Source of the DNA: Candidatus Poribacteria bacterium
Lineage (GTDB): Bacteria; Poribacteria; WGA-4E; WGA-3G
Length of the DNA stretch: 64,000 bases
Reading direction: 5' to 3'
Assembly: GCA_965198235.1 (NCBI GenBank)
Contig: OZ240248.1
Coordinates: forward strand, 4,576,001-4,640,000
A program made the position numbers and the translations under genes. How positions within the stretch are numbered: the stretch's first letter is position 1; every line of letters begins with the position of its first letter. Positions 1-64,000 of the stretch are shown here, one piece after another. A model generated the notes under the pieces. The model did not search any database and had not been told where the DNA came from. It worked only from the letters and a program-made list of their open reading frames with translations.

Positions 1-629
1 AATGGCTCATCAACTGAAGCAATCATCTTTGTTACTGCTAGTCGTTCTTCAAGCGTACGTTCATTGGCTTCTAATATATCAGGGTCAAAGGCTTGTGGCA
101 GATATTCGTGCTCAAATTGGGTGAGATGGAGATCAGATAAATCTGATATAGGAATCGGTTGAATATCGAAAAAAGCATCTTTATGCCGACGCTTTTCAGT
201 GAGAATCCTTTCATCCTGCGAGGTAGCGATACCTCGGCGAGGTCCAGTGCGAATGCAGATAGTACCCTTGAAGCGAACTGGCGGTGAGTCGGTTGGTTGC
301 ACTTTAACTACTGCCACTTCTTTATCTTGTAGCACGCGCTTTTCTACCGTCAAGGAGGGCGGCGGCACGATATTCCCGTCTGTTTTCATGTCCGCCAATT
401 GCCGAAGCAATTCGTCTGTAACTGGCAAACCCACAATAGTTTTGTCTTTTCTCACTCCAACGAAAATGAAGCCAGGTTTTTCGTGACGGGGCAAATCATT
501 GGCAAAAGCGCAGATGGCTTCCCGGATCTCTTTCGGAGCATCACCAGACAAAGATTCCTTGAACTCGATGCGATCAGATTCATCAGCGTCAATGATTTGT
601 AGCAACTCTACATCTGTAAATTGTCGCAT
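1..629 (-). CDS. AlbA_2/Schlafen-like DNA-binding domain protein, 5' part only (runs off window start)
   Basis: Absent from the ORF track. Manual minus-strand translation from ATG 629 gives MRQFTDVELLQIIDADESDRIEFKESLSGDAPKEIREAICAFANDLPRHEKPGFIFVGV..., with the E-x(3)-IEFK / ICAFAN / G-x-IFVGV signature; open to the window edge. Confidence 0.8.
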   Translation of the reverse strand, partial: MRQFTDVELLQIIDADESDRIEFKESLSGDAPKEIREAICAFANDLPRHEKPGFIFVGVRKDKTIVGLPVTDELLRQLADMKTDGNIVPPPSLTVEKRVLQDKEVAVVKVQPTDSPPVRFKGTICIRTGPRRGIATSQDERILTEKRRHKDAFFDIQPIPISDLSDLHLTQFEHEYLPQAFDPDILEANERTLEERLAVTKMIASVDEP

Positions 630-701
630 TTTGATTCCCGTCGTTTTGATGCTTGTTAGCCATTGTATTTTCCATAACAACCAATTATCGTGGATACGAC
701 A

Positions 702-730
702 AGTATACCATGGATGGCCGGATTTATCAA
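702..730 (-). promoter_or_regulatory. sigma70-type promoter for the AlbA_2 gene
   Basis: TTGATA-17 nt-TATACT with extended -10 TG on the minus strand. Confidence 0.55.
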
Positions 731-753
731 GGCAATTTTTATACTACGAAAAA

Positions 754-2445
754 TCAATATAGCACATGCACTCGATTCTTTCCACGGACGGTTTCGTCTG
801 ACATCGCGATCGGGACCTCAACGACAACGATCAGCGCGCCCTCCGTACTTATCGCGAGTGTGTCGTAGGGAAGCTGCCCCTCTGTGCGGTAGGTGTACAG
901 ATACTTCGCCAAGCCGTTACCCTCTGCTGTCAGATCAAACACTGACACCCCATGGAGGCTCTCATTCGGGTCTTGTGCTCGCTTGGAAACCGACAGTACG
1001 GCATAACGATCCTCCGCGTCAATGCGTAAACCTTGTGGCATATTCTCAAGTTTCCACTGCCAGATTTTTTCGCCACGCCACGAATAGGCGAACAGTGTCA
1101 TCCCGTTGGGATGTCCTGCTGAGGGCTTTTGTGCGCCTTTCCGGAGATGATACGGGATGTACGTGTCCCCTGTAACGAAGAGTGCTGCGGCATCCGTCGC
1201 GCCGATCATGCCAGTAGTTGCGATGATAGGGATGCCACTTACCTCCAGCGGAGTCGCCAGGTTTTCCTGCCATATCGGTTCCGCCTGATTCACATCAAAG
1301 ATGAATGCGCGTCCATCGTCCGTTGTCACGTTGATGAACTTACCATCGGGAGACATGCTGACCCCTCGCCAGAAGGTGACTTGCGGGAAATACTCGCGCA
1401 GTGGTTGAATATCCATGTGCCACTTTTCTGTTCCATCTTCTGCGTTGAGAACAGAGAGCTTTCCATTGCCAGCATCGTTTTCATCCGTTGCACTTCCTTG
1501 CAGGTTATGCCCACTATCTGTTAGAAGCGCGAGTGTTTTTCCATCAGCACTTACGTCAAACCAGCGCATCACCTTCGGCACCGCGCCCTCACGAGTCCAT
1601 TTCCAGATAACATTTCCCGTTTTTCCATTGAATCTATAGAGTTGGGATTTCTTAAGTGGCGTGTTATCCTCTGTCCACGAGTGCACGCTCGCCACTAAAA
1701 GGTCTCCGTTCGCCAACGTTCGCATACACGATGGACCGGGGTAGCTTACCCACGCGTAGACGCTATCGGGATTACTCAGCGTAGAGGTTTCAATATCATC
1801 GGCGGTGCGATACTTCCAACGAAGTGTCGGTTTATCGGTTGTCAGGTCGTAGCAGTAGATAAATCCATCTGCCGCTTGTTCGCCAATATAGAGTTGCGTA
1901 TTACCGCGACTGAACGCCATCTGCTTCACGTAGCCTTCCGAGATACGAGTTTTCCAGAGAATTTCACCTGTCAACGGTTGGAGTACCGCGAGATGTCCAC
2001 TGTCGGTTGCAATCGCTAATTTAGGCGTATTTCCATGCCCTAAGGCAAGTGCTGTGGGTTTCGCGGGCTGACGAAGGTTTTCCATCAACGACAAAAGCCC
2101 ATCTAACTCAACGGTCCGGATGAGATACGGCTCAGGCTTCAGCGGTGAAGTCGCTGTCGTTTCGCTATCATTCAAGTGAAATTGGTAATTTTGGTTCGGT
2201 TGCCATGCAAATTGGAACAAAACGCGATTTGCATCAAGCCTTTGGATTGCGGGTATTTCGGTTAATTCGTGCGTTGTGCCGCTCGTCTCGAATGCAATGT
2301 TGATTTCGCCTGCAACGTCGTTTTTGTGTTTCGTTTCAAACACTACGCCTGTCCGGACCCAAGTGACGTTCATATCTGCCGTCGTGACGTTAAGCGGTAA
2401 GGTGATGAGCAGCCAAAGTAGACTCAAGAATTGAATTCTCTTCAT
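754..2445 (-). CDS. Secreted PQQ-like beta-propeller repeat protein (third gene of the B12-riboswitch operon)
   Basis: Signal peptide MKRIQFLSLLWLLITLP; repeated blade motifs TGEILWK, TGNVIWKW, DGTEKWH, GEKIWQW, SPDGK. Confidence 0.7.
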   Translation of the reverse strand: MKRIQFLSLLWLLITLPLNVTTADMNVTWVRTGVVFETKHKNDVAGEINIAFETSGTTHELTEIPAIQRLDANRVLFQFAWQPNQNYQFHLNDSETTATSPLKPEPYLIRTVELDGLLSLMENLRQPAKPTALALGHGNTPKLAIATDSGHLAVLQPLTGEILWKTRISEGYVKQMAFSRGNTQLYIGEQAADGFIYCYDLTTDKPTLRWKYRTADDIETSTLSNPDSVYAWVSYPGPSCMRTLANGDLLVASVHSWTEDNTPLKKSQLYRFNGKTGNVIWKWTREGAVPKVMRWFDVSADGKTLALLTDSGHNLQGSATDENDAGNGKLSVLNAEDGTEKWHMDIQPLREYFPQVTFWRGVSMSPDGKFINVTTDDGRAFIFDVNQAEPIWQENLATPLEVSGIPIIATTGMIGATDAAALFVTGDTYIPYHLRKGAQKPSAGHPNGMTLFAYSWRGEKIWQWKLENMPQGLRIDAEDRYAVLSVSKRAQDPNESLHGVSVFDLTAEGNGLAKYLYTYRTEGQLPYDTLAISTEGALIVVVEVPIAMSDETVRGKNRVHVLY

Positions 2446-2540
2446 TCTGATATTCCTTGTGTTTGTATTGTAAGTTTTCTGCGTTGTCTAAATCACGGAT
2501 TTTGTGTATCGCCGATGTAGTTGAAGACAGGGACGATGGT

Positions 2541-4514
2541 TTAATCTGCCACGCGCCATAAACCTCTCCCCAACCGCGCACCGAGAAGTACGCCGATAAA
2601 TGTATAGATGAACCCCTCTATCAAAATTCGGAGAACGATATACCAATCGGCGTAGAAAAGCCGATAGAACAGTATAGAAAGTTGAAAATCGACATAAACG
2701 GAGAGCGCGTCGCAGATGCCCAATACGACTGCCCACGCCAGTAAGCTGCGACTCCGCACCAGTAAGAATCCTGTTTCCAGTAAGAGTACACTTGTGCCGG
2801 TGTAGACGATCGCCATCGGTGTGAAAAGCCCGAACGTTACGCCTCCCAAAAGCAAACGTACCGCAGAAACAAGCAAGATTACGCCACTCCCTTTCGCGCG
2901 TTTTTGATTGGTAGCCTCCGCGTTTCTTGGATCTCCGCCGATGTAAATAAGTAACGCTGTCAGCAAGGCGTAGTAGAGCGTCTCGTTGATTAAGCCAGTC
3001 AGCAATACAGAGACCGGACCTAAGAGGGCACGGACTAAATTAAGAAACAATGTTGATGGAACCATCACTGCCACAAAAACCGTTGTGCTGAACAGGGCAA
3101 TCACAATTAGATGTTTCGTTGTGAAACCTGCGAAAAGTCGCTCGTGGAACCGCAGGACAATTGCGAAACCGATGCAACTGCTGATGATTGCTAATAGACT
3201 CACGAGCAATGCTTGTTGATTTGGAACGCCCAGGTGCAACGGACGTTGTTGGCGAAGAATCGTCGCGTCACTTCCCCAAACCTTTACCGTAATGTCCCGT
3301 TGGTATTCTCCAGGGATTGCCTGTTCTGGCTTACCTTGCTTTAAATATATCGGGTGAAAATAGATAGGCAAAGGAATTTCTGTAACCGTGCCACCCGGCA
3401 GGCTCGCAAACGCTACGCTTCGATTCGTCCCCCCGTTCGTTGTCTCTGGAGGTGCGAGAAAGGGGATAGTTGTGGGAGGGCTTTGTAAGCCCGATTTCAT
3501 ATCCGTGTTGGTTGATGACACAACCACATGGATCGTTTCTTTACCTTGGTTGCGGAGTTGGACTGTCTGATAAGTTGTGGGCTCGAATGCATTGGTCTGT
3601 GGCGTTCGGAGCCAACTGAATAACGGTCGTGGGTAGTAGATGGTATCCTCTCGCTGCTTCGGGTCCGCCGTACCCGTTGCGTCTGTAGGCATCTGAATTG
3701 ATTCTATGGAGAGGTGTTCAGCGATCTCAGAGATAGTTGCTATCCGCAGTTGCACGGTTGCTTGTTGTTCCCATGCCTGCCCTGCATCTGTTGTGAAGCG
3801 GATAATCCCTGAAATCTCCTGTGTGTCCGATCGGTTTGCTATGGATGTTTTCAAAACTAATTCACGGTACCACACCTCCGATGCGATACCAAGTCTACTG
3901 GTGGTAGAGAGGCAAGTTCTCGCATCCATTGTTTCACTCTTCCAATCTGCTGGAAAGCGGACCGCTGTTACGGTTGATGGTAGACAAAGTTCCAAATCAA
4001 AGGTCGTTGGTACATTCCCGTTTGTAACGAGGACCATAGCAGTCATTTCACTTTCATGCAAAACAAGTGCTTTCTGATCGTTTCCTGATGCATTTCCTAA
4101 ATCCGATTCAATTGCGGCACCATAGGGAATAGCGATCTCTAAATTCCCCTGTGTGTATGTCCGAGGCGCGGTCACGCTTTGAACGGTAACATTCCCGGTG
4201 GTTAAGGTCGCCTCAAACCTATAGGTCTCCCCTTCGTCCCATTCAAAATAAAGGGATTCTGTCTGACGGGGTGGCACAGGAAAGTTGAGTTGTGCGACCA
4301 TCACATCATCAAGATTAAAGGCACTTAGGTGTCGTATCGGTACTGTCGTTCCAAATTGCACCTTTGCCCCCAATGAAAAAAACGTCACCTGCCATGAGAT
4401 CGGCTCTTCTTTGGGGGTTGAGGCGCAACTAAGCAAAGAAACGAGCAGTGGCAAGACCCATAAGACCTGCTCTATTGTAGATTGATATGGTGTTCGATTC
4501 AGAGCGTGTGTCAT
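2541..4514 (-). CDS. Large exported domain fused to a C-terminal ~6-7 TM domain resembling an ECF-type S component
   Basis: Lipobox-like LLSC near the N-terminus, ~400 aa soluble beta-rich region, then a hydrophobic domain starting FTTKHLIVIALF (S-component-like first helix) and ending GVLLGARLG. Confidence 0.55.
   Translation of the reverse strand: MTHALNRTPYQSTIEQVLWVLPLLVSLLSCASTPKEEPISWQVTFFSLGAKVQFGTTVPIRHLSAFNLDDVMVAQLNFPVPPRQTESLYFEWDEGETYRFEATLTTGNVTVQSVTAPRTYTQGNLEIAIPYGAAIESDLGNASGNDQKALVLHESEMTAMVLVTNGNVPTTFDLELCLPSTVTAVRFPADWKSETMDARTCLSTTSRLGIASEVWYRELVLKTSIANRSDTQEISGIIRFTTDAGQAWEQQATVQLRIATISEIAEHLSIESIQMPTDATGTADPKQREDTIYYPRPLFSWLRTPQTNAFEPTTYQTVQLRNQGKETIHVVVSSTNTDMKSGLQSPPTTIPFLAPPETTNGGTNRSVAFASLPGGTVTEIPLPIYFHPIYLKQGKPEQAIPGEYQRDITVKVWGSDATILRQQRPLHLGVPNQQALLVSLLAIISSCIGFAIVLRFHERLFAGFTTKHLIVIALFSTTVFVAVMVPSTLFLNLVRALLGPVSVLLTGLINETLYYALLTALLIYIGGDPRNAEATNQKRAKGSGVILLVSAVRLLLGGVTFGLFTPMAIVYTGTSVLLLETGFLLVRSRSLLAWAVVLGICDALSVYVDFQLSILFYRLFYADWYIVLRILIEGFIYTFIGVLLGARLGRGLWRVAD
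3468..3498. repeat. 31-nt REP-like palindrome, copy 1 (inside a CDS)
   Basis: AGTTGTGGGAGGGCTTTGTAAGCCCGATTTC, identical to 6703-6733; internal hairpin GGGCTT-TGT-AAGCCC. Confidence 0.8.
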
Positions 4515-4611
4515 GCAATTTCATAAAAGGACTGAATTATTGCGAATACATGGAACTTGTAAAAGGCGAGATGTTTTTGCTGGAGTGTTTCCCTCGCCTA
4601 TGAATGCTAAG

Positions 4612-5346
4612 TTAGAGCCCATGACCGATCAGCACCAGATCAAGGATATTAACCACTTTGTCTCCATTGACATCGGCAAGTATTCCGGCACCCTCGTCAC
4701 CGAGAAAACGACCTGCGATTATCATATCTTTCATGTTGACGAACCCGTCATTGTTGATGTCTTCGCGTCGCGGGATAATCCTTGCAAACCCCAAAATAGA
4801 GCCGGCGGGTCCAACGTGATAGGTTCGCAGGAGAGATGCATCTGCTACGTCCATGACGTGAACGAAATCCTGTCCGCCGCCCGACCAGTCGGGTTGGGTG
4901 ATATAGAGATTTCCATCTGGGGCAAAAGTCAGTCCTCCACTGACAGGAGTATCTGCATCGTTACTGAAATTAGCGATCGTATCGTCTTTATCCCGAATCC
5001 AGTCTCGCGCTGCGATATCATAGACAAGCAACCCAGGATTTTGCCAACTGCCTTGGATAAACAACTGTTTTTCTGAGCTGAAATGGAGTATTTCATTGTC
5101 AACAGCCCGTCTCTCATTCGATTCCTCCAGATTGATGAGTGAGAGTGAAGCGGTGATGCCCAAGTCGGGTTGTGTCAGGGCATTTATGACGACTGTTAGG
5201 TTCTGAACCTCTGTCTGTCCAAAAGCAGGACTAACGAGGTGTGTCAAAAGGATTGCCCCTACTATTAGGAACGAATAACATGAGAAGTGCCGCCGAGAGA
5301 CTTTTCTAGACGCGCTTGCAAGCGGTGCCGCTACAACTTTGTTCAT
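4612..5346 (-). CDS. Secreted protein with partial beta-propeller-like blades and a C-terminal dockerin type I-like domain
   Basis: ATG 5346 preceded by GGAGG (the ORF-track start 5544 lies in the riboswitch leader); signal peptide ending SPAFG; twin repeats EDINNDGFVNMKD and ADVNGDKVVNILD. Confidence 0.7.
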   Translation of the reverse strand: MNKVVAAPLASASRKVSRRHFSCYSFLIVGAILLTHLVSPAFGQTEVQNLTVVINALTQPDLGITASLSLINLEESNERRAVDNEILHFSSEKQLFIQGSWQNPGLLVYDIAARDWIRDKDDTIANFSNDADTPVSGGLTFAPDGNLYITQPDWSGGGQDFVHVMDVADASLLRTYHVGPAGSILGFARIIPRREDINNDGFVNMKDMIIAGRFLGDEGAGILADVNGDKVVNILDLVLIGHGL

Positions 5347-5366
5347 TAAAACCTCCGTAATGAAAC

Positions 5367-5399
5367 AAAAAACCCCTGCTTTCATCGGAAAGACAGGGG
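5367..5399 (-). terminator. Intrinsic terminator, expression platform of the cobalamin riboswitch
   Basis: Minus strand CCCCTG(T)CTTTC-CGAT-GAAAGCAGGGG-TTTTTT, just upstream of the RBS of the first operon gene. Confidence 0.8.
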
Positions 5400-5545
5400 A
5401 GGAAGCGGCACTCTGTGTGAGGCGTATCCTGTAAGTGTGTAGAAGAATTTCATACCTTATATCGGTATTTCTTTTTTCATCTGATCTGACAGGATACTGT
5501 GCTCTGTTCCACCGCTTTCCCGCGAAAGCAGATGCGTGAAACATG

Positions 5546-5753
5546 ATTCAGGCAGGTCTCCTGACTTCCGATCATTTAGCGTAGTTACAAGCCAAAACTC
5601 GCACTACAGAGTTCCGCTGAACCTTCCCATCAGTTATCTGACAGTGGTTTTTCAACGGATAATTGCCTTTGATAGAGGCTGATCGTTCACAGTGGCGGGG
5701 CCGTGGCGGATTCTCACCGCGCTTCCCTATTCTCCGTAATTCGGCACCTGAAC
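5546..5753 (-). ncRNA. Cobalamin (B12) riboswitch
   Basis: Minus strand TTCAGGTGCC...AATAGGGAAGCGCGGTGAGAATCCGCCACGGCCCCGCCACTGTGA...CCACTG...GGGAAGG...GAAGTCAGGAGACCTGCCTGAA: core motifs and B12 box present. Confidence 0.95.
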
Positions 5754-5781
5754 CGTTAGTTTATTCAATTGTAATACATAT

Positions 5782-5810
5782 ATTATATCACGTTGCACTA
5801 TCTTTTGCAA
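5782..5810 (-). promoter_or_regulatory. sigma70 promoter of the riboswitch operon
   Basis: TTGCAA-17 nt-TATAAT with extended -10 TG. Confidence 0.7.
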
Positions 5811-5974
5811 ATATTTTTTTCCAATGGGTGTGTAAATATTTCGGCAGCGGGTTGTCAGAAATAGGCTTCTTCGGTCTTAGGCAAATACGGGGCACAAACT
5901 AACAGTTTCTGCTACAGGGTAGCCCTTGTCATAATTGCGTGTCAAAAACTTTACACACCCTTTCCAATAAAAAT

Positions 5975-6003
5975 TTGACAATATAAAACAGATGTGGTAT
6001 TAT
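5975..6003 (+). promoter_or_regulatory. sigma70 promoter of the leader-hisI-trpE-trpG operon
   Basis: TTGACA-17 nt-TATTAT with extended -10 TG. Confidence 0.7.
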
Positions 6004-6068
6004 TAATATTAAGCGTGGATACATCCAAAAATTTGGCAGTTATCAACCATTGTTGAGAAGCGAAAAGA

Positions 6069-6170
6069 ATGACACTTTTACGTTCACACTCCAGCTTGCA
6101 TAGCATATCTAACCATTGGCATTGGTGGCGGTCCAATGGCTTGTGGGGGAGTGTGCGTTCAAACGGATAA
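6069..6170 (+). CDS. Attenuator leader peptide rich in His and Trp (33 aa)
   Basis: MTLLRSHSSLHSISNHWHWWRSNGLWGSVRSNG*; 4 His and 4 Trp with an HWHWW core; lies between the promoter and a terminator upstream of hisI-trpEG. Confidence 0.8.
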   Translation: MTLLRSHSSLHSISNHWHWWRSNGLWGSVRSNG

Positions 6171-6221
6171 CTGAGATAGAGACTGAAAATCGTCATTTTT
6201 TATTTTTAAGTCCTGTTGAAG

Positions 6222-6262
6222 CCTTATGCACACCGATCCCGGTAGCATAGGGTATTTTTTTT
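6222..6262 (+). terminator. Attenuator terminator hairpin
   Basis: CCTTATGC-AC-ACCG-ATCC-CGGT-A-GCATAGGG followed by TATTTTTTTT; the 5' arm can alternatively pair with GTGTGCGTTCAAACGGA (6151-6167). Confidence 0.8.
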
Positions 6263-6315
6263 GCAAAGTTCGCAGATTGCCAAAATTTGCTGTTGAAAAT
6301 GAAGAGGAGAACTCA

Positions 6316-6696
6316 ATGAAAATTCTATCGGAACTTAAGTATGACCGCGATGGTTTAGTCGCTGCAGTCATTCAAGATGAAACAAACAACGAAATCCTAA
6401 TGGTAGGCTATATGAACGCTGAGGCGATAAGTGAAACGCTGAGTACAGGGCGCGTCTGCTTCTGGAGTCGTTCCCGTCAAAAGTTGTGGATAAAGGGGGA
6501 GACTTCAGGGCATACACAGACGGTTAAATCTATCGCAGTAGATTGTGACGGTGATGCCCTGCTTATAAAGGTTGAGCAGAAGGTAGCGGCGTGCCATACG
6601 GGTTATCGCTCCTGCTTCTTTCGAGAAGTTTCCCCCGACGGAGAATCAACGCATGTAGTAGGTGAAAAGATTTTCGATGCAGATGCCGTCTATTAG
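6316..6696 (+). CDS. hisI: Phosphoribosyl-AMP cyclohydrolase
   Basis: FWSRSRQKLWIKGETSGH, DCDGDALL and ACHTGYRSCF motifs; GAGGAG RBS before ATG 6316. Confidence 0.95.
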   Translation: MKILSELKYDRDGLVAAVIQDETNNEILMVGYMNAEAISETLSTGRVCFWSRSRQKLWIKGETSGHTQTVKSIAVDCDGDALLIKVEQKVAACHTGYRSCFFREVSPDGESTHVVGEKIFDADAVY

Positions 6697-6702
6697 ACTC
6701 CA

Positions 6703-6733
6703 AGTTGTGGGAGGGCTTTGTAAGCCCGATTTC
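6703..6733. repeat. 31-nt REP-like palindrome, copy 2 (just after the hisI stop)
   Basis: Identical to 3468-3498. Confidence 0.8.
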
Positions 6734-6910
6734 GTATCTTGGCATCCGCTCGGGAATTGCTTGAGTAAGTTCATCTATGGTCTCGATTTTAAGGATAACG
6801 AAAATAGAGTACCGGCAGTTGTAGACGCCTTTTTCAACCCTGTCTCTTGCAATGTCCGGTGCTATAGAACAGAGAATTTTGATGCTAAGGATATGAAAAA
6901 GGAGCTACTA

Positions 6911-8413
6911 ATGTATTATCCCACGTTGGAAGATTTTCGCGAGGAAGCGAAATCAGGAAACACAATACCGGTATACCGATCGATTATGGCGGATATGGAG
7001 ACACCGGTGTCTGCTTTTTACAAGTTGATGCCAGGTAATTATGCGTTCTTGCTCGAAAGCGTTGAAGGTGGTGAAACCCTTGCGCGTTACTCTTTTTTGG
7101 GGACTCAACCCTCGGTGCTTTTCCATAGTAAAGGGCATCAGGTTACGATTGAGTATTTGGAAAAAGGCGAAACCGTAGTTCAGGAATATGAAGATCCGTT
7201 GAATGCTCTTGAGGAATTGATGCAGAATTACCGGCCTGTTGACACTGAAGAGTTACCAAAATTCCACGGCGGTGCAGTTGGTTATATGAGTTATGACATG
7301 GTGCGCTTCGTTGAGGAATTGCCAGATAATACCGAAGATGAACTGCAGCTTCCGGATTGCTTTTTCATGATTGCCGAGACGATTTTGATATTCGATCATG
7401 TGAACCACCAGATCAAGGTTGTGGCGAACGCGCATATTGATGGAGATGTAGATGGAGCTTATACGGATGCTCTTGCGAAAATTGAGGCATTGGTCGAGAA
7501 ACTTACCGCTGCTTCCGAAGCGCATTTACGCAGGGATAGTGGCGAGCATCAGGAGCGGTATGATAAAATCATATCCAGTCCGCAATCAAATTTCACGAAA
7601 TCCGATTACGAAGCCGCGGTCAGGCGCGCCAAGGAATACATAGCTGCAGGCGACATCATCCAGGTTGTGCCTTCCCAGCGGTTTAGTTGTCCGGTGTCCG
7701 TAGACTCGTTCGAGATATATCGGGCATTGCGAATGGTCAATCCATCACCGTATATGTATTACTTGAAGTTTGATGGTTTTGACATTGTAGGGGCATCACC
7801 CGAAATGATGGTTAGGGTAGAGGACGGAATCGTCCAAACGCGCCCGATTGCGGGCACACTTCCGCGCGGCACAACCGCTGAGGAGGACCGGGAGTTGGAG
7901 CAGAAACTTCTCTCCGATCCGAAGGAACGGGCAGAGCACGTCATGCTCGTTGATTTAGGACGGAACGACCTCGGTCGGGTCTGTGAATATCACACCGTTG
8001 AGGTGACTGACTTTATGATAGTCGAGCGTTTCTCACACGTGATGCACATCGTTTCACATGTCATTGGACGATTACGCGAAGATCTCACGGCTTTTGATGT
8101 TCTGCGCGCGTGCCTTCCCGCTGGGACACTCTCTGGTGCCCCGAAGATACGCGCAATGGAAATCATTGATGAACTCGAGCCGACACGTCGGAGTACGTAC
8201 GGCGGAACGGTGGGTTATTTCAGTTTTTCCGGCAGTGCAGACACGGCGATTACTATCCGAACCGCGGTTATCAAAGATAGCACCGCTTATGTGCAAGCTG
8301 GTGGTGGTATCGTTGCGGATTCAGTACCTGAAACTGAGTATTACGAAACCGTGAGTAAAGCGCGAGCAATGCTTAGTGCTATTGCATTGGCAGAACAAGG
8401 TTTCTTATTGTAA
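6911..8413 (+). CDS. trpE: Anthranilate synthase component I
   Basis: [36 protein letters not shown] and [10 protein letters not shown] motifs; AGGAG RBS before ATG 6911. Confidence 0.93.
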
Positions 8414-8419
8414 AAGACT

Positions 8420-8532
8420 TGGGTGGAAGGACGAAAGGGGAAGGAAGACCCTCGGATGGAAGGCTGAAAGAAAGGACAGATGGGTGCCCAGTCTTCCACC
8501 CGTCCAGTTTTCTCTCCCAATCTTCCATTCCA
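8420..8532. repeat. Purine-rich/pyrimidine-rich imperfect inverted repeat built of GGAAGG / TCTTCC units
   Basis: GGAAGG-rich left half and TCTTCC-rich right half in the trpE-trpG spacer. Confidence 0.5.
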
Positions 8533-8546
8533 TTAAGGAGGAAAAG

Positions 8547-9110
8547 ATGGTTTTAATGATTGATAACTATGACTCCTTTACCTATAATTTGGTGCAGTAT
8601 TTGGGTGAACTCGGTGCTGACTTGGAGGTTCATCGGAGTCGAAAAATAGGATTGGATGCATTAGATGAACTGAATCCTGAACGGATTGTTATTTCACCCG
8701 GTCCTTGCACGCCGAAAGAAGCGGGTATATCTAACGATGTGATAAAGCACTTCGCTGGCAAAGTTCCGATTTTAGGCGTCTGCCTTGGTCATCAGTGCAT
8801 CGGGGACGCGTTCGGTGGTGAAGTCGTTAAAGCAGATCGATTGATGCACGGTAAAACCTCAATGATCGTACATAATGAGGTTGAGCTTTTCGAGGGGTTG
8901 GATAACCCATTCGAAGCCACGCGCTACCATTCGCTTATCGTAAAAAGAGAGACGCTGCCGGATTGCCTTGAGGTTACCGCTTGGACGGATCAGGATGAAA
9001 TCATGGGGCTTCGGCATAGAACCTTGCCTATCTGGGGTGTGCAGTTCCATCCAGAGTCGATTTTGACGGCTGCTGGAAAGAGTTTACTCTCCAACTTTCT
9101 GGCATTGTAA
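8547..9110 (+). CDS. trpG: Anthranilate/aminodeoxychorismate synthase component II (glutamine amidotransferase)
   Basis: [23 protein letters not shown] and QFHPES motifs; AAGGAGG RBS. Confidence 0.92.
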
Positions 9111-9156
9111 ATGTGGTTTGAAAAGCAGAAAGGTTTAATATGACAAAACAGGTGAA

Positions 9157-9987
9157 TTAGCGCGTTGATTTTAGCCACTTCTGCACTCGCGCAAGTTTAT
9201 CGGGTGGAATGTGTGAGGTGTTCGCGTCTGTGGGGAATGTGCTGTTCGCTACCTCTTCTTTATACCGGCAGATTGCTTCAAAAGTCAGCTGACTGTAATC
9301 TTGATAGCGTTTGGCGTGTTTGAGTGGGGGACCTATGCCTAATATATCGTTGATAACGAGTACTTGCCCGTCACAGAATCGTCCTGCGCCAATACCGATG
9401 GTCGGAATATTAAGCTTATCCGTTATGATTTGACTTACCTCTTCAGTGATTTTCTCAAGGACGATGAGTTTCGCGCCAGCGGCTGCGAGTGCTTCTGCCG
9501 CTTCAATGAGTCGTTTCGCTCTGGCAAAAGTTTTTCCGTGGGTTGATGCCTTGGTGCCGTGGATTTGCGGATTGTGTCCGATGTGCGCACAGGTATCTAT
9601 ACCGTGTTCGGTGAGTGCGGTAACAATGGGGACCTTTTCTGGACCACCTTCCAATTTAACACCGTCTGCTCCATCAGATATAAAGAGTTTCGCATTTGTG
9701 ACGGCTTGCGTCACATCGCGATCTGCGGCGTATGGCATATCAACGAGGAGGTAAGCGTCTGTCACACCTCGGCGTACTGCTTTGAGGTGGTGACGCATAT
9801 CTGCCATCGTCACCTCCGTCTCGTTTTTGTAGCCGAGAACGTTGGTTCCAACGCTGTCGCCAACGAAGACGATATCGATGCCCGCCTCGTCTTGCAAACA
9901 AGCGGTAGGATAGTCGTAACAGGTCAACACAGTAATCGGTTGCTGTTCCTGTTTTTTGGTGTGCAGATAAGCGATGTTTTTCTTCAC
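9157..9987 (-). CDS. panB: 3-methyl-2-oxobutanoate hydroxymethyltransferase
   Basis: TCYDY, VGDS, DMPY, VKLEGG, IGIGAG and DGQVLV motifs. Confidence 0.95.
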   Translation of the reverse strand: MKKNIAYLHTKKQEQQPITVLTCYDYPTACLQDEAGIDIVFVGDSVGTNVLGYKNETEVTMADMRHHLKAVRRGVTDAYLLVDMPYAADRDVTQAVTNAKLFISDGADGVKLEGGPEKVPIVTALTEHGIDTCAHIGHNPQIHGTKASTHGKTFARAKRLIEAAEALAAAGAKLIVLEKITEEVSQIITDKLNIPTIGIGAGRFCDGQVLVINDILGIGPPLKHAKRYQDYSQLTFEAICRYKEEVANSTFPTDANTSHIPPDKLARVQKWLKSTR

Positions 9988-10006
9988 TTTTTAAATTATT
10001 AACTTC

Positions 10007-10211
10007 TGTTAACCATCAACTCGTGCTTTAACATCTATAATGGAGTCGAGTTGATGGTTAAACTGCTCCAAATGTAAAGCAAAGACAAATTATGCCATTT
10101 AAGGAAACCTAATTTCATTCCGCAGTGGTTTTCGTTTTTTTAAGCTATTGAATTTGTTAACCATCAACTCGTGCTTTAATATTTATAACGGAGTCGAGCT
10201 GATGGTTAAAC
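10007..10211. repeat. Two 57-nt palindromic direct repeats (10007-10063, 10155-10211) flanking a dispersed repeat
   Basis: Each unit is TTAACCATCAACTCG...CGAG(T/C)TGATGGTTAA; 10069-10119 is identical over 51 nt to 50142-50192. Confidence 0.85.
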
Positions 10212-10353
10212 CGTTCCACTTCGTTTCACGGTGGTTTTCGGCTAAATCCAACCATCTCTGGGTTATGATGGGTTCTCCTACCCTCTTAAAAACCGTCCAC
10301 CTCCCCGGGCACATCGGAATTAACCAGACACCATCGTGGAACGTAGTGGAACG
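10212..10353. mobile_element. MITE-like element with imperfect ~38-nt terminal inverted repeats
   Basis: Left end CGTTCCACTTCGTTTCACGGTGGTTTTCGGCTAAATCC; right end reverse complement CGTTCCACTACGTTCCACGATGGTGTCTGGTTAATTCC; related pieces at 12797-12852, ~33293-33329 (inverted) and ~50186-50218. Confidence 0.6.
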
Positions 10354-10363
10354 ATGCCCAGAT

Positions 10364-11239
10364 TCAACTAATTAAAAATTCTGCTACGGTTTCTCCAATA
10401 GTGGCGAGGCTATCGGCAACAGCGATTCCGGCATCTTTGAGTGCTCGAATTTTATCAGCGGCTGTGCCTTGTCCACCGGAGATAATCGCACCCGCATGTC
10501 CCATCCGCTTTCCGGGTGGCGCGGTCTGCCCAGCAATAAAACCGACAACAGGTTTCGTCATTTCGTTTTTCACAAACTGCGCTGCTTTTTCCTCAGCCGT
10601 TCCACCGATTTCACCTATTAAGACGATGGCGTGTGTGTCGTCGTCCGCTTCAAAAAGCTTGAGGACATCAATGAAGTTTGTCCCAATCACCGGATCGCCA
10701 CCAATGCCGACACAGGTGGACTGCCCAATACCGAGTCGCTTCAGTTGATATGCGGCTTCGTAAGTCAAGGTACCGCTTCGGGAGACGATCCCAACGTTGC
10801 CGGGTGTATAGGCAAACTCAGGCATAACGCCGATTTTGCATTCACCGGGTGTGATGACACCAGGACAGTTCGGTCCGATTAATCGGGTCGATTTTCCTTG
10901 AAGGAACGCCTTTGCTTTGACCATATCGAGAACAGGAATGTGTTCGGAGATGCAGACAATCAGTTCGACACCTGCTTCTGCCGCTTCCATGACGGAGTCT
11001 GCCGCGTTGAAACGGGCGGGGACGAAAATCAGCGAGGTATCCGCTCCTGTTGCTGCAACCCCATCTGCCACAGTGTCATACACAGGGATGCCATTCACAT
11101 CAGACCCACCTCTGCCGGGGACAGCACCCGCAACAATCTGGCTGCCGTAAGCCGCGCACTGTTCTGTGTGAAAGCGTCCAGAACGACCTGTGATGCCTTG
11201 AACGAGTACTTTTGTATTTTTGTTAACGAGTATACTCAT
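10364..11239 (-). CDS. sucD: Succinyl-CoA synthetase alpha subunit
   Basis: [34 protein letters not shown] and RMGHAGA (phospho-His). Confidence 0.97.
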
Positions 11240-11335
11240 GTTTTTTTTAAATATACCGATTTTCCAGATGTTGCCCCAATCCGGTGATCGAGGCAACAAG
11301 GTGTTTTTGCTTGGGTGTTTCCAACGTGTTTTGGT

Positions 11336-12772
11336 TTAATAAGCGCGAGCAAAGACAGCAACTTCTTTCGCAGATTTACCGCAGATAATACATTCGCCAT
11401 CTCCACCGGGTTGTTCCATCGGGAGGCATCGGATAGTCGCCTGTGTATCTTCTCTGGCTTGCTCCTCACAGGCTGCATCGCCACACCAGCGTGCGTATGC
11501 AAATCCATCTTCGATAACCTCTTTAAAGGCGTCATAGGTGGTAGGTTTAAAGGTATTCGTATCGCGGAAGTCTATTGCCCGTTTGAGCATATCCGCCTGA
11601 ATGGTGTCAAGCATCTGCTTCACCGTCTCGGCAGCATCGTCAATCGGCACAAATGTTTTGCCTTCCTTACCGGGTCTATCACGTCGTGCAAGAACAATCT
11701 GCTGTTTGCTCAAATCACGGGGACCGATCTCTATGCGTAACGGCACGCCTCTGAGTTCCCATTCGTTGAATCGCCAACCGAGTGAGTGATCGTGTCTATC
11801 GTCAACGTGGTAGCGAACACTGCCCAAGGTTTCGCAGATGCCGTCAACGGCTTGCATGACGGCTTGTTTATCGCTGTCGTTATTTTTAGGAACGATTGGC
11901 ACAATGACGAGTTGAGTGGGTGCGAGTCTTGGTGGTAGAACTAACCCTTGGTCGTCCCCGTGTGTCATGATAATCGCACCGATCATTCGAGTGCTCACCC
12001 CCCAGCTGGTTGTCCAGCAGTGCTGCTGTTTCTGGTTTGCATCGAGATACTGAATATCAAAGGCTTTGGCGAAGTTCTGCCCTAAGTCGTGTGAAGTGCC
12101 AGTTTGGAGGGCGCGTTTATCACCCATCATTGCTTCGATGGTATAGGAGGTTAGCGCGCCGGGAAACCTTTCACTTTCACTTTTACGTCCAGGGATGACG
12201 GGTATCGCAGCTTCATTGATTGCAAAATCGGCGTAGAGGTCCAGGATGCGTAGGGTCTCTTCTTCAGCCTCCTCATGCGTTGCGTGAGCGGTATGTCCTT
12301 CTTGCCAGAAGAATTCCATCGTCCTTAGAAAGAGACGAGTACGCAATTCCCATCGGACTACGTTCGCCCATTGATTGATAAGTACTGGTAGATCTCGGTA
12401 GGACTGAATCCACTGGCTGTACATGTAACCGATAATGGTTTCAGATGTCGGTCGCACCACAAGCGGGTCTTCCAGTTTCTTTCCACCGCCGTGGGTGACA
12501 ACAGCGAGTTCTGGTTTAAAGCCCTTGACGTGTTCCGCTTCTTTTTCAATGAAACTCATCGGAATGAAGAGCGGGAAGGCGGCATTTTGGTGTCCCGTTT
12601 CTTTGAACCGGGTATCCAATTGTTCTTTGACGTTTTCCCAGAGCGCGTAGCCGTAAGGACGGACTACCATACATCCGCGCACAGGGGCGTAGTCAGCCAT
12701 CTCTGCTTGACGGATGACCTGAGTATACCATTTTGCGTAGTCTTCACTACGGGGAACTATTTTATCAAACAT
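11336..12772 (-). CDS. proS: Proline--tRNA ligase, archaeal/eukaryote-like type
   Basis: RPTSET, QWANVVRWE, FLRTMEFFWQEGHT, C-terminal Zn-binding cysteines and FARAY end; no INS editing domain. Confidence 0.96.
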   Translation of the reverse strand: MFDKIVPRSEDYAKWYTQVIRQAEMADYAPVRGCMVVRPYGYALWENVKEQLDTRFKETGHQNAAFPLFIPMSFIEKEAEHVKGFKPELAVVTHGGGKKLEDPLVVRPTSETIIGYMYSQWIQSYRDLPVLINQWANVVRWELRTRLFLRTMEFFWQEGHTAHATHEEAEEETLRILDLYADFAINEAAIPVIPGRKSESERFPGALTSYTIEAMMGDKRALQTGTSHDLGQNFAKAFDIQYLDANQKQQHCWTTSWGVSTRMIGAIIMTHGDDQGLVLPPRLAPTQLVIVPIVPKNNDSDKQAVMQAVDGICETLGSVRYHVDDRHDHSLGWRFNEWELRGVPLRIEIGPRDLSKQQIVLARRDRPGKEGKTFVPIDDAAETVKQMLDTIQADMLKRAIDFRDTNTFKPTTYDAFKEVIEDGFAYARWCGDAACEEQAREDTQATIRCLPMEQPGGDGECIICGKSAKEVAVFARAY

Positions 12773-12796
12773 TTTTTTAACTATTAGATCTGGTCA

Positions 12797-12852
12797 CCGT
12801 TCCACTTCATTTCACGGTGGTTTTCGGTTAATTCCAATCGCCTCTGGGTTAT
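12797..12852. repeat. Dispersed repeat of the 10212-10353 family
   Basis: CCGTTCCACTTCATTTCACGGTGGTTTTCGGTTAATTCCAATCGCCTCTGGGTTAT closely matches 10211-10266. Confidence 0.75.
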
Positions 12853-12868
12853 ATAGTTTAAAGAATCG

Positions 12869-14059
12869 TTAAAAATCTGTTAAAGCAATGATGCCCGGTA
12901 GAGACTTACCTTCTAAAAACTCTAAGGAGGCACCGCCTCCAGTTGAGATATGCGTCATTCGATCCGCGACACCGGCTTGTTGTATCGCCGCGACACAGTC
13001 TCCACCGCCAATAATGCTCACTGATTCTGAATCTGCAATCTGTTTTGCAATCGAAACTGTGCCTTGTGCGAACTTCTCAAATTCATAGACCCCTAAAGGT
13101 CCATTCCACACCACAGTTTCTGCTGTTTCAATCTGCTTACCAAACGCCGATACGGTTTCGGGACCGATATCCAATCCTTGCCAACCCTCCGGGATATTTC
13201 CTTTGTCCACAATCTGTGATTCGGTTTCAGGGTCAAAGGCTTTTCCCACGACATGGTCCAGCGGTAGTAGGACGGAATCCGAGAAGCCTTCTCTTTCGGA
13301 CAACGATTTTGCAACATCAAGTTTTTCAGTTTCGACAATTGAGTTGCCAATACTAAATCCCATCGCCGACAGAAATGTATATGCCATACCTCCACCGATG
13401 AGAAGTTTATCAACCTTTCCAAGGAGGTTCTCGATCAGCGTGATTTTGTCGGATATTTTCGCACCACCGAGGATAGCGACATAGGGACGTGCAGGATCTT
13501 CAAGGGTGGTGCTGAGATAATAGATTTCGCGTGCCATCAAGAGTCCAACGACACACGGGCTGAGATAGTGGGTTACTCCCTCCGTTGATGCGTGGGCACG
13601 ATGTGCTGTACCAAATGCGTCATTCACATAAATATCCGCGAGTGAGGCAAGTTGCGCAGCGAATGCCGTGTCGTTCGCAGTTTCCTCGGCATAGAATCGG
13701 ACATTCTCAAGGAGTAGAACTTCTCCGTTACGCATTGACGCAACGGCACTTTGCACCGACTCACCGATGCAATCGTTGACATGTGCCACACGTGTACCGA
13801 GTTTGCGGCTAAGAGCTACGGCGATTGGTTCAGTCGAAAGCGTTTTCCGGTCAGTTGCCGAACCTACCTCGGGCCTACCTAAATGTGTTACAAGGATAAT
13901 TTTGGCATCAGCGTTGATGAGTGCTAAGAGTGTCGGCAAAGCGGCGGTGATACGGGTTTCGTCTGTAATCCTCCCATCTTTCATCGGGACATTGAAATCC
14001 ACCCGTAAGAGAACGCGTTTCCCACTAACGTCTATATCCTTTAATTCGAGTTTTTCCAT
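12869..14059 (-). CDS. pgk: Phosphoglycerate kinase
   Basis: RVDFNVP, HLGRP, LLENVRF, NDAFGTAHRAHAS and STGGGASLEFLEG motifs. Confidence 0.98.
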   Translation of the reverse strand: MEKLELKDIDVSGKRVLLRVDFNVPMKDGRITDETRITAALPTLLALINADAKIILVTHLGRPEVGSATDRKTLSTEPIAVALSRKLGTRVAHVNDCIGESVQSAVASMRNGEVLLLENVRFYAEETANDTAFAAQLASLADIYVNDAFGTAHRAHASTEGVTHYLSPCVVGLLMAREIYYLSTTLEDPARPYVAILGGAKISDKITLIENLLGKVDKLLIGGGMAYTFLSAMGFSIGNSIVETEKLDVAKSLSEREGFSDSVLLPLDHVVGKAFDPETESQIVDKGNIPEGWQGLDIGPETVSAFGKQIETAETVVWNGPLGVYEFEKFAQGTVSIAKQIADSESVSIIGGGDCVAAIQQAGVADRMTHISTGGGASLEFLEGKSLPGIIALTDF

Positions 14060-14179
14060 ATTTTTAACAATTGGGTTTCTGCACGGTTTTGTCCGCCCCC
14101 TCCGAGTAACGGATGGGGACTTCTGTCCAAAACCGGTTTTCTATCAATTCGGACGGTTATGTCGCTAATTGCCTTATTT

Positions 14180-15364
14180 TTATGCGGGGTTCGCCGCCTC
14201 TACTGCCAGTTGTGCGGCTTCAGAGAGCCCTTCTGCTTGTTGAACGTTCAAATCCGATTCGGCAATGATCTGTTTTCCAAGCTCCACGTTTGTCCCTTCT
14301 AACCGAACCACAAGCGGGACACTGAGTTCGACCTGTTTTGCGGCTTCGAGGATGCCGTTTGCGATTGTGTCGCATTTCATGATGCCGCCAAAGATGTTAA
14401 CGAGAACAGCCTTCACGTTTTCGTCTGCGAGGATGAGACGGAACGCGTGTGCAACTGCTTCTACAGATGCGCCACCACCGACATCAAGGAAGTTTGCCGG
14501 TTCGCCGCCGTTCTGTTTGATGATGTCCATTGTTGCCATAGCGAGTCCTGCGCCGTTCACCATGCAACCGATATCGCCATCAAGACGGATGTAACTTAAA
14601 CCTGATTCGCTTGCTTCTAATTCACTCGGATCTTCTTCGTATGGATCACGCATCTCAGCTATATCGGGATGTCGCCAGAGTGAGTTGTCATCAAGGTTTA
14701 CCTTGGAATCGAGGGCGACAATGTCTAATTCGTCATCCGTTTTTACAATTGCCAGGGGATTAATCTCTACCAACGAACAGTCGCATTCAGTAAACGCATC
14801 ATAAAGCGACAAAATCAATTTGGTGGCGTTCGGGATAACAGAGCGGTAGTTTATATCGGTGATGAGTTTGTATGCGAACTCCCGCGCTTGAAACTCAGTT
14901 AATCCGAAGGCTGGGTGAACCTTCGCCTTAATAATCTTTTCAGGGGTTTGTGCCGCAACCTCCTCAATGTTAACACCCCCCTCTTCGCTTCCGATTAAGG
15001 TGAGTCGTGACGTTTCCCGATCGAGCAATATGGCGAGGTAGAACTCTTTCTCTATTTCTGCGGCTTCAGCGATTAGCACTTTATGAACACGCTTCCCTTC
15101 AGGACCGGTCTGGGGTGTCACCAGTTGCATCCCGAGAATAGCGTCGGCGTGTTGTTTAACTTCGGCGGGTGAATTTGCGAGTTTGACTCCGCCACCCTTT
15201 CCACGCCCACCAGCATGGATCTGTGCCTTGATAACGTATGTGGAACAACTGAGTTTCTCTGCGATCACTTCGGCTTCCTCTGGCGTTTCGGCGACCTTAC
15301 CGGGTAGCGTATTGACACCATAGGATTCTAAGATTTGTCTGGCTTGATATTCGTGGATGTTCAT
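14180..15364 (-). CDS. sucC: Succinyl-CoA synthetase beta subunit
   Basis: [34 protein letters not shown] and NIFGGI motifs. Confidence 0.98.
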
Positions 15365-15614
15365 CTTTTGTATAGTTTTCGGTGAAGCTCCTTTGGCACT
15401 TGTAATTACTGGTATTTTTTGTGAGTGTGTTTCAGACTCATGTATTTAGAAATTATACTATACTTGAGAGAAAATTGCAAGTTTTTCAGGTTTGTTGGTA
15501 TTACTGGATACTTTCAATATTTCTTTTAAGCAAGAGTTGATTCCACACCAATTTTGTGTTATACTATTTGCGGTAGTTTCAACCTCATGGAGAATAGAGA
15601 AGGGGAGTAATTCT

Positions 15615-16598
15615 ATGAAGCAGCAAATCAACAGCGTGAAACGCATAATATCGCGAACTGCCCAAACATCTGCAACAGAATTGCTAAATGCGTCTTCAAA
15701 AGTAGAGCATGTTGGGCGTGGAACAATCTTAGAGGCCTCAAACATAGTAAAATCGCAAGTTAGCAGAACTTGCGGTCTAGTTAAAGATAAACTGTCAGAT
15801 CTGAACTTGAAGCAGGTGGAATGGGTCGTGCCAGCGACAGTTGTGGGAAATTTGAATGCCGCAGTACCTTGTATGTTAAAAGACCTTCCACGAGTTGCCA
15901 AATCCCTTGCGATCAGGGCGGGTGGCATAGCTCCAGACAAACTATTCAACCGGATACCTGTTGGTGTGAAATTGACGGAAGAGAGCATTGTGGAGTTTCT
16001 AAGAATTCACGATGTGAGTCATCGTATTTCAATCAAGAATGCACCGACAAAAGCAGGCGACATTGACAACGTCATTTTTGAGATTGCTTCGAGGAACCGT
16101 GTACGTGGATCGAATAACATGACTCGCACCGAATTTCAGAGTGCTCGGTTCAGCAATACTATCGCGGGCATAAAATGTGGCTTTAAAACTGCTGTAGGCA
16201 CTGCAGCCAAAGGGGCACTATTCGGTGCCTTATTAGAGCTGCCTATAACTTGCATTGAGAACGCGTTGCACGTCAGAAACAACCGAAAATCAGTGAAAGA
16301 TGCCCGTGCAGATGCAGCAAGAGACATTGGCATAAGTGCTGGATTTGCAGGTGCGGCTGCAGGTGCTTTCACAGGTTTGAGTTTACTTGGTGTGACATTG
16401 GGCCCTGCTGCTATACCTTTGGCTATTGTTGGCGGTGCTGTGTACACTTGGTCAGCGGCAGACAGAATTTGGAAAGCGTTAGATGATACAACGCAGAAGA
16501 AGTTGATGAATTCTAATCCAATGCTGTTCCTAACATCGGTTGCTTGCCTTGAGGACGGACACCAAGATAGGTCTGCGTTGAAGATGTTGCCTGAATAG
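15615..16598 (+). CDS. Hypothetical protein with an HNH/GHH-like nuclease segment and Gly/Ala-rich hydrophobic C-terminal helices
   Basis: GGGGAG RBS before ATG 15615; segment HDVSHRISIKNAPTKAGDIDNVIFEIASRNRVRG; glycine-zipper-like region GISAGFAGAAAGAFTG. Confidence 0.5.
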   Translation: MKQQINSVKRIISRTAQTSATELLNASSKVEHVGRGTILEASNIVKSQVSRTCGLVKDKLSDLNLKQVEWVVPATVVGNLNAAVPCMLKDLPRVAKSLAIRAGGIAPDKLFNRIPVGVKLTEESIVEFLRIHDVSHRISIKNAPTKAGDIDNVIFEIASRNRVRGSNNMTRTEFQSARFSNTIAGIKCGFKTAVGTAAKGALFGALLELPITCIENALHVRNNRKSVKDARADAARDIGISAGFAGAAAGAFTGLSLLGVTLGPAAIPLAIVGGAVYTWSAADRIWKALDDTTQKKLMNSNPMLFLTSVACLEDGHQDRSALKMLPE

Positions 16599-16763
16599 AT
16601 TAGTTTCGTAGGCGAGATTTCTAACTTCCTACTTTCTCTAATTTGGTTTTTCTGTAGATCCGAGATTCAGAAAACATAAAGATGTCGTCCTAATTCAGGG
16701 CCCAGCGTCCTCAAGGTACTAAGTAGGATTTGCATGGTTTTTTGAGAGACAGGATATACGACA

Positions 16764-18353
16764 TCAGTCTGAGGGACGTTCCTGCATTACAGGAATTACG
16801 TAACTCCGAATTGTTAATCCGTCTAATATTTCTGTCTCCACGCGCGGTTCCCGCATGTTGCGATGGTCGAACACTACATAATATCCTTCTTCTGCGCTTT
16901 CTAATTTAGCGTACGCTGCAAGTTGTGCTTTACCTACCTGATAGCGGGAATCTCCCCCCCAGATTTTTGTCTCAACGATATATTTTCGATGGCTATGATG
17001 GATGAGAAGATCCATTCTGCCACGACCTGTTTGTACCTCAAGGTACATAGTTCCGCCCACAATTTGGACGAACTGCTCAAGATACGCAAAGAGAAGGAGC
17101 TGTCCGACATATTCTTGGGGAGTATCCGGGACTTGTAAAATTTTGAAGCCTGCACGGGCGATAAAGTCGCGGAAATTATCAAGGAGCACTGTCATCTGAA
17201 TCTGACCATCCGGTGTGAGATAATCCTGAAATCCTGCGCGATTGTCTTCTGGTAAATACTCCCGCTCCAGTCCATTCACTATCGGTTTGAATGCATGCAT
17301 GATGCAATAGTGATAAATTGGGTTGATAATTTCACACATACCGTCAGCCCCTTCCGCAATGACACCGTAAGTGGCGAGTTCATTGATCCGCTCATTGTAA
17401 AGGTTAAATCTTACACCTTCATCATAGGAGGCAATTTTCATGAGGAGTGCCTCAAACCGCCGGTCCCTACGGATATTTGCCACCAGATGTTCAATGTTCG
17501 TGTTTCGTCCACGAAGGAGCTGCGCGTGTGCTTTTGAAAAGGGATCCATTGTAATCGGTTCGCTTTTTGGAATGTCTAATTCCTCGGTAAGAATTTGCGC
17601 GAAGCGATTGACAAGTACAGGTTGTCCAGCAGTTTGTTTGTGAATAGCTTCAATAGTGTCAGGTGCGAAGGGTTGTCCAACTTCATCGGTATATTGTGAA
17701 AATAGTTCTCGCACCTGTTCAAGTGTAAAATTGGGCAGTTTGAATTCGTCTTGTATATTAAAGGGAGAGATGGAGCGATCGTAGTTCAGTTGTGTGATGC
17801 TTTTGACTCCGACGATGCTGATGCTATGTGGGCATCGCGTTCTTCCAGAGAGATAGATGTGACGAAGCGAATGTAGAAATCCTCTGATCGCGTCTTGGGG
17901 GATGCCATCAAACTCATCAATAATCATAACAAGCCGTTGCTCTTTCAATAGACCCCCAAGGTCTTCAAAAAACTTTCGCATTGAAATGTGTTCGGTTATC
18001 TCCGCACTTGCTAAAAAACGGTTGAGCCTATCGCCGGGATTCTCTTGGCGTTTTTGGAAGACGCTTTGAATTTGTTTACATATTTCTTCGCAGAGGGATG
18101 GATAAAAAATGGTGGTATCACTGTCCACGTATCCTTCAAAATTAAGCTGTATTGGGAAATAGGTGCTTCCTTGGTCTTCAAGCACATTGAGTGCATTTCG
18201 GAAGAATGTGGTTTTGCCCGTCTGACGTGGCGCAAAGAGGACAATGTACCTTCCCTTTTTTAAGCGATTCACAAAATCTGAGAGTTCATCTGTCCGTGCG
18301 ACGACGTAGTTATCCTCGGGATATACGGGACCCCTTGTTTCAAACCATTTCAT
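16764..18353 (-). CDS. AAA-like ATPase with a C-terminal PD-(D/E)xK nuclease-like domain
   Basis: Walker A APRQTGKT, Walker B IIDEFD, C-terminal GRGRMDL...IVETK...QLAAY. Confidence 0.8.
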   Translation of the reverse strand: MKWFETRGPVYPEDNYVVARTDELSDFVNRLKKGRYIVLFAPRQTGKTTFFRNALNVLEDQGSTYFPIQLNFEGYVDSDTTIFYPSLCEEICKQIQSVFQKRQENPGDRLNRFLASAEITEHISMRKFFEDLGGLLKEQRLVMIIDEFDGIPQDAIRGFLHSLRHIYLSGRTRCPHSISIVGVKSITQLNYDRSISPFNIQDEFKLPNFTLEQVRELFSQYTDEVGQPFAPDTIEAIHKQTAGQPVLVNRFAQILTEELDIPKSEPITMDPFSKAHAQLLRGRNTNIEHLVANIRRDRRFEALLMKIASYDEGVRFNLYNERINELATYGVIAEGADGMCEIINPIYHYCIMHAFKPIVNGLEREYLPEDNRAGFQDYLTPDGQIQMTVLLDNFRDFIARAGFKILQVPDTPQEYVGQLLLFAYLEQFVQIVGGTMYLEVQTGRGRMDLLIHHSHRKYIVETKIWGGDSRYQVGKAQLAAYAKLESAEEGYYVVFDHRNMREPRVETEILDGLTIRSYVIPVMQERPSD

Positions 18354-18544
18354 CTTTCTATCCTCCTTGAAGCAACTGAGGAAATTATATCATATTGTGG
18401 TGTGGAAGTCTATAAGAAACAGAAGTCAGTGTTTTGATTTCTACTCGTTTTAGAGGGAGTCGAGGTCGGAGGTTGCTCCTGCAGCCGGAGGAACTTGATC
18501 AGAGAATCAGAAGGACGAGTGGATTAAATGGCCTACTTATAGAA

Positions 18545-19066
18545 CTATAAGACACAATCTTCTTTTTTTAGAACGGATTTGCTGTCTTCAAGGCGGTTGA
18601 GTAAGGTAAGAATAGTTTCCTGAAAGACAGGATGCACAAGATCCGGTGCGATCTCCGCTAACGGGACCAATACGAAACCGCGAAGATGCATCTCCGGATG
18701 CGGAACGACGAGTTTCTCTGTCTGAACGCACAAATCTCCATAGATTAATATGTCCAAGTCAATCTCTCTTGGACCCCAGTGGATGCGATGTTTTCTACCA
18801 ATAGCGGTCTCGATGTCTTTTAAGGCATGCAGCAAGGAGAGGGGAGAAAGGGAGGTTTGAATGGCGGCGACACCGTTCAGGAATTGTGCTTGTGCCTCAT
18901 ATCCTACTGGTTCGGTTTTGTAAATGGAGGAAACTTCTTTTAAGGTGATTCCCTCCGTTTTTGATAGGGTACGGATGGCATTCTGGATATGTGCAAGTCG
19001 GTCGCCGATGTTGCTTCCGAAGCCGATATAGACTACGTGTATGGAGTTTAGGGTTGATAACAACAT
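18545..19066 (-). CDS. folK: 2-amino-4-hydroxy-6-hydroxymethyldihydropteridine diphosphokinase (start uncertain, may extend to 19111)
   Basis: [30 protein letters not shown] and FVLVPLAEI motifs. Confidence 0.95.
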
Positions 19067-19103
19067 GGCTGAACCCGGGCGATTTGTGAATGCCATAAAC
19101 TGG

Positions 19104-19340
19104 TTAAGCACTCACTAAAAGTTCCTCAAGGTTCCTCCCGATCGTTGGATGTGGAAGCGGTTTATTTTCTTTCTGTGCGTGTATCAATAGTTCGTCAACA
19201 ATTTCGCATAGCTGACGGTAAACTTCTACCTCATTATCACCATGGCAGCACGGGCCGATGATTCCCGGACAATATCCGATGAAACATTCATCCTCGTCTG
19301 ACCATTCGACGATCTTGATATATTTCGCACTGTCGCTCAT
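19104..19340 (-). CDS. hicB: HicB-like antitoxin, short form without a DNA-binding domain
   Basis: [16 protein letters not shown]...CHGDN...PLP fold signature; overlaps the hicA stop (ATGA). Confidence 0.75.
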
Positions 19341-19531
19341 CTTTGAGATTCCTCAATTTTTAATTTAACCTGTTTCTCTTGGTAAGGTTTAGCGTCATCA
19401 CCGAGGTTCCCAGAAATGACAGCTATTGGACCTTTAGGATGTTCATAAGTTCTGTGGCTCCCTTTTCCACCTATATTGATAAATCCTGCTTTTCTCAAGT
19501 CCGCAATGAGTTGTCGTATTTTTCTGGGCAT
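19337..19531 (-). CDS. hicA: HicA family mRNA interferase toxin
   Basis: 64 aa; LRKAGF...GKGSHRTYEHP motif. Confidence 0.88.
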   Translation of the reverse strand: MPRKIRQLIADLRKAGFINIGGKGSHRTYEHPKGPIAVISGNLGDDAKPYQEKQVKLKIEESQR

Positions 19532-19566
19532 AGAATTTACTGGGGCGGAAAGTTTGCTATATCCTA

Positions 19567-20805
19567 CTAATCTGAGAATTTGCGGATGGCGATTGAGGTA
19601 TTGTGTCCACCGAAACCGAATGCGTTAGAGAGTGCGACCTCAATCGTCGCATCTCGACTTTCGTTTGGGACATAGTCCAAGTCGCAAGCTTCGTCCGGCA
19701 TATCGGAGTTGATAGTCGGTGGCAGGAAGCCTTTTTCCATCCCGCCTAAGCAGGCAATGAGTTCTACGGCTCCAGCCGCGCCGAGCAAATGGCCGATCAT
19801 GGATTTGGTGGAGCTGACAGGAATTTTGTACGCATGTTCGCCGAAGAGAGTTTTAATGGCGTTCGTTTCGGCGACATCGCCAATCGGTGTCGAGGTGCCG
19901 TGGGCACTGATATAGTCGATGGCATCCAGCGGCAATTCCGCATCTCGGAGTGCAAATTCCATCGCTTTCACTGCTCCCTCACCGTTTTCGGGCGGGCTTA
20001 CCATATCGTGTGCATCTGAGGTCATTCCGTAGCCGACTATTTCCCCATAGATATAGGCACCGCGCTTTTTAGCGTGTGATAGCGATTCGAGAATTAACAC
20101 ACCTGCACCGTCTCCCATGACAAAGCCGTCCCGGTCCTTAGTAAACGGGCGCGAGGCGCGTTCAGGTTCATGATTTCGCGCGGACATAGCGCGCATTGAA
20201 CAGAACCCAGCGAAAGCTAAGGGCGTAATCGCCGATTCCGTACCACCCGTAAACATCACATCTGCATCGCCGCGTTGAATGATACGAAACGAGTCCCCCA
20301 TAGAATGGTTTGCGCTCGCACACGCGGTGACGGACGTGGAATTGGGGCCTTTGAGGTTAAAACGGATTGAAATCTGCCCTGCCGCCATGTTAATAATCAT
20401 GTGCGGTACAAGGAATGGACTGACGCGTTTAGCACCCTTTTCAGCAAGGATTTTTGCGTTGTCTTCAAGGACACCGATGCCACCGATTCCAGAACCCATT
20501 TGGACCCCTGCCCGGTAAGCATCAACTTTATCGAGTTCCAAACCTGAATCTTCATGCGCCATAATTGAGGCGGCAAGCGCGTACTGAATGAACAGCGGTA
20601 GCCTGGACGCAGCCCGTCTGTCCATATACTGTTCCGCTTGGAAATTCTTAACCTCTCCGGCGATTTGGGTGCGATGCTCAGAGGCATCAAAATAGGTTAA
20701 AGGTCCGATTCCGTTTTTACCGATAGCAAGCGCATCCCAATATTCTTCTTTCGTATTGCCAATTGCATTGACAACACCGATTCCTGTAATAACTACACGC
20801 TCCAC
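19567..20805 (-). CDS. fabF: 3-oxoacyl-ACP synthase II
   Basis: [23 protein letters not shown] and NAFGFGGHN motifs. Confidence 0.97.
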
Positions 20806-20835
20806 GAGACCGATCCTTTTTTATTGAAGTTGCAG

Positions 20836-20863
20836 GCGCGCTTGGTAAAACTACCAAGCGCGC
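20836..20863. other. Perfect 12-bp hairpin between acpP and fabF
   Basis: GCGCGCTTGGTA-AAAC-TACCAAGCGCGC. Confidence 0.6.
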
Positions 20864-20917
20864 ACTAAAGAGGGTTGATAGCATTTCGCCATGCACCCTC
20901 CAACGATATACCTTAAC

Positions 20918-21151
20918 CTACACGTGTTCGTCTAGGTAACTCAGGGCATCTTGAACAGTCTGGATTTTCTCCGCATCACTGTCTGGAATTTCGATATCGA
21001 ATTCCTCTTCAAGTGCCATGACCAGTTCAACGGTATCAAGTGAATCAGCTCCCAGGTCTTCCATAAAAGAGGCATCTGGGGTGACATTATCTTCTTCAAC
21101 ACCGAGTTGTTTCGCAATAATTTCGATGAGGCGTTCTTGGTTTGTTGCCAT
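20918..21151 (-). CDS. acpP: Acyl carrier protein
   Basis: [20 protein letters not shown]. Confidence 0.98.
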
Positions 21152-21388
21152 AAGTGTTTCTCTGATCTCCTATAAAATGTTTGTCCGCAAAATCGGTGTT
21201 GCGGCTAAAAATTTGTTCTTGTCTTATAGTACAATTAGTGCCTCGACTAACTCTATAATCCGGGTTTACAAAGAACCTCTATATCAAGGCATCGGTACAG
21301 TTATGGGCATTGTGAACAGTGCCCTATGGGCGAGTCAACTCGCCGCCCTTTTTATTCGTGCCCTTGGAAAACGCCAAGTGCACTTGAG

Positions 21389-22165
21389 TTACATCACCAT
21401 GCCACCGTCAACCTGAAGTGTTTGACCAGTGATATAGCGCGCAGCATCTGATGCTAAAAAACAGACAGCGTCTGCCACATCCTCTGGATGCCCAAACTCC
21501 CGTAGTGGGATCAATTCAAGCAGTTGTTTCTGATTCTCTTCCGATATTTGTGCCGTCATATCTGTCGTGATAAAGCCAGGGGCGATAGCGTTTACAGTGA
21601 TACCGCGGGAACCGACCTCTTTCGCGGTAGCCTTTGTCAAACCGATAATGCCAGCTTTCGCGGCGGCATAACTCGCTTGTCCTGCGTTTCCTATAAGTCC
21701 AATAACTGATGAAATGTTGATGATTCGTCCACTTTTCTGACGTATCATGGGACGGAGGACTGCACGGGTGCAGTACATCGTACCGGTCAAATTTGTCTGT
21801 AAAACGGCGTCCCAGTCCTCATCTTTGAGGCGCATGAGCAACATATCACGGGTGATCCCGGCATTGTTCACGAGAATGTCGATTTGTGAAAATTGCGAAA
21901 TCGTCTTTTCGATAAGAGTTTCAATATCCGTCTTTTGAGAGATGTCAGCAGCCATTGAGAGTACGGTATAGCCTTTTCCCCGCAACGTATCAGCGATCTG
22001 TCCGACTGCCTCGGCGGAACGAGAGCAAAGAACGACATTGGCACCGGCTTCACAGAGTCTGTGTGCGATCGCTGCACCAATACCACGCGACGCGCCTGTA
22101 ACGATTGCCGTTTTGCCACTCAGCAGATCTGCTCGAAGGGCACTTTGCCCCGTTGTCCCACTCAT
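21389..22165 (-). CDS. fabG: 3-oxoacyl-ACP reductase
   Basis: TGASRGIG, NNAGITRD and YAAAK motifs; fab cluster context. Confidence 0.95.
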   Translation of the reverse strand: MSGTTGQSALRADLLSGKTAIVTGASRGIGAAIAHRLCEAGANVVLCSRSAEAVGQIADTLRGKGYTVLSMAADISQKTDIETLIEKTISQFSQIDILVNNAGITRDMLLMRLKDEDWDAVLQTNLTGTMYCTRAVLRPMIRQKSGRIINISSVIGLIGNAGQASYAAAKAGIIGLTKATAKEVGSRGITVNAIAPGFITTDMTAQISEENQKQLLELIPLREFGHPEDVADAVCFLASDAARYITGQTLQVDGGMVM

Positions 22166-22168
22166 TTT

Positions 22169-23107
22169 TTATCCACCATTTCCGTGTTCATCTGTCACAA
22201 GAGATAGCGTCTCAACATCTTCAACGTTCGTGACACGACTCTCTGGCAGGGTCCGTTTCACTAAACCGGACAAAACTTTTCCCGGGCCGACCTCTACAAA
22301 ATGGGTGATACCGGTTTTTTCAATAGTCCGTAGTGTTTTTTCCCATTGGACAGGTCGTGTTATCTGTTGAAATAGGAGATGCCTGATATGATCTGCATCC
22401 GTAGCGAACTCACCCGTTACGTTCATCGCAATCTCGACTTGCGGCGGCTGCATCGCCACCGATTCGAGTGGGGATGCGAACTTCTGTTGTGCGGGTGCCA
22501 TCAGTGGCGAGTGGAACGCACCACTTACTGGCAACGGACGACACCGTCTCGCACCAATTTCAGCTTTAGCAAGTTCAAGGACGTAGTTAACCGCATCAAT
22601 TTCTCCAGAGATTACCAGTTGTCCGGGGCAGTTGTAATTGGCGATGTTCACAACACCGTCAGCCGTGTCACAAAGTTCTTGCAGCTGCTCGGTTTCCATC
22701 CCGAGAATTGCCGCCATTGCGCCCTGTTGCATTTTCCCTGCATCCGCCATGAAACTCGCTCGTGCGTGTACCAAGTTCAGTGCATCTGCGAAGTCGATCA
22801 CCCCTGCCGCCACGAGTGCGGAATACTCTCCCAAACTGTGTCCGGCGACCGCGCTCGGCACCACACCGCATTCCTTTAGGACTTGCAACGCTGCTACGCT
22901 ACAGGTTAAAATCGCCAGTTGTGTGTTTTCAGTCTGCTTTAAGTCTGCTGACGGTCCCTCGAAACAGAGCTGCCGCAATTCTCGTCCGAGGACTGTATCT
23001 GCCTCCTGAAAAACGGCATCGGCGGCTGGATAAGTCTGTGCCAGTTCTGCTCCCATGCCTACCTGTTGTGAACCTTGTCCTGGAAAAATGAATGCCAGTT
23101 GTGTCAT
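22169..23107 (-). CDS. fabD: Malonyl-CoA:ACP transacylase
   Basis: FPGQGSQ, GHSLGEY and SGAFHS motifs; start taken at MTQLAF. Confidence 0.96.
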   Translation of the reverse strand: MTQLAFIFPGQGSQQVGMGAELAQTYPAADAVFQEADTVLGRELRQLCFEGPSADLKQTENTQLAILTCSVAALQVLKECGVVPSAVAGHSLGEYSALVAAGVIDFADALNLVHARASFMADAGKMQQGAMAAILGMETEQLQELCDTADGVVNIANYNCPGQLVISGEIDAVNYVLELAKAEIGARRCRPLPVSGAFHSPLMAPAQQKFASPLESVAMQPPQVEIAMNVTGEFATDADHIRHLLFQQITRPVQWEKTLRTIEKTGITHFVEVGPGKVLSGLVKRTLPESRVTNVEDVETLSLVTDEHGNGG

Positions 23108-23143
23108 TTTCTTCTGAAGTGTAGCACAGTGTTGGGTGCTCAA

Positions 23144-24139
23144 CTATAATCGTAGGAGCGTGCTTCCCCATGTCAAGCCTGCGCCAAAAGTCACAAACAG
23201 AAGTAGATCGCCTGGCTTTGCGCGGCCCTCGCGAATCGCCTCATCTAACGCGATGATTACCGTTGCTGCGGAGGTATTACCGTATTTATCGACGTTAATA
23301 TAGACCTTCTCTCGCGGCATGCCGAGTCTATCACCGACTGCCTCAATGATGCGTAGGTTGGCTTGATGTGGGATTAACAGATCAATCTCATCAACGCTGA
23401 CGTTTGCCTGACGTAGCACACGGTGAGCAGCTTCCGGCATAAGGCGGACACCCAATTTGAAAACTTCTCGCCCATTCATCTGAAGTTTGTCTAACTTCTG
23501 GTCGATTGCCTCTTGAGTGATCGGCATCCTGGAGCCACCTGCGGGAATACCGAGGAGATCAATATCAGCGTAATCTCCATCAGACCCGATATAAGATGCG
23601 AGGATGCCTTTTGGTTCATCTGTGGCTTGGACAACGGCGGCACCTGCACCATCTCCAAAGAGGACACATGTATTTCTATCGTTCCAATCAACGATATTGT
23701 TAAAAATTTCGCCACCGATGACAAGAATAGTGTTGTATCGTCCAGATCTGATCATTCCATCAGCTAAATCCAGTCCGTAAAGGAAGCCGGCACACGCAGC
23801 GGATAGATCCATTGCGGCGGCGTTCTTTGCACCGATACCTTTCTGAACATAGCACGCTGTTGAGGGAAAAAACCTATCGGGCGTCACGGTAGCGACGAGA
23901 ATCATCTCAATATCAAGTGGATCAATGTGCGCGTTTTTGATAGCCCACCGTGCAGCATGTATACAAAGATCAGAGGTTGCTACATCGTCTTCAGCGATGC
24001 GCCGCTCAGCGATCCCGGTTCGTTGGCGAATCCATTCGTCGCTTGTATTGACCAGTTTCTCAAGGTCAAAATTGGTGACAACCCGGTCGGGGAGGTAGGA
24101 CCCTGTCCCTGTAATGGTTGCATGTCGAAGTTGCGTCAT
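23144..24139 (-). CDS. fabH: 3-oxoacyl-ACP synthase III
   Basis: AACAGF, PHQAN, GNTSAA and FGAGLTWG motifs. Confidence 0.97.
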   Translation of the reverse strand: MTQLRHATITGTGSYLPDRVVTNFDLEKLVNTSDEWIRQRTGIAERRIAEDDVATSDLCIHAARWAIKNAHIDPLDIEMILVATVTPDRFFPSTACYVQKGIGAKNAAAMDLSAACAGFLYGLDLADGMIRSGRYNTILVIGGEIFNNIVDWNDRNTCVLFGDGAGAAVVQATDEPKGILASYIGSDGDYADIDLLGIPAGGSRMPITQEAIDQKLDKLQMNGREVFKLGVRLMPEAAHRVLRQANVSVDEIDLLIPHQANLRIIEAVGDRLGMPREKVYINVDKYGNTSAATVIIALDEAIREGRAKPGDLLLFVTFGAGLTWGSTLLRL

Positions 24140-24259
24140 TATGTTTCTCTTAAAGTTTTTGGCGTTCTAAGGCACCGTTGCAGGTTTCCTATATTGAAAT
24201 GGACGTGCCAAAACTTGCTGTAAAAAATCTACGCTCGTTGGTTTCTAACGAGCCTTTAT

Positions 24260-24445
24260 CTACGCTTCGTCCGCAGATTTTAATACGGGCCGTCCATTGT
24301 AATGCCCACATTCGGAACAGACTCGGTGAGAAATAATCGTCTCCCCGCAGTATGAACAGACACTTGTGGCTTTGTCGTGGAGCGCGTTATGGCTCCGCCG
24401 CATTCTTTTTTTTGATTTTGACGTTCTCCGTTTTGGATGCGCCAT
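24260..24445 (-). CDS. rpmF: 50S ribosomal protein L32 (Zn-binding type)
   Basis: MAHPKRRTSKSKKRMRRSH; CSYC and CSEC. Confidence 0.96.
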   Translation of the reverse strand: MAHPKRRTSKSKKRMRRSHNALHDKATSVCSYCGETIISHRVCSECGHYNGRPVLKSADEA

Positions 24446-24505
24446 GGGTTGTCTCCTTTGTCTTACAAAATCACGATTCGCGAACCATACTTACAATTTA
24501 AGTAT

Positions 24506-25093
24506 TTATTCTGATTTCAACTGTTTTCCAGTATTTTTGAGAGAACCGACTTCGGAAAACGCGCTTGCAAGCTGCGCGCTAAGGGAGTTAGAGGCGTGAA
24601 CTGATGTCTCATCGGTGATTTCACAGGAGCATTCTGTGGTGTTGAGATCCGTTCCACATTCTGGACATAAACCTTTGCATGTTTCGGAACAGAGTGACCA
24701 TGCCGGTATTTCAAGAACGAATGCCCGCCGTACATCTTCTGAAATATCTAAAGTTTCTCCGTCATAGCATCGTTCATCATCTGCATCGGATTCCGACGAT
24801 TCATTACCGATAGAGAATAGCAAGCCAAGTGTTGTTGTTATGTCCACCTCAAACGGGTTGATACAGCGTCGACACTCCACCGAAATAGTCGTATCGACAT
24901 CGGCTGTCACATAGATATTGTCACCACCTTGGCGAAAGAGACCGACTCTGCATGACAATGGCTTAATAAATTTTGCCTCCTCGTAAGTCAAACCGAGGGG
25001 CTCAGACGGCACAAGTGCTTCGTATTCTTTGAAGTCCTCGTGTCGAAGGTCTTTCACGTTGAACACTAAAGTATCGCTTATGCCTTCCTTCAT
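24506..25093 (-). CDS. yceD: DUF177/YceD family protein
   Basis: ECRRC and LCSETCKGLCPECG motifs; directly upstream of rpmF. Confidence 0.85.
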   Translation of the reverse strand: MKEGISDTLVFNVKDLRHEDFKEYEALVPSEPLGLTYEEAKFIKPLSCRVGLFRQGGDNIYVTADVDTTISVECRRCINPFEVDITTTLGLLFSIGNESSESDADDERCYDGETLDISEDVRRAFVLEIPAWSLCSETCKGLCPECGTDLNTTECSCEITDETSVHASNSLSAQLASAFSEVGSLKNTGKQLKSE

Positions 25094-25213
25094 ATTCAAT
25101 TTTACCTCAAGAGCCTATTAGACACTTTCTTCAAATTTACCTTGCCGTGATGGCCAAACACCGAGGGTGAGTGGGACGCATCTCCGGTTCTACATTCTAA
25201 ATCTCGGCAGAAC

Positions 25214-26536
25214 TTAAAAATCGACTTCTTCTTCGATTCTAATAAGTTGTGCTTCGTCTTTTACATCTTCGAGTGTGTAAATCTGCGCGAGCGCGGCTTT
25301 CATGTTTTTTTCTTGTGCTTTGTGCGTCAACATCACCAACGATACTGTCTCCATGCCGTGCGGATCCTTTTGGATGACAGACGCGATGCTAATCTGCCAG
25401 TTCCCCAGAATAGTTCCGATTTTCGCCAGAACGCCGGGTCGGTCGGCAACCACAAAACGGATGTAATACCGCGTCTCAATATCATCAATAGGACATATGC
25501 CGACTTCCGCCTGTGCCCCTGCGAGCCATGCTTGTGAAATCGGGGTGCTTATGCCTTGTTGCACAGATTTCGCGGCATCAATGATGTCAGCGACAACAGC
25601 ACTCGCCGTTGGCATCTCACCAGCACCCTGTCCATAAAAGAGGGTCGGACCGACTGCATCACCGATCACACAAACAGCGTTGAATGCACCACCGACGTTC
25701 GCTAACAAACTCCGCTCTGGCACGAGTGTCGGATGTACACGCGCCTCCACACGATTTCCGTCGGTTAGTTTCGCGATTGCGAGCAGCTTAATGACGTAAC
25801 CGAGTTCGCGAGCGTATTGAATCTCTTTTTGGGTGATACCTGTAATACCTTCAACATGGAATTGCGATAGTGAGATATTGCTCCGATAGGCGAGGGCGAT
25901 CAGGAGAATGAGTTTTTGTGCAGCATCAATTCCTTCAACGTCAAGCGTTGGGTCGGCTTCGGCGTACCCCTTGTCCTGCGCGACTTTGAGCACATCTGAA
26001 AAGTCTACAGCGCGCTCGTGCATTTCGGTCAAAATGTAGTTACACGTACCGTTCACAATACCATAAAGGGAGTGGATCTGGTTGCCAGCGAAACTTTCTT
26101 GTAGGGTTTTAATGATCGGAATACCACCCGCCGTGCTTGCCTCGAAGTTGAGACTCACTTGGTGTTCTGAAGCCAGTTGGAACAACTCGCCACCATGTTC
26201 GGCAAGAAGGGCTTTGTTTGCTGTGACGACGTGTTTACCATTTTGGAGTGCGCGTCTAATGACGGAGTGTGCTGTTGTGACACCGCCGATAAGTTCAACA
26301 ACAATATCGATATCTGGATTGTCAACGACTTCTGCGGGGTCCGTTGTTAAACAATCCATAGGAAGCTCAACACCTTGCCGCGTCGCGGGTAACGTCCGTT
26401 TTACTATTTTTTTTAGGCACAATTCCGTGCCACTATTTTTGGCAATGAGGGAATTCTGATTCATCAGGATTTTGGAAACGCCAGTGCCGACAGTACCCCA
26501 TCCTAAAATGCCAACATTAATACACGACTTGTCCAC
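25214..26536 (-). CDS. hom: Homoserine dehydrogenase with C-terminal ACT domain
   Basis: [33 protein letters not shown] and DRPGVLA motifs. Confidence 0.96.
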
Positions 26537-26616
26537 TACTGCAACCCCCTCCTTTCTTTACTATTTATCGCGCGGCTTGTATACACCACTTACAAGACGA
26601 TATTACATATCAGAGA

Positions 26617-26690
26617 TCGGGGCGACTGGATTCGAACCAGCGACCTCTTGAACCCCATTCAAGCGCGCTTCCGGGCTGCGCCACGCCCCG
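26617..26690 (-). tRNA. tRNA-Pro(GGG), CCA not encoded
   Basis: CGGGGCGTGGCGCAGCCCGGAAGCGCGCTTGAATGGGGTTCAAGAGGTCGCTGGTTCGAATCCAGTCGCCCCGA folds as a cloverleaf with anticodon GGG. Confidence 0.96.
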
Positions 26691-26783
26691 TTAACAGAAT
26701 CAATTTCCTTTTAATTGTATCACAAGTCATCGTGTAATGTCAAGTGATAGACCCAAGTCTAAAGACTTGGGCTTCTGCAATCA

Positions 26784-27998
26784 TTAAGCAGAAGCATTTG
26801 TGGAATTCAGAATCGGATGGTTAGATTCAACGGAGCCGCCTACGATCTTGTTAAACAAAACAATAGGTCTTACAACTCCTAACCCAAAGGAAGCTATCCC
26901 TTCCTTAAGAATGTTCATAGCAGCGTTCTCGTCGCGGTCCAGGTGTGTATGACAACTTGGACACGTCCAGTGACGATCTGATAGCGTGAGATTTTCATTT
27001 TTATCTCCACACACACAACAGCACTTTGTGGTGGGAGACCACCGATTGATTTTCAGCACAGAGCGGATACGCTTGTGACTCTGGTGTTTGAGTTTCTGAT
27101 AGAACTCACCAAAACCAAGGTCAGATACCTGTTTGCCAAAGAGTGCTTTCATGCCGCGAAGGTTCAAATCTTCAAAGAACAGGATGTCAAACTGACGACA
27201 AAGTTCTATCGCAAGTTTCCAATGGTGGTCTGCTCTCTGATTCGCAGTCTTCTTATGGATACGTGCAACGTTCTTGCGTTCGCGTTCGAGATTCTGAGAA
27301 CCTTTGACCTTGCGAGAATACGCCTTTTGTGCTGTCGCCAACTTTTCAGCATTCTGTTTGTAGAACATCGGAGAGATATATCTATGACCATCACTGCCGA
27401 TCAAGAAGTCTTTAATACCAAAATCAAACCCTTCAGCTTGACCCGTCTTGGGTTCAATTTTAATTTCGGTATAGTCTTCTGTCAGGGTGATATACATATC
27501 TCCGAGTGCGTCCCTCGTTACATGAACTTCAATGATGATGCCTTTGATTTCACGGTGCAGAGCAAACCGATACCAACGACCGTTGAGTCGGATTTTATAC
27601 GTCGGGTGGTTCCTCTCGTGTTTTTGCGCGTCCAGCACTTTTTCTATTTTGACCTGTTCACCGCGAAACGTCATCCCTTTGTGTTTCTGACAGGACTTGA
27701 ATTTCGGGTGACCTCTACCGAGCGTTTTTATTTCTTTGAAACTCTGGGTTTCCAGACGCTTGAGAACATTTTGCAACGCCCATGAGTAGGGAATATTCCA
27801 ATGCTGGTATTTTTCAAGACGCTTCAGTTTCGTCAAATGCTTCGACATTTTGGAATACGACACGCCTTTCCCATAGCGGCGGTAATATCGCATAGACAGC
27901 GCAAGGAAGTGATTCTTGACAACGCCAGAGATATTGCACTCGTCGTGCAGGTGACACAATGTCTTATCCTTGAAAAGTTTGTGTTTTGTGTTTCGCAT
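26784..27998 (-). CDS. tnpB: RNA-guided endonuclease TnpB with RuvC D-E-D intact
   Basis: GFDFGIKD, FFEDLN, CxxC...CPSC and DRDENAAMNI motifs. Confidence 0.93.
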   Translation of the reverse strand: MRNTKHKLFKDKTLCHLHDECNISGVVKNHFLALSMRYYRRYGKGVSYSKMSKHLTKLKRLEKYQHWNIPYSWALQNVLKRLETQSFKEIKTLGRGHPKFKSCQKHKGMTFRGEQVKIEKVLDAQKHERNHPTYKIRLNGRWYRFALHREIKGIIIEVHVTRDALGDMYITLTEDYTEIKIEPKTGQAEGFDFGIKDFLIGSDGHRYISPMFYKQNAEKLATAQKAYSRKVKGSQNLERERKNVARIHKKTANQRADHHWKLAIELCRQFDILFFEDLNLRGMKALFGKQVSDLGFGEFYQKLKHQSHKRIRSVLKINRWSPTTKCCCVCGDKNENLTLSDRHWTCPSCHTHLDRDENAAMNILKEGIASFGLGVVRPIVLFNKIVGGSVESNHPILNSTNASA

Positions 27999-28009
27999 GG
28001 TATCTCACA

Positions 28010-28090
28010 GATCACAGAGTTTTACCCCGTTCAAGTGGGTAGGCAGACACGTAACCTTGCGATTACGCTTGAACTGTCTGCCACTGTGAT
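28010..28090 (-). ncRNA. Candidate structured 5' leader RNA of tnpB, copy 1
   Basis: Near-identical to 60200-60278 with compensatory changes; lies between a consensus promoter and the tnpB start. Confidence 0.7.
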
Positions 28091-28097
28091 ACTCTTA

Positions 28098-28126
28098 ATT
28101 ATACCACATTTTTGGCTAAAAGTCAA
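28098..28126 (-). promoter_or_regulatory. tnpB promoter of element 1
   Basis: TTGACT-17 nt-TATAAT with extended -10 TG; conserved in element 3. Confidence 0.8.
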
Positions 28127-28218
28127 GTCTTTTTTCAACAGAGACCCACGGTCTCATTCACAAGGGACAGACTGTATCCCAAACCTAAAGGATTGGGTTT
28201 TAGTCTCGGAAGGTTAGA

Positions 28219-28965
28219 TAAAAGAGGGGAGATTCGTGTTGTGTGCCATCAGAACAGGTGAACATCGTTTTGATACCGAAATCATATCCTGCAGCTTTAC
28301 CCGTCTTGGGTATAATTTCGGTTGCGACGTGGTCTGTTGTGACAGACATATAGAAATCTCCAAGCGCATCTGCTTTGACAGTCACTCTCTTGATATTACC
28401 AAGTATCGGGCGAGACAAGTTGAAGCGATACTGTTTGTCCATGATCCGAACCTTATCGCCATAGATACCAAAACCTGATTCGCCTTCTTCAGGATCGGCA
28501 AACGTGAAACCTGACTGGCACATCGTGAACGAATACGGCTTCCGCCATGACCGAAACTTCGGCGGACGTTTGGCAAGTTTGTTAAAGAAACGCTGGTAGC
28601 CTTGGTCCAATCGTTTGAGGATTTCACGCGCAGACCACGTGTTCAGTTCTCGCCAGTGGGCAAACATTTCAGGATGCGAGTTCTTTAGCACGGTAAACTC
28701 ACGCGACATTTCACAAAAGGACATATACGGCAGTCCGAGAGAGTACCGGGTGCGTTGCCAACCGAGAAAATAGTTCCATATTGTGTGTGCTATCCACGTC
28801 TTACGTCTCAAATTACGCAGACGGGGCGTTATTTTCTATAACGCAGGTTTTTATGTTCGCCTACTCTTAAGAAGAGTATCATATCAGATTTTCCAAATCG
28901 TGTCAAGGATTTTTTGACCTTGCACGAAACACGTGGGTTGGACCCAAACCTAAAGGAGTGGGATT
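28219..28965 (-). pseudogene. tnpB: 3'-truncated tnpB with its left end (element 2)
   Basis: The ORF reaches RuvC-I GYDFGIKT and is cut at PLFY by the element 1 left end; left-end hairpin CCCAAACC-TAAA-GGAGTGGG at ~28943-28962; RuvC-II/III and right end absent. Confidence 0.8.
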
Positions 28966-28966
28966 G

Positions 28967-29758
28967 TTAGTGAGTCTTCAGATTTCTGAGACTGATGCCT
29001 AAACTTTCAAACGGATCGCGTTCGTAGCAGGTGTCCTGTTCGATAATATACCACTCAACCTCTGCGTAGATACAAGCGTTCAGAATCGCTGTCCAATTAA
29101 GGTTGCCTTCACCGATTTCTGCGAAGCGTTGTGTAGAGCCTTGCATCGCCATATCCTTGAGATGGATGATGTCGGCGCGTCCTTTTAACTGGCGAATCCA
29201 CGCGGCTGGGTCGCCACCACCGTGCTGAATCCAGTAGGTATCCAGTTCACTCTTGAAGTAATTCGGATCGCTTTCCGCATACAAGATCTCTAACCCAGTA
29301 CGTCCGTTATAGCGTTCCAATTCGAAACTATGGTTATGATAGGAGAAAGTCAAGCCTCCTTCAGCAAGGCGCGCCGCGACTTCCGATGCCTCCCTCGCAA
29401 ATCTGGCATACCCTTCAGCAGTCCGGTATTCACTGGGAAGTCCACCGATTGCGGCATGCTTGCATCCCCACAATTGATGTTCGTCAATAACAGATTGTGG
29501 TTCGTCACGCATCCGTTCGTAACTTGTATGTGTCGCAATGATGCTGATGCCTTCACCGTCAGCAATGTTTTTCAATGCGGCGGGTTCAATTGGACCCAGT
29601 GCGGAACATTGCACCGCCTCATATCCGAGTTGCCGAACCTTTTTCATCGTTTCGGCGATATCAGTTTCGGTTTTGGTAAATTCCCGAACAGTATAAAGCT
29701 GCGCGGCGATTTGCTGCGCTGACAGTGATGAATGTCCTTGGGCGTTTTGTGTTGCCAT
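28967..29758 (-). CDS. Sugar phosphate isomerase/epimerase (xylose-isomerase-like TIM barrel)
   Basis: QLYTVR, YHNHSFE, ELDTYW, HLKD, IGEGNL and IEQD motifs; AAGGAG RBS. Confidence 0.88.
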   Translation of the reverse strand: MATQNAQGHSSLSAQQIAAQLYTVREFTKTETDIAETMKKVRQLGYEAVQCSALGPIEPAALKNIADGEGISIIATHTSYERMRDEPQSVIDEHQLWGCKHAAIGGLPSEYRTAEGYARFAREASEVAARLAEGGLTFSYHNHSFELERYNGRTGLEILYAESDPNYFKSELDTYWIQHGGGDPAAWIRQLKGRADIIHLKDMAMQGSTQRFAEIGEGNLNWTAILNACIYAEVEWYIIEQDTCYERDPFESLGISLRNLKTH

Positions 29759-29923
29759 AGTCACTCCTTTTATCTGGCATGTACGATTTGTTGGGTGATA
29801 GTATATCAAAAAAGAGCATAGCGGTCAACTTAATGTAAGGAGCAATTAGAAGGATTTCATAGCAACGCACGATGTTAGAAAATTGATTTGCACATAAAAA
29901 ACGGTTTTGGTAAACTTTTAAAT

Positions 29924-30274
29924 ATGATGAATTCTTTTTTCTTCGGCGGTAACAGACCAGGTTCCTTTCGACTTTTCCGCCTACTCCTTCATTTCCCAAA
30001 TTTCGTCAAACTGGCGTGGCGGTTGTTTGTCGATGAACGCGTCCCTATCTATCGGAAGGCGATTCTCATCCTTACCGAATTACTGGCAGTTGTCTTCGCT
30101 GTTGCCTACTTGGTAAATCCGCTTGATTTCGATTTTATCCCTATCTTTGGTAAGATCGACGATCTTCTCGTTGGGGCGTTCGTGATTCTGGTGCCCGGTG
30201 CTTGGCTATTTATTCGACTGTCTCCGGAACATATCGTTCGTGAACATGTAGAACGGATTTCACGTGGGGAATGA
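29924..30274 (+). CDS. DUF1232/YkvA family membrane protein
   Basis: DERVP...K, AYLVNPLDFDFIPIFGKIDD. Confidence 0.82.
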   Translation: MMNSFFFGGNRPGSFRLFRLLLHFPNFVKLAWRLFVDERVPIYRKAILILTELLAVVFAVAYLVNPLDFDFIPIFGKIDDLLVGAFVILVPGAWLFIRLSPEHIVREHVERISRGE

Positions 30275-30457
30275 ATAGAACTTGCTTGACACAACGCATT
30301 TTTTCAGACACATCACATTTTTCCCAACTTTTTTGCAACTTTATTATCCAATAGGTGTGTCTTTAGGATGTAAACAGAAAAAATCAAGAAAAATAGACGG
30401 TTCCGATCACTTCCGGGATCGGACCTAACATTAAATTACACTGGGAGGTTTTATATC

Positions 30458-32086
30458 ATGTCCAGACTCAGCACCACACTGCGTACCACTGTACGGGTAA
30501 TTTTGGTCTTAGCAGTACTCATTGTCGCGGCGGGGGTTATCATTGACCGGGATGCAAATGAGTTCACGCTACAAACTGCCGTCGGGCAGACGAACGATAC
30601 ACTTCAAACATCAGAAGATTTCCTGCACTTGGAACGTGCAAATCGAGCATTTATTGATTTGGTGGCGCGGACGCGTCCTGCTGTTGTCCAAATTACAACA
30701 AAAACAGAACGAAATAGAAGCACAACCTCGCAAAGACAGCAGATGTCCCCTGAGCAAGAAGAGCAATTTAGAGACTTTTTTGGAGATGAGCTCTTCAGAC
30801 GTTTCTTTCGAGAGCAAGTGCCGCGCCAGCAGCAAGTGCCGCGCCAACTACTCCCGGATCCGGAGCCTGCTACAGGTATTGGGTCGGGTGTGATTGTTAG
30901 TGATGACGGCTATGTTTTGACGAATAACCATGTCATTGAAGGTACTGATGAAATTACAGTCACCTTGGCAAGTGGTCATGCGTATGAAGCGGAATTGATC
31001 GGTAGCGATCCAGCACTTCGTAATGGTGGTGGTAGTGATTTGGCGGTTGTTAAAATTGAAGCAAAAGACCTTCCTGTGCTCCCGTTTGGGGATTCGGATG
31101 CACTTGAGGTCGGCGAGTGGGTTATTGCAATCGGAACACCGCTTAACTTATCGCAAACCGTGACGCGCGGTATTGTTAGTGCGAAGGGTAGAGATAAGGT
31201 TGGCAATATCCCGTTCAGTAGTTTCATTCAAACAGATTCCCCGATTAATCGCGGTAACAGCGGGGGTGCTCTGATTAACATCCGTGGGGAATTAGTCGGA
31301 ATTAACACCTTAATTGCCACCGGTGGTTTTTCCATGGGAAATATCGGTCTCGGTTTTGCGATTCCGAGTAACACCGCACGACACAACATGGTACAGCTTA
31401 TTGAGCATGGTGAGGTGGAACGCGGCTGGCTCGGAATCAAAATGCACGTTGTTGATCGAGATTTAGCAGAAAAACTGAACCTTGAAATTCCGCGTGGGGT
31501 GCTCGTCGAGACGGTCGGAATGAATAGTCCTGCTCAAAAAGCAGGAATCCAAAGAGGGGATGTTATCGTCTCTTTTGATGGTCAAGAAATCCGAGATTGG
31601 AATCATCTCAGGCATGTTGTCGGTGCAACAGGGGTAGGCAAATCTGTTGATGTCGTCGTGTTACGGAAGGGCGGCGAAGAAAAGCAGCTAACTGTTAGGT
31701 TGGGTAAACGCACCGAAGAAGCCAGGGCAACACTCGATGAGTATGAGAAAAAAGGTTCTCAATCTGCGGAGACAGAGGCCTTTGCCGGCATTCGAGTCCA
31801 AAATCTGACCCCTGCGATTGCTGAGCGTTACGGTTACTCGTCAGATGAAAAAGGCGTAATTGTAACACAGGTTGAACGCCGGAGCAATGCAGAGAAAAAA
31901 GGTATCGTCCCCGGATCTCTCATTCAAGAAATGGAGTGGACATCAATTGACGACCTTGAGACATATTCCCGTCTTGCTGAGCGACTCACAAACGAAAAGA
32001 AAAAGCAAGTGCTTCTCTATGTCAAGTCTCCGAATGGACAGGGTGGCGGGTATGTGACGATAAAGATTTCCACATCAGACAGATAA
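30458..32086 (+). CDS. degP: DegP/HtrA (Do family) serine protease with two PDZ domains
   Basis: GSGVIV, TNNHV, DLAVVK and INRGNSGGAL motifs; N-terminal membrane anchor. Confidence 0.9.
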   Translation: MSRLSTTLRTTVRVILVLAVLIVAAGVIIDRDANEFTLQTAVGQTNDTLQTSEDFLHLERANRAFIDLVARTRPAVVQITTKTERNRSTTSQRQQMSPEQEEQFRDFFGDELFRRFFREQVPRQQQVPRQLLPDPEPATGIGSGVIVSDDGYVLTNNHVIEGTDEITVTLASGHAYEAELIGSDPALRNGGGSDLAVVKIEAKDLPVLPFGDSDALEVGEWVIAIGTPLNLSQTVTRGIVSAKGRDKVGNIPFSSFIQTDSPINRGNSGGALINIRGELVGINTLIATGGFSMGNIGLGFAIPSNTARHNMVQLIEHGEVERGWLGIKMHVVDRDLAEKLNLEIPRGVLVETVGMNSPAQKAGIQRGDVIVSFDGQEIRDWNHLRHVVGATGVGKSVDVVVLRKGGEEKQLTVRLGKRTEEARATLDEYEKKGSQSAETEAFAGIRVQNLTPAIAERYGYSSDEKGVIVTQVERRSNAEKKGIVPGSLIQEMEWTSIDDLETYSRLAERLTNEKKKQVLLYVKSPNGQGGGYVTIKISTSDR

Positions 32087-32198
32087 TTAACAAGGTGGAC
32101 CCACTATATTGTGTGTTCACGGATTAATGCTTGACGGATAGTTGTTTTTGTGATATACTCCTCGAAAACAACTATCCTTTATTACATTAATGAGGTTC

Positions 32199-33209
32199 AT
32201 GTTGGAGATGAAGGGACAACGGGTTGTTTGGCCCGATCGCGCTAAAGTTGACGTTGAGACGTTTATGCTACCACCTATCGGAGATGATGACGTTCTTGTT
32301 GCAACAGAATGCACACTCATCAGTCCCGGTACGGAACGCGCGTTTTTATTAGGGCTCCCGAATGCACAAGGGAGATACCCAACCCGTCCGGGTTATAGTA
32401 ATATCGGCAGAGTGGTGGACGTTGGAAAGGCAGTCACTGATTGTAAGGTAGGTGATCGCGTCGCTTCAACACAGGGACATACCAGCCACTTTGTAACCTC
32501 GCCAAGTCGCTTGCTAAGGATAGCTTCCGCCGATGTTCCAGCCGAAGAAGCGGTTTTCTTTAATCTCGGCGCGATTGCCCTGCAAGGTGTCCGCAAGGCG
32601 CGAATTGAATTGGGAGAAGCGACACTGGTTTTGGGGCAGGGGCTTATCGGCTTGTCGGCGATGCAACTCTCTAAATTGAGTGGAGCCCTACCGCTTATTA
32701 CTGCGGATCTCACTGATAGTCGTCTTGAACTCTCTAAAAGAGTGGGAGCAGACTACACCTTCAATCCAGAAGATGCTGATTTCTCCGAACAGTTAGGTGA
32801 TGCCACCAAAGGCGATGGACCAGCAGTTGTTATTGAGGCAACTGGACACCCAGACGCAATCAGCACCGCTTTAGATGTTGCGGGACGGGGCGCGCGGGTC
32901 GTGTTGCTGGCGAGTACCCGTGGGGAAACACCGAGTGTGAACTTCTATCGCGATGTGCATAAAAAAGGGCTCATTTTGTACGGTGCACACAATTCTATCC
33001 GCCCGCGTCAAGAGTCTTCACCAAATTTCTGGACGCTTGAAGAGGATAGTCTCTTGCTGCTATCGCTCATCACACAGAAACGGTTCAACGTTATTCCGTT
33101 GATTAGCCATCGCGTCCCCGGAGAAGATGCAGCAAAAGCATATCAACTCCTCATGGAGTGGAACCCCGGCTTACTCGGTGTTGTTCTTCAATGGAACGAC
33201 AGCATGTAG
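32199..33209 (+). CDS. Medium-chain dehydrogenase/reductase (Zn-binding ADH superfamily; start uncertain)
   Basis: ISPGTE, PGYS, GDRV, GQGLIG and VIEATG motifs. Confidence 0.85.
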   Translation: MLEMKGQRVVWPDRAKVDVETFMLPPIGDDDVLVATECTLISPGTERAFLLGLPNAQGRYPTRPGYSNIGRVVDVGKAVTDCKVGDRVASTQGHTSHFVTSPSRLLRIASADVPAEEAVFFNLGAIALQGVRKARIELGEATLVLGQGLIGLSAMQLSKLSGALPLITADLTDSRLELSKRVGADYTFNPEDADFSEQLGDATKGDGPAVVIEATGHPDAISTALDVAGRGARVVLLASTRGETPSVNFYRDVHKKGLILYGAHNSIRPRQESSPNFWTLEEDSLLLLSLITQKRFNVIPLISHRVPGEDAAKAYQLLMEWNPGLLGVVLQWNDSM

Positions 33210-33458
33210 ATTTTCTAACGATTGCTTCTGAGCTGCTGTGTTCTGCTGCTTCGCAGTGAGAATGCAGTATTCTAATCGTGAAAAAACTATTGATAACCCA
33301 GAAACGGTTCGACTTAACCAAAAACTACCCTTTTAATATACCAAAGCACGCAGCCTAAAACGAAGTGGAAGGGTTTTTGCTTGGGGGTTTCTTCAGATTT
33401 GCGGAAGGGAACGTGAAAGCCCAATCCACGCACCTTAACCGCAAGGAATAATTAAAAA

Positions 33459-35615
33459 ATGGCACGCGAATATCCAATTGAAAACGTGCGCAATATCGGC
33501 ATTGCAGCGCACATTGATGCTGGCAAAACAACCACGACTGAACGGATTCTTTTCTACACCGGTAAAAAGCATAAGATCGGGGCAGTGGATGATGGTACTG
33601 CTGAGATGGATTGGATGTTACAGGAACGAGAACGCGGTGTAACGATTACTGCTGCCGCGACGACCTGTTTCTGGCGAGAACATGCAATTCACCTTATTGA
33701 CACACCCGGACATGTCGATTTCACAGTGGAAGTGGAACGATCCTTGCGGGTTTTAGATGGTGCGATTGCCCTATTCTGTGCTGTCGGGGGGGTCGAGCCA
33801 CAGTCAGAGACGGTTTGGCATCAAGCCGAACGCTACGATGTACCACGCATCGTCTTCGTTAATAAGATGGATAGGGTTGGCGCAAATTTCACTCGCGTTC
33901 TGGAAATGATGCAGGAACAGTTAGGTGCCAACCCCCTACCTCTCCAATTGCCGATGGGTGAAGGTGCCGATTTTGTTGGTGTCATTGATCTCGTGACGCA
34001 GAAGGCGATGCGCTGGGACGCCACCGACCTCGGACAGACGTATGTGGAGGCAGAGATTCCACCTGAATTTCAAGATGAAGTGGCACAAGCACGGGAAGCC
34101 CTCTACGAGAGTGTTGCTGTCGAAGATGAAGTTTTGCTTGAAAAATATTTGGGTGGTGAAGAAATAACTCATGCCGAGTTACTAACGGTTATCCGCGCAG
34201 CTACGTTGCGAGGAAAACTCTTTCCCGTGCTTTGTGGAAGTTCTTTAAAGAATCAAGGCGTTCAACCTCTATTGGATGCGGTAATTGATTTTCTGCCATC
34301 CCCTGTTGACGTTCCTCCTATTGAAGGGACTGTATCACATCCCGCTTCTGGTGGTGAGCGTTCCAAACGCGCGAAAAATGCATCCGCAGAGCAGGATATA
34401 GTGACACGCACCGCAAATGATAATGCCCCGTTTTCGGCGTTGGCATTTAAAGTGGCAAACCATCCAACGGTGGACAAACTCGTATACTGTCGTATCTATT
34501 CTGGTGTGCTCAAGCGCGGGGAGGTCGTCTATAACGTCCGTTCCGAAAAACGGGAACGCATTAACCGTATCTTACAGATGCACGCCAATAAAGAGGCAGT
34601 CTGTGACGCAGCTTACGCCGGTGATATTGTTGCGCTCGTTGGACTTAAGGATACCAAGACCGGAGATACTGTTACTGATCCGAGAGAGCCTATTCTGTTA
34701 GAATCCATCACCTTCCCGGATCCAGTGATCTCAATTGCTATTGAACCTGAGCGCGCGAGCGATGCGGATGCCTTGGAGGAAACACTCGAAAAATTGATGG
34801 ACGAGGACCCAACCTTCACTGTGGGAATCGACAAAGAGACCGGACAACGGATTATCTCTGGTATGGGTGAACTCCATTTAGAGGTTCTCACAGACCGCAT
34901 GATACGCGAATTCGGGGTCAACGCTCGGGTAAGCAAACTGCAGGTAGCGTATCGTGAAACTATCAGTACGCTTGCAGAGGCACGCGGGACACATATCCAT
35001 AAAACAGATGAAGAAGGTATATACGGTGATGTACTGTTAACAGTTGAACCATTAGCGCGCGGTGAAGGATTTCAGTTTGAGGATAACACAGACGAAACGC
35101 AAATTCTGCGGCAGTACGTCCCGTTTATCGAGAAGGCGTTGGAAGGTGCTATGGGGACAGGTCCCCGCATCGGATATCCGATGCAGGACGTAAAGGTTAC
35201 GCTCACGGGTGGCTCCTACCATCCAACGGATTCTTCGGAAGTAGCGTTTGAAGCGGCAGCAGTCTTGGCGTTTGAAAATGCGACAAGAAAGGCGAATCCT
35301 GTGTTGTTAGAACCAATTATGCGGATGCATATTACTGTCTCTGATGAGCATGTTGGTAAAGTCATTGGTGACCTGAATTCACGTCGGGCACAGATTAATG
35401 AGAGCACAACCCAAGATGCATCCGATACAAGACATCTGTCGCAATTGACTCAAAACGTCATCAATGCCTTTATACCGCTTTCAGAGACGTTTCAGTACAC
35501 AACGCGGCTTCGATCAATGACCCAGGGACGTGGGGCATTTACATTGGAATTTTCACATTATGAAGTCGTGCCGTCGTCTCTCGCCCCGGATCAGAATCGT
35601 GTCAGTTCGGCTTAG
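33459..35615 (+). CDS. fusA: Elongation factor G paralogue outside the str operon
   Basis: [33 protein letters not shown] and LRSMTQGRG motifs; divergent domain IV loops. Confidence 0.9.
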
Positions 35616-35620
35616 CGTGT

Positions 35621-36802
35621 TCAATGTCCGTATGCTTTCATCACCTTTTGCAGCTCCGCCAACGGAATCGCGTACATCGTTCTGCCGTTGCGCCCAGTGG
35701 TTGTAGTTGCCATTGTCATGGAATTGACGATAGCCTCCTCTGTGGCTTCAATAACTGCTTGAAAGAGTGAATTTAGCCGTCCGTTTACGAGCATCTGGAT
35801 TTGGAATGTGCCGGTTTCGGTCCGACTTGGAAAAATGTTCGCGGTGGAAAACGCGATGACGAATTCACCGCTACCGTCAGTACTCGGTGTTCCCGTGCGA
35901 GCGAGCCCATGCGTAGCACGAATCGCTAACTGTTTCAATTGGCGATGTGTCAACGGGGCATCCGTCGCGATAACAATAATGAACGAACCATCTCTACGGG
36001 GTTTCGGTGGGGATCCGATAATTTCCTTACCGACAGGGACACCATCAATTCGCAGTTGCGAACGACGACCCCCGTTGGAATTAACAAGGACACCCACTGT
36101 CCATCCACCACGTTCTTCAGGTAGGACGCGGGAGGCGGTGCCGATACCGGCTTTGAAACCGTAGCATCGCATGCCAGTGCCGCCGCCAACGCATCCTTCG
36201 GTTACGGGACCACCGGTGGCGTTCTCAATCGCTTCAATCGCATGCTGTGCTGTGACATGTAGTCCGCTGATGTCGTTCAAACCACCATCGTAGCACTCCG
36301 CTACAATTGGTAGCACGATGTTGTTGTCTGGATACCGTTTCACAATGTAACGCACAACGCCGTCATGGACTGCCCCAACACTGAGCGTATTTGTGAGCAA
36401 AATGGGAGATTCAATCCACCCGGCTTGATTGATACGGGCGATGCCGGTTGCTTCACCATTGCCGTGAATGATATGTGCCGCGCCAAATAGGCGTGCTGTC
36501 CAAATATCATCACTTGGAAGGATAGCAGTAACACCGGTACGAATTGAATCGCCTTCGTTCAGGGTAACGTGTCCGACTTTCACACCCTCTACATCAGTGA
36601 TGGCATTGTGTGTGCCGGTTGGAATGGTACCGATCTGGATACCGATGTCGCGTCCCCGCGCACGATGGTTTAGATCTGCGCCTTCAGCATCGGTGCTACA
36701 TAGAGGATACGTCCAAAGAGCACCAGTGAGAACGACGAAGAACAGCGTTTTTGCGTAGTGCAAGGATCTGAGACCTTGCATCTTTTTAAGAAGTTTCTGC
36801 AT
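35621..36802 (-). CDS. DmpA/P1 (S58) family aminopeptidase, probably exported
   Basis: NAITDVEGVKVGH, TGVTAI, EGCVGGGTGM, DGS cleavage site and EATEEAI. Confidence 0.9.
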   Translation of the reverse strand: MQKLLKKMQGLRSLHYAKTLFFVVLTGALWTYPLCSTDAEGADLNHRARGRDIGIQIGTIPTGTHNAITDVEGVKVGHVTLNEGDSIRTGVTAILPSDDIWTARLFGAAHIIHGNGEATGIARINQAGWIESPILLTNTLSVGAVHDGVVRYIVKRYPDNNIVLPIVAECYDGGLNDISGLHVTAQHAIEAIENATGGPVTEGCVGGGTGMRCYGFKAGIGTASRVLPEERGGWTVGVLVNSNGGRRSQLRIDGVPVGKEIIGSPPKPRRDGSFIIVIATDAPLTHRQLKQLAIRATHGLARTGTPSTDGSGEFVIAFSTANIFPSRTETGTFQIQMLVNGRLNSLFQAVIEATEEAIVNSMTMATTTTGRNGRTMYAIPLAELQKVMKAYGH

Positions 36803-37334
36803 TTTCTAATTGATTCCTATAGATTCTGCGAATGTGGTTAAAAATAGCGATATATGTTGGTAATCGGTAATCGGGATAACTCCACTCCCAGGGTTGGAAC
36901 GTTTTGCGATAGAAGCGGAGTGTGATTTCGGCATAAATACCGTCGCTGAGGTAGATACGATGGGCATGGTCTTTCGTTGACGCAAGCACCAATTTTGCCA
37001 AGCAGATGTAACCTGCGTCTAAATTGACACGCCGCGCGTCTCCTTCGGACTTTTTTATAGCAAAAGCTTGCTCCACGTTATTTGTGAACAACTTCATTTC
37101 TGCCAGTGCACCGGCATCGATAAGTCTTTCAAAACTGATAAATTGTCGTTGGATGTCTGGTCCCATTTCAGCCTCGTAGTAGGCTGTGCTCGTGAAAGGC
37201 ATCAATTCACTTGTGTAATCAATGGGTCCAAGGCGATGTGTCAGTTCAGTATAAACGGTTGGCAGGAGGGTGGGTTCCGCTATTAGCACGCCGATGATTG
37301 CTTTAACCGATAGCGGTGTTGTGATGGCTCCCAT
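36786..37334 (-). CDS. DUF4416 family protein
   Basis: FTSTAYYEAEMG, RRVNLDAGY, LASTKDHAHRIYL and WSYPDY; GGAGG RBS before ATG 37334. Confidence 0.8.
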   Translation of the reverse strand: MGAITTPLSVKAIIGVLIAEPTLLPTVYTELTHRLGPIDYTSELMPFTSTAYYEAEMGPDIQRQFISFERLIDAGALAEMKLFTNNVEQAFAIKKSEGDARRVNLDAGYICLAKLVLASTKDHAHRIYLSDGIYAEITLRFYRKTFQPWEWSYPDYRLPTYIAIFNHIRRIYRNQLENAETS

Positions 37335-37550
37335 GTTATCCTCCGTAGTCCAAAATCCATCGTACAACCTTAAAATCCACGTCCTGATCCTCGATAGTGT
37401 GAACTTCAAGTTCATCAAGTATAGCGAATTGCGTTTAACACATCAACGCTTCATTTATTACTATAAAATTCTATAAAAATTGCGGTTTTGGGGATCAGTC
37501 TCCTACATTATTGCATTAAATTGAAAAAAAGTGGTTTTTTTATTTTTTTC

Positions 37551-37579
37551 TTGACATTTTACGAAATATAATGTATAAT
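37551..37579 (+). promoter_or_regulatory. Consensus sigma70 promoter of rpoBC
   Basis: TTGACA-17 nt-TATAAT. Confidence 0.85.
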
Positions 37580-37694
37580 ATTCTGTTATGCTATGTCACC
37601 ATATTAAGACGGAAAAAGCAGTTGAGGAAGCAGGCTTTTTCAAAAGTCTATTTGTAAACTGCGTAACCACCGCCAAGTAGGGAGACTCCATTCA

Positions 37695-40600
37695 GTGAAC
37701 AAAAAGCCCATCCAGAAAAATGTGAGGATGTCTTTTGCCAAAACGCAGGTTCGGACCCCACTCCCGAACCTCATAGAGACCCAAAAACTTGCATATGATG
37801 CCTTCTTACAACAAGATATCCCACCTAATGAACGTCCGGATACTGGCCTCCAAGCGGTGTTTAAGGAAGTATTTCCGATTCGCGATTTTTCGGAGGTTAA
37901 CAGTCTTGAATTTGTCAATTACAGCCTTGGCACACCGAAATATACTCTCCAAGAATGTGTTGCGCGCGGTGTAACATATCAAGTATCCCTTACTGCCCGT
38001 ATTATGCTTGTCCTGCGTGAAGCAGACTCGGATGCAGATGAACCTCACGTTGTGGATATCCGAGAGTCCGATGTATATCTCGGCGAAGTTCCTTTAATGA
38101 CTGAAAATGGCAGCTTCATTGTCAATGGTAGTGAACGTGTGATCGTGAGCCAGCTGCACCGTTCGCCGGGTGTTATTTTTCTTGAAAAGGCATTGCCGAC
38201 GGGACGGCGTACACCGACTGCCCAAATTATTCCCTATCGAGGGGCTTGGGTCGAATTTGAAATAGACACCAAAGATCAGATTTATGTGCGCATTGACAAG
38301 CGTAGAAAACTGCCGGCTACTGTGCTTCTTCGTGCACTCGGTTGGGAGTCGGACGCAGATATCCTGAAGCTTTACGCCAAGACGGAACGACTTGTACTTG
38401 CCGGGTGGCAGGTTACGCATGTAGAAGGACCAGCAAAGAAAATCACATCTGGTGATTTGTTGGATGCTGCGGACTTTCGACAAGCCAGCAGAGACTATCC
38501 TGACCTTGAGGTAGAGAAGAGTTATCGTGTTATAGAAGTAACTGATAAGGACTGCCCACTGGAGATTGGACAAGCACTCACATATAAGAATCGGACGAGC
38601 CTTCGCAGAAAATGGAAGGGCTTTGAAACTGAGCTTCTTCGGCGTGTTGTTGACACCCACAATAGTGGGTGTGAGCTCATTCCCGAACAAGTGCTAACAA
38701 ATTCGGAATACGAAGAGGGGCGTGCCCGCTACGGAAGCAAAGCATTCGCAGCTGAACAGATTTTGTCCCAAGACAGCCAGGAAAGTGTCGGTAGGGTCTG
38801 CGCTGAAGACGTTATCAACCCAGAAACTGGCGAAGTGCTCCTCACAGCGAATACGCTGCTCACCGAAACGGAATTGGAACGTCTCAGTGAGACTGGTGTT
38901 GAGGCACTTACAGTACTGGATGAGGAAGATTGCCAGCACATCCGATTTTTGCGTAATACATTGGAGCGCGACCGACAGGCGGACTATGAGGAACCCTATA
39001 CTTTACAAGATGCCGCACTGCTTGAGATTTTCCGCACGCTGAGACCCGGAGATCCTGCTGGTATAGAGAACGCTCGTAAACACCTTTCATGGTTGCTCTT
39101 TGACCCGCACCGATACGATTTAGGTGTAGTTGGACGGTACAAACTGAATCGAAAATTCCAGAATATTCCCGTTTATGGTGAGCCACCTGAAGAGACTTTG
39201 CGCACGCTCCGTCCCGAAGATATTGCCGCTACGGTAGATTATCTTCTTAAAGTCCACAACGGGATTGCTCCGAAAGACGATCTTGATCATCTCGGTAATC
39301 GCCGCGTACGTGTTATCGGTGAGTTACTCGAAAACCAGTTCCGAATGGGTTTATTCCAGATTCGCAGAACTACGCGCGAACGCTTGAGTACCAACAATGA
39401 TATTGCGAAGGTCGTCCCGTCTTCGCTCATAAATCCGAAACCGCTGATGATGGCACTCCGGGAATTTTTTGGATCGAACCAGCTGTCGCAGTTTATGCAA
39501 CAGATTAATCCGTTGGATGAATTGACGCATAAGCGTCGTATCTCAGCAATTGGTCCAGGTGGGCTTCACCGAGATAGAGCAACGGCAGCCGTTCGGGATG
39601 TACATCGAACGCACTATGGACGTGTCTGCCCCTTGGAGACACCTGAGGGACCATCCATCGGTCTTATCGTTTCTTTGGCGTGTTATGGACGGATAAACCC
39701 TTATGGTTTTATAGAGACCCCTTATCATAAGGTTGAGGACGGTTCGGTGTTGGATCCAGTGGAATATCTGACAGCAGATAGTGAGGATACTGCTTACATT
39801 GCTGCAAAGGCGATCTCGAACGATGCCGAACAAGCTGGAAATGGTGAGGCATCGGGGTTACAAACCCCTCCTACAGAGCAGATGCTGCCTGTACGCAGTG
39901 GGGAGGATGTGCTGTCGCTTCCGATGGAAAAAGTGGACTATATCGGTGTTTCTCCACAGCAGATAGTCGGCATTTCTGCTGCGTTGGTTCCGTTTCTGGA
40001 ACATGAGGACGCAAACCGGGCATTGATGGGTGCTAATCACCAACGTCAGGCTGTGCCGCTTGTCCGTCCAGAAGCACCGCTCGTCGGAACGGGGATGGAA
40101 GCCCCGGCGGCACTGTATTCAGGTGCACTCATCACCGCTAAGCGAGCTGGTACCGTCACAAGTGTTTCCGCCGATGAGATCCTCATATATACTGGCGAAA
40201 CACTTCATCATGACAAGGGTGAGAATACGTTCAGCGAAATGGGCTACGATGTTTACAAACTCCAAACATTCAAACGGAGTAATAGCGGCACCTGTATTCA
40301 CCAGCACCCCATCGTTGCAGTGGGCGATAAAGTTGAAGCCGGACAGGTTATTGTGGATGGCACCTCTACAGAGAGCGGTGAACTCGCTCTTGGGCGGAAT
40401 GTGCTGTGCGCTTATATGCCGTGGGGCGGTCACAATTACGAGGACTCTATCCTGATAAGTGAGACACTCATCAAGGAAGATATCTTCACCTCTATCCACA
40501 TTGAAGAATTTGAAGTGGAGGCACGTGAGACGAAAGTGGGCCCGGAGGAAATCACCCGTGATATTCCGAACGTTAGCGAGCAGCGGCTTACACAACTTGA

Positions 40601-42938
40601 TGAAGAGGGTATTATTCACGTTGGGAGCGTTGTGGGTGCAGGAAGCATCCTCGTCGGAAAAATTACACCGAAAGGTGAAAGTGAATATGGTCCGGAAGAG
40701 AAGCTCCTACGCGCAATCTTTGGTGAAAAAGTCAAAGAAGTAAGGGATGCTTCGACTTATGTACGCCCCGGAGTTGAGGGTGTCGTTATTGATGTAAAAG
40801 TATTCTCCCGTAAGCCGGATGCTGCCTCCCGTCGTGGAGGTTGGGCACAAGGCGACTCAGGGTTATCGATGGCTGACAATTTGCGATATGAATCGAAACG
40901 CAAAGAGATTGAAGAGACTTCGCGTGAGCAGATCGCTTCTATCCGTCGCCGAAAAATCGAAGAGATTCGCAAAACACTCATAGGATGTGAACTTGCTGAT
41001 TCGCTTTACACGGTTAATGGAACTAAAGGTGATACTGACGCTAAACTCTTCGCTAATGCTGGTGATACCCTGACAGCTGAGGTTTTGGACGCTTATATTT
41101 CCGGTTTCACTGCAGATGAGTACCACTTGGTAACCGAAGATACAAACTCTGAAGTTTTTACCGCTGAAGCGTGTTATAGGGTAACAGACGTACCTGAATC
41201 AATTCCTACTATTGTGGTCTATCCTTCGGATTCCTCAGCAGTGCAAGGATACCTTAGCGAAGTGTGCAAACCGATTTTGGGAAGTACTGAGCCATTCTTG
41301 CAGGAAACGGAATCTGTAGATGGGGACTTAGAAGATGCTGATGTTGTGCTTCAGGGTTACGATAACAGTGTGATTGCTATTGCTGTGTGTGAAGACGCTC
41401 ACACTGACGATGAGGATGCTGAAAACGGGTATCATTCCGAGCGTCTGATGGAGATGCTTGCTGCAACAGGAGCACGATTTGGTGTATTGGTACCTGACGG
41501 TGAGCCAGAACCCGATAACTGGGATTTCTATGAACTCGTAGATTTGACCAGCGACTCGCCTCCGACACAAGACTCAGAAGCACGAGTCGCTGATCAAACT
41601 GTGTTGCAACTGTGTGAGCGTTCTGAGTTTGAGACTGGAATTACCACACAACTTGAAGCAACTGGATGCCCTGTCGTTGAGACACAGAGGCTCAACGAGG
41701 AAGAATGGACGAACTTCAGTCAGACTTATCCGGGTTTACAAGCCGAGTTATTTTGGCAAATTAAGGAAGTTTTCGACCCCGCGTGCCCCTTGACCGAAGG
41801 ACAAGAACTCTCCGATACCGACTATCTGCGAATGTCCAGAGATTTTCCTGCACGTCCTATAGCAGCGGGTCAACGACTGGCTGCGGATGAACTGGCATCA
41901 TTTACCCGGACCATCAAGGATTTGAAAATCGACAGCGTCTGGCACATTACCGTTGTTTTTGACCCAGAGTGTACACTGTCTGCTGGAGAATATGTTTCTG
42001 ATGCCGACTATCAAGAGGCACGTAAATCATGTAGCTTGACTTTCTCAGACATCCATGTTACCAATGCCAATGCCAGAGAGCATATTCAGCGTGTTGAAGA
42101 GATGGCGCAAGGCAGGATAACCACTTACACTGAGGAGAAAGAACGAGCACTTCAGCAGTTAGAGATGGGTGATGAGCTAAAACCAGGAGTCATCAAACGC
42201 GTCAAAGTCTATGTCGCAAGCAAGCGTCCGATTTCCGTCGGCGATAAGATGGCGGGCCGCTACGGCAACAAAGGTGTTGTTGCCAAAATTTTGCCTGCTG
42301 AGGATATGCCCTATCTGCCGGATGGTACCCCGGTTGAGTTGGTACTGAACCCGTTAGGTGTGCCCTCTCGAATGAACGTCGGTCAAATCTTGGAAATTCA
42401 TCTCGGATGGGCGTGCCATGAACTCGGTATCCAAGTGGAATCCCCTGTATTTGATGGTGCAACAGAGGGAGAAATCTTTGAAATGCTTGGTAAGACCGAG
42501 CTCCCAGAACGCAGTAAACAGACCGGTAAGAGCATTCTCTTTGATGGTAGAACCGGTGAGGCATTTGCCCAGGAAGTAACGGTGGGTTACGTCTATTTCC
42601 TCAAGCTGAACCACCTTGTTGCTGATAAGATGCATGCTCGCTCAACGGGACCTTATTCTCTTGTTACACAGCAACCGTTGGGAGGCAAGGCACAACACGG
42701 GGGCCAACGGCTCGGTGAGATGGAGGTCTGGGCATTGGAGGCTTATGGTGCAGCCCATACGCTCCAAGAAATGCTCACGCTCAAATCAGATGACGTTCTT
42801 GGTAGAAGAGAGATTTACGAGTCGGTTGTGAAAGGGTTAAATCCTGAACCGCCCGGTACACCGGAATCATTTAAAGTCTTGGTCCGCGAACTCCAAACCC
42901 TTGGACTTCATGTATCCCTCGATAAGGATGAAGAATAG
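37695..42938 (+). CDS. rpoB: RNA polymerase beta subunit (1747 aa, with large insertions)
   Basis: SQLHRSPG, HYGRVCPLETPEG, GDKMAGRYGNKG and GGQRLGEMEVWALE motifs. Confidence 0.99.
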   Translation: MNKKPIQKNVRMSFAKTQVRTPLPNLIETQKLAYDAFLQQDIPPNERPDTGLQAVFKEVFPIRDFSEVNSLEFVNYSLGTPKYTLQECVARGVTYQVSLTARIMLVLREADSDADEPHVVDIRESDVYLGEVPLMTENGSFIVNGSERVIVSQLHRSPGVIFLEKALPTGRRTPTAQIIPYRGAWVEFEIDTKDQIYVRIDKRRKLPATVLLRALGWESDADILKLYAKTERLVLAGWQVTHVEGPAKKITSGDLLDAADFRQASRDYPDLEVEKSYRVIEVTDKDCPLEIGQALTYKNRTSLRRKWKGFETELLRRVVDTHNSGCELIPEQVLTNSEYEEGRARYGSKAFAAEQILSQDSQESVGRVCAEDVINPETGEVLLTANTLLTETELERLSETGVEALTVLDEEDCQHIRFLRNTLERDRQADYEEPYTLQDAALLEIFRTLRPGDPAGIENARKHLSWLLFDPHRYDLGVVGRYKLNRKFQNIPVYGEPPEETLRTLRPEDIAATVDYLLKVHNGIAPKDDLDHLGNRRVRVIGELLENQFRMGLFQIRRTTRERLSTNNDIAKVVPSSLINPKPLMMALREFFGSNQLSQFMQQINPLDELTHKRRISAIGPGGLHRDRATAAVRDVHRTHYGRVCPLETPEGPSIGLIVSLACYGRINPYGFIETPYHKVEDGSVLDPVEYLTADSEDTAYIAAKAISNDAEQAGNGEASGLQTPPTEQMLPVRSGEDVLSLPMEKVDYIGVSPQQIVGISAALVPFLEHEDANRALMGANHQRQAVPLVRPEAPLVGTGMEAPAALYSGALITAKRAGTVTSVSADEILIYTGETLHHDKGENTFSEMGYDVYKLQTFKRSNSGTCIHQHPIVAVGDKVEAGQVIVDGTSTESGELALGRNVLCAYMPWGGHNYEDSILISETLIKEDIFTSIHIEEFEVEARETKVGPEEITRDIPNVSEQRLTQLDEEGIIHVGSVVGAGSILVGKITPKGESEYGPEEKLLRAIFGEKVKEVRDASTYVRPGVEGVVIDVKVFSRKPDAASRRGGWAQGDSGLSMADNLRYESKRKEIEETSREQIASIRRRKIEEIRKTLIGCELADSLYTVNGTKGDTDAKLFANAGDTLTAEVLDAYISGFTADEYHLVTEDTNSEVFTAEACYRVTDVPESIPTIVVYPSDSSAVQGYLSEVCKPILGSTEPFLQETESVDGDLEDADVVLQGYDNSVIAIAVCEDAHTDDEDAENGYHSERLMEMLAATGARFGVLVPDGEPEPDNWDFYELVDLTSDSPPTQDSEARVADQTVLQLCERSEFETGITTQLEATGCPVVETQRLNEEEWTNFSQTYPGLQAELFWQIKEVFDPACPLTEGQELSDTDYLRMSRDFPARPIAAGQRLAADELASFTRTIKDLKIDSVWHITVVFDPECTLSAGEYVSDADYQEARKSCSLTFSDIHVTNANAREHIQRVEEMAQGRITTYTEEKERALQQLEMGDELKPGVIKRVKVYVASKRPISVGDKMAGRYGNKGVVAKILPAEDMPYLPDGTPVELVLNPLGVPSRMNVGQILEIHLGWACHELGIQVESPVFDGATEGEIFEMLGKTELPERSKQTGKSILFDGRTGEAFAQEVTVGYVYFLKLNHLVADKMHARSTGPYSLVTQQPLGGKAQHGGQRLGEMEVWALEAYGAAHTLQEMLTLKSDDVLGRREIYESVVKGLNPEPPGTPESFKVLVRELQTLGLHVSLDKDEE

Positions 42939-42971
42939 CTGACCGCTGACCGCTTAAAAAAAGGAGAACTG

Positions 42972-45900
42972 ATGAACACGGCATTTGACAGCATCTCCAT
43001 AAAGATAGCCTCGCCCGATCAGATTAAAGACGAGTCGAAGCAGACCAGTTGCAAACGTCGGAAGCCCGCCCAAGAAGCGGATGCACCTTTTATCTGCCCC
43101 GAGAAAGGGACATGTAGTTGTGGCGAGGTCAAGAAGGCGGAGACTATTAACTACCGCTCCTTTCGTCCTGAAGCGGAGGGCCTCTTCTGTGAGGCTATCT
43201 TTGGACCACAAAAGGACTGGGAGTGTAACTGTGGTAAGTATAAACGGATTAAACATAAAGGGATGATATGTGACCGCTGTGGTGTTGAAATCACACAACA
43301 GCGTGTTCGCAGAGATCGACTCGGATATATTCAGCTTGCCGCACCTGTCTCTCATATATGGTACTTCAAAGGAATTCCTTCTCGCATCGGCACCTTCTGT
43401 GAACTCTCCTCACGTGATGTTGAGCGTGTGCTCTATTTTGAGGGGTTTATCGTCGTTGAAGTGACTGACCCAGATTGTCCTCTTGAACGTGGGCAGGTGT
43501 TAACCGAGATTGAGTACATAGAACACAGCAACAAGTACGGGGATGGATTTCGGGCTGGCACCGGTGCAGAAGTCATTCGCGAATTACTCAGCGATATTGA
43601 TCTTGAGGCGGAGATAGAGAAGTTAACCACAGAGTTGGAGGAAACAACGAGCCATCAGAAAAAGCTGAAGATCGCCAAACAACTGAAACAGATAGCTGAC
43701 TTTGCAGAAGTTGGTCAGCGGCCCGAGTGGATGATTTTGGATGTTATTCCTGTCATCCCACCAGATTTACGACCTCTTGTTCCGCTTGAAGGTGGACGTT
43801 TTGCTACCAGCGACCTGAACGACCTGTATCGCCGTGTTATCAATCGGAACAACCGACTGCGTAAATTGATACAGCTCCGTTCCCCCGAAGTCATTCTCCG
43901 TAACGAGAAACGGATGTTACAGGAGGCAGTCGACGCATTCTTCGACAATGGACGGCACGGTAGGCGTGTCACCGGTCCGGGTAACCGTCCGCTCAAATCC
44001 CTTGCTGATGTTCTCAAAGGTAAGATTGGGAGGTTCCGTCAGAATCTGCTCGGTAAGCGGGTTGACTACTCTGGACGGAGTGTCATCGTTGTTGGACCTG
44101 AATTGGGGTTGCATCAGTGTGGGATCCCCAAACGGATGGCTGTAGAGTTGTTTAAGCCGTTCATTATTGAGCGACTTCAAGCGTATGGGTATACGCAGAC
44201 AATTAAGCGTGCGAAGCATATTGCTGAACACGTTGATTCCGATTCTCCTGTATGGGAAGTCGTAGAGGAAGTGATTGCGGATCATCCAGTTTTACTCAAT
44301 CGCCCGCCAACTTTGCACCGGCTCGGCATTCAGGCATTTTTGCCTGTCTTGGTAGAGGGCAAGTCGATCCGGATTCCGCCACTCGTCTGTAAAGCGTTTA
44401 ACGCTGATTTTGACGGTGACCAGATGGCAGTCCATGTACCACTCACCGTGGAAGCCCAAGCTGAAGCGAAACTCCTAATGCTCAGCAGTCATAACATTCT
44501 CAAGCCCTCACATGGCGATCCTATCGCTGTTCCGGAGCTTGACATGGTACTCGGACCCAGTTTCCTGACAAAGGTGTTGCCAGAGCACGCTGCGGATGCG
44601 ACACTTCTGCATGATGCTTATACAACAAGCGATCCTTCTGCTTTTGATGCCCTCCGTGAAAAGCCATGGTTCCATCGTCGCTACGCACACCCAGAAGAGG
44701 TGCTTACCGCTCATGCAGCGGGTCAACTTAAACTGCACGACAGCATCCAGCTTTTCCGTGCATCTAATGGGGATGATGGGAAAACCACGGAACCAATTCT
44801 AACGACAGTCGGCAGGGTAATATTTAACCAAGTACTGCCGTCTGGTTTAGAGTGGGAGGATGCAAATTCTCAGCAGCGTATTTCGTTCTTCAATGCTGAA
44901 GCTGGAGGCAGAGAACTGTCTAACCTGATCCACCGTTGTTTCAACGAATTGGGCACACGTGCCACGACTGAAGTGCTTGAGAAAGTACAGAAGCTTGCTT
45001 TCGAGTATGCAACGCTGAGTGGTGTTTCGCCCGGTATCATGGATTACATTACTCCTGAGAATCGCGATGCTTTGGTGAGCAAAGCACAGGCAGAAATTGA
45101 CACCCTCCTTGGCAATGTCACGGCGACCGAGCGCGAAGAACATGAAAACGAGCAGATTCGTATCTGGTTGGATGCGATTACAGCCGTTGAGAACACAATG
45201 TTCTCGATTTTGCCCCAGTTAGAGACCTCTCTCGTTGAGCGCGGTGACCCTCGAAAGATTCATCCGTATGTTGATCCCGATGGGTTAGAGGTACGCGACA
45301 GAACAGTAGAAGGCTTCAGTCCGGTACATATCATGGCAGATAGTGGCGCACGAGCACGGAAGAATCCATTTATGCAAATCAGTGCTGTTATCGGGTTGAA
45401 AGCCAAGCAGAGCGGTGAAATTCTCATTCCGCCGATTACCACCTCTTATCGTGATGGTCTGGACGTACTTGACTACTTCAACTCTACTTATGGATCCCGT
45501 AAGGGTCTCGTGGATACGGCGATGAAAACCGCCGCGTCCGGTTACCTCACTCGAAAGCTTGTGGATGTGGCTCAAGATGTTCGTGTCACTACTGAAGACT
45601 GCAGCACGCTTAATAGCATCCAAAAGTTCGCGACAGAGGGGGGCGACCTTGCTTTTAAGATTAGCGGACGCACTGCTGCCGAGGATATCCTCAATCCAGA
45701 GAGCGGGGGCCTGCTTGTTCCATCGGGTACTGTCATATCGGCGCAGATGGCGGACCAGATTGACGCACTTGGCATAAGAGTGGCGAAAGTGCGCTCTGTG
45801 CTCACGTGCCAAACCGATGATGGAGTCTGCGCAAAATGCTACGGTAACGATTTGACGACGAATGATCTTGTCAATGTTGGCGAAGCTGTGGGCATCATTG

Positions 45901-48671
45901 CTGCACAGTCTATCGGTGAACCGGGTACGCAACTTACTATGCGGACGTTCCACACCGGGGGTGCTGTTGAAGATGTTTCAGAAGCGCGTCAGCGCAGAAT
46001 TTTGTCTAAAGTCAGTGGCACCGTGTATTTCCGAGATTTCCAACCCAGTCGGACGGTCAAAGAAGAGGGCGAGCTCTGGGTCGCAACCGAAAACAGAACG
46101 AATCTTGATGAACCTGCCTACAAGGTTATACGAGTTAACAATCCTCACTGTCCATTGCGAGAGCATGAATTACTCAGTGAGAAGCAGTACATGGAAAACG
46201 CGGAGCGCTATAAAGGTTTTGATACAAAGACGTGGCAGTATCAAGTCACAGCTGTCTTGGATAGCGACTGCGACTTGAATGTGGGGGGGCGACTGTCTCA
46301 GGCAGAATACGTCAAGGCACAGATGGAATATAGCTTCCAGCGATTTGTGACCCCAAAATACCGAGTGGCGCGGGTGCAACATCCTAAGCTTCCATTGACT
46401 GTTGGCACCGAGCTCACTGAAGAAGAGATAGAGCAATTGAGAACTGATATCCGGCAAGGGATTAACGGAGAATGGCATTACTTAGATGCAGAAACAGGCG
46501 AGCGTATTGCTATTGAAAGCCTTACAGCAGTTTCAGGTAATGCTTCTTCTGAGCGTCCGAACGGTTCCTCTGATAATCCCGATACTGCGAATGCGTCTGG
46601 GCGAGATGCGAGTTTTAATCGTGTGTATTGTATAACCGAAATAGATAAGCAGACAAGCAAAGACTTCGGATTTAAGGTAGGAGACGAAGTTGCACCAGAA
46701 GAAATTGCTCCGTTGCTTAATCCATTTGAGATGGAGATAAAGCCCGTTTACGTTGTACATACAGAGGTTGCTGAATTTACAGTTAGTCAGACATTAACGT
46801 CCCGTGAGTACGAGGACGCTCGCACAGAGTATCAGCAACTTGAACGCGCATTTAAAGTTGAAAAACAGGATGATGAACGACACTATGTGACAGCTGTGTA
46901 TCATCCCGAATGTCCTTTTGAAGTGGGTGAAGAATTGAGCGAGGCAGCCTTAACCCGTGCACGCAAGCGATTTCCAGGTTTTGATGCACCGCCCCTACGA
47001 CACCGTGTAACGCAGGTGCATCATCTGGACTGCAGTCTCAAACCGAGAGATCTACTTACTGAGAGTGAGAAAAAACAATTCGATGAGAGTTACCCTGGAT
47101 TCGTCACTTCTCAAAGTAAGAGCACCGCGGGTGGCTTTGCAGGAGAACGGTTATACCGTGTTACATCGGTCAATCATCCTGACTGCCCATTAGAAGTTGA
47201 TGGTCTCTTGACGCAAAAGGAATCATCTGCAAACCGCCGACACTACAAGGGTTTTGAAGTTGCACGTCATTATGAAGTGACACACATTGAAGATGAAACG
47301 ACAGCGTTAAGTGTCGGTCAGCGTCTCACCGAGATCGAGTATAAAGCACTCCGCAAGACGGATGCTTCGTTACCTGAGAAAGTCAAAGGACTCTATCATG
47401 TCATTAGCGTCCATCACCCTGAATTGAACCTGGAGGTTGGTGCTGAATTGAGTGAAGACGAGTATAAGACGTCCCATCGCCAGTTCAAAGGATTTGATGT
47501 TGAGCTGGTTTACCAGGTAACTGTGGATACGCGGGATGTTGATGAACTACTTGAGGTTGGGACTATTCTACCCTCGAAGGAATACCGGGCTCTTGAGAAA
47601 GCAAACTTGCGGGTGACCCATACCGTCACCGAGGTTCATCATCCGAATTGCAAGTACGCTGTCGGCGACGAATTGTCCGAGGAAGTATACAATGAGGCAG
47701 CGAGACGGTATCCCGGATTCGAGATCGATGAATTGTCATTGCGGATGCGTATTGAGGTAGAAACATCGGATGGGAGTCGGGTGCCGCATGTCATTCCTAC
47801 GGGTTACTCCTTCTCTTTGACAGAGGGTGATAGCATTCAGAAGGGAGAAACGCTGGCAGAGCTCTATGAGAGGACAGCGAACCGTGACATTGTTGCTGGT
47901 ATTCCGCGTGTCACTGAATTGTTTGAAGCGCGCCGCCCGAAACGCGGTGAAGCCGCAGAAATCGCTGAGATTGAAGGTTACGTCCAATCTGCAGGCACGA
48001 AGTCAGGTATTCCTACCTACCGCATTGAGCACGAGGGATATCAGAGTCGTCTCTATCAAATACCTGATGAGAAGCGACGCGTCGCTGAAGGCGATTGGGT
48101 GAATGCCGGTGAACCCCTCACCGATGGTTATCTCAATCCGCACGATATTTTGAGTATCGGACGTACGACTATTGAAGGTGTATCGGTTGAGGGTGAAGAG
48201 GCGGTCTGGTCATATCTCGTCGATGAAGTCCAGAAAGTCTACGGCAAGGGGACTATCAACGATAAACACGTTGAGGCAATCGTCCGACAGATGTTGACTA
48301 AGATTCGTATCACCGAGCCGGGCGACACAAACTTCTACCCGAACGATGAAGTGCAACGCAAGCAATTTGAACGCGTTAACAGTGAGATTGAGGAAAAAGG
48401 TGGAACGCCTGCCTCGGGTGAACCGATTCTCCAGAGCATAAGTAAAGCCTCCTTGAGTACAGATAGCTTCATCTCAGCTGCATCCTTCCAGCAGACGACG
48501 AAGGTGCTAACGGATGCTGCTGTCGGTGGGCAAACCGATAGACTCTTTGGGTTGAAGGAAAACGTTATTCTCGGTAGACTCATACCAGCGGGAAGTGGAT
48601 TCTCCAGTTTCCAGGACTTAGAGATATCCTCCATTGAACCAGAAATAGGCGAAGCTGGTGATGACGATTAA
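42972..48671 (+). CDS. rpoC: RNA polymerase beta-prime subunit (1899 aa, with a large trigger-loop insertion)
   Basis: CNCGKYK...CDRCG, GKRVDYSGRS, NADFDGD, GEPGTQLTMRTFH and GLKENVILG motifs. Confidence 0.99.
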   Translation: MNTAFDSISIKIASPDQIKDESKQTSCKRRKPAQEADAPFICPEKGTCSCGEVKKAETINYRSFRPEAEGLFCEAIFGPQKDWECNCGKYKRIKHKGMICDRCGVEITQQRVRRDRLGYIQLAAPVSHIWYFKGIPSRIGTFCELSSRDVERVLYFEGFIVVEVTDPDCPLERGQVLTEIEYIEHSNKYGDGFRAGTGAEVIRELLSDIDLEAEIEKLTTELEETTSHQKKLKIAKQLKQIADFAEVGQRPEWMILDVIPVIPPDLRPLVPLEGGRFATSDLNDLYRRVINRNNRLRKLIQLRSPEVILRNEKRMLQEAVDAFFDNGRHGRRVTGPGNRPLKSLADVLKGKIGRFRQNLLGKRVDYSGRSVIVVGPELGLHQCGIPKRMAVELFKPFIIERLQAYGYTQTIKRAKHIAEHVDSDSPVWEVVEEVIADHPVLLNRPPTLHRLGIQAFLPVLVEGKSIRIPPLVCKAFNADFDGDQMAVHVPLTVEAQAEAKLLMLSSHNILKPSHGDPIAVPELDMVLGPSFLTKVLPEHAADATLLHDAYTTSDPSAFDALREKPWFHRRYAHPEEVLTAHAAGQLKLHDSIQLFRASNGDDGKTTEPILTTVGRVIFNQVLPSGLEWEDANSQQRISFFNAEAGGRELSNLIHRCFNELGTRATTEVLEKVQKLAFEYATLSGVSPGIMDYITPENRDALVSKAQAEIDTLLGNVTATEREEHENEQIRIWLDAITAVENTMFSILPQLETSLVERGDPRKIHPYVDPDGLEVRDRTVEGFSPVHIMADSGARARKNPFMQISAVIGLKAKQSGEILIPPITTSYRDGLDVLDYFNSTYGSRKGLVDTAMKTAASGYLTRKLVDVAQDVRVTTEDCSTLNSIQKFATEGGDLAFKISGRTAAEDILNPESGGLLVPSGTVISAQMADQIDALGIRVAKVRSVLTCQTDDGVCAKCYGNDLTTNDLVNVGEAVGIIAAQSIGEPGTQLTMRTFHTGGAVEDVSEARQRRILSKVSGTVYFRDFQPSRTVKEEGELWVATENRTNLDEPAYKVIRVNNPHCPLREHELLSEKQYMENAERYKGFDTKTWQYQVTAVLDSDCDLNVGGRLSQAEYVKAQMEYSFQRFVTPKYRVARVQHPKLPLTVGTELTEEEIEQLRTDIRQGINGEWHYLDAETGERIAIESLTAVSGNASSERPNGSSDNPDTANASGRDASFNRVYCITEIDKQTSKDFGFKVGDEVAPEEIAPLLNPFEMEIKPVYVVHTEVAEFTVSQTLTSREYEDARTEYQQLERAFKVEKQDDERHYVTAVYHPECPFEVGEELSEAALTRARKRFPGFDAPPLRHRVTQVHHLDCSLKPRDLLTESEKKQFDESYPGFVTSQSKSTAGGFAGERLYRVTSVNHPDCPLEVDGLLTQKESSANRRHYKGFEVARHYEVTHIEDETTALSVGQRLTEIEYKALRKTDASLPEKVKGLYHVISVHHPELNLEVGAELSEDEYKTSHRQFKGFDVELVYQVTVDTRDVDELLEVGTILPSKEYRALEKANLRVTHTVTEVHHPNCKYAVGDELSEEVYNEAARRYPGFEIDELSLRMRIEVETSDGSRVPHVIPTGYSFSLTEGDSIQKGETLAELYERTANRDIVAGIPRVTELFEARRPKRGEAAEIAEIEGYVQSAGTKSGIPTYRIEHEGYQSRLYQIPDEKRRVAEGDWVNAGEPLTDGYLNPHDILSIGRTTIEGVSVEGEEAVWSYLVDEVQKVYGKGTINDKHVEAIVRQMLTKIRITEPGDTNFYPNDEVQRKQFERVNSEIEEKGGTPASGEPILQSISKASLSTDSFISAASFQQTTKVLTDAAVGGQTDRLFGLKENVILGRLIPAGSGFSSFQDLEISSIEPEIGEAGDDD

Positions 48672-48676
48672 ATAAT

Positions 48677-48710
48677 ATAGGGCGGGTATCCTTACCTGCC
48701 CTATTTTTTT
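48677..48710 (+). terminator. Intrinsic terminator after rpoC
   Basis: ATAGGGCGGGTA-TCCT-TACCTGCCCTAT followed by a T tract. Confidence 0.85.
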
Positions 48711-48721
48711 ACCTGTACTAC

Positions 48722-50110
48722 CTAACCTAAATTCGGTCGCGTCATATTCCCTGGCAAAACAAGTTTATCAAACGCCTCACCTGTCAGCACCTCAAGGGCA
48801 ATAGCCGCTTCGCGCAGTGTGCTTCCGTGTTCATGCGCATATTGCGCAACTTTTGCCGCCTTATCATATCCAATATGCGGGGTCAACGCCGTCACAAGCA
48901 TCAGTGATTCCGAGAGGTGCCTCCCTATCGTTTCAGTATTTGGCACGATGCCTTCAACACAATTCTCGCGGAATGACTCACACGCATCGCCGAGGAGTTG
49001 TATAGATTGTAAAGCGTTATAGGCAATCACAGGCATAAACACATTCAGTTGCAATGCCCCATTCGCCCCCGCGAATGCCAAGGTTGTATCATTTCCTATC
49101 ACCTGTGCACACACCATCGTAACGGCTTCACATTGTGTTGGGTTCACCTTTCCCGGCATAATCGAGCTTCCGGGTTCCATCTCAGGTAACTGCAATTCAC
49201 CGAGTCCACACCGTGGTCCCGAAGCGAGCCATCGGATATCATTTGCAATCTTAAATAGGGCAACTGCCAGTGTTTTCAAGGCACCACTTGCACTAACAAC
49301 GGCATCCCGACACGCAAGTGCCTCAAATGCGTTTGGTGCGCGTTTGAGTTCATAGCCTGTTGTTTCCGATAGCTTCGCGACAACCCGTGCTGTATAGTCG
49401 GGATGTGTATTCAAGCCCGTCCCGACAGCCGTTCCGCCAATTGGGAGTTCAGAGAGATGCGGCAGCGAGGCATTGATGCGTTGTTTTGCGGCGGCGAGTT
49501 GTTGTGTGTAAGCACTAAATTCCTGTCCGAGTGTGAGGGGTGTCGCATCCATCAGATGTGTTCGTCCAATTTTAACAATCTCCGCAAACGCGGAGGCTTT
49601 TTCTGCAAATGCCCCTTGCAGCGCGCTCAGACGCGGTAAGAGATGCTCTCGGATCTGTCGGACCATTGCCAAATGGATAGCAGTTGGGAAGACATCGTTT
49701 GTGGATTGGGACTTGTTGACGTGGTCGTTCGGATGGATCGGATCTTTACTGCCCAACTTACCGCCAAGCATCTCAATTGCCCGATTCGAGATGACTTCAT
49801 TGACATTCATGTTTGTTTGGGTTCCACTACCTGTCTGCCAAATACGGAGTGGGAAGTGATCGTCTAATGTTCCATTGATAACTTCTTGTGCTGCGTCGCT
49901 GATTGCTTCAGCAAGCCGGTTTTCGAGCAAATCGAGGTCTGCGTTGACGTGCGCGACCGCCTGTTTGATAGTGCCGAGTGCCCATATCGCGGCACGTGGC
50001 AAGCGCTCTTCACCGATCTTAAAATTTTGGAGTGCACGTTGTGTTTGTGCCCCCCAATACCGGTCATCTGGGACGTGAAGTGTCCCCATACTATCTGTTT
50101 CAGTTCGCAT
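48722..50110 (-). CDS. fumC: Fumarate hydratase class II
   Basis: [25 protein letters not shown] and [11 protein letters not shown] motifs. Confidence 0.97.
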
Positions 50111-50141
50111 TTTTTTAACTATGGGCCTCCAATCATCGTTT

Positions 50142-50218
50142 CAAATGTAAAGCAAAGACAAATTATGCCATTTAAGGAAACCTAATTTCATTTCACGATG
50201 GTTTTTGGTGAATTCCAA
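50142..50218. repeat. Dispersed repeat (51 nt identical to 10069-10119, continuing into the MITE-end motif)
   Basis: CAAATGTAAAGCAAAGACAAATTATGCCATTTAAGGAAACCTAATTTCATT then TCACGATGGTTTTTGGTGAATTCCAA. Confidence 0.8.
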
Positions 50219-50219
50219 G

Positions 50220-50550
50220 TAGTAAGTTTCATGATAACCTTCCGCATCAGGTCCACGATATACGTTTCATCATCCGCACGATTTGGGTCATTCACGATGC
50301 CACTCCGCCTATCCATTTTTATTCGATACTGAATCTACTACCCACTCCAACGCTGAACAATACTTCAATCGATACCCAAATCTCTCACTGGGATCCATAA
50401 CGGTAGATTGTTTTGACCGGCATAGTGTTGGAGAAGTGTCGCGAAGGCGAGTCGGACTTCAGTTTCATTTGTTGCGCCGAGGCTTTCGTATTGTTTAAGT
50501 TCGGCGTAGAAGTTTATTATCGGTTTGTGTGTCGATTTGATGTTTTGCAT
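50220..50550 (-). pseudogene. Internally deleted remnant of a type ISP/IIG-like restriction-modification gene
   Basis: N-terminus MQNIKSTHKPIINFYAELKQY...NETEVRLAFATLL lies next to a frameshifted C-terminus ALEWVVD/QYRIKMDRRSGIVNDPNRADDETYIVDLMRKVI. Confidence 0.7.
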
Positions 50551-50811
50551 CGCTCTATTTTCGCCCTAAAATAATAAATATATGTCAAATATTATACACA
50601 AATTCACAATAGATTGCAAGTGAAGGAGGTAGAGAAACAAAAACGAAATGTCTTGAATATGCTAAAAATTTGCTATTTCCTCTTAGACATGGTATAGTTA
50701 AAAGACAGGCAAGTCGTTGAGGTCTGCAGACCACACGATACACTAACTTTAATCCCAGAAGAATAGTTGTCAGGACGTTTTTTTAAAACCTTTCAATCTG
50801 CCTCACAGTGA

Positions 50812-50872
50812 GAGTTGTCAGAAAAAGACGAACGGACTATCACAGTCCTCTTTAACTGATAACTGACAACTC
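50812..50872. repeat. Heptamer-based inverted repeat (GTTGTCAG / CTGATAA-CTGACAA)
   Basis: Similar units at 52128-52232, 52940-53009 and 42938-42953. Confidence 0.55.
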
Positions 50873-51073
50873 TTAAAGCATAAGCCTGAAACGGAGTGAA
50901 GTTCTGCGCAAACCTCTATAGGAAACTTGCGGGACAATGCGAAGCATCTACACAGAGGCACGTGAAGGTCCCTGGGGGAAACACCGGATTTAGTCTGGGA
51001 ATAGACTAAATCCATTCCTTGTATTACATTGCAAAAACACCAACGTTACTTAACCGCAAGGAAAATTAGAAAA

Positions 51074-52126
51074 GTGGATTCAACATTAACCAATCCGTAT
51101 CTGACAAATGCTTTAGCAGCACCGCCGCCGCAAAGTTATCGCTACGAACACTGGCGAGAGCGGGGGTATCACTCCGACCTGCGTCCGATTTCACCAGACA
51201 GCGAATGTGGGACGCTGATAGGACAGATGGGCTGGGTCGGCGCGCATGCGCACGCTCACGAATATTTGTGGGCGACTGCTGGCAACATGGGCGCAGTTTT
51301 AGCTGAAACAGTTGAGGATACCTGTCTCATCCCTTACAATGCATCGCCGCGCTACCAATTACCACCGCAGATTGTTGTTAAAGGGTTAGCGGGACGACAC
51401 GTCCTGCTCACAAAGTCGGGTTCACGTTTGGATATGATTGGTATTGAACATCCTGCTCTCAATTTAACGCTCATTGAAGTTGAACCTGATGGTGTGCATT
51501 ATCGCATGCGCTTCGGCACGCCGGATCAGGCGACCTTAGGTTTAAATCGAGAGGGTATCGCGCCGCCAGCACCGACAAGTGAGATGTTCCACTACCTTCT
51601 TATTTTTGAGCAGTTAGAAGGACTCGGGTTTAATGCGCTTGTGCATTTGCAACCGAAGTTTTTGAATCTAATTTCTCGTACAGAACACGGTGCTCCCGAT
51701 CGGTTTTACAACTTCCTCAGAGGGTATGAACCGGAAACGCCTATTATATACGATGAATCCAGTGGCATCGGGTTCGTGGAAGAGAGGGCACCTGGCATCC
51801 CAGAATTATCTTATGAGAGTTTACGGCTTTTCCAGAATGGTGGGAATGCGGAGCGGCATATTCTTTATTGGGTAGGGCACGGAACGTTTTCGCGCGGTAA
51901 AGATCTCCTTGATGCTTACAAACACGCAGAATATTTTGAAGCCGCAGCAAGGATGGCATGGGAAGCAAATCAACAACGTGTTGATGCCCAAGCCTATACG
52001 GAGGAGATAGTCAGTTGTATCTTACGCGAATTTAACGCGAATCGTGAGGCATCTGCCCAACCAGATACTGGTTTTGAGGATGTCGATACACCGGTGCAAT
52101 CTGATAACGTCTATAATTATCCGTAA
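51074..52126 (+). CDS. Divergent class II aldolase/adducin-fold protein (rhamnulose-1-phosphate aldolase-like; start uncertain)
   Basis: ATAGNM, PTSEMFHY, ALVHLQP, WVGHG and AEYFEAAA motifs. Confidence 0.6.
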   Translation: MDSTLTNPYLTNALAAPPPQSYRYEHWRERGYHSDLRPISPDSECGTLIGQMGWVGAHAHAHEYLWATAGNMGAVLAETVEDTCLIPYNASPRYQLPPQIVVKGLAGRHVLLTKSGSRLDMIGIEHPALNLTLIEVEPDGVHYRMRFGTPDQATLGLNREGIAPPAPTSEMFHYLLIFEQLEGLGFNALVHLQPKFLNLISRTEHGAPDRFYNFLRGYEPETPIIYDESSGIGFVEERAPGIPELSYESLRLFQNGGNAERHILYWVGHGTFSRGKDLLDAYKHAEYFEAAARMAWEANQQRVDAQAYTEEIVSCILREFNANREASAQPDTGFEDVDTPVQSDNVYNYP

Positions 52127-52254
52127 TGGCTGTCAGCAGCCGGAAATCGATAGGGGCAGGAGGTCTCGCGCCTGCTCAATTGGGTATTCACAAGGGATAT
52201 CCCTACAGCCGACTGCCGATAGCCGATAGCCATAGAAACGGAGGAACAACATAC

Positions 52255-52926
52255 ATGCAAGATCCAATAGATGTCCAAGACTTGGAGCATGACAGTGTGG
52301 AAACTGAGACAGAGCCAGCGCGAGATCAACTGGAGGCACACCTCCGTGACAGCATAGTCGGTAGGTATATCAGGAGTTACAACAAGCGCTTGCGCACTCT
52401 CAACCAAGAATTAGAGGACATACGACAGCAGGTTGATGACAAACTCACTCGTATAGATCGACACGTTTCCCAGGAAATAGCAGAGGTCAAAACTGATATT
52501 CGCAGCCTTTCCGCCAAGCTTGGGGGCGAAGATTTAGGGTTAACGTTGGAAAAAATTGAGGGACTCATTGACGCGAAGCTTAATGCAAGGCTTGATGGGA
52601 TTACCGCACGCAGCGAGGCGGACCTCCAGAAATTGTCAACACTCATAAACGATTTCGCCAGCGAGTTCCAGAAGCAAATCGATCAACTCACTAACGAAGT
52701 GAAACTCTTGCGAGAGCAAGCGCGTCGGAATCAGGAGTCTCTACGCACAGAGTTAGTTTCTGAAACCGAAACGCTTGAAACTACTAAAGTCGATCGGTTA
52801 ACCTTAGCCGAAACCCTCATTATGCTCGGGATGAAATTGAAAGACGATGACTTGCTGGATGAATTCGGAATAAATCTGGACTTCGATGAAGTCTTAGATG
52901 GAAACTCGGAAAATGACGAAAGTTAG
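52255..52926 (+). CDS. Acidic coiled-coil hypothetical protein
   Basis: GGAGG RBS before ATG 52255; heptad-rich helical sequence ending KVDRLTLAETL. Confidence 0.7.
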   Translation: MQDPIDVQDLEHDSVETETEPARDQLEAHLRDSIVGRYIRSYNKRLRTLNQELEDIRQQVDDKLTRIDRHVSQEIAEVKTDIRSLSAKLGGEDLGLTLEKIEGLIDAKLNARLDGITARSEADLQKLSTLINDFASEFQKQIDQLTNEVKLLREQARRNQESLRTELVSETETLETTKVDRLTLAETLIMLGMKLKDDDLLDEFGINLDFDEVLDGNSENDES

Positions 52927-54088
52927 ATATACTGTTATAGCCGTCAGTTGTCAGCCATCAGTTGTCAGTAGAATAGCGGTCAGAAAGAGAACCTCTTTGC
53001 TGATAGCCATTCTTATGATGATCTTCGGTGGAATTACTGGGCGAATCGCAGCGGATGAATCAGTTTCCTCAGGCGAGATTTCAGTTCTTGTTGTTGGTGA
53101 TATTACTATCGGTAGCCGAATGACACCGTTGATTGAAAGCAAAGGTGCCGGTGTATTTTTTCAGGGAACTACTGACCTGATTCAATCCGCGGATGTCGCG
53201 ACCGTTTCCCTGAACGCGAGCATATCGGAAAGAGGCGAGCCGCGGTACGGCATTGAACACCCCTTTCGGGCGGCACCGGGACTCGGTAGAGCCATTGCAA
53301 ATGCCGGATTTGACGTTGTCTCCTTAGCCACCCCACATGTAATGGACTTCGGTTTTGAGGCGTTAGAGGATACGATCACAGAACTGGAATGGTATGATGT
53401 CAAACCGGTCGGTGCTGGTATGAGTGCGGAAACCGCGAAACTACCGGCATGGGTACCAGTCAAACTAAGTGAAACTGAGACTGCACAGGTTGCGTTATTA
53501 GCGTATTACCGTGTGAATGAATTCGCACGGTACACCGAGGATCCGCTTGCTTATGCCGTTTATAGTGAGATGACAAATGCTGTCGAGCAGATACGAACGA
53601 AAGCGGCACTCGTGGTTGTCTGGTTACACTGGGGAGGCAGAAGTCGTTCTATGGATGAGGCAATCGGACGACAACGGCTTTTTGCCCATGCCCTCATCGA
53701 CGCAGGGGCGGACATGATAATGTGTCAGCAACTACATACGTTTGGTGGTATTGAGTTGTATCAGGGCAAACCGATTGTTTACAGCCTCTCAGATTTTATC
53801 TATGATGCTTACGATAAACAGCATTCGCATATAGTTATCCCGAAGGCAACGTTTGACGCTAAGGCTCTGAAGTCAATTGAGTTAATTCCGATTTTGACAG
53901 ATCCACCGAAGACCCCGGTCCGCTCTGGAAAACCTGCGGAAACCTCAGCAACACCTGAAGTTGCGAACCAGTTTCCGAGCATCCTAACCGGAAAGGCGGC
54001 GGTAGACACCTTACAGGACTATCAGCGACGTTGTGCAGAATTGAAAACGGAGGTGTTCATAGAGGGCGAACGCGGGTGGATTCGATAG
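52913..54088 (+). CDS. CapA/PGA_cap family metallophosphatase-fold protein with degenerate motifs (start uncertain)
   Basis: VGDI, AGFDVVSLA, HWG, LIDAGAD and IELYQGKPIVYSL motifs; signal-peptide-like N-terminus. Confidence 0.8.
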   Translation: MTKVRYTVIAVSCQPSVVSRIAVRKRTSLLIAILMMIFGGITGRIAADESVSSGEISVLVVGDITIGSRMTPLIESKGAGVFFQGTTDLIQSADVATVSLNASISERGEPRYGIEHPFRAAPGLGRAIANAGFDVVSLATPHVMDFGFEALEDTITELEWYDVKPVGAGMSAETAKLPAWVPVKLSETETAQVALLAYYRVNEFARYTEDPLAYAVYSEMTNAVEQIRTKAALVVVWLHWGGRSRSMDEAIGRQRLFAHALIDAGADMIMCQQLHTFGGIELYQGKPIVYSLSDFIYDAYDKQHSHIVIPKATFDAKALKSIELIPILTDPPKTPVRSGKPAETSATPEVANQFPSILTGKAAVDTLQDYQRRCAELKTEVFIEGERGWIR

Positions 54089-54116
54089 ATAGTCGGAGTA
54101 GGAGCAAAAGTCAGAT

Positions 54117-56075
54117 ATGACAGACAATACGGGAGATGTAGCGCGCAGCTTGTTCAGAGGTGAACGTGGGTTAACACCTAAAGCATTTCTCATCGCAATG
54201 CTTCTGATTCCTCTTAACGTTTTCTGGATTATCGAGCTGGAGGTTGTCCGTTATACACATCCGACGCTAATTCATCCGTTGTCCAATGTCATCTTCATAA
54301 TCTTTTGGCTGATGGTGTTCAGTGCAGTGTTGGGAAAATTATCTCCAAAACTGCGGTTGACACCGGCGGAATTGCTCACAATCTATGTCATGTTGTGCAT
54401 CGTATCTTCACTCTGTTCGCACGATATGATGGAAATCCTTGTCACTATCCTCGGGCATCCATTTCGGTTTGCAACGTCCGAGAATGAATGGCAGCAGCTT
54501 TTTTGGAAGGAGCTTCCGACATGGCTAACCGTTCAAGACACGAGCGTCTTGTCGGGGTATTATGAGGGGCAATCCAGTCTTTACCGAAAGGCACACCTTA
54601 CCGCTTGGGCGGTTCCTGTGGTGTGGTGGACAGTTTTTATCCTTGTGTTGATGCTTGTTATGCTGTGCATCAACACGCTGCTCCGTATCCAATGGACTGA
54701 GCGAGAACGACTGACTTATCCAATTATTCAACTTCCGCTCGCGATGACGGAGCCGAATACAAGTTTTTTCAAAAATAAACTGATGTGGTTGGGGTTCAGT
54801 ATTGCCGCAGCCATTAGCATCCTAAACCTACTGAATTCGATTTATCCAGTAGTTCCGTATCTACCTGTTAAACGGCAAAATATCCATCAATACTTCACCG
54901 GTCGTCCTTGGAATGCGATGGGGGGTGTGCGTCTCTCGTTTTATCCTTTTGCAATTGGGATTAGTTTCCTGATTCCACTGGATCTGCTTTTTTCGTGTTG
55001 GGCGTTCTATTGGGTGTATAAATTTGAGTTAATGGCAGGTAGTATTTTTGGGGTACGGAATTTACCGGGCTTCCCCTATGCGGATGCGCAGAGTTTCGGG
55101 GCATATATGGTGCTTCTCGGGAGCGCTGGATGGGTTGGAAGAACGCACATCAAGCGCATTTTTGCCGGGGTCATAAATGGGTTCCGAGGCACGTCTGAGA
55201 TGGAGATGCAGCGTGAGCCGATGCCTTATCATATTGCTTTCCTCGGCATTGTGAGCGGGATGCTGTTTTTGACTGTGTTCTCCTATAAAGCAGGAATGTC
55301 TCTTTGGGTAATTCCCATCTTTTTCGGGCTCTATTTTCTGCTCGCGACGATGATTGCCCGACTTCGGGCGGAATTAGGATTTTTAGTTCACGATTTGCAC
55401 AGAGTCGATCCACACGGGTTAATCGTGACAACATTCGGCACCCAGCGTTTAACGACGAGTACAAAAACGGTTTTTTCGTTGTACATGTTCTTTAATCGGG
55501 CATATCGAGCGCACCCGATGCCGCAAGAATTGGAGGCGTTGAAAATTTCAGAGCGGCGGCAGATCCGTCCACAGCACACCGCCGCGGCAATTCTCATCGC
55601 AACTCTTGTGGGTGCCATTGTTATATTCTGGTTACTTTTAGACAGTTATTACAGACATGGGGCAGAGACTGGCTATTACGGTCCTTGGGCATTAGGGTTC
55701 GGCAGAGGCGTTTATCGACAACTTGAAAATTGGTTGAATTATCCACAAGGCACAGATGTCCCGGCACTCGCCTTTATGGGGGGTGGTGCGGGGGTCGCTC
55801 TCGGACTCATGTTATTGCGAACCCGTTTTCTCTGGTGGCCCCTGCATCCACTCGGCTATGCTATGGCAAACAGTTGGGGCATGTACAACCTCTGGAGTTG
55901 TATCTTCGTGGCATGGATAGCGAAGGCGGTTGTATTGCACCAAGGAGGACTCAAAGCCTACAGACGTATGGTACCGCTCTTCCTCGGACTTGCCCTTGGA
56001 GACTACATAAGTGGAAGTTTGTGGAGCATCGGTAGCGTTCTTGCGAATACCACGCTGTATCAATTCTGGCCCTGA
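54117..56075 (+). CDS. Polytopic membrane protein (DUF6785/DUF6784-like, putative transporter)
   Basis: About 16 hydrophobic segments; ELLTIYVM, QWTERERLTYP, RLRAELG and FLWWPLHPLGY motifs. Confidence 0.6.
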   Translation: MTDNTGDVARSLFRGERGLTPKAFLIAMLLIPLNVFWIIELEVVRYTHPTLIHPLSNVIFIIFWLMVFSAVLGKLSPKLRLTPAELLTIYVMLCIVSSLCSHDMMEILVTILGHPFRFATSENEWQQLFWKELPTWLTVQDTSVLSGYYEGQSSLYRKAHLTAWAVPVVWWTVFILVLMLVMLCINTLLRIQWTERERLTYPIIQLPLAMTEPNTSFFKNKLMWLGFSIAAAISILNLLNSIYPVVPYLPVKRQNIHQYFTGRPWNAMGGVRLSFYPFAIGISFLIPLDLLFSCWAFYWVYKFELMAGSIFGVRNLPGFPYADAQSFGAYMVLLGSAGWVGRTHIKRIFAGVINGFRGTSEMEMQREPMPYHIAFLGIVSGMLFLTVFSYKAGMSLWVIPIFFGLYFLLATMIARLRAELGFLVHDLHRVDPHGLIVTTFGTQRLTTSTKTVFSLYMFFNRAYRAHPMPQELEALKISERRQIRPQHTAAAILIATLVGAIVIFWLLLDSYYRHGAETGYYGPWALGFGRGVYRQLENWLNYPQGTDVPALAFMGGGAGVALGLMLLRTRFLWWPLHPLGYAMANSWGMYNLWSCIFVAWIAKAVVLHQGGLKAYRRMVPLFLGLALGDYISGSLWSIGSVLANTTLYQFWP

Positions 56076-56277
56076 TGTGTGTCCCATAGTGTTCCGTTAT
56101 CTATTCCTAACCAAGGGATGATATAGAGACTATATGTCTATAGGAGACCGATATTCGATCAAAAGGTAATCGTAGCAAATGACCATCGCAAAAAACATCT
56201 GAAATCGCATTAAAAACTGACGATTAACCCAGCGAATCAATCGTAACGACACATCTATTTTAAAAAGGAGAAAAAAC

Positions 56278-58695
56278 ATGGAAACCAAAGAGAGAGAAGA
56301 GGAAAACAGAGACGAGAATACCACTGAAGAAGAACTTGTACAGGAACTCCCACTCCTCCCCTTAGATGACCTCGTCGTTTTTCCGTACATGCCACCGGTG
56401 CCACCATTTCCGCCACATCACGTTGCACTCACTGGAAAGATGGCAACTACGGCAGTTGAACATGCTATGGAAAATGAGAGGGTGCTTTGCATTTTTCGCC
56501 CAAAAAAGGATCTCTCTAAAGAGGATATCAAGGCTCTTAAAAAGAGTAACCTCAGTCCAATCGGGAGTTTAATACACATCCTTCGATACAAAACTGACGA
56601 TGAAGATGTGTTGTTTCTTGCACATGGTCGTGAGCGCGTCCAAATCGAGGAGATTTTGCATACAGAACCTTTCGTCAAGGTTCGGGTTAATGTCATTAGC
56701 GGTGATAATGAAGATCCTATTGGTAACCCAGAGATGGATTTGGAGGTGGAGGCACTCGTCCGCAGCAACGATGAAATGTTCCAGCGCATTGTTCAGATGT
56801 CATCACGCTATCAAGAGGAATACGGCAGCCTAACCAAAACAATGATTGATGAACCGGGTCGGCTTGCCGACTATATCGCCGCTATGCTGGATTTAAAGCC
56901 GCACGATAAACAGCGCGTTTTGGAGGCGGTATCTGTCCATGAACGCTTGAATACACTCGCTGTCATACTCGCTAAAGAACTCGATCTCCATGAATTAGAA
57001 AGCAAAATCCAAAATAACGCGCAAGCCGTCATTAACAAAGGGCAGCGTGAATATTATCTCAGAGAACAACTCAAAGCTATTCAGACCGAACTTGGTGAAT
57101 CGGATGATCTTGGACTTGAAATTGATGAAATGCGGGAGCAGTTGAGCGAAACTGAAATGCCCGATAAAACGAAACAAGCAGCGGAAAAAGAACTGAAACG
57201 ACTCTCTAAAATGCAGTCTTTCTCGCCGGAATCAACTGTTTCTCGAAACTATTTGGACTGGTTGTTAAATCTGCCTTGGTGTGTCAGTACGGAGGATGCT
57301 TTAGATATTACCGCGGCACAAGAAATTCTTGATGCGGATCACTACGATTTGGAAAAAGTCAAAGAGCGGATTTTGGAATATCTTGCTGTCCGCATGCTCA
57401 AAACCGATATGAAGGGACCTATCTTCTGTTTCGTTGGACCACCGGGTGTCGGAAAAACCTCCCTCGGCAGGTCTATCGCCCGCTCGATGAACCGAAAATT
57501 TGTGCGTATTTCGTTAGGTGGTATGCACGATGAAGCCGAAATCCGCGGACATCGACGCACTTACATCGGTTCAATGCCAGGGCGAATTGTCAAAGGGCTC
57601 CGACAAGCTGAGTCGAACAACCCTGTCTTTATGCTTGATGAGATTGACAAACTCGGATCTGATTTTCGGGGTGACCCGGCTTCCGCACTTCTGGAAGTCC
57701 TCGATCCGGAACAGAATCATTCATTTACGGACAACTACCTTGATGTCCCTTTTGATCTTTCAAAGGTTATGTTTGTCACGACAGCCAATCAACTCCACAC
57801 TATTCCACCAGCCTTACGTGACCGGATGGAGACTATAGAACTTCCCGGCTATACTGCCAACGAGAAGCAAATTATCGCCAAACAGTATCTGATACCGCGT
57901 CAATTGAAAGAGAACGGGTTGGAAAATGAGCTGATTGACATCAAGGATACCGCGCTTAATAAAGTCATCAGCGAGTATACTCGCGAGGCGGGTGTGCGAA
58001 ATTTAGAGCGCGAACTCGGCACCCTCTGCCGAAAAGTCGCACGTCGTGTTGCCGAGGGGAATACCGATCCAACAACCATCGCGACGCAGGACATCCAAGG
58101 TTATTTGGGACCAGCGAAGTTCGATTCTGAAATCGCGAGTCGTAAAGCCGACATCGGCGTTGCGACGGGACTATCTGTCACACCTGCGGGTGGTGAGATC
58201 CTCTTCATTGAGGTAGCCGCTACCAAAAAAGCAAATGCCCGTACAGAACTTCATATCACTGGTCAGATCGGCGAGGTCATGCAGGAATCCGCACAAGCAG
58301 CCCTCAGTTATGTCAAATCTCAGGCGAAGGAACTCAAGTTTGATTCGAGTGTATTAGAAGACGACATCCATATTCATGTCCCAGCGGGATCAATCCCTAA
58401 GGACGGTCCTTCGGCTGGTATTACAATTGCGACTGCACTCGCTTCAATTGCTACGCAGCAACATATCAGTCCTGAAATCGCTATGACAGGTGAACTGACT
58501 CTCAGGGGAAGGGTGTTACCTATTGGCGGCGTGAAGGAAAAAATCCTTGCCGCGAAGCAAGCAGGCATCAAGAAAGTCATCATGCCACACGGCAACAAAA
58601 AACACTTTATTGAAGTCCCCAAAGACATTCAAGCCGGTGTTGAGTTTCTATTTGTAGAACATGTAACCGAAGTTTTCACGGAGGTCTTCTCATGA
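56278..58695 (+). CDS. lon: ATP-dependent Lon protease
   Basis: GPPGVGKT, GHRRTYIG, LDEIDK, PKDGPSAG and GGVKEK motifs. Confidence 0.97.
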   Translation: METKEREEENRDENTTEEELVQELPLLPLDDLVVFPYMPPVPPFPPHHVALTGKMATTAVEHAMENERVLCIFRPKKDLSKEDIKALKKSNLSPIGSLIHILRYKTDDEDVLFLAHGRERVQIEEILHTEPFVKVRVNVISGDNEDPIGNPEMDLEVEALVRSNDEMFQRIVQMSSRYQEEYGSLTKTMIDEPGRLADYIAAMLDLKPHDKQRVLEAVSVHERLNTLAVILAKELDLHELESKIQNNAQAVINKGQREYYLREQLKAIQTELGESDDLGLEIDEMREQLSETEMPDKTKQAAEKELKRLSKMQSFSPESTVSRNYLDWLLNLPWCVSTEDALDITAAQEILDADHYDLEKVKERILEYLAVRMLKTDMKGPIFCFVGPPGVGKTSLGRSIARSMNRKFVRISLGGMHDEAEIRGHRRTYIGSMPGRIVKGLRQAESNNPVFMLDEIDKLGSDFRGDPASALLEVLDPEQNHSFTDNYLDVPFDLSKVMFVTTANQLHTIPPALRDRMETIELPGYTANEKQIIAKQYLIPRQLKENGLENELIDIKDTALNKVISEYTREAGVRNLERELGTLCRKVARRVAEGNTDPTTIATQDIQGYLGPAKFDSEIASRKADIGVATGLSVTPAGGEILFIEVAATKKANARTELHITGQIGEVMQESAQAALSYVKSQAKELKFDSSVLEDDIHIHVPAGSIPKDGPSAGITIATALASIATQQHISPEIAMTGELTLRGRVLPIGGVKEKILAAKQAGIKKVIMPHGNKKHFIEVPKDIQAGVEFLFVEHVTEVFTEVFS

Positions 58696-58944
58696 GACGC
58701 ATATTGAGGAACACAGCGTGTGGTCAACCCGTCTCGCGCTTAATCCGTCGGTTGACTACACTTGCTGTCGCGTTTTTGTTTGTAATACCATTCACGGCTC
58801 ACGCAAACACGACCGACAGCACGAATACGGTGTCTACAACCGCATCCTCTGAAACCGGTGAAGTTGACGAACCGGGGTCCCCACCCGTTACTGGGAAGGG
58901 GGAACCTACTGTTAAGTTTTTGAAAGATGTCGCACCTATACTTG

Positions 58945-59100
58945 GTGATAGCACCCACAACCTAAAGGTTGGGGCTTCGGTTTCATAGCAACTGCGGTTT
59001 TCTCTAAGAGATGACCGTCTAACCGTCGCTCCACCCGCGGGCAATTGTCTGCTATTGGAACAGATTTATCACGTTTATGTCGTGGCTATCCCTGCCCGCA
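58945..59100 (-). ncRNA. Predicted omega/reRNA scaffold region of TnpB element 3 (5' boundary unknown)
   Basis: Position between the tnpB 3' end and the right end, as established for TnpB systems; not folded computationally. Confidence 0.5.
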
Positions 59101-60187
59101 AAATGTTTATAGCAGCGTTAATGTCTCTATCGTGGGGTGACCCACATTCGGGACATGTCCACTGCCTATCTGAAAGAGAAAGGGTTTCGTTGTGAAAACC
59201 ACAATCACTACACGGCTTTGTCGTTGCCGTCCATTGACCGACTTGACGCAACTCACGCTTATGTTTGCTACACTTATACTTCAATATCTCAACAAACTGG
59301 TAGAAAGCAAGGTCAGAGACCTTACGTCCCCACAAGCGTTTCATACCGTCAAGGTTCAGTGTTTCAATGGCGATTCTATCGAACCGCTTGCAGAGTTCAG
59401 AGGCAAGTTGCCAGTGAAAGTCTGTGCGTTGGTTCGTGATTTTACGATACAGACGGGCAAGTTGCCGAACACAACGCCACCAGCCGTGAGAACCTTTTAT
59501 CTTACGACTCAAGTCCTTGTTGAGACTACGGAGTTTGGTCAAGGAGTGTTTCAAAGGTTGTGGGTGTTGCTTCTTTTCACCCGTGCTAAGTGTCAAGTAA
59601 GCGTCTTTCATACCGAAGTCCGCCCCAACGCTTTCACCTGTTGTTGGCAGACGTTTCATGTCTGTGTAGTTCGTGGTGATACAGAGCCAATAGTCACCAC
59701 AGGTATCACGCTTGAGTGTGATACGATGGATAGAGCCGTGCCATTGGCGGTGTTTATGGAAAGTATAAGGCACACGATCAAATCGCCATTGGCCATTATT
59801 CCATTTTCTAAAGGTGAGTGTAATACGATTGTTTTTCAGTTCCCAACCCGCTTGTCCCGGAAAGGTGATAGACTTGAACTTATGTCTCGACTTGATATGC
59901 GGTCTACCCCCAAGTTTTTTGAGAAAACGCTGATACGCATCATCAATACGCCGCAACTCTTGTTGAATCGATTGGCTCGGCAAGGCGTTCCAATGCGGGT
60001 GCGTCGTTTGTTTCAACTCGGTAAGGTGAGCAGACATGGCGTTATAGTTCGCATACGGCAAGCCATCTTTATATCGCTGACGTTGCCACTTATGGAAGTA
60101 TTCATGCACTTGCCACATATCGTCAAACAGATTACCAATACGAATACAATTGGATTGGTGCCCAAACGGATATTTATAGGTTTTCAT
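59075..60187 (-). CDS. tnpB: RNA-guided endonuclease TnpB with RuvC D-E-D intact
   Basis: GADFGMKD, AIETLN, CSDC...CPEC and DRDINAAINI motifs. Confidence 0.93.
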   Translation of the reverse strand: MKTYKYPFGHQSNCIRIGNLFDDMWQVHEYFHKWQRQRYKDGLPYANYNAMSAHLTELKQTTHPHWNALPSQSIQQELRRIDDAYQRFLKKLGGRPHIKSRHKFKSITFPGQAGWELKNNRITLTFRKWNNGQWRFDRVPYTFHKHRQWHGSIHRITLKRDTCGDYWLCITTNYTDMKRLPTTGESVGADFGMKDAYLTLSTGEKKQHPQPLKHSLTKLRSLNKDLSRKIKGSHGWWRCVRQLARLYRKITNQRTDFHWQLASELCKRFDRIAIETLNLDGMKRLWGRKVSDLAFYQFVEILKYKCSKHKRELRQVGQWTATTKPCSDCGFHNETLSLSDRQWTCPECGSPHDRDINAAINILRAGIATT

Positions 60188-60199
60188 GGTCTATCACAC

Positions 60200-60278
60200 A
60201 TCACACCTTTAACCCCGTTGAAGTGGGTAGGCAGACACGTAACCTTGCGATTACGCTTCAACTGTCTGCCAGTGTGAT
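60200..60278 (-). ncRNA. Candidate structured 5' leader RNA of tnpB, copy 2
   Basis: Same stems as 28010-28090 with two compensatory pair changes. Confidence 0.7.
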
Positions 60279-60284
60279 ATGAAT

Positions 60285-60313
60285 ATTATACCACATTTTT
60301 AGGTAAAAGTCAA
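60285..60313 (-). promoter_or_regulatory. tnpB promoter of element 3
   Basis: TTGACT-17 nt-TATAAT with extended -10 TG. Confidence 0.8.
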
Positions 60314-60751
60314 ATCTTTTTTGGCTTTCAAACGCAATGCCCGCCTACATCCCGCAAGCTAAAGCATGGGGTCTTGGCGGGAAGATTGATAAAAAATTAA
60401 AGAGTTCCAGTGGATCGCTTAGTCGTTTGTTCCAAGCAGAATTTGACAATCAAGAACTTGTTACCGAGTTGTACCTCAGCACGTTAAATCGGTTTCCGAC
60501 GGATACGGAACTTGAAACGGCTGAAGCATATATCGCTGAGAGCCCGGAGCGTCGTTCAGGGTCTGAGGATCTCCTATGGGCACTCATCTCATCAAGAGCA
60601 TTTCTCTTTATCCAGTAAACTAACACTGGATAATCCTTATGGTGAGGCATCGAAGCCTTACCATTTCCACCCCATAAGTTATAGAGCGAGGTCCTGTCCT
60701 CGTGTCTTGTAATCGTGTAACTCTCAACCAGAATCAACAACGGAGGACATA

Positions 60752-61546
60752 ATGATGATACACTTCAGGCGTTATTTCACATTTAGTTTTTCTGTGCTGT
60801 TCCTGCTCGGAAGCCTCGTAATGCCAGTGTTGGGACAGGGAGAAAAAAAGGAAGATCTGATTGGACATTGGACTTTTGAAAAGGGTGCCGAATTGGAGGA
60901 CCTGACAGGTCACTTTAGCGAGATTGATCTCTTAGGTGCCGATGTGAAGGACGGGAAATTACGCATTGGCAGCAATAAGTGGGCAATGACTACAGGCTAT
61001 AAAGGACCTGACATCGGTCCAGACAAAACATTGGTAACGTGGATCTATTTAGATGATCTAAACGTCACAAGAGGTGCCACGCTGGCGGTCAATAAAAGCA
61101 GTGGGGATACCTTTGACGCGATCGTCTATGCGGAACGCCAACCGAAACGTTGGATGGCTGGTAGCAGCCACTTTAGACGCACCCAGGATGCGAACCCCGG
61201 ATTTGAGGAAAAACAGACCGGGAAACTGATTCAACTGGCGATTTCGTATGAAGATGATGGTGGGAACGCGAAGATTACGATATACCGCAATGGCGATGTC
61301 ATCGGTGATTATACGATGGGACCGATTGTCTCTTGGGAAGCCGGTGATGTGGAAGCACTTTTCGGTCCGCGTGCTCTCATCGGTGGCACCGCCTACGGTT
61401 GGGTCGTCGCGCGCGTGGAAGATGCGAGAATCTACAACGCCGTTCTCGACGAGAAAGAAATTAACAGTTTAGTTGAGAACACTTTGGATGTTGAAGCCCA
61501 TGGTAAACTCGCGGCGACGTGGGGAAGGTTGAAACTTTCCAAATAG
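60752..61546 (+). CDS. Secreted LamG-like jellyroll protein with a C-terminal V-x-x-x-GKLA-x-TWG-x-LK motif
   Basis: Signal peptide; LIGHWTFE, TLVTWIY, IYRNG, EDARIYNAVL; C-terminus LDVEAHGKLAATWGRLK. Confidence 0.8.
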   Translation: MMIHFRRYFTFSFSVLFLLGSLVMPVLGQGEKKEDLIGHWTFEKGAELEDLTGHFSEIDLLGADVKDGKLRIGSNKWAMTTGYKGPDIGPDKTLVTWIYLDDLNVTRGATLAVNKSSGDTFDAIVYAERQPKRWMAGSSHFRRTQDANPGFEEKQTGKLIQLAISYEDDGGNAKITIYRNGDVIGDYTMGPIVSWEAGDVEALFGPRALIGGTAYGWVVARVEDARIYNAVLDEKEINSLVENTLDVEAHGKLAATWGRLKLSK

Positions 61547-61563
61547 GGGCTTGATAGAAGGTA

Positions 61564-61608
61564 AAACGCCGTGGGAAGAGATTATTGCATCTCATCCTAC
61601 GGCGTTTT
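61564..61608. terminator. Probable bidirectional terminator
   Basis: AAAACGCCGTGGGA...TCCTACGGCGTTTT between convergent genes. Confidence 0.7.
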
Positions 61609-61624
61609 GTCTGTTTTTGTGACC

Positions 61625-62164
61625 TTACGATTCACCGTTCTTTGTTAACCGTGCAACGATTTCTTCCACGGCACCCTCTGCACGCTCCCGAATCTGATCC
61701 GCTGTCAGACTCTGGATCGGATGCGGGACGGTGAGTGGTTCCAATTCACTGTGACCCAGGACTCGCGCTTGCACTTTACCTGCAGCGAAAAAGACTTCCG
61801 TACAAACCGCGACGCTTGGGACTCCACGTTCCTCTAAGGCAGTTCCGTCGTGCATACTGCACGATATACAGGATCCTCAGTCGGCAAGCCCTTCAATGAC
61901 GAAATCTGCCTGCTCCGCCAGTTCAACGAGCAATTCCGTCGGCGCGGGACGCGAGAACGTCGGTTTTTTAACGTGAATTACTTCGGCAAGATCAAATCGT
62001 TCCTGCATTAATTCAGCAATGCGGTCGAGGAAGATATCACTGCCGTTTTTCGTGATGTTCAGTAAGCCCATCACTTTTCCATCAAGGCTATCGAGCCTCG
62101 GCGAGAGAAATTTCGCAGATGCATCGCCTTGAGAGGTTGGATCGAGTAAAGTAGTATTTGGCAT
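61625..62164 (-). CDS. UGSC-family selenoprotein (179 aa, Sec at TGA 61877-61879)
   Basis: The two ORF-track fragments are in frame and read ...IEGLAD-TGA-GSCISCSMHDG...; a TCGTGCA-GTA-TGCACGA hairpin follows the TGA. Confidence 0.88.
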
Positions 62165-62188
62165 TATGAAAACCTCAACAGTAAGAGA

Positions 62189-62521
62189 TTAGGTAGATGA
62201 ACCGGATGCTTCCATCTGCAACTCCTGCGACTTTGCCATCGCATCTTCTGCTTCTTGGATCATCCCTTTTCGTTGGTAACACATAGATAGACTGGTATAC
62301 ACAAGCGGATCCTTCGGGTTGATTTCTATCGCCTTCTGGATCGCCTCAATGGCTTCATCGTATAGACTCATCCGTTCATAGGCGTGTCCCAACCCAAGGA
62401 ATCCTTCGATATAGTCTGGGTAAATCTCAATCAATTCTTTAAAAGCATTAACAGCCGCTTCGAGGTCGTTTTCAGCAAAATGAGTGAGCGCGGCATCGTA
62501 AAGTTCCGCTTCGGTCGGCAT
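62189..62521 (-). CDS. Small TPR-repeat protein
   Basis: GLGHAYERMSLYDEAIEAIQKAIEINP and flanking TPR helices. Confidence 0.85.
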   Translation of the reverse strand: MPTEAELYDAALTHFAENDLEAAVNAFKELIEIYPDYIEGFLGLGHAYERMSLYDEAIEAIQKAIEINPKDPLVYTSLSMCYQRKGMIQEAEDAMAKSQELQMEASGSST

Positions 62522-62681
62522 CTTTTGCGTCCTTTGAGGTGAAGGTTTGACAAAATTCTATCAGAAAAGGCAGTAAATGTCAAACATAAAATAGTTCTGA
62601 AAAATCGATTGCACACCGATCCGTTTTGCGATATGCTATGCGTATATTCTTTGTTAATCTCTTATTAAGGAGCTCCGAAGT

Positions 62682-63422
62682 TTGCACAATTACGCCGAAA
62701 TTATTGAACGCTTAAAACACTTAGACATGCCAATAGAACTACTCGGCACTGCCCACACCAAAGAAAATTTTAATTGGCCGATATATCAGATCCACTTAGC
62801 ATCTTCGGTAGAGACACCGAAACACGTTCTTATCACTGGTGGTCTGCACGGCGATGAACCCGCTGGTGTTGAGGCAGTTTTACAGTTCCTTGAGCGTGAT
62901 AACACCGCACTCCTGAAAGATTTCTCGTTTTTAGTGATCCCGTGCATTAATCCCTACGGTTACGTTCATAACACGCGTGAGACGCTTAACGACATAGACA
63001 TCAATCGCGCTTTTGAAACAGAAGATGTTGCCGAAGTCGCTATCGTCAAAAAAGCCCTCGGTCAGATCCGATTCTCACTCGCGATAGATTTCCACGAAGA
63101 CTACGATGCAACTGGGTTTTACCTCTACGAGGGCAAGCGGGACGAGCAATATATAGGTCCAAAACTCGCCATCGCTGGCAAAGCAATTGGCGCAATAGAT
63201 CCCGATGATCCCGGTGAAGATGCTCCCGATCTTGCTGAAGGTGTCTACAAAGTTGCTACCTCGTGGGGAACGCAAGGCTTGGCTCCTTACCTGTTGCATT
63301 TTCATAGTGAACATGTTATTATCTCCGAGACACCGACAGTCTGGCAACTTGAAAAACGTGTCGCGCTTCATTTAACCATATTGGATACTGCACTCAATAC
63401 TATATCAGAGAAGGGAGTATAA
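62682..63422 (+). CDS. M14-type metallocarboxypeptidase / AstE-AspA family protein
   Basis: HGDE, NPYG, DINR, DFHE and ETP motifs; AGGAG before a TTG start. Confidence 0.85.
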   Translation: MHNYAEIIERLKHLDMPIELLGTAHTKENFNWPIYQIHLASSVETPKHVLITGGLHGDEPAGVEAVLQFLERDNTALLKDFSFLVIPCINPYGYVHNTRETLNDIDINRAFETEDVAEVAIVKKALGQIRFSLAIDFHEDYDATGFYLYEGKRDEQYIGPKLAIAGKAIGAIDPDDPGEDAPDLAEGVYKVATSWGTQGLAPYLLHFHSEHVIISETPTVWQLEKRVALHLTILDTALNTISEKGV

Positions 63423-64000
63423 ATGGAAGATCAACAGATACTATCGAATGTCAGGACTGCTTCTCAGCCTTCGGCACTAAAAATCACTGACATGCGTATT
63501 GTCCGAACCCAAACAGGCGGACCTATCTTGAAACTGGACACAAATCAAGGTATTCACGGTCTCGGTGAGGTCCGCGATGGTGCGAGTCCGACGTATGCCT
63601 TGATGCTCAAAAGCCGTATTATCGGCGAAAATCCGTGTAACGTTGATAAAATCTTTCGACAGATTAAGCAGTTCGGTCACCACGCGCGGCAAGGCGGTGG
63701 TATCTGCGGGATTGAAATGGCACTGATGGACCTGGCTGGTAAGGCGTACGGGGTGCCGTGCTATCAACTCGCTGGCGGTAAATTCCGGGACAAAATCCGA
63801 TGCTATAGCGATACTCCCTCCCTCAGAGATCCCGAAGAGATGGGGAAAGTCCTCCAAGAACGCATTGACAGGGGGTTCACCTTCCTGAAAATGGACATCG
63901 GCGTTGGACTGCTTCGCGGGACTCCCGGCACAATCTCTGCACCAGCGGGAAATTTAGAAACCTCTAATCTGATGCACCCCTTTACCGGCATCCGTCTAAC
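63423..64000 (+). CDS. Mandelate racemase/muconate lactonizing enzyme family protein, 5' part only
   Basis: Manual translation MEDQQILSNVRTASQPSALKITD...DTNQGIHGLGE...IEMALMDLAGKAYGVPCYQLAGGKFRDKIR...FLKMD; GGGAG RBS. Confidence 0.88.
   Translation, partial: MEDQQILSNVRTASQPSALKITDMRIVRTQTGGPILKLDTNQGIHGLGEVRDGASPTYALMLKSRIIGENPCNVDKIFRQIKQFGHHARQGGGICGIEMALMDLAGKAYGVPCYQLAGGKFRDKIRCYSDTPSLRDPEEMGKVLQERIDRGFTFLKMDIGVGLLRGTPGTISAPAGNLETSNLMHPFTGIRL

Follow-up and report, generated by a model that had tools for sequence, protein, structure and literature searches.

A riboswitch-controlled envelope operon of Candidatus Poribacteria, probably a cobamide acquisition system with a stalked ECF S component

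How would a bacterium in which genome searches find neither vitamin B12 synthesis nor a classical B12 importer obtain this cofactor? The question is raised by a minus-strand operon of Candidatus Poribacteria (positions 754–5811 of the window, the 64,000-nucleotide stretch of DNA analysed here), in which a promoter, a cobalamin riboswitch and a terminator are followed by three envelope genes. We conclude that the operon is probably a cobamide (vitamin B12) acquisition system of a B12-auxotrophic sponge symbiont, its substrate being judged from context alone, and that the three envelope proteins most likely capture and import B12 via an undescribed kind of ECF transporter. Our literature search found no published account of a riboswitch-controlled system that joins a stalked S component to a propeller.

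Operon architecture and transcription control

The promoter, B12 riboswitch, terminator and three genes claimed in an earlier note on this DNA are all present on the minus strand. The cobalamin riboswitch aptamer (5534..5766, minus strand) covers the full Rfam model RF00174 (1–189), scores 93.4 bits where the gathering score is 31.5 (E 6e-22), and is the sole match found in the 5.17 Mb genome, which is 96.3% complete. A sigma-70-like promoter (TTGCAA, 17 nt, TATAAT; 5782..5811, minus strand; 10/12 consensus matches) stands 16 nt before the aptamer; we weight this site only by its position, because a scan of the region returned 11 such sites against 6.8 ± 2.5 in shuffles. Between aptamer and start codon lies an intrinsic terminator (5367..5399, minus strand) consisting of an 11-bp stem with one bulge, a CGAU loop and U6, which is predicted to act as an expression platform able to switch the downstream genes. 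The hairpin is present in the minimum-free-energy fold of 5545–5347 (z = -3.5); a simple terminator scan did not pick up hairpin and U6 at 5399–5367.

A ribosome-binding site (GGAGG) precedes the ATG at 5346, where gene 1 begins (4612..5346, 244 aa; signal peptide and Dockerin_1), followed by gene 2 (2541..4514, 657 aa; ectodomain and S-component domain) and gene 3 (754..2445, 563 aa; PQQ_2 propeller), all on the minus strand. Annotation of the operon (Pfam and gene check) agrees with the previous claim that it contains no btuB/F/C/D, ecfA/T or cobalamin enzyme, and no outer-membrane B12 receptor was found under the riboswitch in the window. Sponge metatranscriptome contigs span the aptamer and the operon genes; such RNA-library contigs may include DNA, and their depths are unfit for ranking the genes.

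The three envelope proteins

Gene 2 opens with a signal helix (residues 1–30, 4425..4514; helix 9–29 in the model) ending in a lipobox-like LLSC, the family consensus at this site being G-C, and its sequence makes it a probable lipoprotein. Four beta-sandwich (Ig-like) extracytoplasmic domains follow (residues 31–432, 3219..4424; model pLDDT 89), which Foldseek matches to tandem-Ig proteins. An extra membrane helix in the model (residues 433–462, 3129..3218) links this ectodomain to the ECF S-component domain (residues 463–657 and stop codon, 2541..3128; C-domain model pLDDT 93.6), all on the minus strand.

The C-domain as modelled has the six-helix ECF S-component fold. Foldseek returned 5edl as the sole clear match (E 8.9e-3, TM 0.51/0.57), the next one having an E-value of 0.39. 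The 15 best rows in VIA-align all belong to S components; 5edl reached Z 13.1 (rmsd 3.1, 170 aligned, 18% identity), the metal S components NikM (4m5c) and CbiM (5x3x) Z 10.2 and 8.9, BtuM Z 8.5 and the B12 carrier CbrT, at rank 19, Z 6.3. The S-component alignments start past the extra helix, at residue 34 of the C-domain model. The 5edl entry bears no more than the title 'S-component of ECF transporter'; we take the protein for YkoE of Bacillus subtilis. These matches bear out the earlier description of an ECF-S-like membrane domain joined to a large exported domain. The window's protein has 0 Pfam and 0 NCBIfam matches, so it falls into no curated S-component sequence family; PF09819, presumably the same family as the 5edl S component, is matched weakly (E 0.012) in 2 of 61 gene 2 family members. 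The S domain is the best-conserved part of the family, with invariant E580, R618 and W624 and an LYRL.FADWY motif.

Gene 3 encodes a secreted PQQ_2/BamB-like beta-propeller (PQQ_2 in Pfam, E 5e-11), the PQQ-like propeller that had been described, and an N-terminal beta-sandwich domain common to gene 2; hhalign (A1 versus A5) finds this domain homologous to the first Ig-like domain of gene 2 (95.8%, E 8e-9, 115 columns). The complex model of gene 3 with the gene 2 ectodomain reached an ipSAE of 0.86, against 0.00 for the best control, with at least 61% of contacts shared between runs and a partner pLDDT of at least 82. Of 80 solved complexes 58 attain this ipSAE mark, as do 2 of 110 mismatched pairs; these counts hold only roughly here because the alignments were made for this analysis. 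Gene 3 appears from these models to be a docking partner of the gene 2 ectodomain.

Gene 1 carries a signal peptide without a lipobox cysteine and a Dockerin_1 domain (PF00404; E 3e-5, 24.5 bits against a cut-off of 22.9). We class the dockerin as type I (duplicated calcium-binding repeat) from a PF00404 score above the Pfam threshold together with cohesins in the genome, where we count 7 cohesin matches, none in gene 2 or gene 3, and about ten dockerin-like matches. The secreted, dockerin-bearing protein of the earlier note is thus present, but its internal deletion had been overlooked: about 207 residues, comprising most of a beta-propeller, are missing in frame (residues ~90–295), whereas gene 1 of relatives has 418–486 aa among 120 listed proteins and no fewer than 430 aa in complete ORFs. 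Two contigs, one of 942 nt (RNA run X2) and one of 265 nt (run X4), read across the deletion junction with 0 differences. By sequence comparison, the window's gene 1 is what an in-frame deletion has left (244 aa) of a ~450-aa BtuG-like YVTN beta-propeller–dockerin protein.

A gene 1 profile of 14 sequences matched 3dsm (E 6e-7) and the solved propellers BtuG1 (8blw_B, E 7e-11), BtuG3 (8okv, E 3e-7) and BtuG2 (8bmx, E 7e-7), the BtuG entries being identified from PMC10404256. These are outscored by 1l0q (E 1.4e-13), a generic S-layer propeller of YVTN type and the best PDB match of the profile, and the DUF5074 score of 23.6 lies below the curated cut-off of 27.2. In one relative (G003, genus g7) gene 1 occupies a separate place with its own cobalamin riboswitch. 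The suggestion of a BtuG-type B12-binding propeller is refined: gene 1 appears BtuG-like in relatives and is crippled in the window, and gene 3 is not BtuG-like. A further candidate arrangement, gene 1 as a lipoprotein complexed with a neighbouring BtuB, was rejected, as there is no lipobox cysteine and no TonB-dependent receptor in the operon.

Genomic context and the likely substrate

Searches of the window's genome did not find the corrin synthesis genes CbiC, CobS and CbiB, nor, by tblastn, CobN, CbiZ and BtuR. The genome has six B12-binding-domain matches, one of them in a 1230-aa ORF, and a PduO-type adenosyltransferase. A BtuFCD type II ABC importer was considered and rejected, Peripla_BP_2 (BtuF-type binding protein) giving no match in this 96.3% complete genome and FecCD (BtuC-type) only weak ones of 28.5 and 21.5 bits. 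One EcfT and one fused EcfAA' ATPase are encoded, both outside the operon; S, T and AA' lie at three separate places. Because BioY, CbiM and ECF_trnsprt S components were not found, gene 2 is the only S component among the families searched.

The fused EcfAA' is 38.6% identical to the ATPase adjoining a distant gene 2 homologue and comes after a B12-dependent radical-SAM gene. At 29 of 30 loci from across the order a B12-binding radical-SAM gene immediately precedes EcfAA', and at 22 of 30 EcfT comes immediately after EcfAA'; most relatives have EcfT and EcfAA' as one unit behind the radical-SAM gene. Of the 138 sampled genomes with gene 2, 137 were found to have EcfT, and only one of these has more than a single match. 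The predicted pairing of gene 2 with EcfT and EcfAA', drawn from this co-occurrence and from not finding three other S-component families, favours the earlier proposal of an S component working with ECF modules encoded elsewhere.

Within one Poribacteria order nearly all sampled genomes carry the gene 2 family, which also occurs in Desulfarculus, Planctomycetota, Deferribacteres-like MAGs and abundant human-gut metagenome contigs. Of 126 phylum-sample genomes that could be evaluated, 121 have a riboswitch on the strand of gene 2 and upstream of it by at most 3.6 kb; in the 150-genome sample, a single riboswitch per genome is the rule for the order, with few exceptions, and all six Poribacteria loci tested by Rfam were positive. 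The expected link of homologues to B12 riboswitches holds in these genomes and in two unrelated metagenomic lineages (L095; L114/L131), but of 22 distant clusters tested, 20 showed no riboswitch in the flanking sequence retrieved (5 kb at most). The neighbourhood survey of 11 annotated distant loci, which had been proposed as a check, lends further support: EcfT adjoins gene 2 in 8, a fused double ABC ATPase in 6 and a gene-3-like propeller in 9, the other neighbours being CobN (3), TonB-dependent receptors (3), ChlI/D-VWA (2), CbiZ (1) and BtuR/CobO (1).

Could these genes instead import cobalt (or nickel) ions, with ectodomain and propeller serving as metal or metallophore receptors? Cobalt transporters such as CbiMNQO are frequent targets of cobalamin riboswitches, NikM and CbiM share the fold, and the sole sequence-family hint, PF09819, bears the name 'ABC-type cobalt transport system, permease component'. 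CobN next to 3 of the 11 annotated homologues would fit cobalt as well as corrinoid uptake. With CbiC, CobS, CbiB and CobN not found, however, this genome would have no cobalt demand for a B12-sensing switch to regulate. The nearest fold is moreover a vitamin S component (5edl) and not CbiM or NikM, gene 1 is BtuG-like with its own cobalamin riboswitch in G003, and CbiZ, BtuR and TonB-dependent receptors as neighbours suggest corrinoids. We consider metal import quite unlikely; where the earlier note left B12 or cobalt uptake as alternatives, the B12 reading is supported and cobalt is improbable in a genome in which no corrin synthesis genes were found. Import of a corrinoid precursor or other tetrapyrrole (cobinamide, cobyrinic acid derivatives, haem) in place of complete cobamides draws on the presence of CobN, ChlI/D-type chelatase subunits and the cobinamide-salvage enzyme CbiZ beside distant homologues. 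BtuG proteins also bind cobinamide, a BtuG2-Cbi structure being listed under data availability in PMC10404256. We nevertheless find this reading unlikely, since the genome, in which CbiZ, CbiB and CobS were not found, could not complete an incomplete corrinoid, its B12-dependent enzymes require the complete cofactor, and the regulator is a cobalamin riboswitch; this evidence concerns the window's genome and not the wider protein family.

That the operon encodes no transporter at all, but a B12-regulated surface complex for adhesion or sensing in which the S-like domain is a mere membrane anchor, seems highly improbable. Adhesins often contain Ig-like repeats, propellers and dockerins, Poribacteria are rich in cohesin/dockerin proteins (the 7 and about ten matches above), and EcfT and EcfAA' lie outside the operon. 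Against this, it is the S domain that is most conserved, down to invariant residues and motif; EcfT directly adjoins the gene in 8 of 11 annotated distant loci, and a search of three families turned up no other S component for the genome's EcfT/EcfAA' module.

Cobamide acquisition remains our preferred reading. At the level of sequence and models, the fold, neighbourhoods and riboswitch link together support the earlier notion of a capture-and-import system built on an S component that carries an extracytoplasmic domain of its own. When B12 is plentiful, the riboswitch would end transcription at the hairpin before gene 1; when it is scarce, the three envelope proteins would be made. Intact gene 1, as in relatives, would be a BtuG-like propeller that captures cobamide at the cell surface, its dockerin probably anchoring it to a cohesin-bearing surface protein. 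Gene 2 would be the S component of an ECF-type ABC importer, unusual in that it bears one more membrane helix and a lipid-anchored stalk made up of four Ig-like domains. We infer that the stalk, clasped by the gene 3 propeller, receives periplasmic cobamide together with gene 3 and hands it to the S domain, and that transport is driven by the single EcfT and single fused EcfAA' from elsewhere in the genome. Since little of the gene 1 propeller is left here, the importer probably functions with no help from the capture protein, as it appears to do in lineages that have no gene 1. It is conceivable, though doubtful, that the whole forms an alternative B12 route for double-membraned bacteria that replaces BtuF–BtuCD, and here perhaps BtuB too, the S-component arm taking cobamide from a cohesin-docked BtuG-like trap and delivering it into the S domain.

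Comparison with known systems

The operon shares riboswitch control and predicted substrate with BtuB–BtuF–BtuCD, the classical Gram-negative B12 route, but contains none of its parts, and in the genome a BtuF-type protein was not found and FecCD is weak. Intact gene 1 may be a homologue of BtuG, the seven-bladed surface propeller of the Bacteroides BtuB–BtuG system (PMC10404256), as a beta-propeller with a profile that matches BtuG1/2/3 (E 7e-11 to 7e-7). The two systems are further alike in cobalamin riboswitch control and in a presumed extracellular B12 trap feeding a transporter. Where BtuG has a lipoprotein anchor, gene 1 has a dockerin and a type I signal peptide; it stays under the DUF5074 cut-off, its propeller is deleted in the window copy, its operon lacks BtuB or a TonB-dependent receptor, and the downstream importer would be ECF instead of BtuFCD.

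ECF-CbrT (6fnp) and BtuM (8ovv) share with gene 2 the overall S fold and the predicted import of B12. Both are small and without an ectodomain, and S components specific for other vitamins outscore them, which gives no sign of a closer kinship to gene 2; BtuM works without an ECF module and binds cobalt via Cys and His. With group I ECF vitamin importers, which have a dedicated module, gene 2 shares the six-helix S fold (5edl) and, in other lineages, a place beside EcfT and a fused double ATPase. Compared with these, gene 2 has no significant sequence-family match, and the window's genome holds S, T and AA' at three separate places. Gene 2 further carries ~430 extra N-terminal residues (lipoprotein signal, four Ig-like domains and a seventh membrane helix), to which the operon adds a dedicated propeller partner.

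Operon structure and the deleted first gene

The window genome (G000; two contigs, 5.17 Mb, an estimated 96.3% complete, with the window at C1:4576001-4640000) has close relatives that bear the name Candidatus Poribacteria. Its single cobalamin riboswitch lies ahead of the three-gene operon, where the promoter, riboswitch, terminator and genes described in the earlier note were all present on the minus strand. A sigma-70-like promoter matching the consensus (TTGCAA-17-TATAAT, 5810-5782) is followed by a full-length aptamer (5766-5534; 93.4 bits in Rfam against a gathering score of 31.5) and by a terminator, an 11-bp hairpin then U6 in the minimum-free-energy fold (5399-5367), which a simple terminator scan did not detect because of a bulge in its stem. 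Gene 1 (5346-4612, 244 aa), with a GGAGG ribosome-binding site ahead of it, and gene 3 (2445-754, 563 aa) were matched by Pfam as a type I dockerin protein and a PQQ_2/BamB-like propeller, in line with the dockerin and propeller of the earlier note; gene 2 (4514-2541, 657 aa) has no Pfam match; NCBIfam added no further family in the three genes. A longer reading frame listed by the ORF tool for gene 1 (5544-4612) overlaps the aptamer and was rejected. Within the 97-nt gap between genes 1 and 2 lies a second promoter-like site (TTTACA-16-AATAAT, 4536-4563, minus strand, 10/12 matches), from which genes 2 and 3 could be expressed independently of the riboswitch. Downstream of gene 3 an ORF on the minus strand (3-680) continues past the window edge, and many relatives have a same-strand ORF of ~400 aa after gene 3. 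Elsewhere the window holds a tRNA gene (26617-26690, minus strand, 58.8 bits).

Comparison with the closest relative (locus L003), where gene 1 encodes 451 aa, revealed that the window copy aligns to residues 1-89 and 296-451 only. In the DNA alignment the window gene lacks about 621 nt in frame, or some 207 codons, and with them most of the beta-propeller; the gene 1 homologues listed are 418-486 aa long in 120/120 cases. The deletion is not an assembly error of G000, because two contigs from RNA runs span the junction with 0 differences: a 942-nt contig from the sponge metatranscriptome run X2, a separate study, covers 4593-5534, and run X4 contributes one of 265 nt (4888-5152). Contig depths in X2 (aptamer 182, gene 1 27, gene 2 about 6) would fit attenuation, a reading we discounted as contig depths cannot rank genes, and stretches of the operon that runs X2 and X5 left uncovered were given no weight. 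Whether a cell can do without the capture protein is a question that the deletion puts to a natural test.

The intact gene 1 contains an NHL repeat and a DUF5074 match below threshold (23.6 against a cut-off of 27.2 bits). A 14-sequence profile of it matched the YVTN propeller 1l0q best (E 1.4e-13), followed at E 7e-11 to 7e-7 by 8blw, 8bmx/8bmy, 8okv/8p97 and 3dsm, of which PMC10404256 gives the first three sets as BtuG1, BtuG2 and BtuG3, with 3dsm in the same run. Literature occurrences of 'DUF5074' were unrelated to this system. Unlike BtuG, the surface B12 trap of Bacteroides, gene 1 has neither a lipoprotein anchor nor an adjoining BtuB, and for this reason its sequence is filed as putatively BtuG-like, not as BtuG. 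The seven cohesin matches of G000 all lie in large proteins and none in genes 2 or 3, so the dockerin probably tethers gene 1 to another surface protein. The cohesin proteins are 586-1569 aa long (e.g. C1:4897223-4897999, C1:4905419-4906186 and C1:4811539-4811820), and the dockerin-like stretches close to them indicate that the genome has a cohesin-dockerin system.

Gene 2 as an S component and its predicted pairing with gene 3

Gene 2 was modelled by AlphaFold2 with a 61-sequence alignment. In the full-length model (pLDDT 89, pTM 0.80) a signal helix ends in a lipobox-like LLSC, where the family consensus is G-C, and is followed by four beta-sandwich domains (residues about 41-430), a membrane helix (433-462) and a helical bundle that runs to the C-terminus. 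Foldseek returned only tandem-Ig proteins (integrins, alpha-2-macroglobulins) for the whole model, and residues 430-657 were therefore folded alone (pLDDT 93.6). This domain gave one clear Foldseek match, 5edl, the 'S-component of ECF transporter' (E 8.9e-3, TM 0.51/0.57, 195 columns), against E 0.39 and TM 0.23 for the second. In an independent all-against-all structural alignment to 48,161 chains, the first 15 rows were without exception ECF S components, led by 5edl (Z 13.1, rmsd 3.1, 170 residues) and continuing with RibU, ThiT, BioY, NikM, CbiM, PanT and FolT; BtuM reached Z 8.5 and CbrT rank 19 (Z 6.3). Although helical bundles can attain a Z of ~13 by chance, the S-component matches of the predicted domain belong to one family, cover it whole and stand above the unrelated rows. 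The model bears out the ECF-S-like membrane domain of the earlier note, which had proposed a Foldseek check of each domain. The extra helix 433-462 fits the topology, as it would bring the chain from the arm in the periplasm to the cytoplasmic side, where a canonical S domain begins. At the sequence level, the S component left a trace only as a weak PF09819 match in 2/61 family members.

The gene 2 profile found nothing significant among PDB sequences (top row 2zf9, a cohesin-bearing scaffoldin, E 0.21), and an ESM Atlas search with the ectodomain gave scores of 0.77 or lower throughout. The idea that gene 2 supplies, in one of its Ig-like domains, the cohesin for the gene 1 dockerin was dropped, with a Cohesin Pfam match in 0/61 family members and all seven cohesin matches of G000 located elsewhere.

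Orthologues of gene 3 accompany gene 2 across lineages. By hhalign, the N-terminal ~110 residues of gene 3 share homology with gene 2's first domain (95.8%, E 8e-9, 115 columns), a relationship visible by profile-profile comparison only and not by BLASTP (E 0.68); in the genome search the shared domain gave secondary matches adjoining gene 2. The gene 3 profile matched generic PQQ/WD40 propellers and designed 'Cake' proteins in the PDB, with no functional lead. Residues 31-432 of gene 2, the ectodomain, modelled together with residues 24-563 of gene 3, gave a median ipSAE of 0.86, a mark reached by 58/80 solved complexes and 2/110 mismatched pairs in a calibration that is rough here given the custom alignments; of three controls the best scored 0.00. 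The runs agreed in at least 61% of contacts, with partner pLDDT of at least 82. The predicted interface comprises about 200 contacts spread over all four Ig-like domains of gene 2; residues 48-91, 209-218 and 351-416 of gene 2 face residues 313-522 of gene 3, and the model supports, without proving, binding between the two proteins.

Conservation in the phylum and beyond

Gene 2 occurs in 138/151 sampled genomes. In the window's order, which has four families, it is present in 99/99, 10/10, 25/26 and 3/4 genomes by family, and in the other five families in 0/11 genomes. The riboswitch (RF00174) was found in 146/150 sampled genomes, with exactly one copy in almost all of the window's order. Its distance to gene 2 could be evaluated from listed coordinates in 126 of the 138 genomes; the 12 left out comprise ten that have a riboswitch match and no listed coordinates, one with no riboswitch match (G107) and one outside the second sample (G150). 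In 121/126 it lies on the same strand at most 3.6 kb upstream of gene 2 (median 1,674 nt), in three it is 5.9, 8.4 or 17.7 kb upstream, and in two it is unlinked. The best 80 genome loci listed for gene 2 were all from Poribacteria, and tblastn of the fetched loci located gene 1 in 78/80 and gene 3 in 78/80, in the same order; three of the four misses are at contig ends, and locus L055 has no gene 3. A B12 box was found in 76/80 of these loci, and Rfam confirmed the riboswitch in L070 and five others. In the genus g7 a riboswitch directly precedes gene 2 (166-403 nt) and a second one lies elsewhere; in one g7 genome (G003) this second copy immediately precedes a gene 1 homologue (43% identical), which ties gene 1 to B12 independently of gene 2.

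As the best 80 genome loci were all from Poribacteria, we searched metagenome contigs, with a query alignment that had at its head a homologue clustering with a Desulfarculus baarsii protein. The 80 metagenome loci listed fall into 24 clusters, the largest of 44 contigs, many labelled human-gut metagenome; about 240 further non-Poribacteria loci were counted beyond those listed. In that set, L103 and 43 similar loci have the gene 2 homologue with EcfAA' (the fused double ATPase), EcfT (the transmembrane component) and a gene-3-like propeller, and no riboswitch in the fetched flank. Where named by the sources, homologues are called 'hypothetical'. The neighbourhood survey suggested in the earlier note was carried out by annotating 11 loci, drawn from 9 clusters, with Pfam. 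Adjoining the homologue were EcfT in 8/11, a fused double ABC ATPase in 6/11 and a gene-3-like PQQ propeller in 9/11 loci, together with CobN and a TonB-dependent receptor (3/11 each), a ChlI/D-VWA protein (2/11), and CbiZ, BtuR/CobO and TonB (1/11 each). Judged by these neighbours, the gene 2 homologue serves outside Poribacteria as the S component for a dedicated ECF transporter that lies among corrinoid-related genes.

In 3/26 distant loci, or 2/22 clusters (L095; L114/L131), Rfam detected a cobalamin riboswitch that lies upstream in the same orientation. L114/L131 keep the order seen in Poribacteria: the riboswitch comes first, then a gene-1-like gene that has no dockerin, then genes 2 and 3. 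The other 20/22 clusters had no riboswitch in the fetched flank (up to 5 kb, several flanks being short), which counts against a universal riboswitch link. A strict B12-box regular expression found 0/80 distant loci, negatives that we discarded since Rfam later found true riboswitches in three of those loci and in L070.

A candidate cobamide importer

The earlier note had allowed for ECF modules encoded elsewhere in the genome, and G000 indeed has one EcfT and one fused EcfAA'. The latter (C1:3750776-3752374) has 38.6% identity to the ATPase adjoining a distant gene 2 homologue, and its start is overlapped by 17 nt by the end of a B12-binding radical-SAM gene (B12-binding + Radical_SAM + DUF4070; pair at C1:3748810-3752374, L164:4811-8375). 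Across the order, the radical-SAM gene directly precedes EcfAA' in 29/30 loci and EcfT directly follows EcfAA' in 22/30, so the ancestral unit is B12-enzyme, EcfAA', EcfT, with EcfT relocated 134 kb away in the window's genus. In G000 EcfT is solitary (C1:3616612-3617544), flanked by a MazF-like toxin gene, itself preceded by a type ISP restriction enzyme gene, and by a molybdopterin-binding-domain (MoCF_biosynth) gene. This neighbourhood, in which the type ISP restriction-modification and MazF/PemK-like toxin genes occupy C1:3612475-3616533 (L163:1476-5534), looks like a mobile or defence region, a setting that may have caused the separation from EcfAA'. Of the 138 sampled genomes with gene 2, 137 have EcfT, and all but one of these show a single match. 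In another genome of the window's genus (G016:C9:3775-5340, L170) the EcfAA' match crosses three stops (one TGA, one TAG, one TAA) and may be a pseudogene, or the stops sequencing errors. Among S components, three families were searched in G000 (BioY, CbiM, ECF_trnsprt) and not found.

CbiC, CobS and CbiB were not found in G000, nor were CobN, CbiZ and BtuR (tblastn) or a BtuF-type binding protein; FecCD matches were weak. A PduO-type adenosyltransferase is present, as are six B12-binding-domain matches, one within a 1230-aa ORF taken to be MetH. As far as a genome of 96.3% completeness can tell, this gene content indicates an organism that uses B12, apparently cannot make or finish it, and has no classical importer. 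The sampled genomes of the order likewise have B12-dependent enzymes and lack B12 synthesis genes and BtuFCD.

Cobamide import is the best-supported reading of the operon, and we consider it likely. Gene 1, where intact, would act as a surface trap capturing cobamide; genes 2 and 3 would form a periplasmic arm-and-propeller receiver that hands it on to the S domain; EcfT and EcfAA' would power transport; and B12 would shut the whole system off via transcription termination. The model leaves the crossing of the outer membrane unexplained. Of the two substrates named earlier, B12 is favoured: cobalt uptake would agree with the riboswitch, with CobN as a neighbour and with the name of the PF09819 family, but sits poorly with a genome in which no corrin synthesis was found and with a BtuG-like partner, and we regard it as quite unlikely. 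Import of an incomplete corrinoid or other tetrapyrrole, conceivable for the wider gene 2 family, is unlikely in the window genome because the finishing enzymes are missing. A role other than transport seems very improbable, being hard to reconcile with the strongly conserved S domain and the EcfT neighbours.

If cobamide import is correct, the operon would be the missing B12 uptake route of this Poribacteria order, with a bearing on vitamin exchange in sponges. The gene 2 family is large (346 cluster representatives at 50% identity, E <= 0.001, most spanning both protein halves) and reaches human-gut metagenomes, so that assigning its substrate would annotate many 'hypothetical' genes. Our search of full-text literature found no description of the system. 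ECF transporters are typically compact importers, and their small S component is not known to require help from another protein outside the membrane. One that carries a large periplasmic arm and depends on a propeller partner would form an architectural class of its own, and an example of an ECF system adapted to a double-membraned cell. We place the system with the ECF vitamin importers, here probably joined to a BtuG-type capture step, and an ECF transporter of this kind would be new.

Follow-up and report, generated by a model that had tools for sequence, protein, structure and literature searches.

Which amino acid shortage opens an operon that combines a histidine gene with two tryptophan genes? 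This question is raised by hisI-trpE-trpG of a Candidatus Poribacteria bacterium (GCA_965198235.1, contig OZ240248.1), located in the 64,000-nucleotide stretch of DNA analysed here (positions 4,576,001 to 4,640,000 of the forward strand, hereafter the window, in whose numbering coordinates are given unless a contig is named). Ahead of these genes is found a short leader reading frame with interleaved His and Trp codons, and it was originally predicted, from the letters of the window, that a single attenuator opens the operon on shortage of either His or Trp. Our comparison of this leader with its relatives in the phylum indicates that the element is very likely a ribosome-mediated transcription attenuator and that it probably senses the charging of both His-tRNA and Trp-tRNA, in an OR-type manner. 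The underlying mechanism would be a textbook one, outlined for the trp attenuator of E. coli and Salmonella in two sources (PMC1183508; PMC9413887), and the joining of two separate pathways would be its new aspect. If this reading is correct, one attenuator can serve two pathways of biosynthesis that are unrelated, and the control codons of a leader follow the gene content of its operon in the course of evolution; the locus would also provide a compact natural OR gate and a rule by which regulation in uncultured sponge symbionts can be interpreted.

The leader reading frame and the operon

The HWHWW leader has a sigma-70-like promoter on its 5′ side and a terminator on its 3′ side, the three genes coming next, and this part of the window contains the following features:

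5975-6003, forward strand: sigma-70-type promoter-like site, TTGACA-17-TGG TATTAT (11/12 match, extended TG)
6069-6170, forward strand: leader reading frame of 33 aa, MTLLRSHSSLHSISNHWHWWRSNGLWGSVRSNG, with a weak Shine-Dalgarno sequence (GAGAAG) upstream
6114-6128, forward strand: putative control codons His-Trp-His-Trp-Trp (CAT-TGG-CAT-TGG-TGG), assigned from conservation in the genus and the count of central His codons
6316-6696, forward strand: hisI, phosphoribosyl-AMP cyclohydrolase (NF000768, 174.6 bits, cut-off 126)
6911-8413, forward strand: trpE, anthranilate synthase component I (TIGR00564, 596.9 bits, cut-off 517.7)
8547-9110, forward strand: trpG, glutamine amidotransferase of the TrpG/PabA type (TIGR00566, 275.9 bits, cut-off 121; trpG/pabA subfamily)

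Transcription would be expected to start near position 6010, and the TTGACA..TGGTATTAT arrangement is recognisable in many members of the genus. The 33-residue peptide with its HWHWW run, two further His codons (CAC at 6087, CAT at 6099) and one further Trp codon (6144) are all present, in agreement with the original prediction. The proposal that the last of these, W26, acts as a control codon did not hold: it is kept in only 5 of the 36 leaders of genus g1, and the terminator stands at 1.0 in the folding model with a ribosome there. When the 48,996 short ATG reading frames (12-45 aa) of the whole genome are considered, a run of five residues made only of His and Trp occurs in one of them, the HWHWW leader itself. 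No Rfam match to the leader was obtained up to an E value of 5 in positions 5000-10500, including RF00513 (Trp_leader) and RF00514 (His_leader), and the same search gave no T-box RNA at the hisI-trpE-trpG locus; the peptide likewise matched 0 families among NCBIfam and Pfam profiles, at E 10 and at E 1.

On the far side of the operon, trpG is followed by panB in convergent orientation. Divergent from the leader promoter lies a Cobalamin riboswitch (5534-5766, reverse strand, 93 bits), and the genes behind it encode a protein of 310 aa whose end is dockerin-like, an unknown protein of 657 aa and a PQQ-repeat beta-propeller. Note also that a contig assembled from an RNA run spans 6019-6370 with one difference, and that one from a relative spans 6026-8428 and 8513-9124; such contigs carry no information on start, strand, level or single transcript, and the runs had no DNA control and are not counted as evidence.

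Mutually exclusive RNA structures

The alternative pairings described in the original prediction (an outer protector, CATTGG with CCAATGG, an antiterminator and a terminator) were reproduced in computed folds, which involve these elements:

6085-6092, forward strand: outer protector strand CACACTCC, which includes His7 and pairs with GGAGTGTG at 6148-6155 in the minimum-energy fold; a feature of family f1
6113-6139, forward strand: inner hairpin across the control codons (CATTGG with CCAATG) in the computed fold, its partner strand only partly conserved
6147-6167, forward strand: segment 2, the predicted antiterminator 5′ strand (core GTGTGC, 6151-6156), inside the leader reading frame and 17 nt 5′ of its stop
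6211-6240, forward strand: segment 3, the predicted antiterminator 3′ strand (core GCACAC, 6228-6233), overlapping the terminator 5′ arm
6221-6262, forward strand: intrinsic terminator (stem 6221-6229/6245-6253, -17.4 kcal/mol, eight T at 6255-6262)

The terminator was detected by folding, a simple terminator scan having found 0 at the locus. The antiterminator consists of GTGTGCGTTCAA..CGGA paired with TCCTGTTGAA..TGCACAC, and since GCACAC at 6228-6233 is common to it and to the terminator, the two structures are mutually exclusive. Folding of the entire leader gives -60.8 kcal/mol for the terminator state vs -48.3 kcal/mol for the antiterminator, and removal of the RNA 5′ of 6130 gives -37.1 kcal/mol for the antiterminator vs -34.7 kcal/mol for the terminator state. 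The inner hairpin stood in part: it appears in the folds, but the codon that provides the partner strand is AAT in 20, AAC in 13 and AGT in 3 of 36 leaders, and either copy of CATTGG can be the partner of CCAATGG (6133-6139), depending on the extent of RNA folded.

These elements suggest the following course of events. RNA polymerase would start near 6010 and a ribosome would translate the leader; with both tRNAs charged it would reach the stop codon at 6168 and cover segment 2, so that the 3:4 terminator would form and transcription end near 6262. Termination would also occur on RNA that is not translated, where segment 2 is sequestered by the protector. A shortage of either charged tRNA would stall the ribosome at HWHWW with its front edge short of segment 2, and the free segment 2 would pair with GCACAC of the terminator 5′ arm while the 3′ arm is still to be synthesised, leaving hisI-trpE-trpG to be transcribed. 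His codons in the leader may serve to rescue hisI as a passenger of Trp control, as abundant Trp together with scarce His would otherwise silence the only hisI. Over-expression in the opposite situation is presumably cheap, since TrpE is feedback-inhibited.

Occurrence and covariation in Candidatus Poribacteria

The survey covered 176 genomes of the phylum, 171 of them with hisI and 174 with a TrpE-like match, and the upstream DNA was inspected for a subset of these, namely at 106 operon-type hisI loci (in four of which trpE lies outside the retrieved locus) and at six trpE operons that lack hisI. A leader with terminator is present at 99 of the 106 hisI-led loci. Two more are cut by contig ends, and no element was found at five, three of them from genus g9 (where none occurs within 5 kb upstream either), one from g8 and one from g20. 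Of the nine families in which hisI precedes trpE, eight carry the element with a His-Trp codon pair or a close variant; the forms seen in the ninth, f4, are decayed, and the leaders of genera g2 and g7 are decayed.

When 31 leaders are aligned, the terminator is 97.5% paired and eight of its nine pairs show two-sided changes; for the antiterminator core (GTGTGCC with GGCAYAC) the corresponding figures are 94.8% and four of seven pairs. Pair counts anchored on 103 leaders agree. The paired percentage of either stem was reached by 0 of 500 shuffles and all slid registers were beaten, relatedness inflating controls of this kind. Segment 2 lies within the leader reading frame, usually 10-17 nt 5′ of the stop. 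Three leaders (L002, L123, L124) have their stop 7-8 nt 5′ of segment 2, and a ribosome there would still cover it.

Leaders of the same family adjoining hisI, with 67-93% identity, are found in records titled Ca. Poribacteria. A scan of genome contigs for HWHWW followed by a U-run gave at least 121 loci, 80 of them with full flanks; among the 121 matches listed, eight adjoin hisI or trpE (six titled Ca. Poribacteria, one 'uncultured bacterium' and one without a shown title). The other 113 listed have no his or trp gene, and ten of these that were inspected are unrelated, mostly out-of-frame in other genes. No case next to hisI or trpE is titled outside Poribacteria among the matches listed, which does not imply absence elsewhere. 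Several individual loci depart from the common arrangement. Genus g9 (L119-L121, L309-L311) has hisI-trpE without an attenuator and a conserved reading frame of about 365 aa immediately upstream; L149 carries the leader in two tandem copies; in L034 an insertion divides the control codons; and L155 (G031) is a second trpE copy that has neither hisI nor leader.

Co-occurrence of histidine codons with hisI

The original prediction proposed that orthologous leaders be compared for their His codons, and in this comparison the codons proved to be conserved, and missing where hisI is missing. Genus g1 retains H16 in 34, W17 in 34, H18 in 35, W19 in 35 and W20 in 36 of its 36 leaders. Weighted by genus, 16.8 of 20 leaders have His at the central codon, a result favoured by the use of a W-x-W pattern to choose the anchor. 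In 98 hisI-led leaders this codon is CAT in 82, CAC in 7 and another codon in 9, CAA and CAG being absent. Its first and second bases are conserved at 0.89 and 0.90 with pairing probabilities of 0.43 and 0.40, and the flanking codons (-6 to -3 and +4 to +7) at 0.30-0.59 with pairing of 0.36-0.76 (20 genera in both cases).

The contrast with operons that lack hisI constitutes, on sequence evidence, the strongest argument for the His codons as sensors. Of 99 hisI-led leaders, 93 contain a His-Trp codon pair, vs 0 of 6 hisI-less ones (by genus, 19/23 vs 0/4), and at least one His codon lies in the interval scored in 97 of the 99, whereas four of the six hisI-less leaders have none; the interval was set mostly by distance to segment 2, with six anchors placed by hand. 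All hisI-less leaders head pure trp operons (trpS-trpEGD, trpEG-trpS-trpD, trpEGD or trpEG). Three of these genomes belong to another class and keep the same segments 2-4 with leaders TWCWWR, FWRWWWR and NWCWWWR. The other three form genus g4, with trpEG without hisI, leaders KRWWY, RRWCH and SRWRH, and a sole hisI that is divergent and located elsewhere. A TrpE tree of 30 sequences groups g4 with relatives that are hisI-led (support 0.99) and separates it from the other class. The hisI-less leaders belong to two separate clades, so that only two independent contrasts are available and the Fisher p of 0.004 for the His-Trp pair overstates the case; the root of the tree is unreliable, and either gain or loss may have occurred at the base. 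The phylum offers natural versions of one RNA switch with and without hisI for direct comparison.

Alternatively, the element could be a plain Trp attenuator, with hisI riding on Trp control and the His codons being by-products of RNA pairing or inherited passengers. We consider this unlikely, although several observations fit it. A TGG-CAY codon pair reads GGCAY, which mimics segment 3 and is able to pair with segment 2 (GTGCC); CACACTCC, with His7, and CATTGG are themselves strands of stems, His7 lying within the protector stem. Such pairing of TGG/CGG-CAY with segment 2 is seen in L041 and L077, so that the His after WW in some leaders may indeed be an RNA by-product. In family f1 the T of CAT pairs with CCAA, and no control His of genus g1 is CAC, although this codon is common in nearby genes (45 CAC, 36 CAT), suggesting that the third base in g1 is constrained by the RNA. 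The Trp codons (0.95-1.0) are also better conserved than His. The first His decays in g10-g13, being replaced in six of seven g13 leaders and in g10-g12, by Asp, Tyr, Asn or Thr in most cases. Four hisI-led genera (g2, g7, g15, g19) have no majority His-Trp pair, and of these g15 and g19 retain hisI with Trp-rich, His-poor leaders, g15 having WYWW despite hisI and an intact switch. Genus g4 belongs to a family of generally decaying leaders, and in two of the three g4 leaders one His persists after the Trp.

Pairing does not account well for the rest of the pattern. Segment 2 of family f1 has changed to GTGTGCG, which weakens pairing with GGCAT, yet the central His is kept in 46 of 47 leaders; the two His codons before Trp in g6 are mostly predicted to be unpaired, yet they are kept in 18 and 19 of 19 leaders. 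The third base of the central codon stays a pyrimidine. The hisI-less leaders have no His-Trp pair and keep the same segments 2 and 3 with stems compatible with function. Extra His codons occur at positions that differ between families (HHWHWWWH, HGWHWWH, HHHWCWWH, RHWHW). Sensing of both amino acids, as originally proposed, is thus supported by His-codon conservation, by loss of these codons with hisI and by alternative structures that covary.

A very improbable variant would have the His codons selected as nascent peptide or codon context that strengthens a Trp stall, in the manner of an arrest peptide. Conservation of the central His at the amino-acid level and of upstream residues within genera would be accounted for in this way, but the upstream residues vary between families, His positions shift, and loss of His following loss of hisI is not predicted. 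We regard it as similarly far-fetched that the leader is untranslated or the switch dead here, with the terminator merely fixing a low basal level: the Shine-Dalgarno sequence is weak, equilibrium folding favours termination and some genera have lost the element or carry degenerate forms (none found in g9, g8 and g20; decayed in g2 and g7), yet the position of the ATG, the open frame and the control codons are preserved across eight families, the frame of orthologues survives insertions and deletions 5′ of the control codons, and the antiterminator covaries.

Stall geometry in folding models

For a dual His/Trp attenuator, a ribosome held at either kind of control codon should leave segment 2 free. 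In the leader of this genome, blocking the RNA 5′ of the ribosome gives predicted antiterminator values of 0.84, 0.85, 0.76 and 0.67 for A-site codons H16 to W19, and the terminator dominates from S22 onward; every 3 nt added to the assumed footprint displaces the range of permissive codons by one codon, and H18 is always within it. The sharp peak over H16-W19 is not general and is absent from most orthologues at full length, full-length folding letting the terminator win in most of them (mean antiterminator no higher than 0.19). In a set of 38 leaders, segment 2 is free to pair with segment 3 as long as the ribosome has not passed codon +5/+6 and the 3′ arm does not yet exist. With the upstream RNA blocked, the protection of segment 2 declines as the ribosome advances, being about 0.55 for codons -8 to -3, 0.28 for His(-1) and 0.15 for His(+1). 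Among the remaining His codons, His7 was rejected as a stall site (antiterminator 0.00 in both models), and His11 gives 0.41 or 0.01 depending on the model.

When only the ribosome footprint is masked, the outer protector strand of this genome re-pairs behind the ribosome and the terminator stays at 0.96 or above at every codon, and protection of segment 2 remains at 0.6-0.7 across orthologues. A stall that frees segment 2 is seen with the RNA 5′ of the ribosome blocked or with the transcript ending before the 3′ arm, not with footprint-only masking, and we infer from these models that the stall has to be reconciled with a re-pairing protector through kinetics, through topology or through a second ribosome queued behind the first. 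A single stalled ribosome would leave the outer protector strand free. The distance from the ATG to the first control Trp is 16 codons in 36 of 36 leaders of g1 and 19 of 19 of g6.

Comparison with known attenuators

The Poribacteria leader resembles trpL (RF00513) in its short reading frame with tandem Trp codons, its protector/antiterminator/terminator layout and its position ahead of trpE. It differs from trpL by the His codons interleaved with Trp, by hisI as first gene, by the absence of an Rfam match, by the 15 codons that precede the control codons and by an outer protector strand 5′ of the stall site. Like hisL (RF00514), it has an alternative terminator and a leader peptide whose His codons are the putative sensors; unlike hisL-type leaders, in which runs of His precede his operons, it has two to four His interleaved with Trp and one his gene under control.

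Leaders that sense more than one amino acid are known, their control codons being Thr/Ile in thrL, Leu/Ile/Val in ilvGMEDA and Leu/Val in ilvBN, and the amino acids sensed by such leaders are made by shared enzymes of one branched pathway. The present leader, whose codons -1 to +3 include both His and Trp, is like them in having interleaved control codons and, by prediction, OR logic. Unlike them, it concerns proteins of separate pathways, HisI and TrpE/TrpG, and the gate would match gene content, not pathway branching. The original prediction also cited pheST as a precedent for multiple amino acids, a comparison we abandon, the pheST leader sensing Phe only. Comparative surveys of attenuation were reportedly made by Vitreschak in 2004, Merino and Yanofsky in 2005 and Lopatovskaya in 2010, and a hisI-trpE neighbourhood is presumably also found in actinobacteria.

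The thrL, ilvGMEDA and ilvBN operons are listed as attenuated (PMC1183508), some Firmicutes leaders carry three to five His codons (PMC9413887), and actinobacterial his operons are reported to have no conserved RNA element upstream (PMC1262725). Trp attenuators outside enterobacteria are represented by the actinobacterial trp leaders, among which, unlike here, the consulted portion of PMC1262725 includes no mixed His/Trp leader. No description of a mixed His/Trp leader was found in the literature as judged by titles and the beginnings of abstracts; the leader-gene tables of PMC4833913 may bear on novelty.

Other his, trp and leader elements in the genome

The remaining his and trp genes of this genome are scattered, hisI being the one his gene under the trp switch, and hisG and trpD lie away from hisI-trpE-trpG. 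A rationale offered earlier, that both pathways consume PRPP, loses its footing here, since the PRPP-using enzymes HisG and TrpD are encoded elsewhere and hisG has a His-only leader of its own. This leader (MCNAITFNIHHHHSVHF...), followed by a terminator, precedes hisZ-like-hisG-hisS (G000:C1, about 2973600-2973890, reverse strand); an HHH(H) leader is found in 12 of 12 genomes with this type of HisG (L280, L289-L299) and was not seen in nine genomes with the other type. A frame of alternating Leu and Tyr (LYLYLYLYLY) precedes aroF-leuA (G000:C1, about 3081800), and LYLYL or a close form occurs at nine of the ten family f1 loci among 20 aroF-leuA loci inspected (L312-L331). Trp and Phe codons (YAWALF) lie upstream of the Leu/Tyr frame in several relatives.

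No short reading frame with at least two Trp codons occurs before trpD, trpC, trpF or trpA of this genome, and visual inspection of the DNA before trpB revealed no leader-like frame. TrpR and TRAP (MtrB) were not found in this 96% complete genome, which, together with the several leader peptides, suggests that the lineage relies on leader peptides. We tentatively raise the possibility, which we hold to be somewhat doubtful, that Poribacteria rewrite leader peptides to suit the genes they have gathered: a Trp-only leader might have become a His/Trp OR gate with hisI, reverting on loss of hisI, the same design might have given a Leu/Tyr gate on aroF-leuA, and the long run-up might let a queued second ribosome mask the outer protector strand.

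Two T-box matches occur elsewhere in the genome, at G000:C1:4749386-4749665 (forward strand) and 757232-757436 (reverse strand), one of them over the gathering score, and the reading frames downstream resemble what we take to be acetolactate synthase and PheS. There is no clear hisE in the whole genome, PRA-PH giving two weak matches only (E 5e-5 and 2e-4). In G039, a member of g4, the divergent hisI adjoins two CobW/ZigA-like GTPases, and G045 has a second such hisI behind a reading frame that is presumably Fur-like; the divergent hisI (L282:5213-8399; L057) is possibly a zinc-starvation paralogue.

Follow-up and report, generated by a model that had tools for sequence, protein, structure and literature searches.

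Cas12 descends from TnpB, a compact nuclease for genome editing whose RNA biology has, to our knowledge, so far been confined to the right-end omegaRNA. The window analysed here, a stretch of 64,000 nucleotides from a Candidatus Poribacteria genome, contains two divergent tnpB genes preceded by nearly identical leaders. The question raised by this locus is what kind of RNA the leaders encode and what it does for the transposon. Comparison of aligned copies confirmed that the leader folds as a three-way junction (P0, the P1-P2 arm and P3) locked by a 7-bp bulge-loop pseudoknot. It appears to form the 5' end of the primary transcript made by TnpB-only IS200/IS605-family (IS1341-like) elements of a Poribacteria genome, with transcription that would begin at the predicted +1. 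The leader, which matches no described RNA family, probably has a role in the stability and translation of the tnpB transcript. Compared with the preliminary description of the locus, the two registers of the closing helix P0, the several sequence types, the mini-elements and the absence of the leader after tnpA are new.

Anatomy of the two window copies

The arrangement of both copies was read on the minus strand, where a sub-terminal hairpin is followed by the promoter, a structured stretch of about 95 nt and the ATG of tnpB. The features of copy A are as follows.

28216-26744, minus strand: whole element (19-copy comparison of ends)
28178-28216, minus strand: left end, starting at 28216 after the flanking TTATC at 28221-28217 (19-copy comparison)
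28197-28178, minus strand: sub-terminal left hairpin (19-copy comparison)
28121-28126, minus strand: -35 hexamer TTGACT (promoter scan, 11/12 matches, 17-nt spacer)
28098-28103, minus strand: -10 hexamer TATAAT with upstream TG, extended -10 (promoter scan and sequence)
Near 28093-28091, minus strand: +1 predicted from the promoter
28000-28092, minus strand: leader RNA, between the near-consensus promoter and the tnpB start codon
28084-28090, minus strand: P0 5' strand (X), ATCACAG; the upstream GU (28092-91) is added in register B
28075-28082, minus strand: P1 5' strand GGCAGACA, partner 28042-28049
28068-28074, minus strand: 7-nt bulge GTTCAAG, pseudoknot 5' strand, partner P3 loop 28029-28035
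28050-28067, minus strand: P2 hairpin of 7 bp with GCAA loop, strands 28067-61 with 28056-50
28042-28049, minus strand: P1 3' strand TGTCTGCC (fold and covariation)
28024-28040, minus strand: P3 hairpin ACCC/GGGT, strands 28040-37 with 28027-24
28029-28035, minus strand: P3 loop CTTGAAC, pseudoknot 3' strand (fold and covariation)
28011-28017, minus strand: P0 3' strand of register A, CTGTGAT, ending 12 nt before the ATG
28000-28010, minus strand: second P0 3' strand, register B, CTGTGA and GATAC, ending 1-6 nt before the ATG
26784-27998, minus strand: tnpB ORF of 404 aa with OrfB_IS605 and Cas12f1-like TNB domains, ATG at 27998-96
tnpB 3' part and DNA down to 26744, minus strand: presumed omegaRNA scaffold, placed by analogy with known TnpB systems
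26744-26771, minus strand: right end, with hairpin 26771-26752 and terminal TCTATCAC; the element ends at 26744

The corresponding features of copy B are listed below.

58945-60387, minus strand: whole element; left end after TTATC at 60392-88, final CTATCAC at 58945
60371-51 and 58974-54, minus strand: left and right hairpin (19-copy comparison of ends)
60285-60313, minus strand: promoter TTGACT (60313-08), 17-nt spacer, TATAAT (60290-85) with TG (scan, 11/12)
Near 60281-60279, minus strand: +1 predicted from the promoter
60188-60280, minus strand: leader RNA (covariance-model match of 104.6 bits)
60278-72, minus strand: P0 5' strand X (fold reading)
60270-63 with 60237-30, minus strand: P1 (fold reading)
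60262-56 (bulge) with 60223-17 (loop), minus strand: pseudoknot (fold reading)
60255-38, minus strand: P2 (fold reading)
60228-25 with 60215-12, minus strand: P3 (fold reading)
60206-00 and 60199-92, minus strand: P0 3' strands of registers A and B (ungapped-helix counting)
59075-60187, minus strand: tnpB ORF of 370 aa with OrfB_IS605 and Cas12f1-like TNB domains, 37% identical to the TnpB of copy A

The preliminary description had reported a near-identical leader core in front of divergent tnpB genes, a TTGACT-17-TATAAT promoter just upstream of it and two compensatory swaps, and all of these observations were reproduced. Both promoters show TTGACT, a 17-nt spacer, TATAAT and the TG extension, with 11/12 matches each. 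The 60-nt core differs at three positions between copies A and B, two of which form a swap of C/G and G/C in the pseudoknot, although the two TnpB proteins share 37% identity. The P0 swap, CACAG/CTGTG versus CACAC/GTGTG, is also real and is accompanied by a third matching change in the downstream second 3' strand.

The elements of this genome have a common plan consisting of the TTATC flank, left-end hairpin, promoter, leader, tnpB, right-end hairpin and (T/G)CTATCAC (19 full copies). An alignment of 11 TnpB proteins of this kind shows no variation in the acidic RuvC residues or in the four cysteines of the zinc ribbon. Copy A is inserted in an older, different tnpB, as the ORF 28200-28811 halts exactly at the insertion point and aligns with 35% identity to TnpB residues 23-213. 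This older gene belongs to a different TnpB lineage, and a simple hairpin lies directly behind the promoter that it has of its own. The antisense ORFs 27801-28217 and 59192-60277 (plus strand), which run over the leaders, have no Pfam family and were taken as spurious. ARAGORN on 26400-28200 reported a tRNA-Pro at 26617-26690 alone.

Covariation of the fold and the registers of P0

The reality of the fold was analysed at the level of the window, the genome and the phylum. The core pattern occurs twice in the window against 0.00 occurrences expected in shuffles, and the fold z-scores of the two copies are -3.5 and -4.7. The genome holds 24 leader copies by BLAST and 27 by covariance model. For the 22 distinct own-genome copies, 92.1% of the cells are paired, compared to 30-42% in a control where the partner strands were slid by 1-3 columns. 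For 96 matches from Poribacteria genomes, this one included (94 distinct rows), an alignment guided by the model gave 95.1% paired cells against 20-46% for slid partners, 29/33 double-changed pairs and a covariation score of 0.511 against 0.02-0.06, values which are flattering for the nested helices since the alignment was fitted to them. The pseudoknot lay outside the search model, and 6/7 of its pairs are nevertheless double-changed with 4-5 pair types each. The fold as described earlier, with P0, P1, P2, P3 and the 7-bp pseudoknot, was confirmed in this larger alignment. This combination of conserved structure and compensatory changes is one expected of a structured cis-regulatory 5' leader RNA, and it bears out the earlier view of a second structured element of the TnpB transposons distinct from the right-end omegaRNA.

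The strand and the peripheral parts of the fold could also be assigned. U-G pairs are present at two positions in 25 and 31 of the 94 rows, and because these would be C-A mismatches on the opposite strand, the fold belongs to the tnpB-sense strand. The P2 tip occurs as GCAA, GCUU or UCUC, or carries a 28-nt insertion in some relatives, and such tolerance indicates that the tip is peripheral. Recent copying alone was rejected as the cause of the conservation because of the compensatory changes in the sets of 22 and 94 copies; cassette exchange does occur.

The position of the leader is constant relative to the consensus promoter and the ATG, the start site being predicted from the promoter. In both window copies, and in all the sequence types that were read, the predicted +1 lies 2-4 nt ahead of the start of P0. 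Of the 96 leaders, 61 have a TnpB ORF of 340 aa or more directly behind them and 14 others have a partial one. The P1 5' strand remains 90-95% identical even where the TnpB proteins share 26-35% identity. The five inner pseudoknot positions show 36-42% identity already at 73% third-codon-position identity (38 pairs), which stands as an unexplained observation and not as a test of selection because the pairs are non-independent and cassette exchange can uncouple the histories of leader and gene.

The closing helix revealed a further property, as the complement of the P0 5' strand is present twice in tandem and the strand may pair with the one copy or the other. The pairing stops 9-13 nt short of the ATG in register A and 1-7 nt short of it in register B; the earlier statement that the RNA ends about 12 nt before the ATG therefore holds for register A and fails for register B. 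Scored by ungapped-helix counting, both registers are available in 22/22 own-genome copies against 24% of shuffled tails, and in 84/90 of the larger set against 47% when the tail of another copy was used. Both 3' copies track the 5'-strand variants CAAG, CACG, CAGG, CGUG and CUCG. In type 2 leaders the second 3' copy contains the ATG itself. The register lengths vary (A 5-13 bp, B 5-11 bp) and either may be the longer one, so that a simple rule in which B is the off state is unproven. The two pairings are mutually exclusive and the second lies beside or over the start codon, as expected for the expression platform of a riboswitch.

Relation to known RNAs, sequence types and distribution

The leader was compared with described RNA families, including the IS605-associated motifs as had been proposed earlier, and no characterised family was matched. 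Rfam 15 at gathering score found a Cobalamin riboswitch and one tRNA only in the whole window, leaving the leader unmatched. All 4227 models applied to 27900-28250 at E up to 10 gave one chance match of 14.6 bits to TLS-PK2 on the opposite strand, and at E up to 1 no match was obtained on 8 loci spanning all leader types. The leader was not matched by IS605-orfB-I (RF03065), HEARO (RF02033) or the riboswitch and ribozyme models of Rfam. A search of a limited collection of papers found no description of it.

The TnpB omegaRNA is placed by one account at the tnpB 3' end and downstream, abutting the guide (PMC10691335). The leader resembles it in being a structured, pseudoknotted RNA of the same transposon and probably of the same primary transcript. 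In contrast, it lies at the 5' end and not at or after the tnpB 3' end, does not end at the right end beside a guide and has no 7-mer in common with the right-end region. IS605-orfB-I (RF03065) and HEARO (RF02033) are listed as Rfam families in the account consulted (PMC11701678). Both are structured RNAs adjoining IS605-type orfB or OMEGA nuclease genes, and HEARO, the omegaRNA of IscB/IsrB, is like the leader upstream of its own nuclease gene; the leader, however, matches neither model. A structure of translational control is also found in IS200, where a stem-loop in the tnpA 5' UTR hides the ribosome-binding site. It is a cis-acting 5' structure that limits the translation of an IS200/IS605-family gene, as is proposed for the leader. 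The IS200 structure is a simple hairpin before tnpA, whereas the leader is a pseudoknotted three-way junction with two closing registers before tnpB, and it is also kept where no ORF remains.

The preliminary description had suggested a ribozyme, a riboswitch-like element, an autoregulatory TnpB site or a part of a trans-acting scaffold, none of which was established by the evidence. Small ribozymes are often associated with mobile elements, and the leader is compact, pseudoknotted and carried by such an element, so it could be a self-cleaving ribozyme or an RNase processing signal that parts a stable leader from the mRNA/omegaRNA precursor. However, there is no Rfam ribozyme match, and neither the core nor the topology of the hammerhead, HDV-like, twister, pistol or hatchet ribozymes is present. 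The helices are nested apart from one pseudoknot, unlike HDV-like and twister ribozymes, the junction lacks the hammerhead core letters and no unpaired letter is conserved over all types. The leader is not tRNA-like either, as ARAGORN and the Rfam tRNA model are silent on it. Cleavage or processing of this kind is very improbable. As regards the scaffold, no complementarity of the leader to the rest of the element was found.

The distribution was analysed with the covariance model. The named relatives of the TnpB proteins all come from Candidatus Poribacteria MAGs. The model found the leader in 24/24 other genomes of the window's genus and in 0/16 from three other families of the order. A wider draw from the phylum gave 56/56 in the window's genus, 15/38, 1/2 and 1/1 in three other genera of the family, 3/20 in one genus belonging to a different family and none in another 17 genera. 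There are at least 1,117 leader matches in 77 of the 151 Poribacteria genomes searched, the counts per genome being lower bounds. Among 80 TnpB loci from many phyla the model matched 20, all of them Poribacteria; a strict descriptor, which is blind to leader types 2 and 3, matched 8/80 (all Poribacteria) against 1/80 shuffled controls. At Nostocales tnpB loci there is either a divergent gene upstream or a -10 box at a distance of 6 nt from the ATG. An exact-core scan of metagenome contigs yielded 3 matches, each with leader and TnpB, and the same scan of viral contigs yielded none. The leader is absent where tnpB follows tnpA, in 3 cases of the Y1 type and 1 of the serine-recombinase type.

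At least four sequence types were distinguished, all of which have one architecture in which the 7-nt bulge, a P3 loop that matches it and two 3' copies in tandem are present. The P1 sequences are GGCAGACA (type 1), GGTAGAGA (type 2), GTGGGAGA (type 3), GGACAAYG (type 4) and, at one additional locus, GGATAGGA. Type-1 and type-2 leaders occur on tnpB genes that are 80-95% identical in DNA, the first 100 nt of these genes being nearly identical. The segment of promoter and leader therefore behaves as an exchangeable cassette, and its function is not tied to one TnpB. The junction strands are conserved within type 1 and differ among types 1, 2, 3 and 4, and no unpaired letter is common to all leader types. 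Type-1 leaders have no Shine-Dalgarno sequence to occlude. No TnpB was found after the type-4 leader (0/15), and a right-end motif lies 336-398 nt downstream of it in 13/20 such loci.

These exchanges bear on two of the suggestions above. Binding of TnpB or of the TnpB-omegaRNA complex to the leader, for autoregulation of translation or for recruitment to omegaRNA processing, would agree with the constant company of the leader, which is always found with TnpB elements or their omegaRNA-only derivatives and is kept beside the omegaRNA in the latter, as recruitment would require. The sequence conservation of P1 and P3 beyond mere pairing suggests contact with a protein. However, one P1 sequence serves TnpB proteins that are only 26-35% identical, different leader types sit on tnpB genes with 80-95% identity in DNA, and no sequence common or complementary to the omegaRNA region was found. 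The tnpA-tnpB elements are without a leader although their TnpB should need equal control. An autoregulatory or recruiting site of this kind is considered unlikely.

A riboswitch-like function would mean that a ligand or cellular factor stabilises the pseudoknotted junction, picks the P0 register and switches the translation of TnpB. Aptamers are commonly built as a three-way junction with a pseudoknot between loop and bulge, and the purine and THF-I riboswitch aptamers are three-way junctions with a long-range loop contact. The leader shares with them a pair of adjacent arms held together by loop-loop or loop-bulge pairing, and a closing helix for which an alternative pairing exists close to the start codon. 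The two exclusive and covarying pairings beside the start codon resemble an expression platform, and in type 1 the junction letters, P1 and P3 are highly conserved. A ligand core conserved in sequence across representatives is, however, lacking, as the junction letters differ among types 1-4 even though the types replace one another on similar tnpB genes. In contrast to the purine and THF-I aptamers, the leader junction varies by type, has no match to an Rfam riboswitch at E up to 10 (leader) or 1 (8 loci) and persists in mini-elements without an ORF. Sensing of a ligand is regarded as unlikely.

These mini-elements are about 0.5 kb long and lack TnpB. Between their left and right ends they carry the promoter and the leader, then about 130 nt of further sequence and then the omegaRNA region. 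They have one common deletion junction, yet show compensating changes in the pseudoknot (six variants), P1 and P0. The former start-codon region also pairs and covaries with the second 3' copy. As the 15 type-4 leaders of the mini-elements still covary, the fold is maintained where nothing is translated.

Retention in untranslated mini-elements, where Rho threatens, agrees with an antitermination role in which this promoter-proximal RNA would make the polymerase resistant to termination or block Rho, so that transcription reaches the omegaRNA and guide about 1.4 kb downstream. The put RNA of phage HK022 makes RNA polymerase resistant to termination in such a way. The fold forms immediately after the predicted +1, the action would not depend on the type of TnpB and conserved stem sequences suit contact with the polymerase. 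Antitermination nevertheless leaves the two P0 registers and the tie to the start codon unexplained, and tnpA-tnpB elements, which would need the same help, have no leader; it is regarded as improbable.

Mini-elements usually retain only the parts needed in cis, and the presence of the leader in them could also be read as a sign that the fold acts as top-strand ssDNA in TnpA-mediated transposition and not as RNA. The sense strand also carries the target motif 5' of the left end, and G-T wobbles are possible in DNA. On the other side, all four types have the structure tied to the promoter +1 and the start codon. It is located 125-215 nt from the end of the element, further inward than the usual sub-terminal hairpins, which are present separately, and has a GNRA-type loop. 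An ssDNA role is scarcely credible in view of these observations.

Two further relations between the leader and the element were considered. The leader 5' letters TATCAC were compared with the right-end CTATCAC and this link was rejected, as right ends with ...TTGAC or ...TATGAC keep the same leader 5' strand and leader types 2-4 have other 5' strands. The 7-mers of the pseudoknot and P0, or their complements, had no consistent extra occurrence in the 19 full elements that could provide long-range pairing.

Proposed role of the leader and its significance

The preferred reading, to which we give a probability of about 40%, is that the leader is a cis-acting 5'-terminal fold which protects the tnpB/omegaRNA precursor and throttles TnpB translation by slipping between registers. 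The other readings rank behind it in the order riboswitch, TnpB-binding site, antitermination RNA, ribozyme or processing signal, and ssDNA role. The near-consensus extended -10 promoter just inside the left end would start the RNA, and its first ~95 nt would fold. P0 would bury the 5' end of the transcript and may in this way protect a long precursor with the tnpB message and the 3' omegaRNA guide. P0 could then slip between the two registers, of which the downstream one would cover -3 to -12, or the AUG in type 2. Register B would restrain the translation of TnpB compared with what the very strong promoter delivers. The analysis itself shows the fold, its covariation and position, the two registers and the company of tnpB or of mini-elements; we infer transcription from the predicted +1, transcript stabilisation and a translational throttle.

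Several observations are in accordance with this protective and throttling fold. In every type the leader keeps its place relative to the predicted +1 and to the start codon, and its covariation in the pseudoknot, P1 and P0 of the mini-elements points to a role beyond translation. It is not found where tnpB follows tnpA, which suggests that a tnpB located behind another gene can do without it. The neighbouring TnpB lineage has a simple hairpin right after its own promoter, and the swaps between types 1 and 2 indicate independence of one TnpB lineage. The ompA leader is a known 5'-terminal stabiliser stem-loop of bacterial mRNA, and as proposed here for P0, a helix which includes the first transcript nucleotides guards against 5'-end-dependent decay. 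The known stabilisers are simple hairpins, whereas the leader is far more elaborate and conserved in sequence.

This difference also counts against the protective fold, since a plain 5' hairpin is enough for protection and the junction, the pseudoknot and the near-invariant P1 and P3 suggest a specific partner outside this model. The throttle is opposed by the inconstant register lengths, of which either can be the longer, by the type-1 leaders in which no Shine-Dalgarno sequence is available for occlusion and by the mini-elements, which keep register B with nothing to translate.

Public RNA data were also inspected. In Logan contigs of 4 sponge metatranscriptome runs from one study (60-73% of words), the leader, tnpB, the promoter and the upstream DNA are all covered. 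One contig spans 27580-28062; being assembled from RNA libraries, such contigs indicate no start site. Another, 28054-28198 over the promoter and left end, has a depth of 3.9, compared to 7.3 for the upstream region 28300-28900 and 4.7-10 for the tnpB body. The high contig depth over 27996-28079 is the sum of the contigs of many paralogous copies. Since promoter and upstream DNA are covered at depths like those of the tnpB body, these data speak neither for nor against transcription from this promoter, an RNA end or a level of expression.

A more far-reaching variant of the proposal would be a transposon RNA switch, in which a cellular signal or factor, sensed by the pseudoknotted junction, sets the P0 register and so decides between TnpB translation and guide-RNA precursor, with the rapidly changing pseudoknot acting as a per-lineage barcode against mis-pairing of co-resident copies. 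Such a switch is conceivable, although rather unlikely.

A second conserved and pseudoknotted RNA at the other end of the transcript would point to an unstudied layer of control over the balance between nuclease and guide. The finding is notable for its extent of at least 1,117 matches in 77/151 Poribacteria genomes, for the exchange of the leader as a cassette and for its retention in guide-only mini-elements. With its rich covariation the leader is a candidate for a new Rfam family, and its source is an uncultivated phylum of sponge symbionts. Should the leader stabilise or gate the precursor, tuning the expression of TnpB and omegaRNA would be a possible use for it.

The insertion site of copy A

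The surroundings of the copy A tnpB transposon were analysed at both of its ends, and the features at the two ends are as follows (window positions).

26617-26690, minus strand: tRNA-Pro (GGG), directly downstream of the right end of copy A
26743-26714, minus strand: promoter of this tRNA-Pro, TTGACA-18-TACAAT
28200-28990, minus strand: an older, different tnpB, 35% identical, cut off at SPLFY

The tRNA's own promoter begins one base past the transposon terminus, so that copy A is placed as having inserted right at the tRNA promoter. At the other end, the insertion of copy A truncates the older tnpB, the remainder of which was not found beyond the copy A right end. The older gene has a left-end hairpin and a TTGACA-17-TATGAT promoter of its own, and it carries a simple 5' hairpin in place of the pseudoknotted leader. 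Among other RNA in the window, a cobalamin riboswitch aptamer was matched at 5534-5766 (minus strand) with 93.4 bits over the full length of the model.

Variation of the leader and of its promoter

The fast turnover of the pseudoknot was followed in alignment A4, which compares leader loci L025-L194. The five inner pairs of the pseudoknot were close to random among elements having tnpB third-codon positions still 73% identical; the identity of P1 was 90-95% at any distance. An insertion of about 28 nt, rich in G+C, was located at the tip of P2 in the leaders L127, L096, L109 and L068:2374-2497.

Structured insertions of 44-87 nt were also found in four leader promoters of the window's own genome (G000 C1:2106905, 2575477, 79488 and 5120916; loci L043, L025, L041 and L047), at an identical point within the -35 box. 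These insertions have terminal inverted repeats, TCGGAAAGTGG...CCACTTTCCG, together with inner hairpins, and resemble a very small element, either mobile or regulatory, that targets the leader promoter. The copy at G000 C1:2106905-2107005 (L043/L002), whose leader is identical to that of copy A, carries such an insertion along with a change of the start codon from ATG to CTG, and is probably an inactivated element.

Mini-elements and Nostocales loci

Within the window's genus, at least 12 genomes carry mini-elements of about 0.5 kb without TnpB.

G000 C1:858338-858437: mini-element L050
G000 C1:3783663-3783761: mini-element L051
Other genomes: mini-elements L174-L201

Their order is left end, promoter, type-4 leader (one of the leader sequence types), about 130 nt of additional sequence rich in hairpins, omegaRNA region and right end. 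In the Nostocales TnpB loci L105, L113 and L119, only about 6 nt separate the -10 box from the ATG, a spacing which suggests that these cyanobacterial relatives make tnpB mRNAs without a leader.

Follow-up and report, generated by a model that had tools for sequence, protein, structure and literature searches.

A ~40-residue module shared by the beta and beta-prime subunits of a poribacterial RNA polymerase, and its possible link to nuclease-bearing cassettes

The inserts that distinguish the RNA polymerases of different bacterial lineages are generally regarded as old. A recent survey, in the part that is accessible, argues that insertion came in a single early burst and then fell off steeply (PMC11515920, Discussion). 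The locus discussed here raises the question of how one small module came to stand at several places of both catalytic subunits. It lies in a stretch of 64,000 nucleotides (the window) from a Candidatus Poribacteria bacterium, an organism of the sponge-symbiont type. The original prediction, made from the letters alone, held that the same module occurs at two sites of RpoB and had spread between the subunits.

The arrays of RpoB and their counterparts in RpoC

The rpoB gene (37695..42938; all features given here are on the forward strand) is a single open frame with a GTG start that encodes a beta subunit of 1747 aa, identified with Pfam and NCBIfam (TIGR02013, 1613 bits), and rpoC (42972..48671) encodes a beta-prime subunit of 1899 aa. 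Both RpoB arrays fall between the regions that flank E. coli beta 225-343 (beta-i4) and 938-1040 (beta-i9). At site 1, RpoB 191-228 and 364-464 align by phmmer with E. coli beta 189-225 and 292-383; at site 2, where the boundaries were mapped by two flank queries, RpoB 900-1041 and 1462-1582 correspond to E. coli beta 797-938 and 1009-1129. The site 1 array is inside beta-i4 and the site 2 array at the tip of beta-i9, as had been predicted. The canonical second half of beta-i4, with its TGE motif, follows at aa 364-410 (38784..38924) and, where phmmer aligns it with the beta chains of E. coli and Vibrio, is conserved from E. coli beta residue 292 onward; VIA-align relates this half to BEAN-fold proteins (7egs_A 225-336: Z 6.6, rmsd 4.5, 73 aligned). 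The whole insert at the beta-i9 position (aa 1042-1461, 40818..42077) has ~420 aa versus ~100 in E. coli, and phmmer with RpoB aa 1040-1500 gave no matches to solved structures. In RpoC, one native module occupies aa 157-197 (43440..43562), and ten units fill a trigger-loop insert (aa 1048-1588, 46113..47735) whose flanks match E. coli beta-prime 902-978 and 1101-1213 in alignment, which puts the insert within SI3.

An iterated HMM seeded with one RpoC unit converged on 17 units in the two subunits, 11 of them in RpoC. Site 1 (38400-38762) comprises three units of ~40 aa: B1 (aa 236-276, 38400..38522), which is without the loop Cys and is modeled by AF2 as strand / short strand / helix; B2 (aa 275-315, 38517..38639), which is closest to beta-i4 units from genera g3, g4 and g5; and B3 (aa 317-356, 38643..38762). 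The three peptides proposed for this site lie where they had been located. The peptides and positions proposed for site 2 (41640-42029) held as well, and the "about four units" seen there are in fact two full and two short ones, the short units having no first strand: short B4 (aa 1316-1353, 41640..41753), full B5 (aa 1354-1391, 41754..41867; AF2 pLDDT ~90), a weak short unit (aa 1388-1413, 41856..41933) and full B6 (aa 1414-1445, 41934..42029). The weak unit scores -0.3 bits with the all-unit HMM and is accepted only because the alternation of short and full units recurs in the 851-aa TPR protein of a relative.

Circularity was controlled with an HMM made from the 11 RpoC units alone and run against 500 shuffles of RpoB. 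This profile gave 33.5 bits for B2, 19.2 for B3, 17.8 for B5, 9.1 for B6, 5.9 for B4 and 4.3 for B1, and the best shuffle reached 5.0, so that four of the six RpoB units are clearly above chance, and the control rules out chance or low-complexity similarity as the source of the unit matches. For the other two, which score 46.3 (B1) and 42.6 bits (B4) with the all-unit HMM, the support under the RpoC-only profile is one of phase and position only. The reverse HMM, made from RpoB units only, matches 11/11 RpoC units with up to 33.5 bits. In the profile-profile comparison, which had been named in advance as the check on relatedness, hhalign joined the RpoB-unit and RpoC-unit profiles over 39/41 columns (probability 99.1%, E 7.1e-19), and the two sets are homologous. 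The RpoB arrays are copies of one module of ~40 residues (strand / short strand / helix) that is present in 11 copies in RpoC. The ~20 copies over four locations originally envisaged become 17-18 units, and the four locations stand: beta-i4 and beta-i9 in RpoB and, in RpoC, the native beta'-bD2 site and SI3 in the trigger loop.

Nearest-neighbor scores among 109 units pair the site 1 units with beta-i4 units of other genera, and place the site 2 units closest to each other and to RpoC units, with poor resolution. At the DNA level, the unit-coding stretches contain four repeat families of 19-23 nt, which is the chance level, and none joins RpoB with RpoC units.

A search of 1.84 billion representative proteins with the units returned 45 at E <= 0.001. 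Among the 27 of these that were checked with Pfam, nine carried RNA-polymerase families, three were TPR proteins and six were LVIVD false positives; the LVIVD-repeat proteins, like one Ig-rich protein, match only profile positions 4-19 or 28-40 and belong to unrelated families. Within this genome, the 31,322 six-frame ORFs hold no unit matches besides RpoB and RpoC. The trigger-loop arrays of RpoC are confined to one family of Poribacteria, in which they are family-wide; four genera have beta-i4 arrays, and a single genus has the beta-i9 array. The beta-i9 insert is present in 43/44 genomes of this genus and in 0/39 genomes outside the family; in five genomes outside the family (one each from f2, f6 and f7, two from f3), RpoB has 1309-1410 aa and no units, and RpoC has one unit. 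The spread between subunits that had been proposed is borne out by this distribution, which is stepwise among the relatives, and the unit expansion is young.

The nearest relative of the module

Compared with solved structures, the 17-unit profile matches 6j9e_D at beta-prime residues 152-179 (E 8.5e-5). It also matches 7ye1_D (E 0.0078) and 6wvj_D, 7l7b_D, 6wmr_D/6wmp_D and 8i23_D (E 0.14-1.7) there, more weakly and not significantly when these are taken singly; the matches in solved beta-prime chains fall at residues ~135-181. When the window's own bD2 unit is removed from the profile, 6j9e_D is still the top match (E 0.0029), and an HMM without this unit gives 28.9-34.1 bits on the bD2 of relatives in families f2 and f3 and only 7-8 bits in f5-f7. 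Judged by sequence, the nearest relative of the unit is the conserved beta-prime element at ~150-180, known as beta'-bD2, the "small left claw" or sLC.

In the accessible part of Alvarez-Carreno et al. 2024 (PMC11515920), sLC is counted among the rare inserted domains of beta-prime, and its insertions are placed only within beta'-bD2, bD4, bD5 and bD7, in Firmicutes and the DST group. The unit resembles sLC (beta'-bD2 / beta'-bD7, CATH 3.30.60.280) in that its profile matches this ~40-aa bacterial beta-prime element, and differs from what that part of the survey describes in reaching 17-18 copies and in standing also in beta (beta-i4, beta-i9) and inside the trigger-loop insert. The accessible literature, this survey included, gives the cyanobacterial SI3, with nested SBHM/HABAS domains, as the largest known trigger-loop insert (PMC11515920). 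The RpoC array is likewise a very large insert at that position, but it is built of ~40-aa units framed by SBHM-like flanks, a frame recognized from sequence and from the alignment to E. coli SI3 only, and not of SBHM repeats. The AF2 models of the units show strand / loop / short strand / helix, and in the structure comparison the only row at an sLC position is a weak one (6edt_D, Mtb beta-prime, 1163-1215: Z 2.5, rmsd 3.5, 48 aligned). Foldseek against the PDB found nothing at E <= 0.001 for the site 1 or the site 2 model; the top 50 rows for the site 1 model are all RNA polymerase beta chains, but with an rmsd of ~20-29 A.

That beta and beta-prime have a module in common is an old idea and not new as a concept, since Iyer, Koonin and Aravind reportedly named such modules BBM1 and BBM2 in 2004. 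The units might then be ordinary BBM2 repeats, or halves of the BEAN fold, long known in beta-i4 and beta-prime, with only the copy number raised, a reading that is possible but not the one we would expect to hold. According to the accessible portions of the sources, the prediction for beta-i4 is one to six BBM2 repeats in tandem, with two in E. coli (Opalka 2010, PMC2939025); Iyer 2004, as summarized in PMC1586193, proposed that BBM2 was inserted four times into beta and twice into beta-prime; and the two strands plus helix of the unit would be the make-up of one BEAN "bracket" (PMC11515920, section 2.3). Like BBM2 / BEAN (CATH 3.90.105.10), the unit is a small module of similar secondary structure at several sites of both large subunits, beta-i4 included, and BEAN-fold proteins are within the top 11 rows for the site 1 model (1uz5_A: Z 6.8, rmsd 1.9, 55 aligned; also 7egs_A). 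These BEAN rows, however, span model residues 1-183 with only 50-73 aligned, which fits the conserved split core and not the units, and rows confined to the site 1 units have Z <= 3.5. The canonical beta-i4 half of the same protein (RpoB 382-404) gives only 2.2 bits with the unit HMM and 0.7 with the RpoC-only HMM, and the units have no detectable sequence match to this half. Furthermore, the significant matches to solved structures are all beta'-bD2 and none is a beta chain, and in the literature that is accessible neither the beta-i9 tip nor SI3 is a site of BBM2-type units.

A metal- or redox-sensing array was another proposal, drawn from a His/Cys loop thought to recur as H-P-x-C, and we consider it highly improbable. 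The loop Cys is present in 12/17 units and is invariant or nearly so in orthologues (C61, C100; C285, C347), but there is one Cys per unit, solved beta-prime chains have Thr at the matching position, and H-P-x-C occurs in 0/6 RpoB units. Only 6/17 units, one of them in RpoB, have a His in the four residues preceding the loop Cys, and the proposed sensing role finds no support in these counts.

A putative nuclease-fold domain at beta-i9 and cassettes in relatives

The beta-i9 insert contains more than units, and what adjoins them at site 2, together with its link to cassettes in relatives, lay beyond the original prediction. Two short "FT-A-E/D-x-Y-x-V-T" motifs (~aa 1137-1166, 41103..41192), read by eye, stand ahead of a domain at aa 1167-1315 (41193..41639) that is assigned from VIA-align and profile comparison to a degenerate PD-(D/E)xK nuclease fold of the HsdR_N type. 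The assignment is indirect. Pfam found no family at E <= 1 in RpoB aa 1120-1319, and homology to HSDR_N_2 is reached only via free-standing relatives that pass threshold: a profile of the domain gives 41.4-88.7 bits on free-standing HSDR_N_2 proteins, and free-standing relatives of the domain score 36.5 and 31.5 bits on PF13588 versus a Pfam cutoff of 25. By structure, the domain matches the BpuSI nuclease domain (3s1s_A, rmsd 3.5, 105 aligned) with Z 6.8, a value below the level common for unrelated folds and nearly equaled by flavodoxin-like folds; eight further rows among 50 have the restriction-endonuclease fold. The insert thus probably holds a degenerate HsdR_N-type domain, which agrees with HSDR_N_2 (PF13588, the N-terminal PD-(D/E)xK domain of type I restriction enzymes) in that its free-standing relatives pass Pfam and the fold matches concur, and departs from it in being embedded in RpoB, unrecognized by Pfam directly and without E-x-K. 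The catalytic motif reads ADVVL...IAIAVCE in the window versus ADIVL...IAIAECK in the free-standing relatives, and the catalytic Glu is replaced, with loss of E-x-K, in 40/40 aligned RpoB orthologues. The domain has a net charge of -30.

As far as the accessible text goes, E. coli beta-i9 (SI2) is a two-helix "ladder" with a distal hook, and all size variation, over a range of 105-143 aa, lies between the two ladder helices (Opalka 2010, PMC2939025). The window's insert shares this insertion point and also has its extra residues between the ladder helices, but unlike E. coli beta-i9 it is ~420 aa long, with a nuclease-fold domain and four units. The 851-aa TPR protein of a relative is colinear with RpoB aa 1212-1443 (E 3.1e-27). 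No nuclease remnant was detected at site 1 (beta-i4) or in the RpoC array of the window.

Nuclease-like domains accompany the units in relatives as well. Two relatives (P0004, P0051) combine units with an HNH-like motif, a motif read by eye and sub-threshold in Pfam (E 0.31 and 0.23), and among solved structures the HNH profile found only McrA (E 0.52). Another relative (P0047) has an intact D...E-C-K motif with units, and an RpoC fragment has MTES_1575 with units; in P0068 the units are kept and the nuclease is absent. The lead motif of the window's insert also seems to head the relatives' cassettes, by direct reading of the sequences. Cassette A is found in 6/114 RpoB proteins, a pattern that needs at least five changes on the core tree, with gain weighed against precise loss by parsimony on a midpoint-rooted FastTree tree. 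Its carriers have non-carriers as close as 0.003 substitutions per site, the distances being 0.003-0.014 (0.068 for P0081), and a constant flank signature travels with the cassette. Divergence differs between cassette and host: in the pair P0004/P0005 the identity is 99.3% for the core and 73.2% for the cassette, and in the pair P0055/P0081 it is 92.2% for the core and 83.6% for the cassette. The relatives' cassettes are in frame, with intact-looking nuclease motifs, and are carried by some rpoB alleles of a genus but missing from nearly identical others, the alleles being cluster representatives from metagenome assemblies.

An intein or intron was considered and rejected, given the continuous frame, the protein-like conservation and the lack of a splicing family. 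Searches of P0001 (E <= 0.01) and of P0004, P0047 and P0051 (E <= 1) detected no intein or Hint family, and a reading by eye of the cassette junctions found no Cys/Ser/Thr ... His-Asn splice pattern. One parallel is the ShiLan HNH element of a phage methylase, which its source, as far as accessible, describes as neither intein nor intron (PMC11855218). Like inteins and such unspliced homing insertions, the relatives' cassettes are nuclease-bearing insertions in a conserved gene, sporadic among close relatives; unlike the ShiLan nuclease, which in that account is out of frame, they are in frame with the host and carry a repeat array. Sporadic presence and an element history uncoupled from that of the host, as expected of a homing element, are found for the relatives' cassettes and not for the window.

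Origin of the arrays and what it would mean

The arrays might have arisen only from tandem duplication and ectopic recombination within rpoB and rpoC, the nuclease domains being later and unrelated passengers. The lack of a nuclease domain at site 1 and in the RpoC array would fit this account, as would the resemblance of the units to the lineage's own beta'-bD2. It does not, however, account easily for three unrelated nuclease families that directly adjoin units at four sites and in a non-polymerase protein, for the TPR protein, which has the cassette layout of RpoB site 2 in colinear order, or for the uncoupled divergence of cassette and host, and we therefore think it unlikely.

The explanation that we narrowly prefer to believe is that the arrays of the window are fixed, nuclease-dead and selectively constrained relics of nuclease-unit cassettes that spread a bD2-type module. 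Judging from the distribution, the native beta'-bD2 element would have been amplified inside the RpoC trigger-loop insert in one family of Poribacteria, and the module would then have reached RpoB, first at beta-i4, in four genera, and later at the tip of the helical hairpin of beta-i9, in a single genus. The vehicle, seen in relatives and presumed for the window, would be an in-frame, unspliced cassette with the order short lead motifs, nuclease domain (HNH or PD-(D/E)xK), and alternating short and full units. The beta-i9 insert appears to have exactly this layout, with a dead nuclease motif and an acidic surface. Over 65 pairs from 12 genomes, dN/dS is 0.014-0.048 in the core, with values of 0.13 in the units and 0.32 in the nuclease-fold domain. 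Because the insert is fixed in the genus, is under purifying selection and has a dead motif, it would be a domesticated relic that is now a surface excursion of the enzyme; as a guess, its most likely role is that of a putative binding platform. The beta-i4 array, with no nuclease remnant, could be either a relic of greater age or a simple duplication. The window itself has no sign of recent mobility, as its unit DNA has no repeats beyond chance and its nuclease motif is dead.

More tentatively, and with some doubt on our part, poribacterial rpoB and rpoC may be under colonization by undescribed mobile cassettes, unspliced and in frame, each with lead motifs, a swappable nuclease head and a bD2-derived array; the beta-i9 insert of the window, and perhaps its beta-i4 and trigger-loop arrays, would be domesticated relics of them. 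The heads in question would be HNH, HsdR_N-type or Vsr-like PD-(D/E)xK. The modules might make the insertion tolerable to the host enzyme, or assist in directing the nuclease to its target.

In one bacterial family, ~400 to 1,100 residues have been added to the two catalytic subunits, and the copy numbers and sites of the units vary between genera and even between nearly identical alleles. For annotation, these polymerases are 30-80% longer than family models expect, and the inserts are not to be taken for fusion or assembly errors. Intact cassettes, nuclease-dead relics and units alone would form a natural series for the study of domestication, and the link to nucleases offers a concrete, testable mechanism by which new surface domains could arise on an essential and highly conserved enzyme. 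If the genes are indeed colonized by mobile cassettes, selfish elements would be the force behind large-scale domain accretion in RNA polymerase, and this accretion would be still ongoing, rather than having ended near the bacterial ancestor.

Repeat units in both large subunits

The genes rpoB (37695-42938, + strand, 1747 aa) and, downstream of it, rpoC (42972-48671, + strand, 1899 aa) were recognized by both Pfam and NCBIfam models, and their products are well above the lengths of the family models (1238 and 1147 positions). An iterated HMM search seeded with one RpoC repeat converged at 17 units of about 40 residues each, all encoded on the + strand. RpoB has three units at site 1 (B1-B3; aa 236-276, 275-315 and 317-356) and three at site 2 (B4-B6; aa 1316-1353, 1354-1391 and 1414-1445), along with a weak short unit (aa 1388-1413); these peptides and coordinates are those listed for RpoB in the original prediction. 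RpoC contains a single unit, its native β′-bD2 (aa 157-197), and an array of ten (aa 1048-1588, window 46113-47735), which is broken by low-complexity sequence around aa 1170-1258. Two opposite-strand open frames within rpoB (38094-38690, 198 aa, and 40119-40619, 166 aa, both - strand) were taken as chance frames.

The similarity between the RpoB and RpoC units exceeds chance. A profile built from RpoC units only scored 33.5, 19.2, 17.8, 9.1, 5.9 and 4.3 bits on the six RpoB units, against a top score of 5.0 bits for 500 shuffled RpoB sequences, and the reverse profile (RpoB units only) recovered all 11 RpoC units. B1 and B4 were weak in the RpoC-only test and are supported mainly by position and phase. 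The profile-to-profile comparison that the original prediction had named as a possible refutation aligned the two sets with an hhalign probability of 99.1% (39 of 41 columns, E 7.1e-19). The proposed spread of the module between the subunits is supported. In general terms a shared module is already known: BBM2, the "β-β′ module 2", is a small module recurring in both large subunits, and β-i4 was predicted to have one to six repeats (passages of PMC2939025), while Iyer et al. 2004 proposed four BBM2 insertions in β and two in β′, as recounted in a passage of Cavalier-Smith 2006 (PMC1586193).

The positions of the two RpoB sites, predicted as β-i4 and β-i9, were confirmed by alignment of their flanks to E. 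coli β. At site 1, RpoB 191-228 corresponds to E. coli-type β 189-225 and RpoB 364-464 to β 292-383, so the first half of β-i4 is replaced by three units; the second half, including the TGE motif, is conserved. At site 2, RpoB 900-1041 aligns with β 797-938 and RpoB 1462-1582 with β 1009-1129, and in B. subtilis β, which lacks β-i9, the same flanks abut at residues 896/897; this places the site between the two ladder helices of β-i9. According to the part of Opalka et al. (PMC2939025) that treats this element, all size variation of β-i9 occurs between these helices, within a range of 105-143 aa, whereas β-i9 of this RpoB is about 420 aa long. The RpoC array falls within the trigger loop at the position of SI3, with flanks that align with E. 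coli β′ 902-978 and 1101-1213; the insert is about 600 aa long, and the strands that frame its units align to the initial and final portions of E. coli SI3.

Affiliation of the unit and its distribution

In AlphaFold2 models of RpoB 1080-1460 (mean pLDDT 84) and RpoB 227-422 (mean pLDDT 78), each built from a 40-sequence alignment, a full unit runs from a long strand through a loop and a short strand to a helix. Against solved structures, the unit profile matched a single location, β′ residues about 135-181, with 6j9e_D 152-179 as the best match (E 8.5e-5) and weaker matches to 7ye1_D, 6wvj_D, 7l7b_D, 6wmr_D/6wmp_D and 8i23_D; 6j9e_D stayed on top (E 0.0029) when the window's own bD2 copy was excluded from the profile. 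This location is β′-bD2, the "small left claw" (CATH 3.30.60.280), as named in the relevant passage of Alvarez-Carreno et al. 2024 (PMC11515920).

The top 11 VIA-align rows of the site 1 model include the BEAN-fold set of the same paper (PMC11515920): MoeA, E. coli β-i4, the β′ BEAN domain and Orn/Lys/Arg decarboxylases (e.g., 1uz5_A, Z 6.8, rmsd 1.9, 55 aligned; 7egs_A, Z 6.6, rmsd 4.5, 73 aligned). These rows range over model residues 1-183, yet align 50-73 residues, and rows restricted to the site 1 units do not exceed Z 3.5, a picture that fits matches to the conserved, split β-i4 core of the model. Because the solved-structure matches point to β′-bD2, the canonical half of β-i4 in this RpoB is not recognized by the unit profile (2.2 bits) and the BEAN rows fit the split core, the unit is filed by sequence under β′-bD2; it may also be related to BBM2/BEAN.

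All named matches to the unit are labelled Candidatus Poribacteria. Among 1.84 billion representative proteins, 45 matched the profile at E ≤ 0.001. Pfam analysis of 27 of these found nine with RNA-polymerase families (subunits or pieces), three TPR proteins, one Ig-rich protein and eight without a polymerase family, including P0161, which has an MTES_1575 nuclease family; six LVIVD-repeat proteins were rejected as false positives. In the genome under study, the unit is restricted to RpoB and RpoC (31,322 six-frame ORFs).

A survey of 121 genomes of the phylum with RpoB aa 1130-1450 recovered the full-length β-i9 insert from 43 of the 44 genomes in the window's genus, the sole exception being an 84%-complete assembly with rpoB truncated by a contig edge. 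Matches in the family's other genera stayed at unit level, and the insert was found in none of the 39 genomes outside the family. The rpoBC genes were also read from 13 genomes inside and outside the family. Outside it, in families f2, f3 (two genomes), f6 and f7, RpoB is 1309-1410 aa long with zero units and RpoC has exactly one, the native bD2; the f5 genome had no unit at 8 bits or more. Within the family, RpoC arrays of 9-21 units occur in all five genera and β-i4 arrays of 3-5 units in four; the fifth has a typical RpoB of 1340 aa without units. In the sister genus g2, most RpoB proteins are unit-free at about 1340 aa, two (L029 of G077 and L030 of G012; 1555 and 1814 aa) have 2-4 units mid-protein, and RpoC lengths extend to 2383-2511 aa, with as many as 21 units.

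Scored with a unit profile that leaves it out, bD2 reaches 31.3 bits in this genome, 28.9-34.1 in f2 and f3 and only 7-8 in more distant families, a gradient suggesting that the amplified unit derived from the lineage's own bD2. The unit-coding DNA of the window has no shared repeat beyond chance-level matches of 19-23 nt, so the duplications are old. Titles, abstracts and passages of the literature searched contained no account of a bD2-like identity of the unit, its presence at the β-i9 tip or inside SI3, the recency of its spread or its association with nuclease domains.

A nuclease-fold domain beside the site 2 units

The original prediction had missed a domain of about 150 aa (RpoB aa 1167-1315) that separates the first ladder helix from the site 2 units. 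Its best VIA-align matches, nine of 50 rows, are restriction-endonuclease folds, among them the nuclease domain of BpuSI (3s1s_A; Z 6.8, rmsd 3.5, 105 aligned) and 1wdj_A (Z 6.2); flavodoxin-like folds reach Z 5-6 against the same domain, so structure by itself is indecisive. Free-standing relatives found in genome searches score 41.4-88.7 bits with the RpoB-domain profile and exceed the Pfam HSDR_N_2 threshold (36.5 and 31.5 bits, cutoff 25). They have the motif ADIVL...IAIAECK, versus ADVVL...IAIAVCE in this RpoB, and none of the 40 aligned RpoB copies retains the motif Glu. Together with a net charge of -30, the structural matches, relatives and motif loss identify the domain as a predicted dead nuclease fold. 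A 216-aa ORF elsewhere in the same genome (C1:272355-273002, - strand) matches the nuclease-fold profile (E 7.3e-6, 26.6 bits) and is probably a free-standing HsdR_N-type protein.

An 851-aa congener protein has two such domains, short/full/short/full units, a membrane segment (sequence reading), a coiled coil and TPR repeats, and is colinear with RpoB aa 1212-1443 (31% identity, E 3.1e-27). It belongs to a pair of adjacent TPR proteins with HsdR_N-type domains (genome G095, L017 562-3117 and 3178-4293, both - strand), and its unit array places the cassette also outside RNA polymerase. P0134, P0135 and P0142 from the wide search resemble these TPR proteins.

Across 12 genomes from the window's genus (dS > 0.05 in 65 of 66 pairs), dN/dS was 0.13 for the units, 0.32 for the nuclease-fold domain, 0.25 for the stalk and 0.014-0.048 for the flanking core; the insert is thus constrained, yet much freer than the core. 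The proposed metal array was not borne out: a loop Cys occurs in 12 of the 17 units and H-P-x-C is missing from all six RpoB units, so a family-wide metal site is unsupported.

Cassettes in related polymerases

The window's layout, two sets of three units plus one nuclease-fold domain, recurs in 84 of 114 RpoB cluster representatives that exceed 1600 aa; the remaining 30 did not match the landmark patterns or had additional sites. Cassette A, found in-frame near aa 490 in six of the 114, consists of short FT-x-EE-x-Y-K-V motifs, a CxxC...HAHH...N...CxxCH segment and 2-5 units; its HNH-like segment stays below the Pfam HNH threshold (E 0.31 and 0.23), with an McrA match at E 0.52. In P0004 (aa 530-860) and P0051 (aa 520-870) this segment is followed by four units, and P0068 is a remnant that kept a short and a full unit, with the nuclease gone.

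Cassette B follows an ETPY motif near aa 690. In the 2352-aa RpoB P0047 (aa 690-1260; L031 of G076, 1222-8364, - strand) it forms a second insert, in which units flank an intact-looking DIAVL...VIAECK motif (Pfam HSDR_N_2, 25.6 bits) and which also holds a second degenerate nuclease copy and five further units; in six other proteins cassette B is two units and nothing more. A third nuclease family, an MTES_1575/DUF559-type restriction-endonuclease domain, lies beside 4-6 units at the β′-bD7 position in P0137 (a 596-aa RpoC fragment) and P0161. Arrays beside intact-looking nucleases have a charge of about -3 to +5 per 100 residues, versus about -9 for the site 2 units.

Parsimony on a core tree of 1106 columns, with alleles taken from assemblies, gave at least five changes for the six carriers of cassette A and at least three for the eight carriers of cassette B. 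Non-carrier neighbors are 0.003-0.014 substitutions per site away (nearest to P0081, 0.068). Between the carriers P0004 and P0005, identity is 99.3% in core and site 2 but 73.2% for the cassette; the pair P0055 and P0081 shares 92.2% identity in the core, 59.5% in site 2 and 83.6% in the cassette. On any background, the flanks are altered identically in all carriers (..D-x-E/Q-V-Y-L/Q-x-P-S-F.. and ..P-A/T-E-T/S..). With gain told from loss by parsimony, sporadic carriers, uncoupled divergence and common flanks form the pattern, though not the proof, of a mobile element that would have repeatedly entered one site and later decayed.
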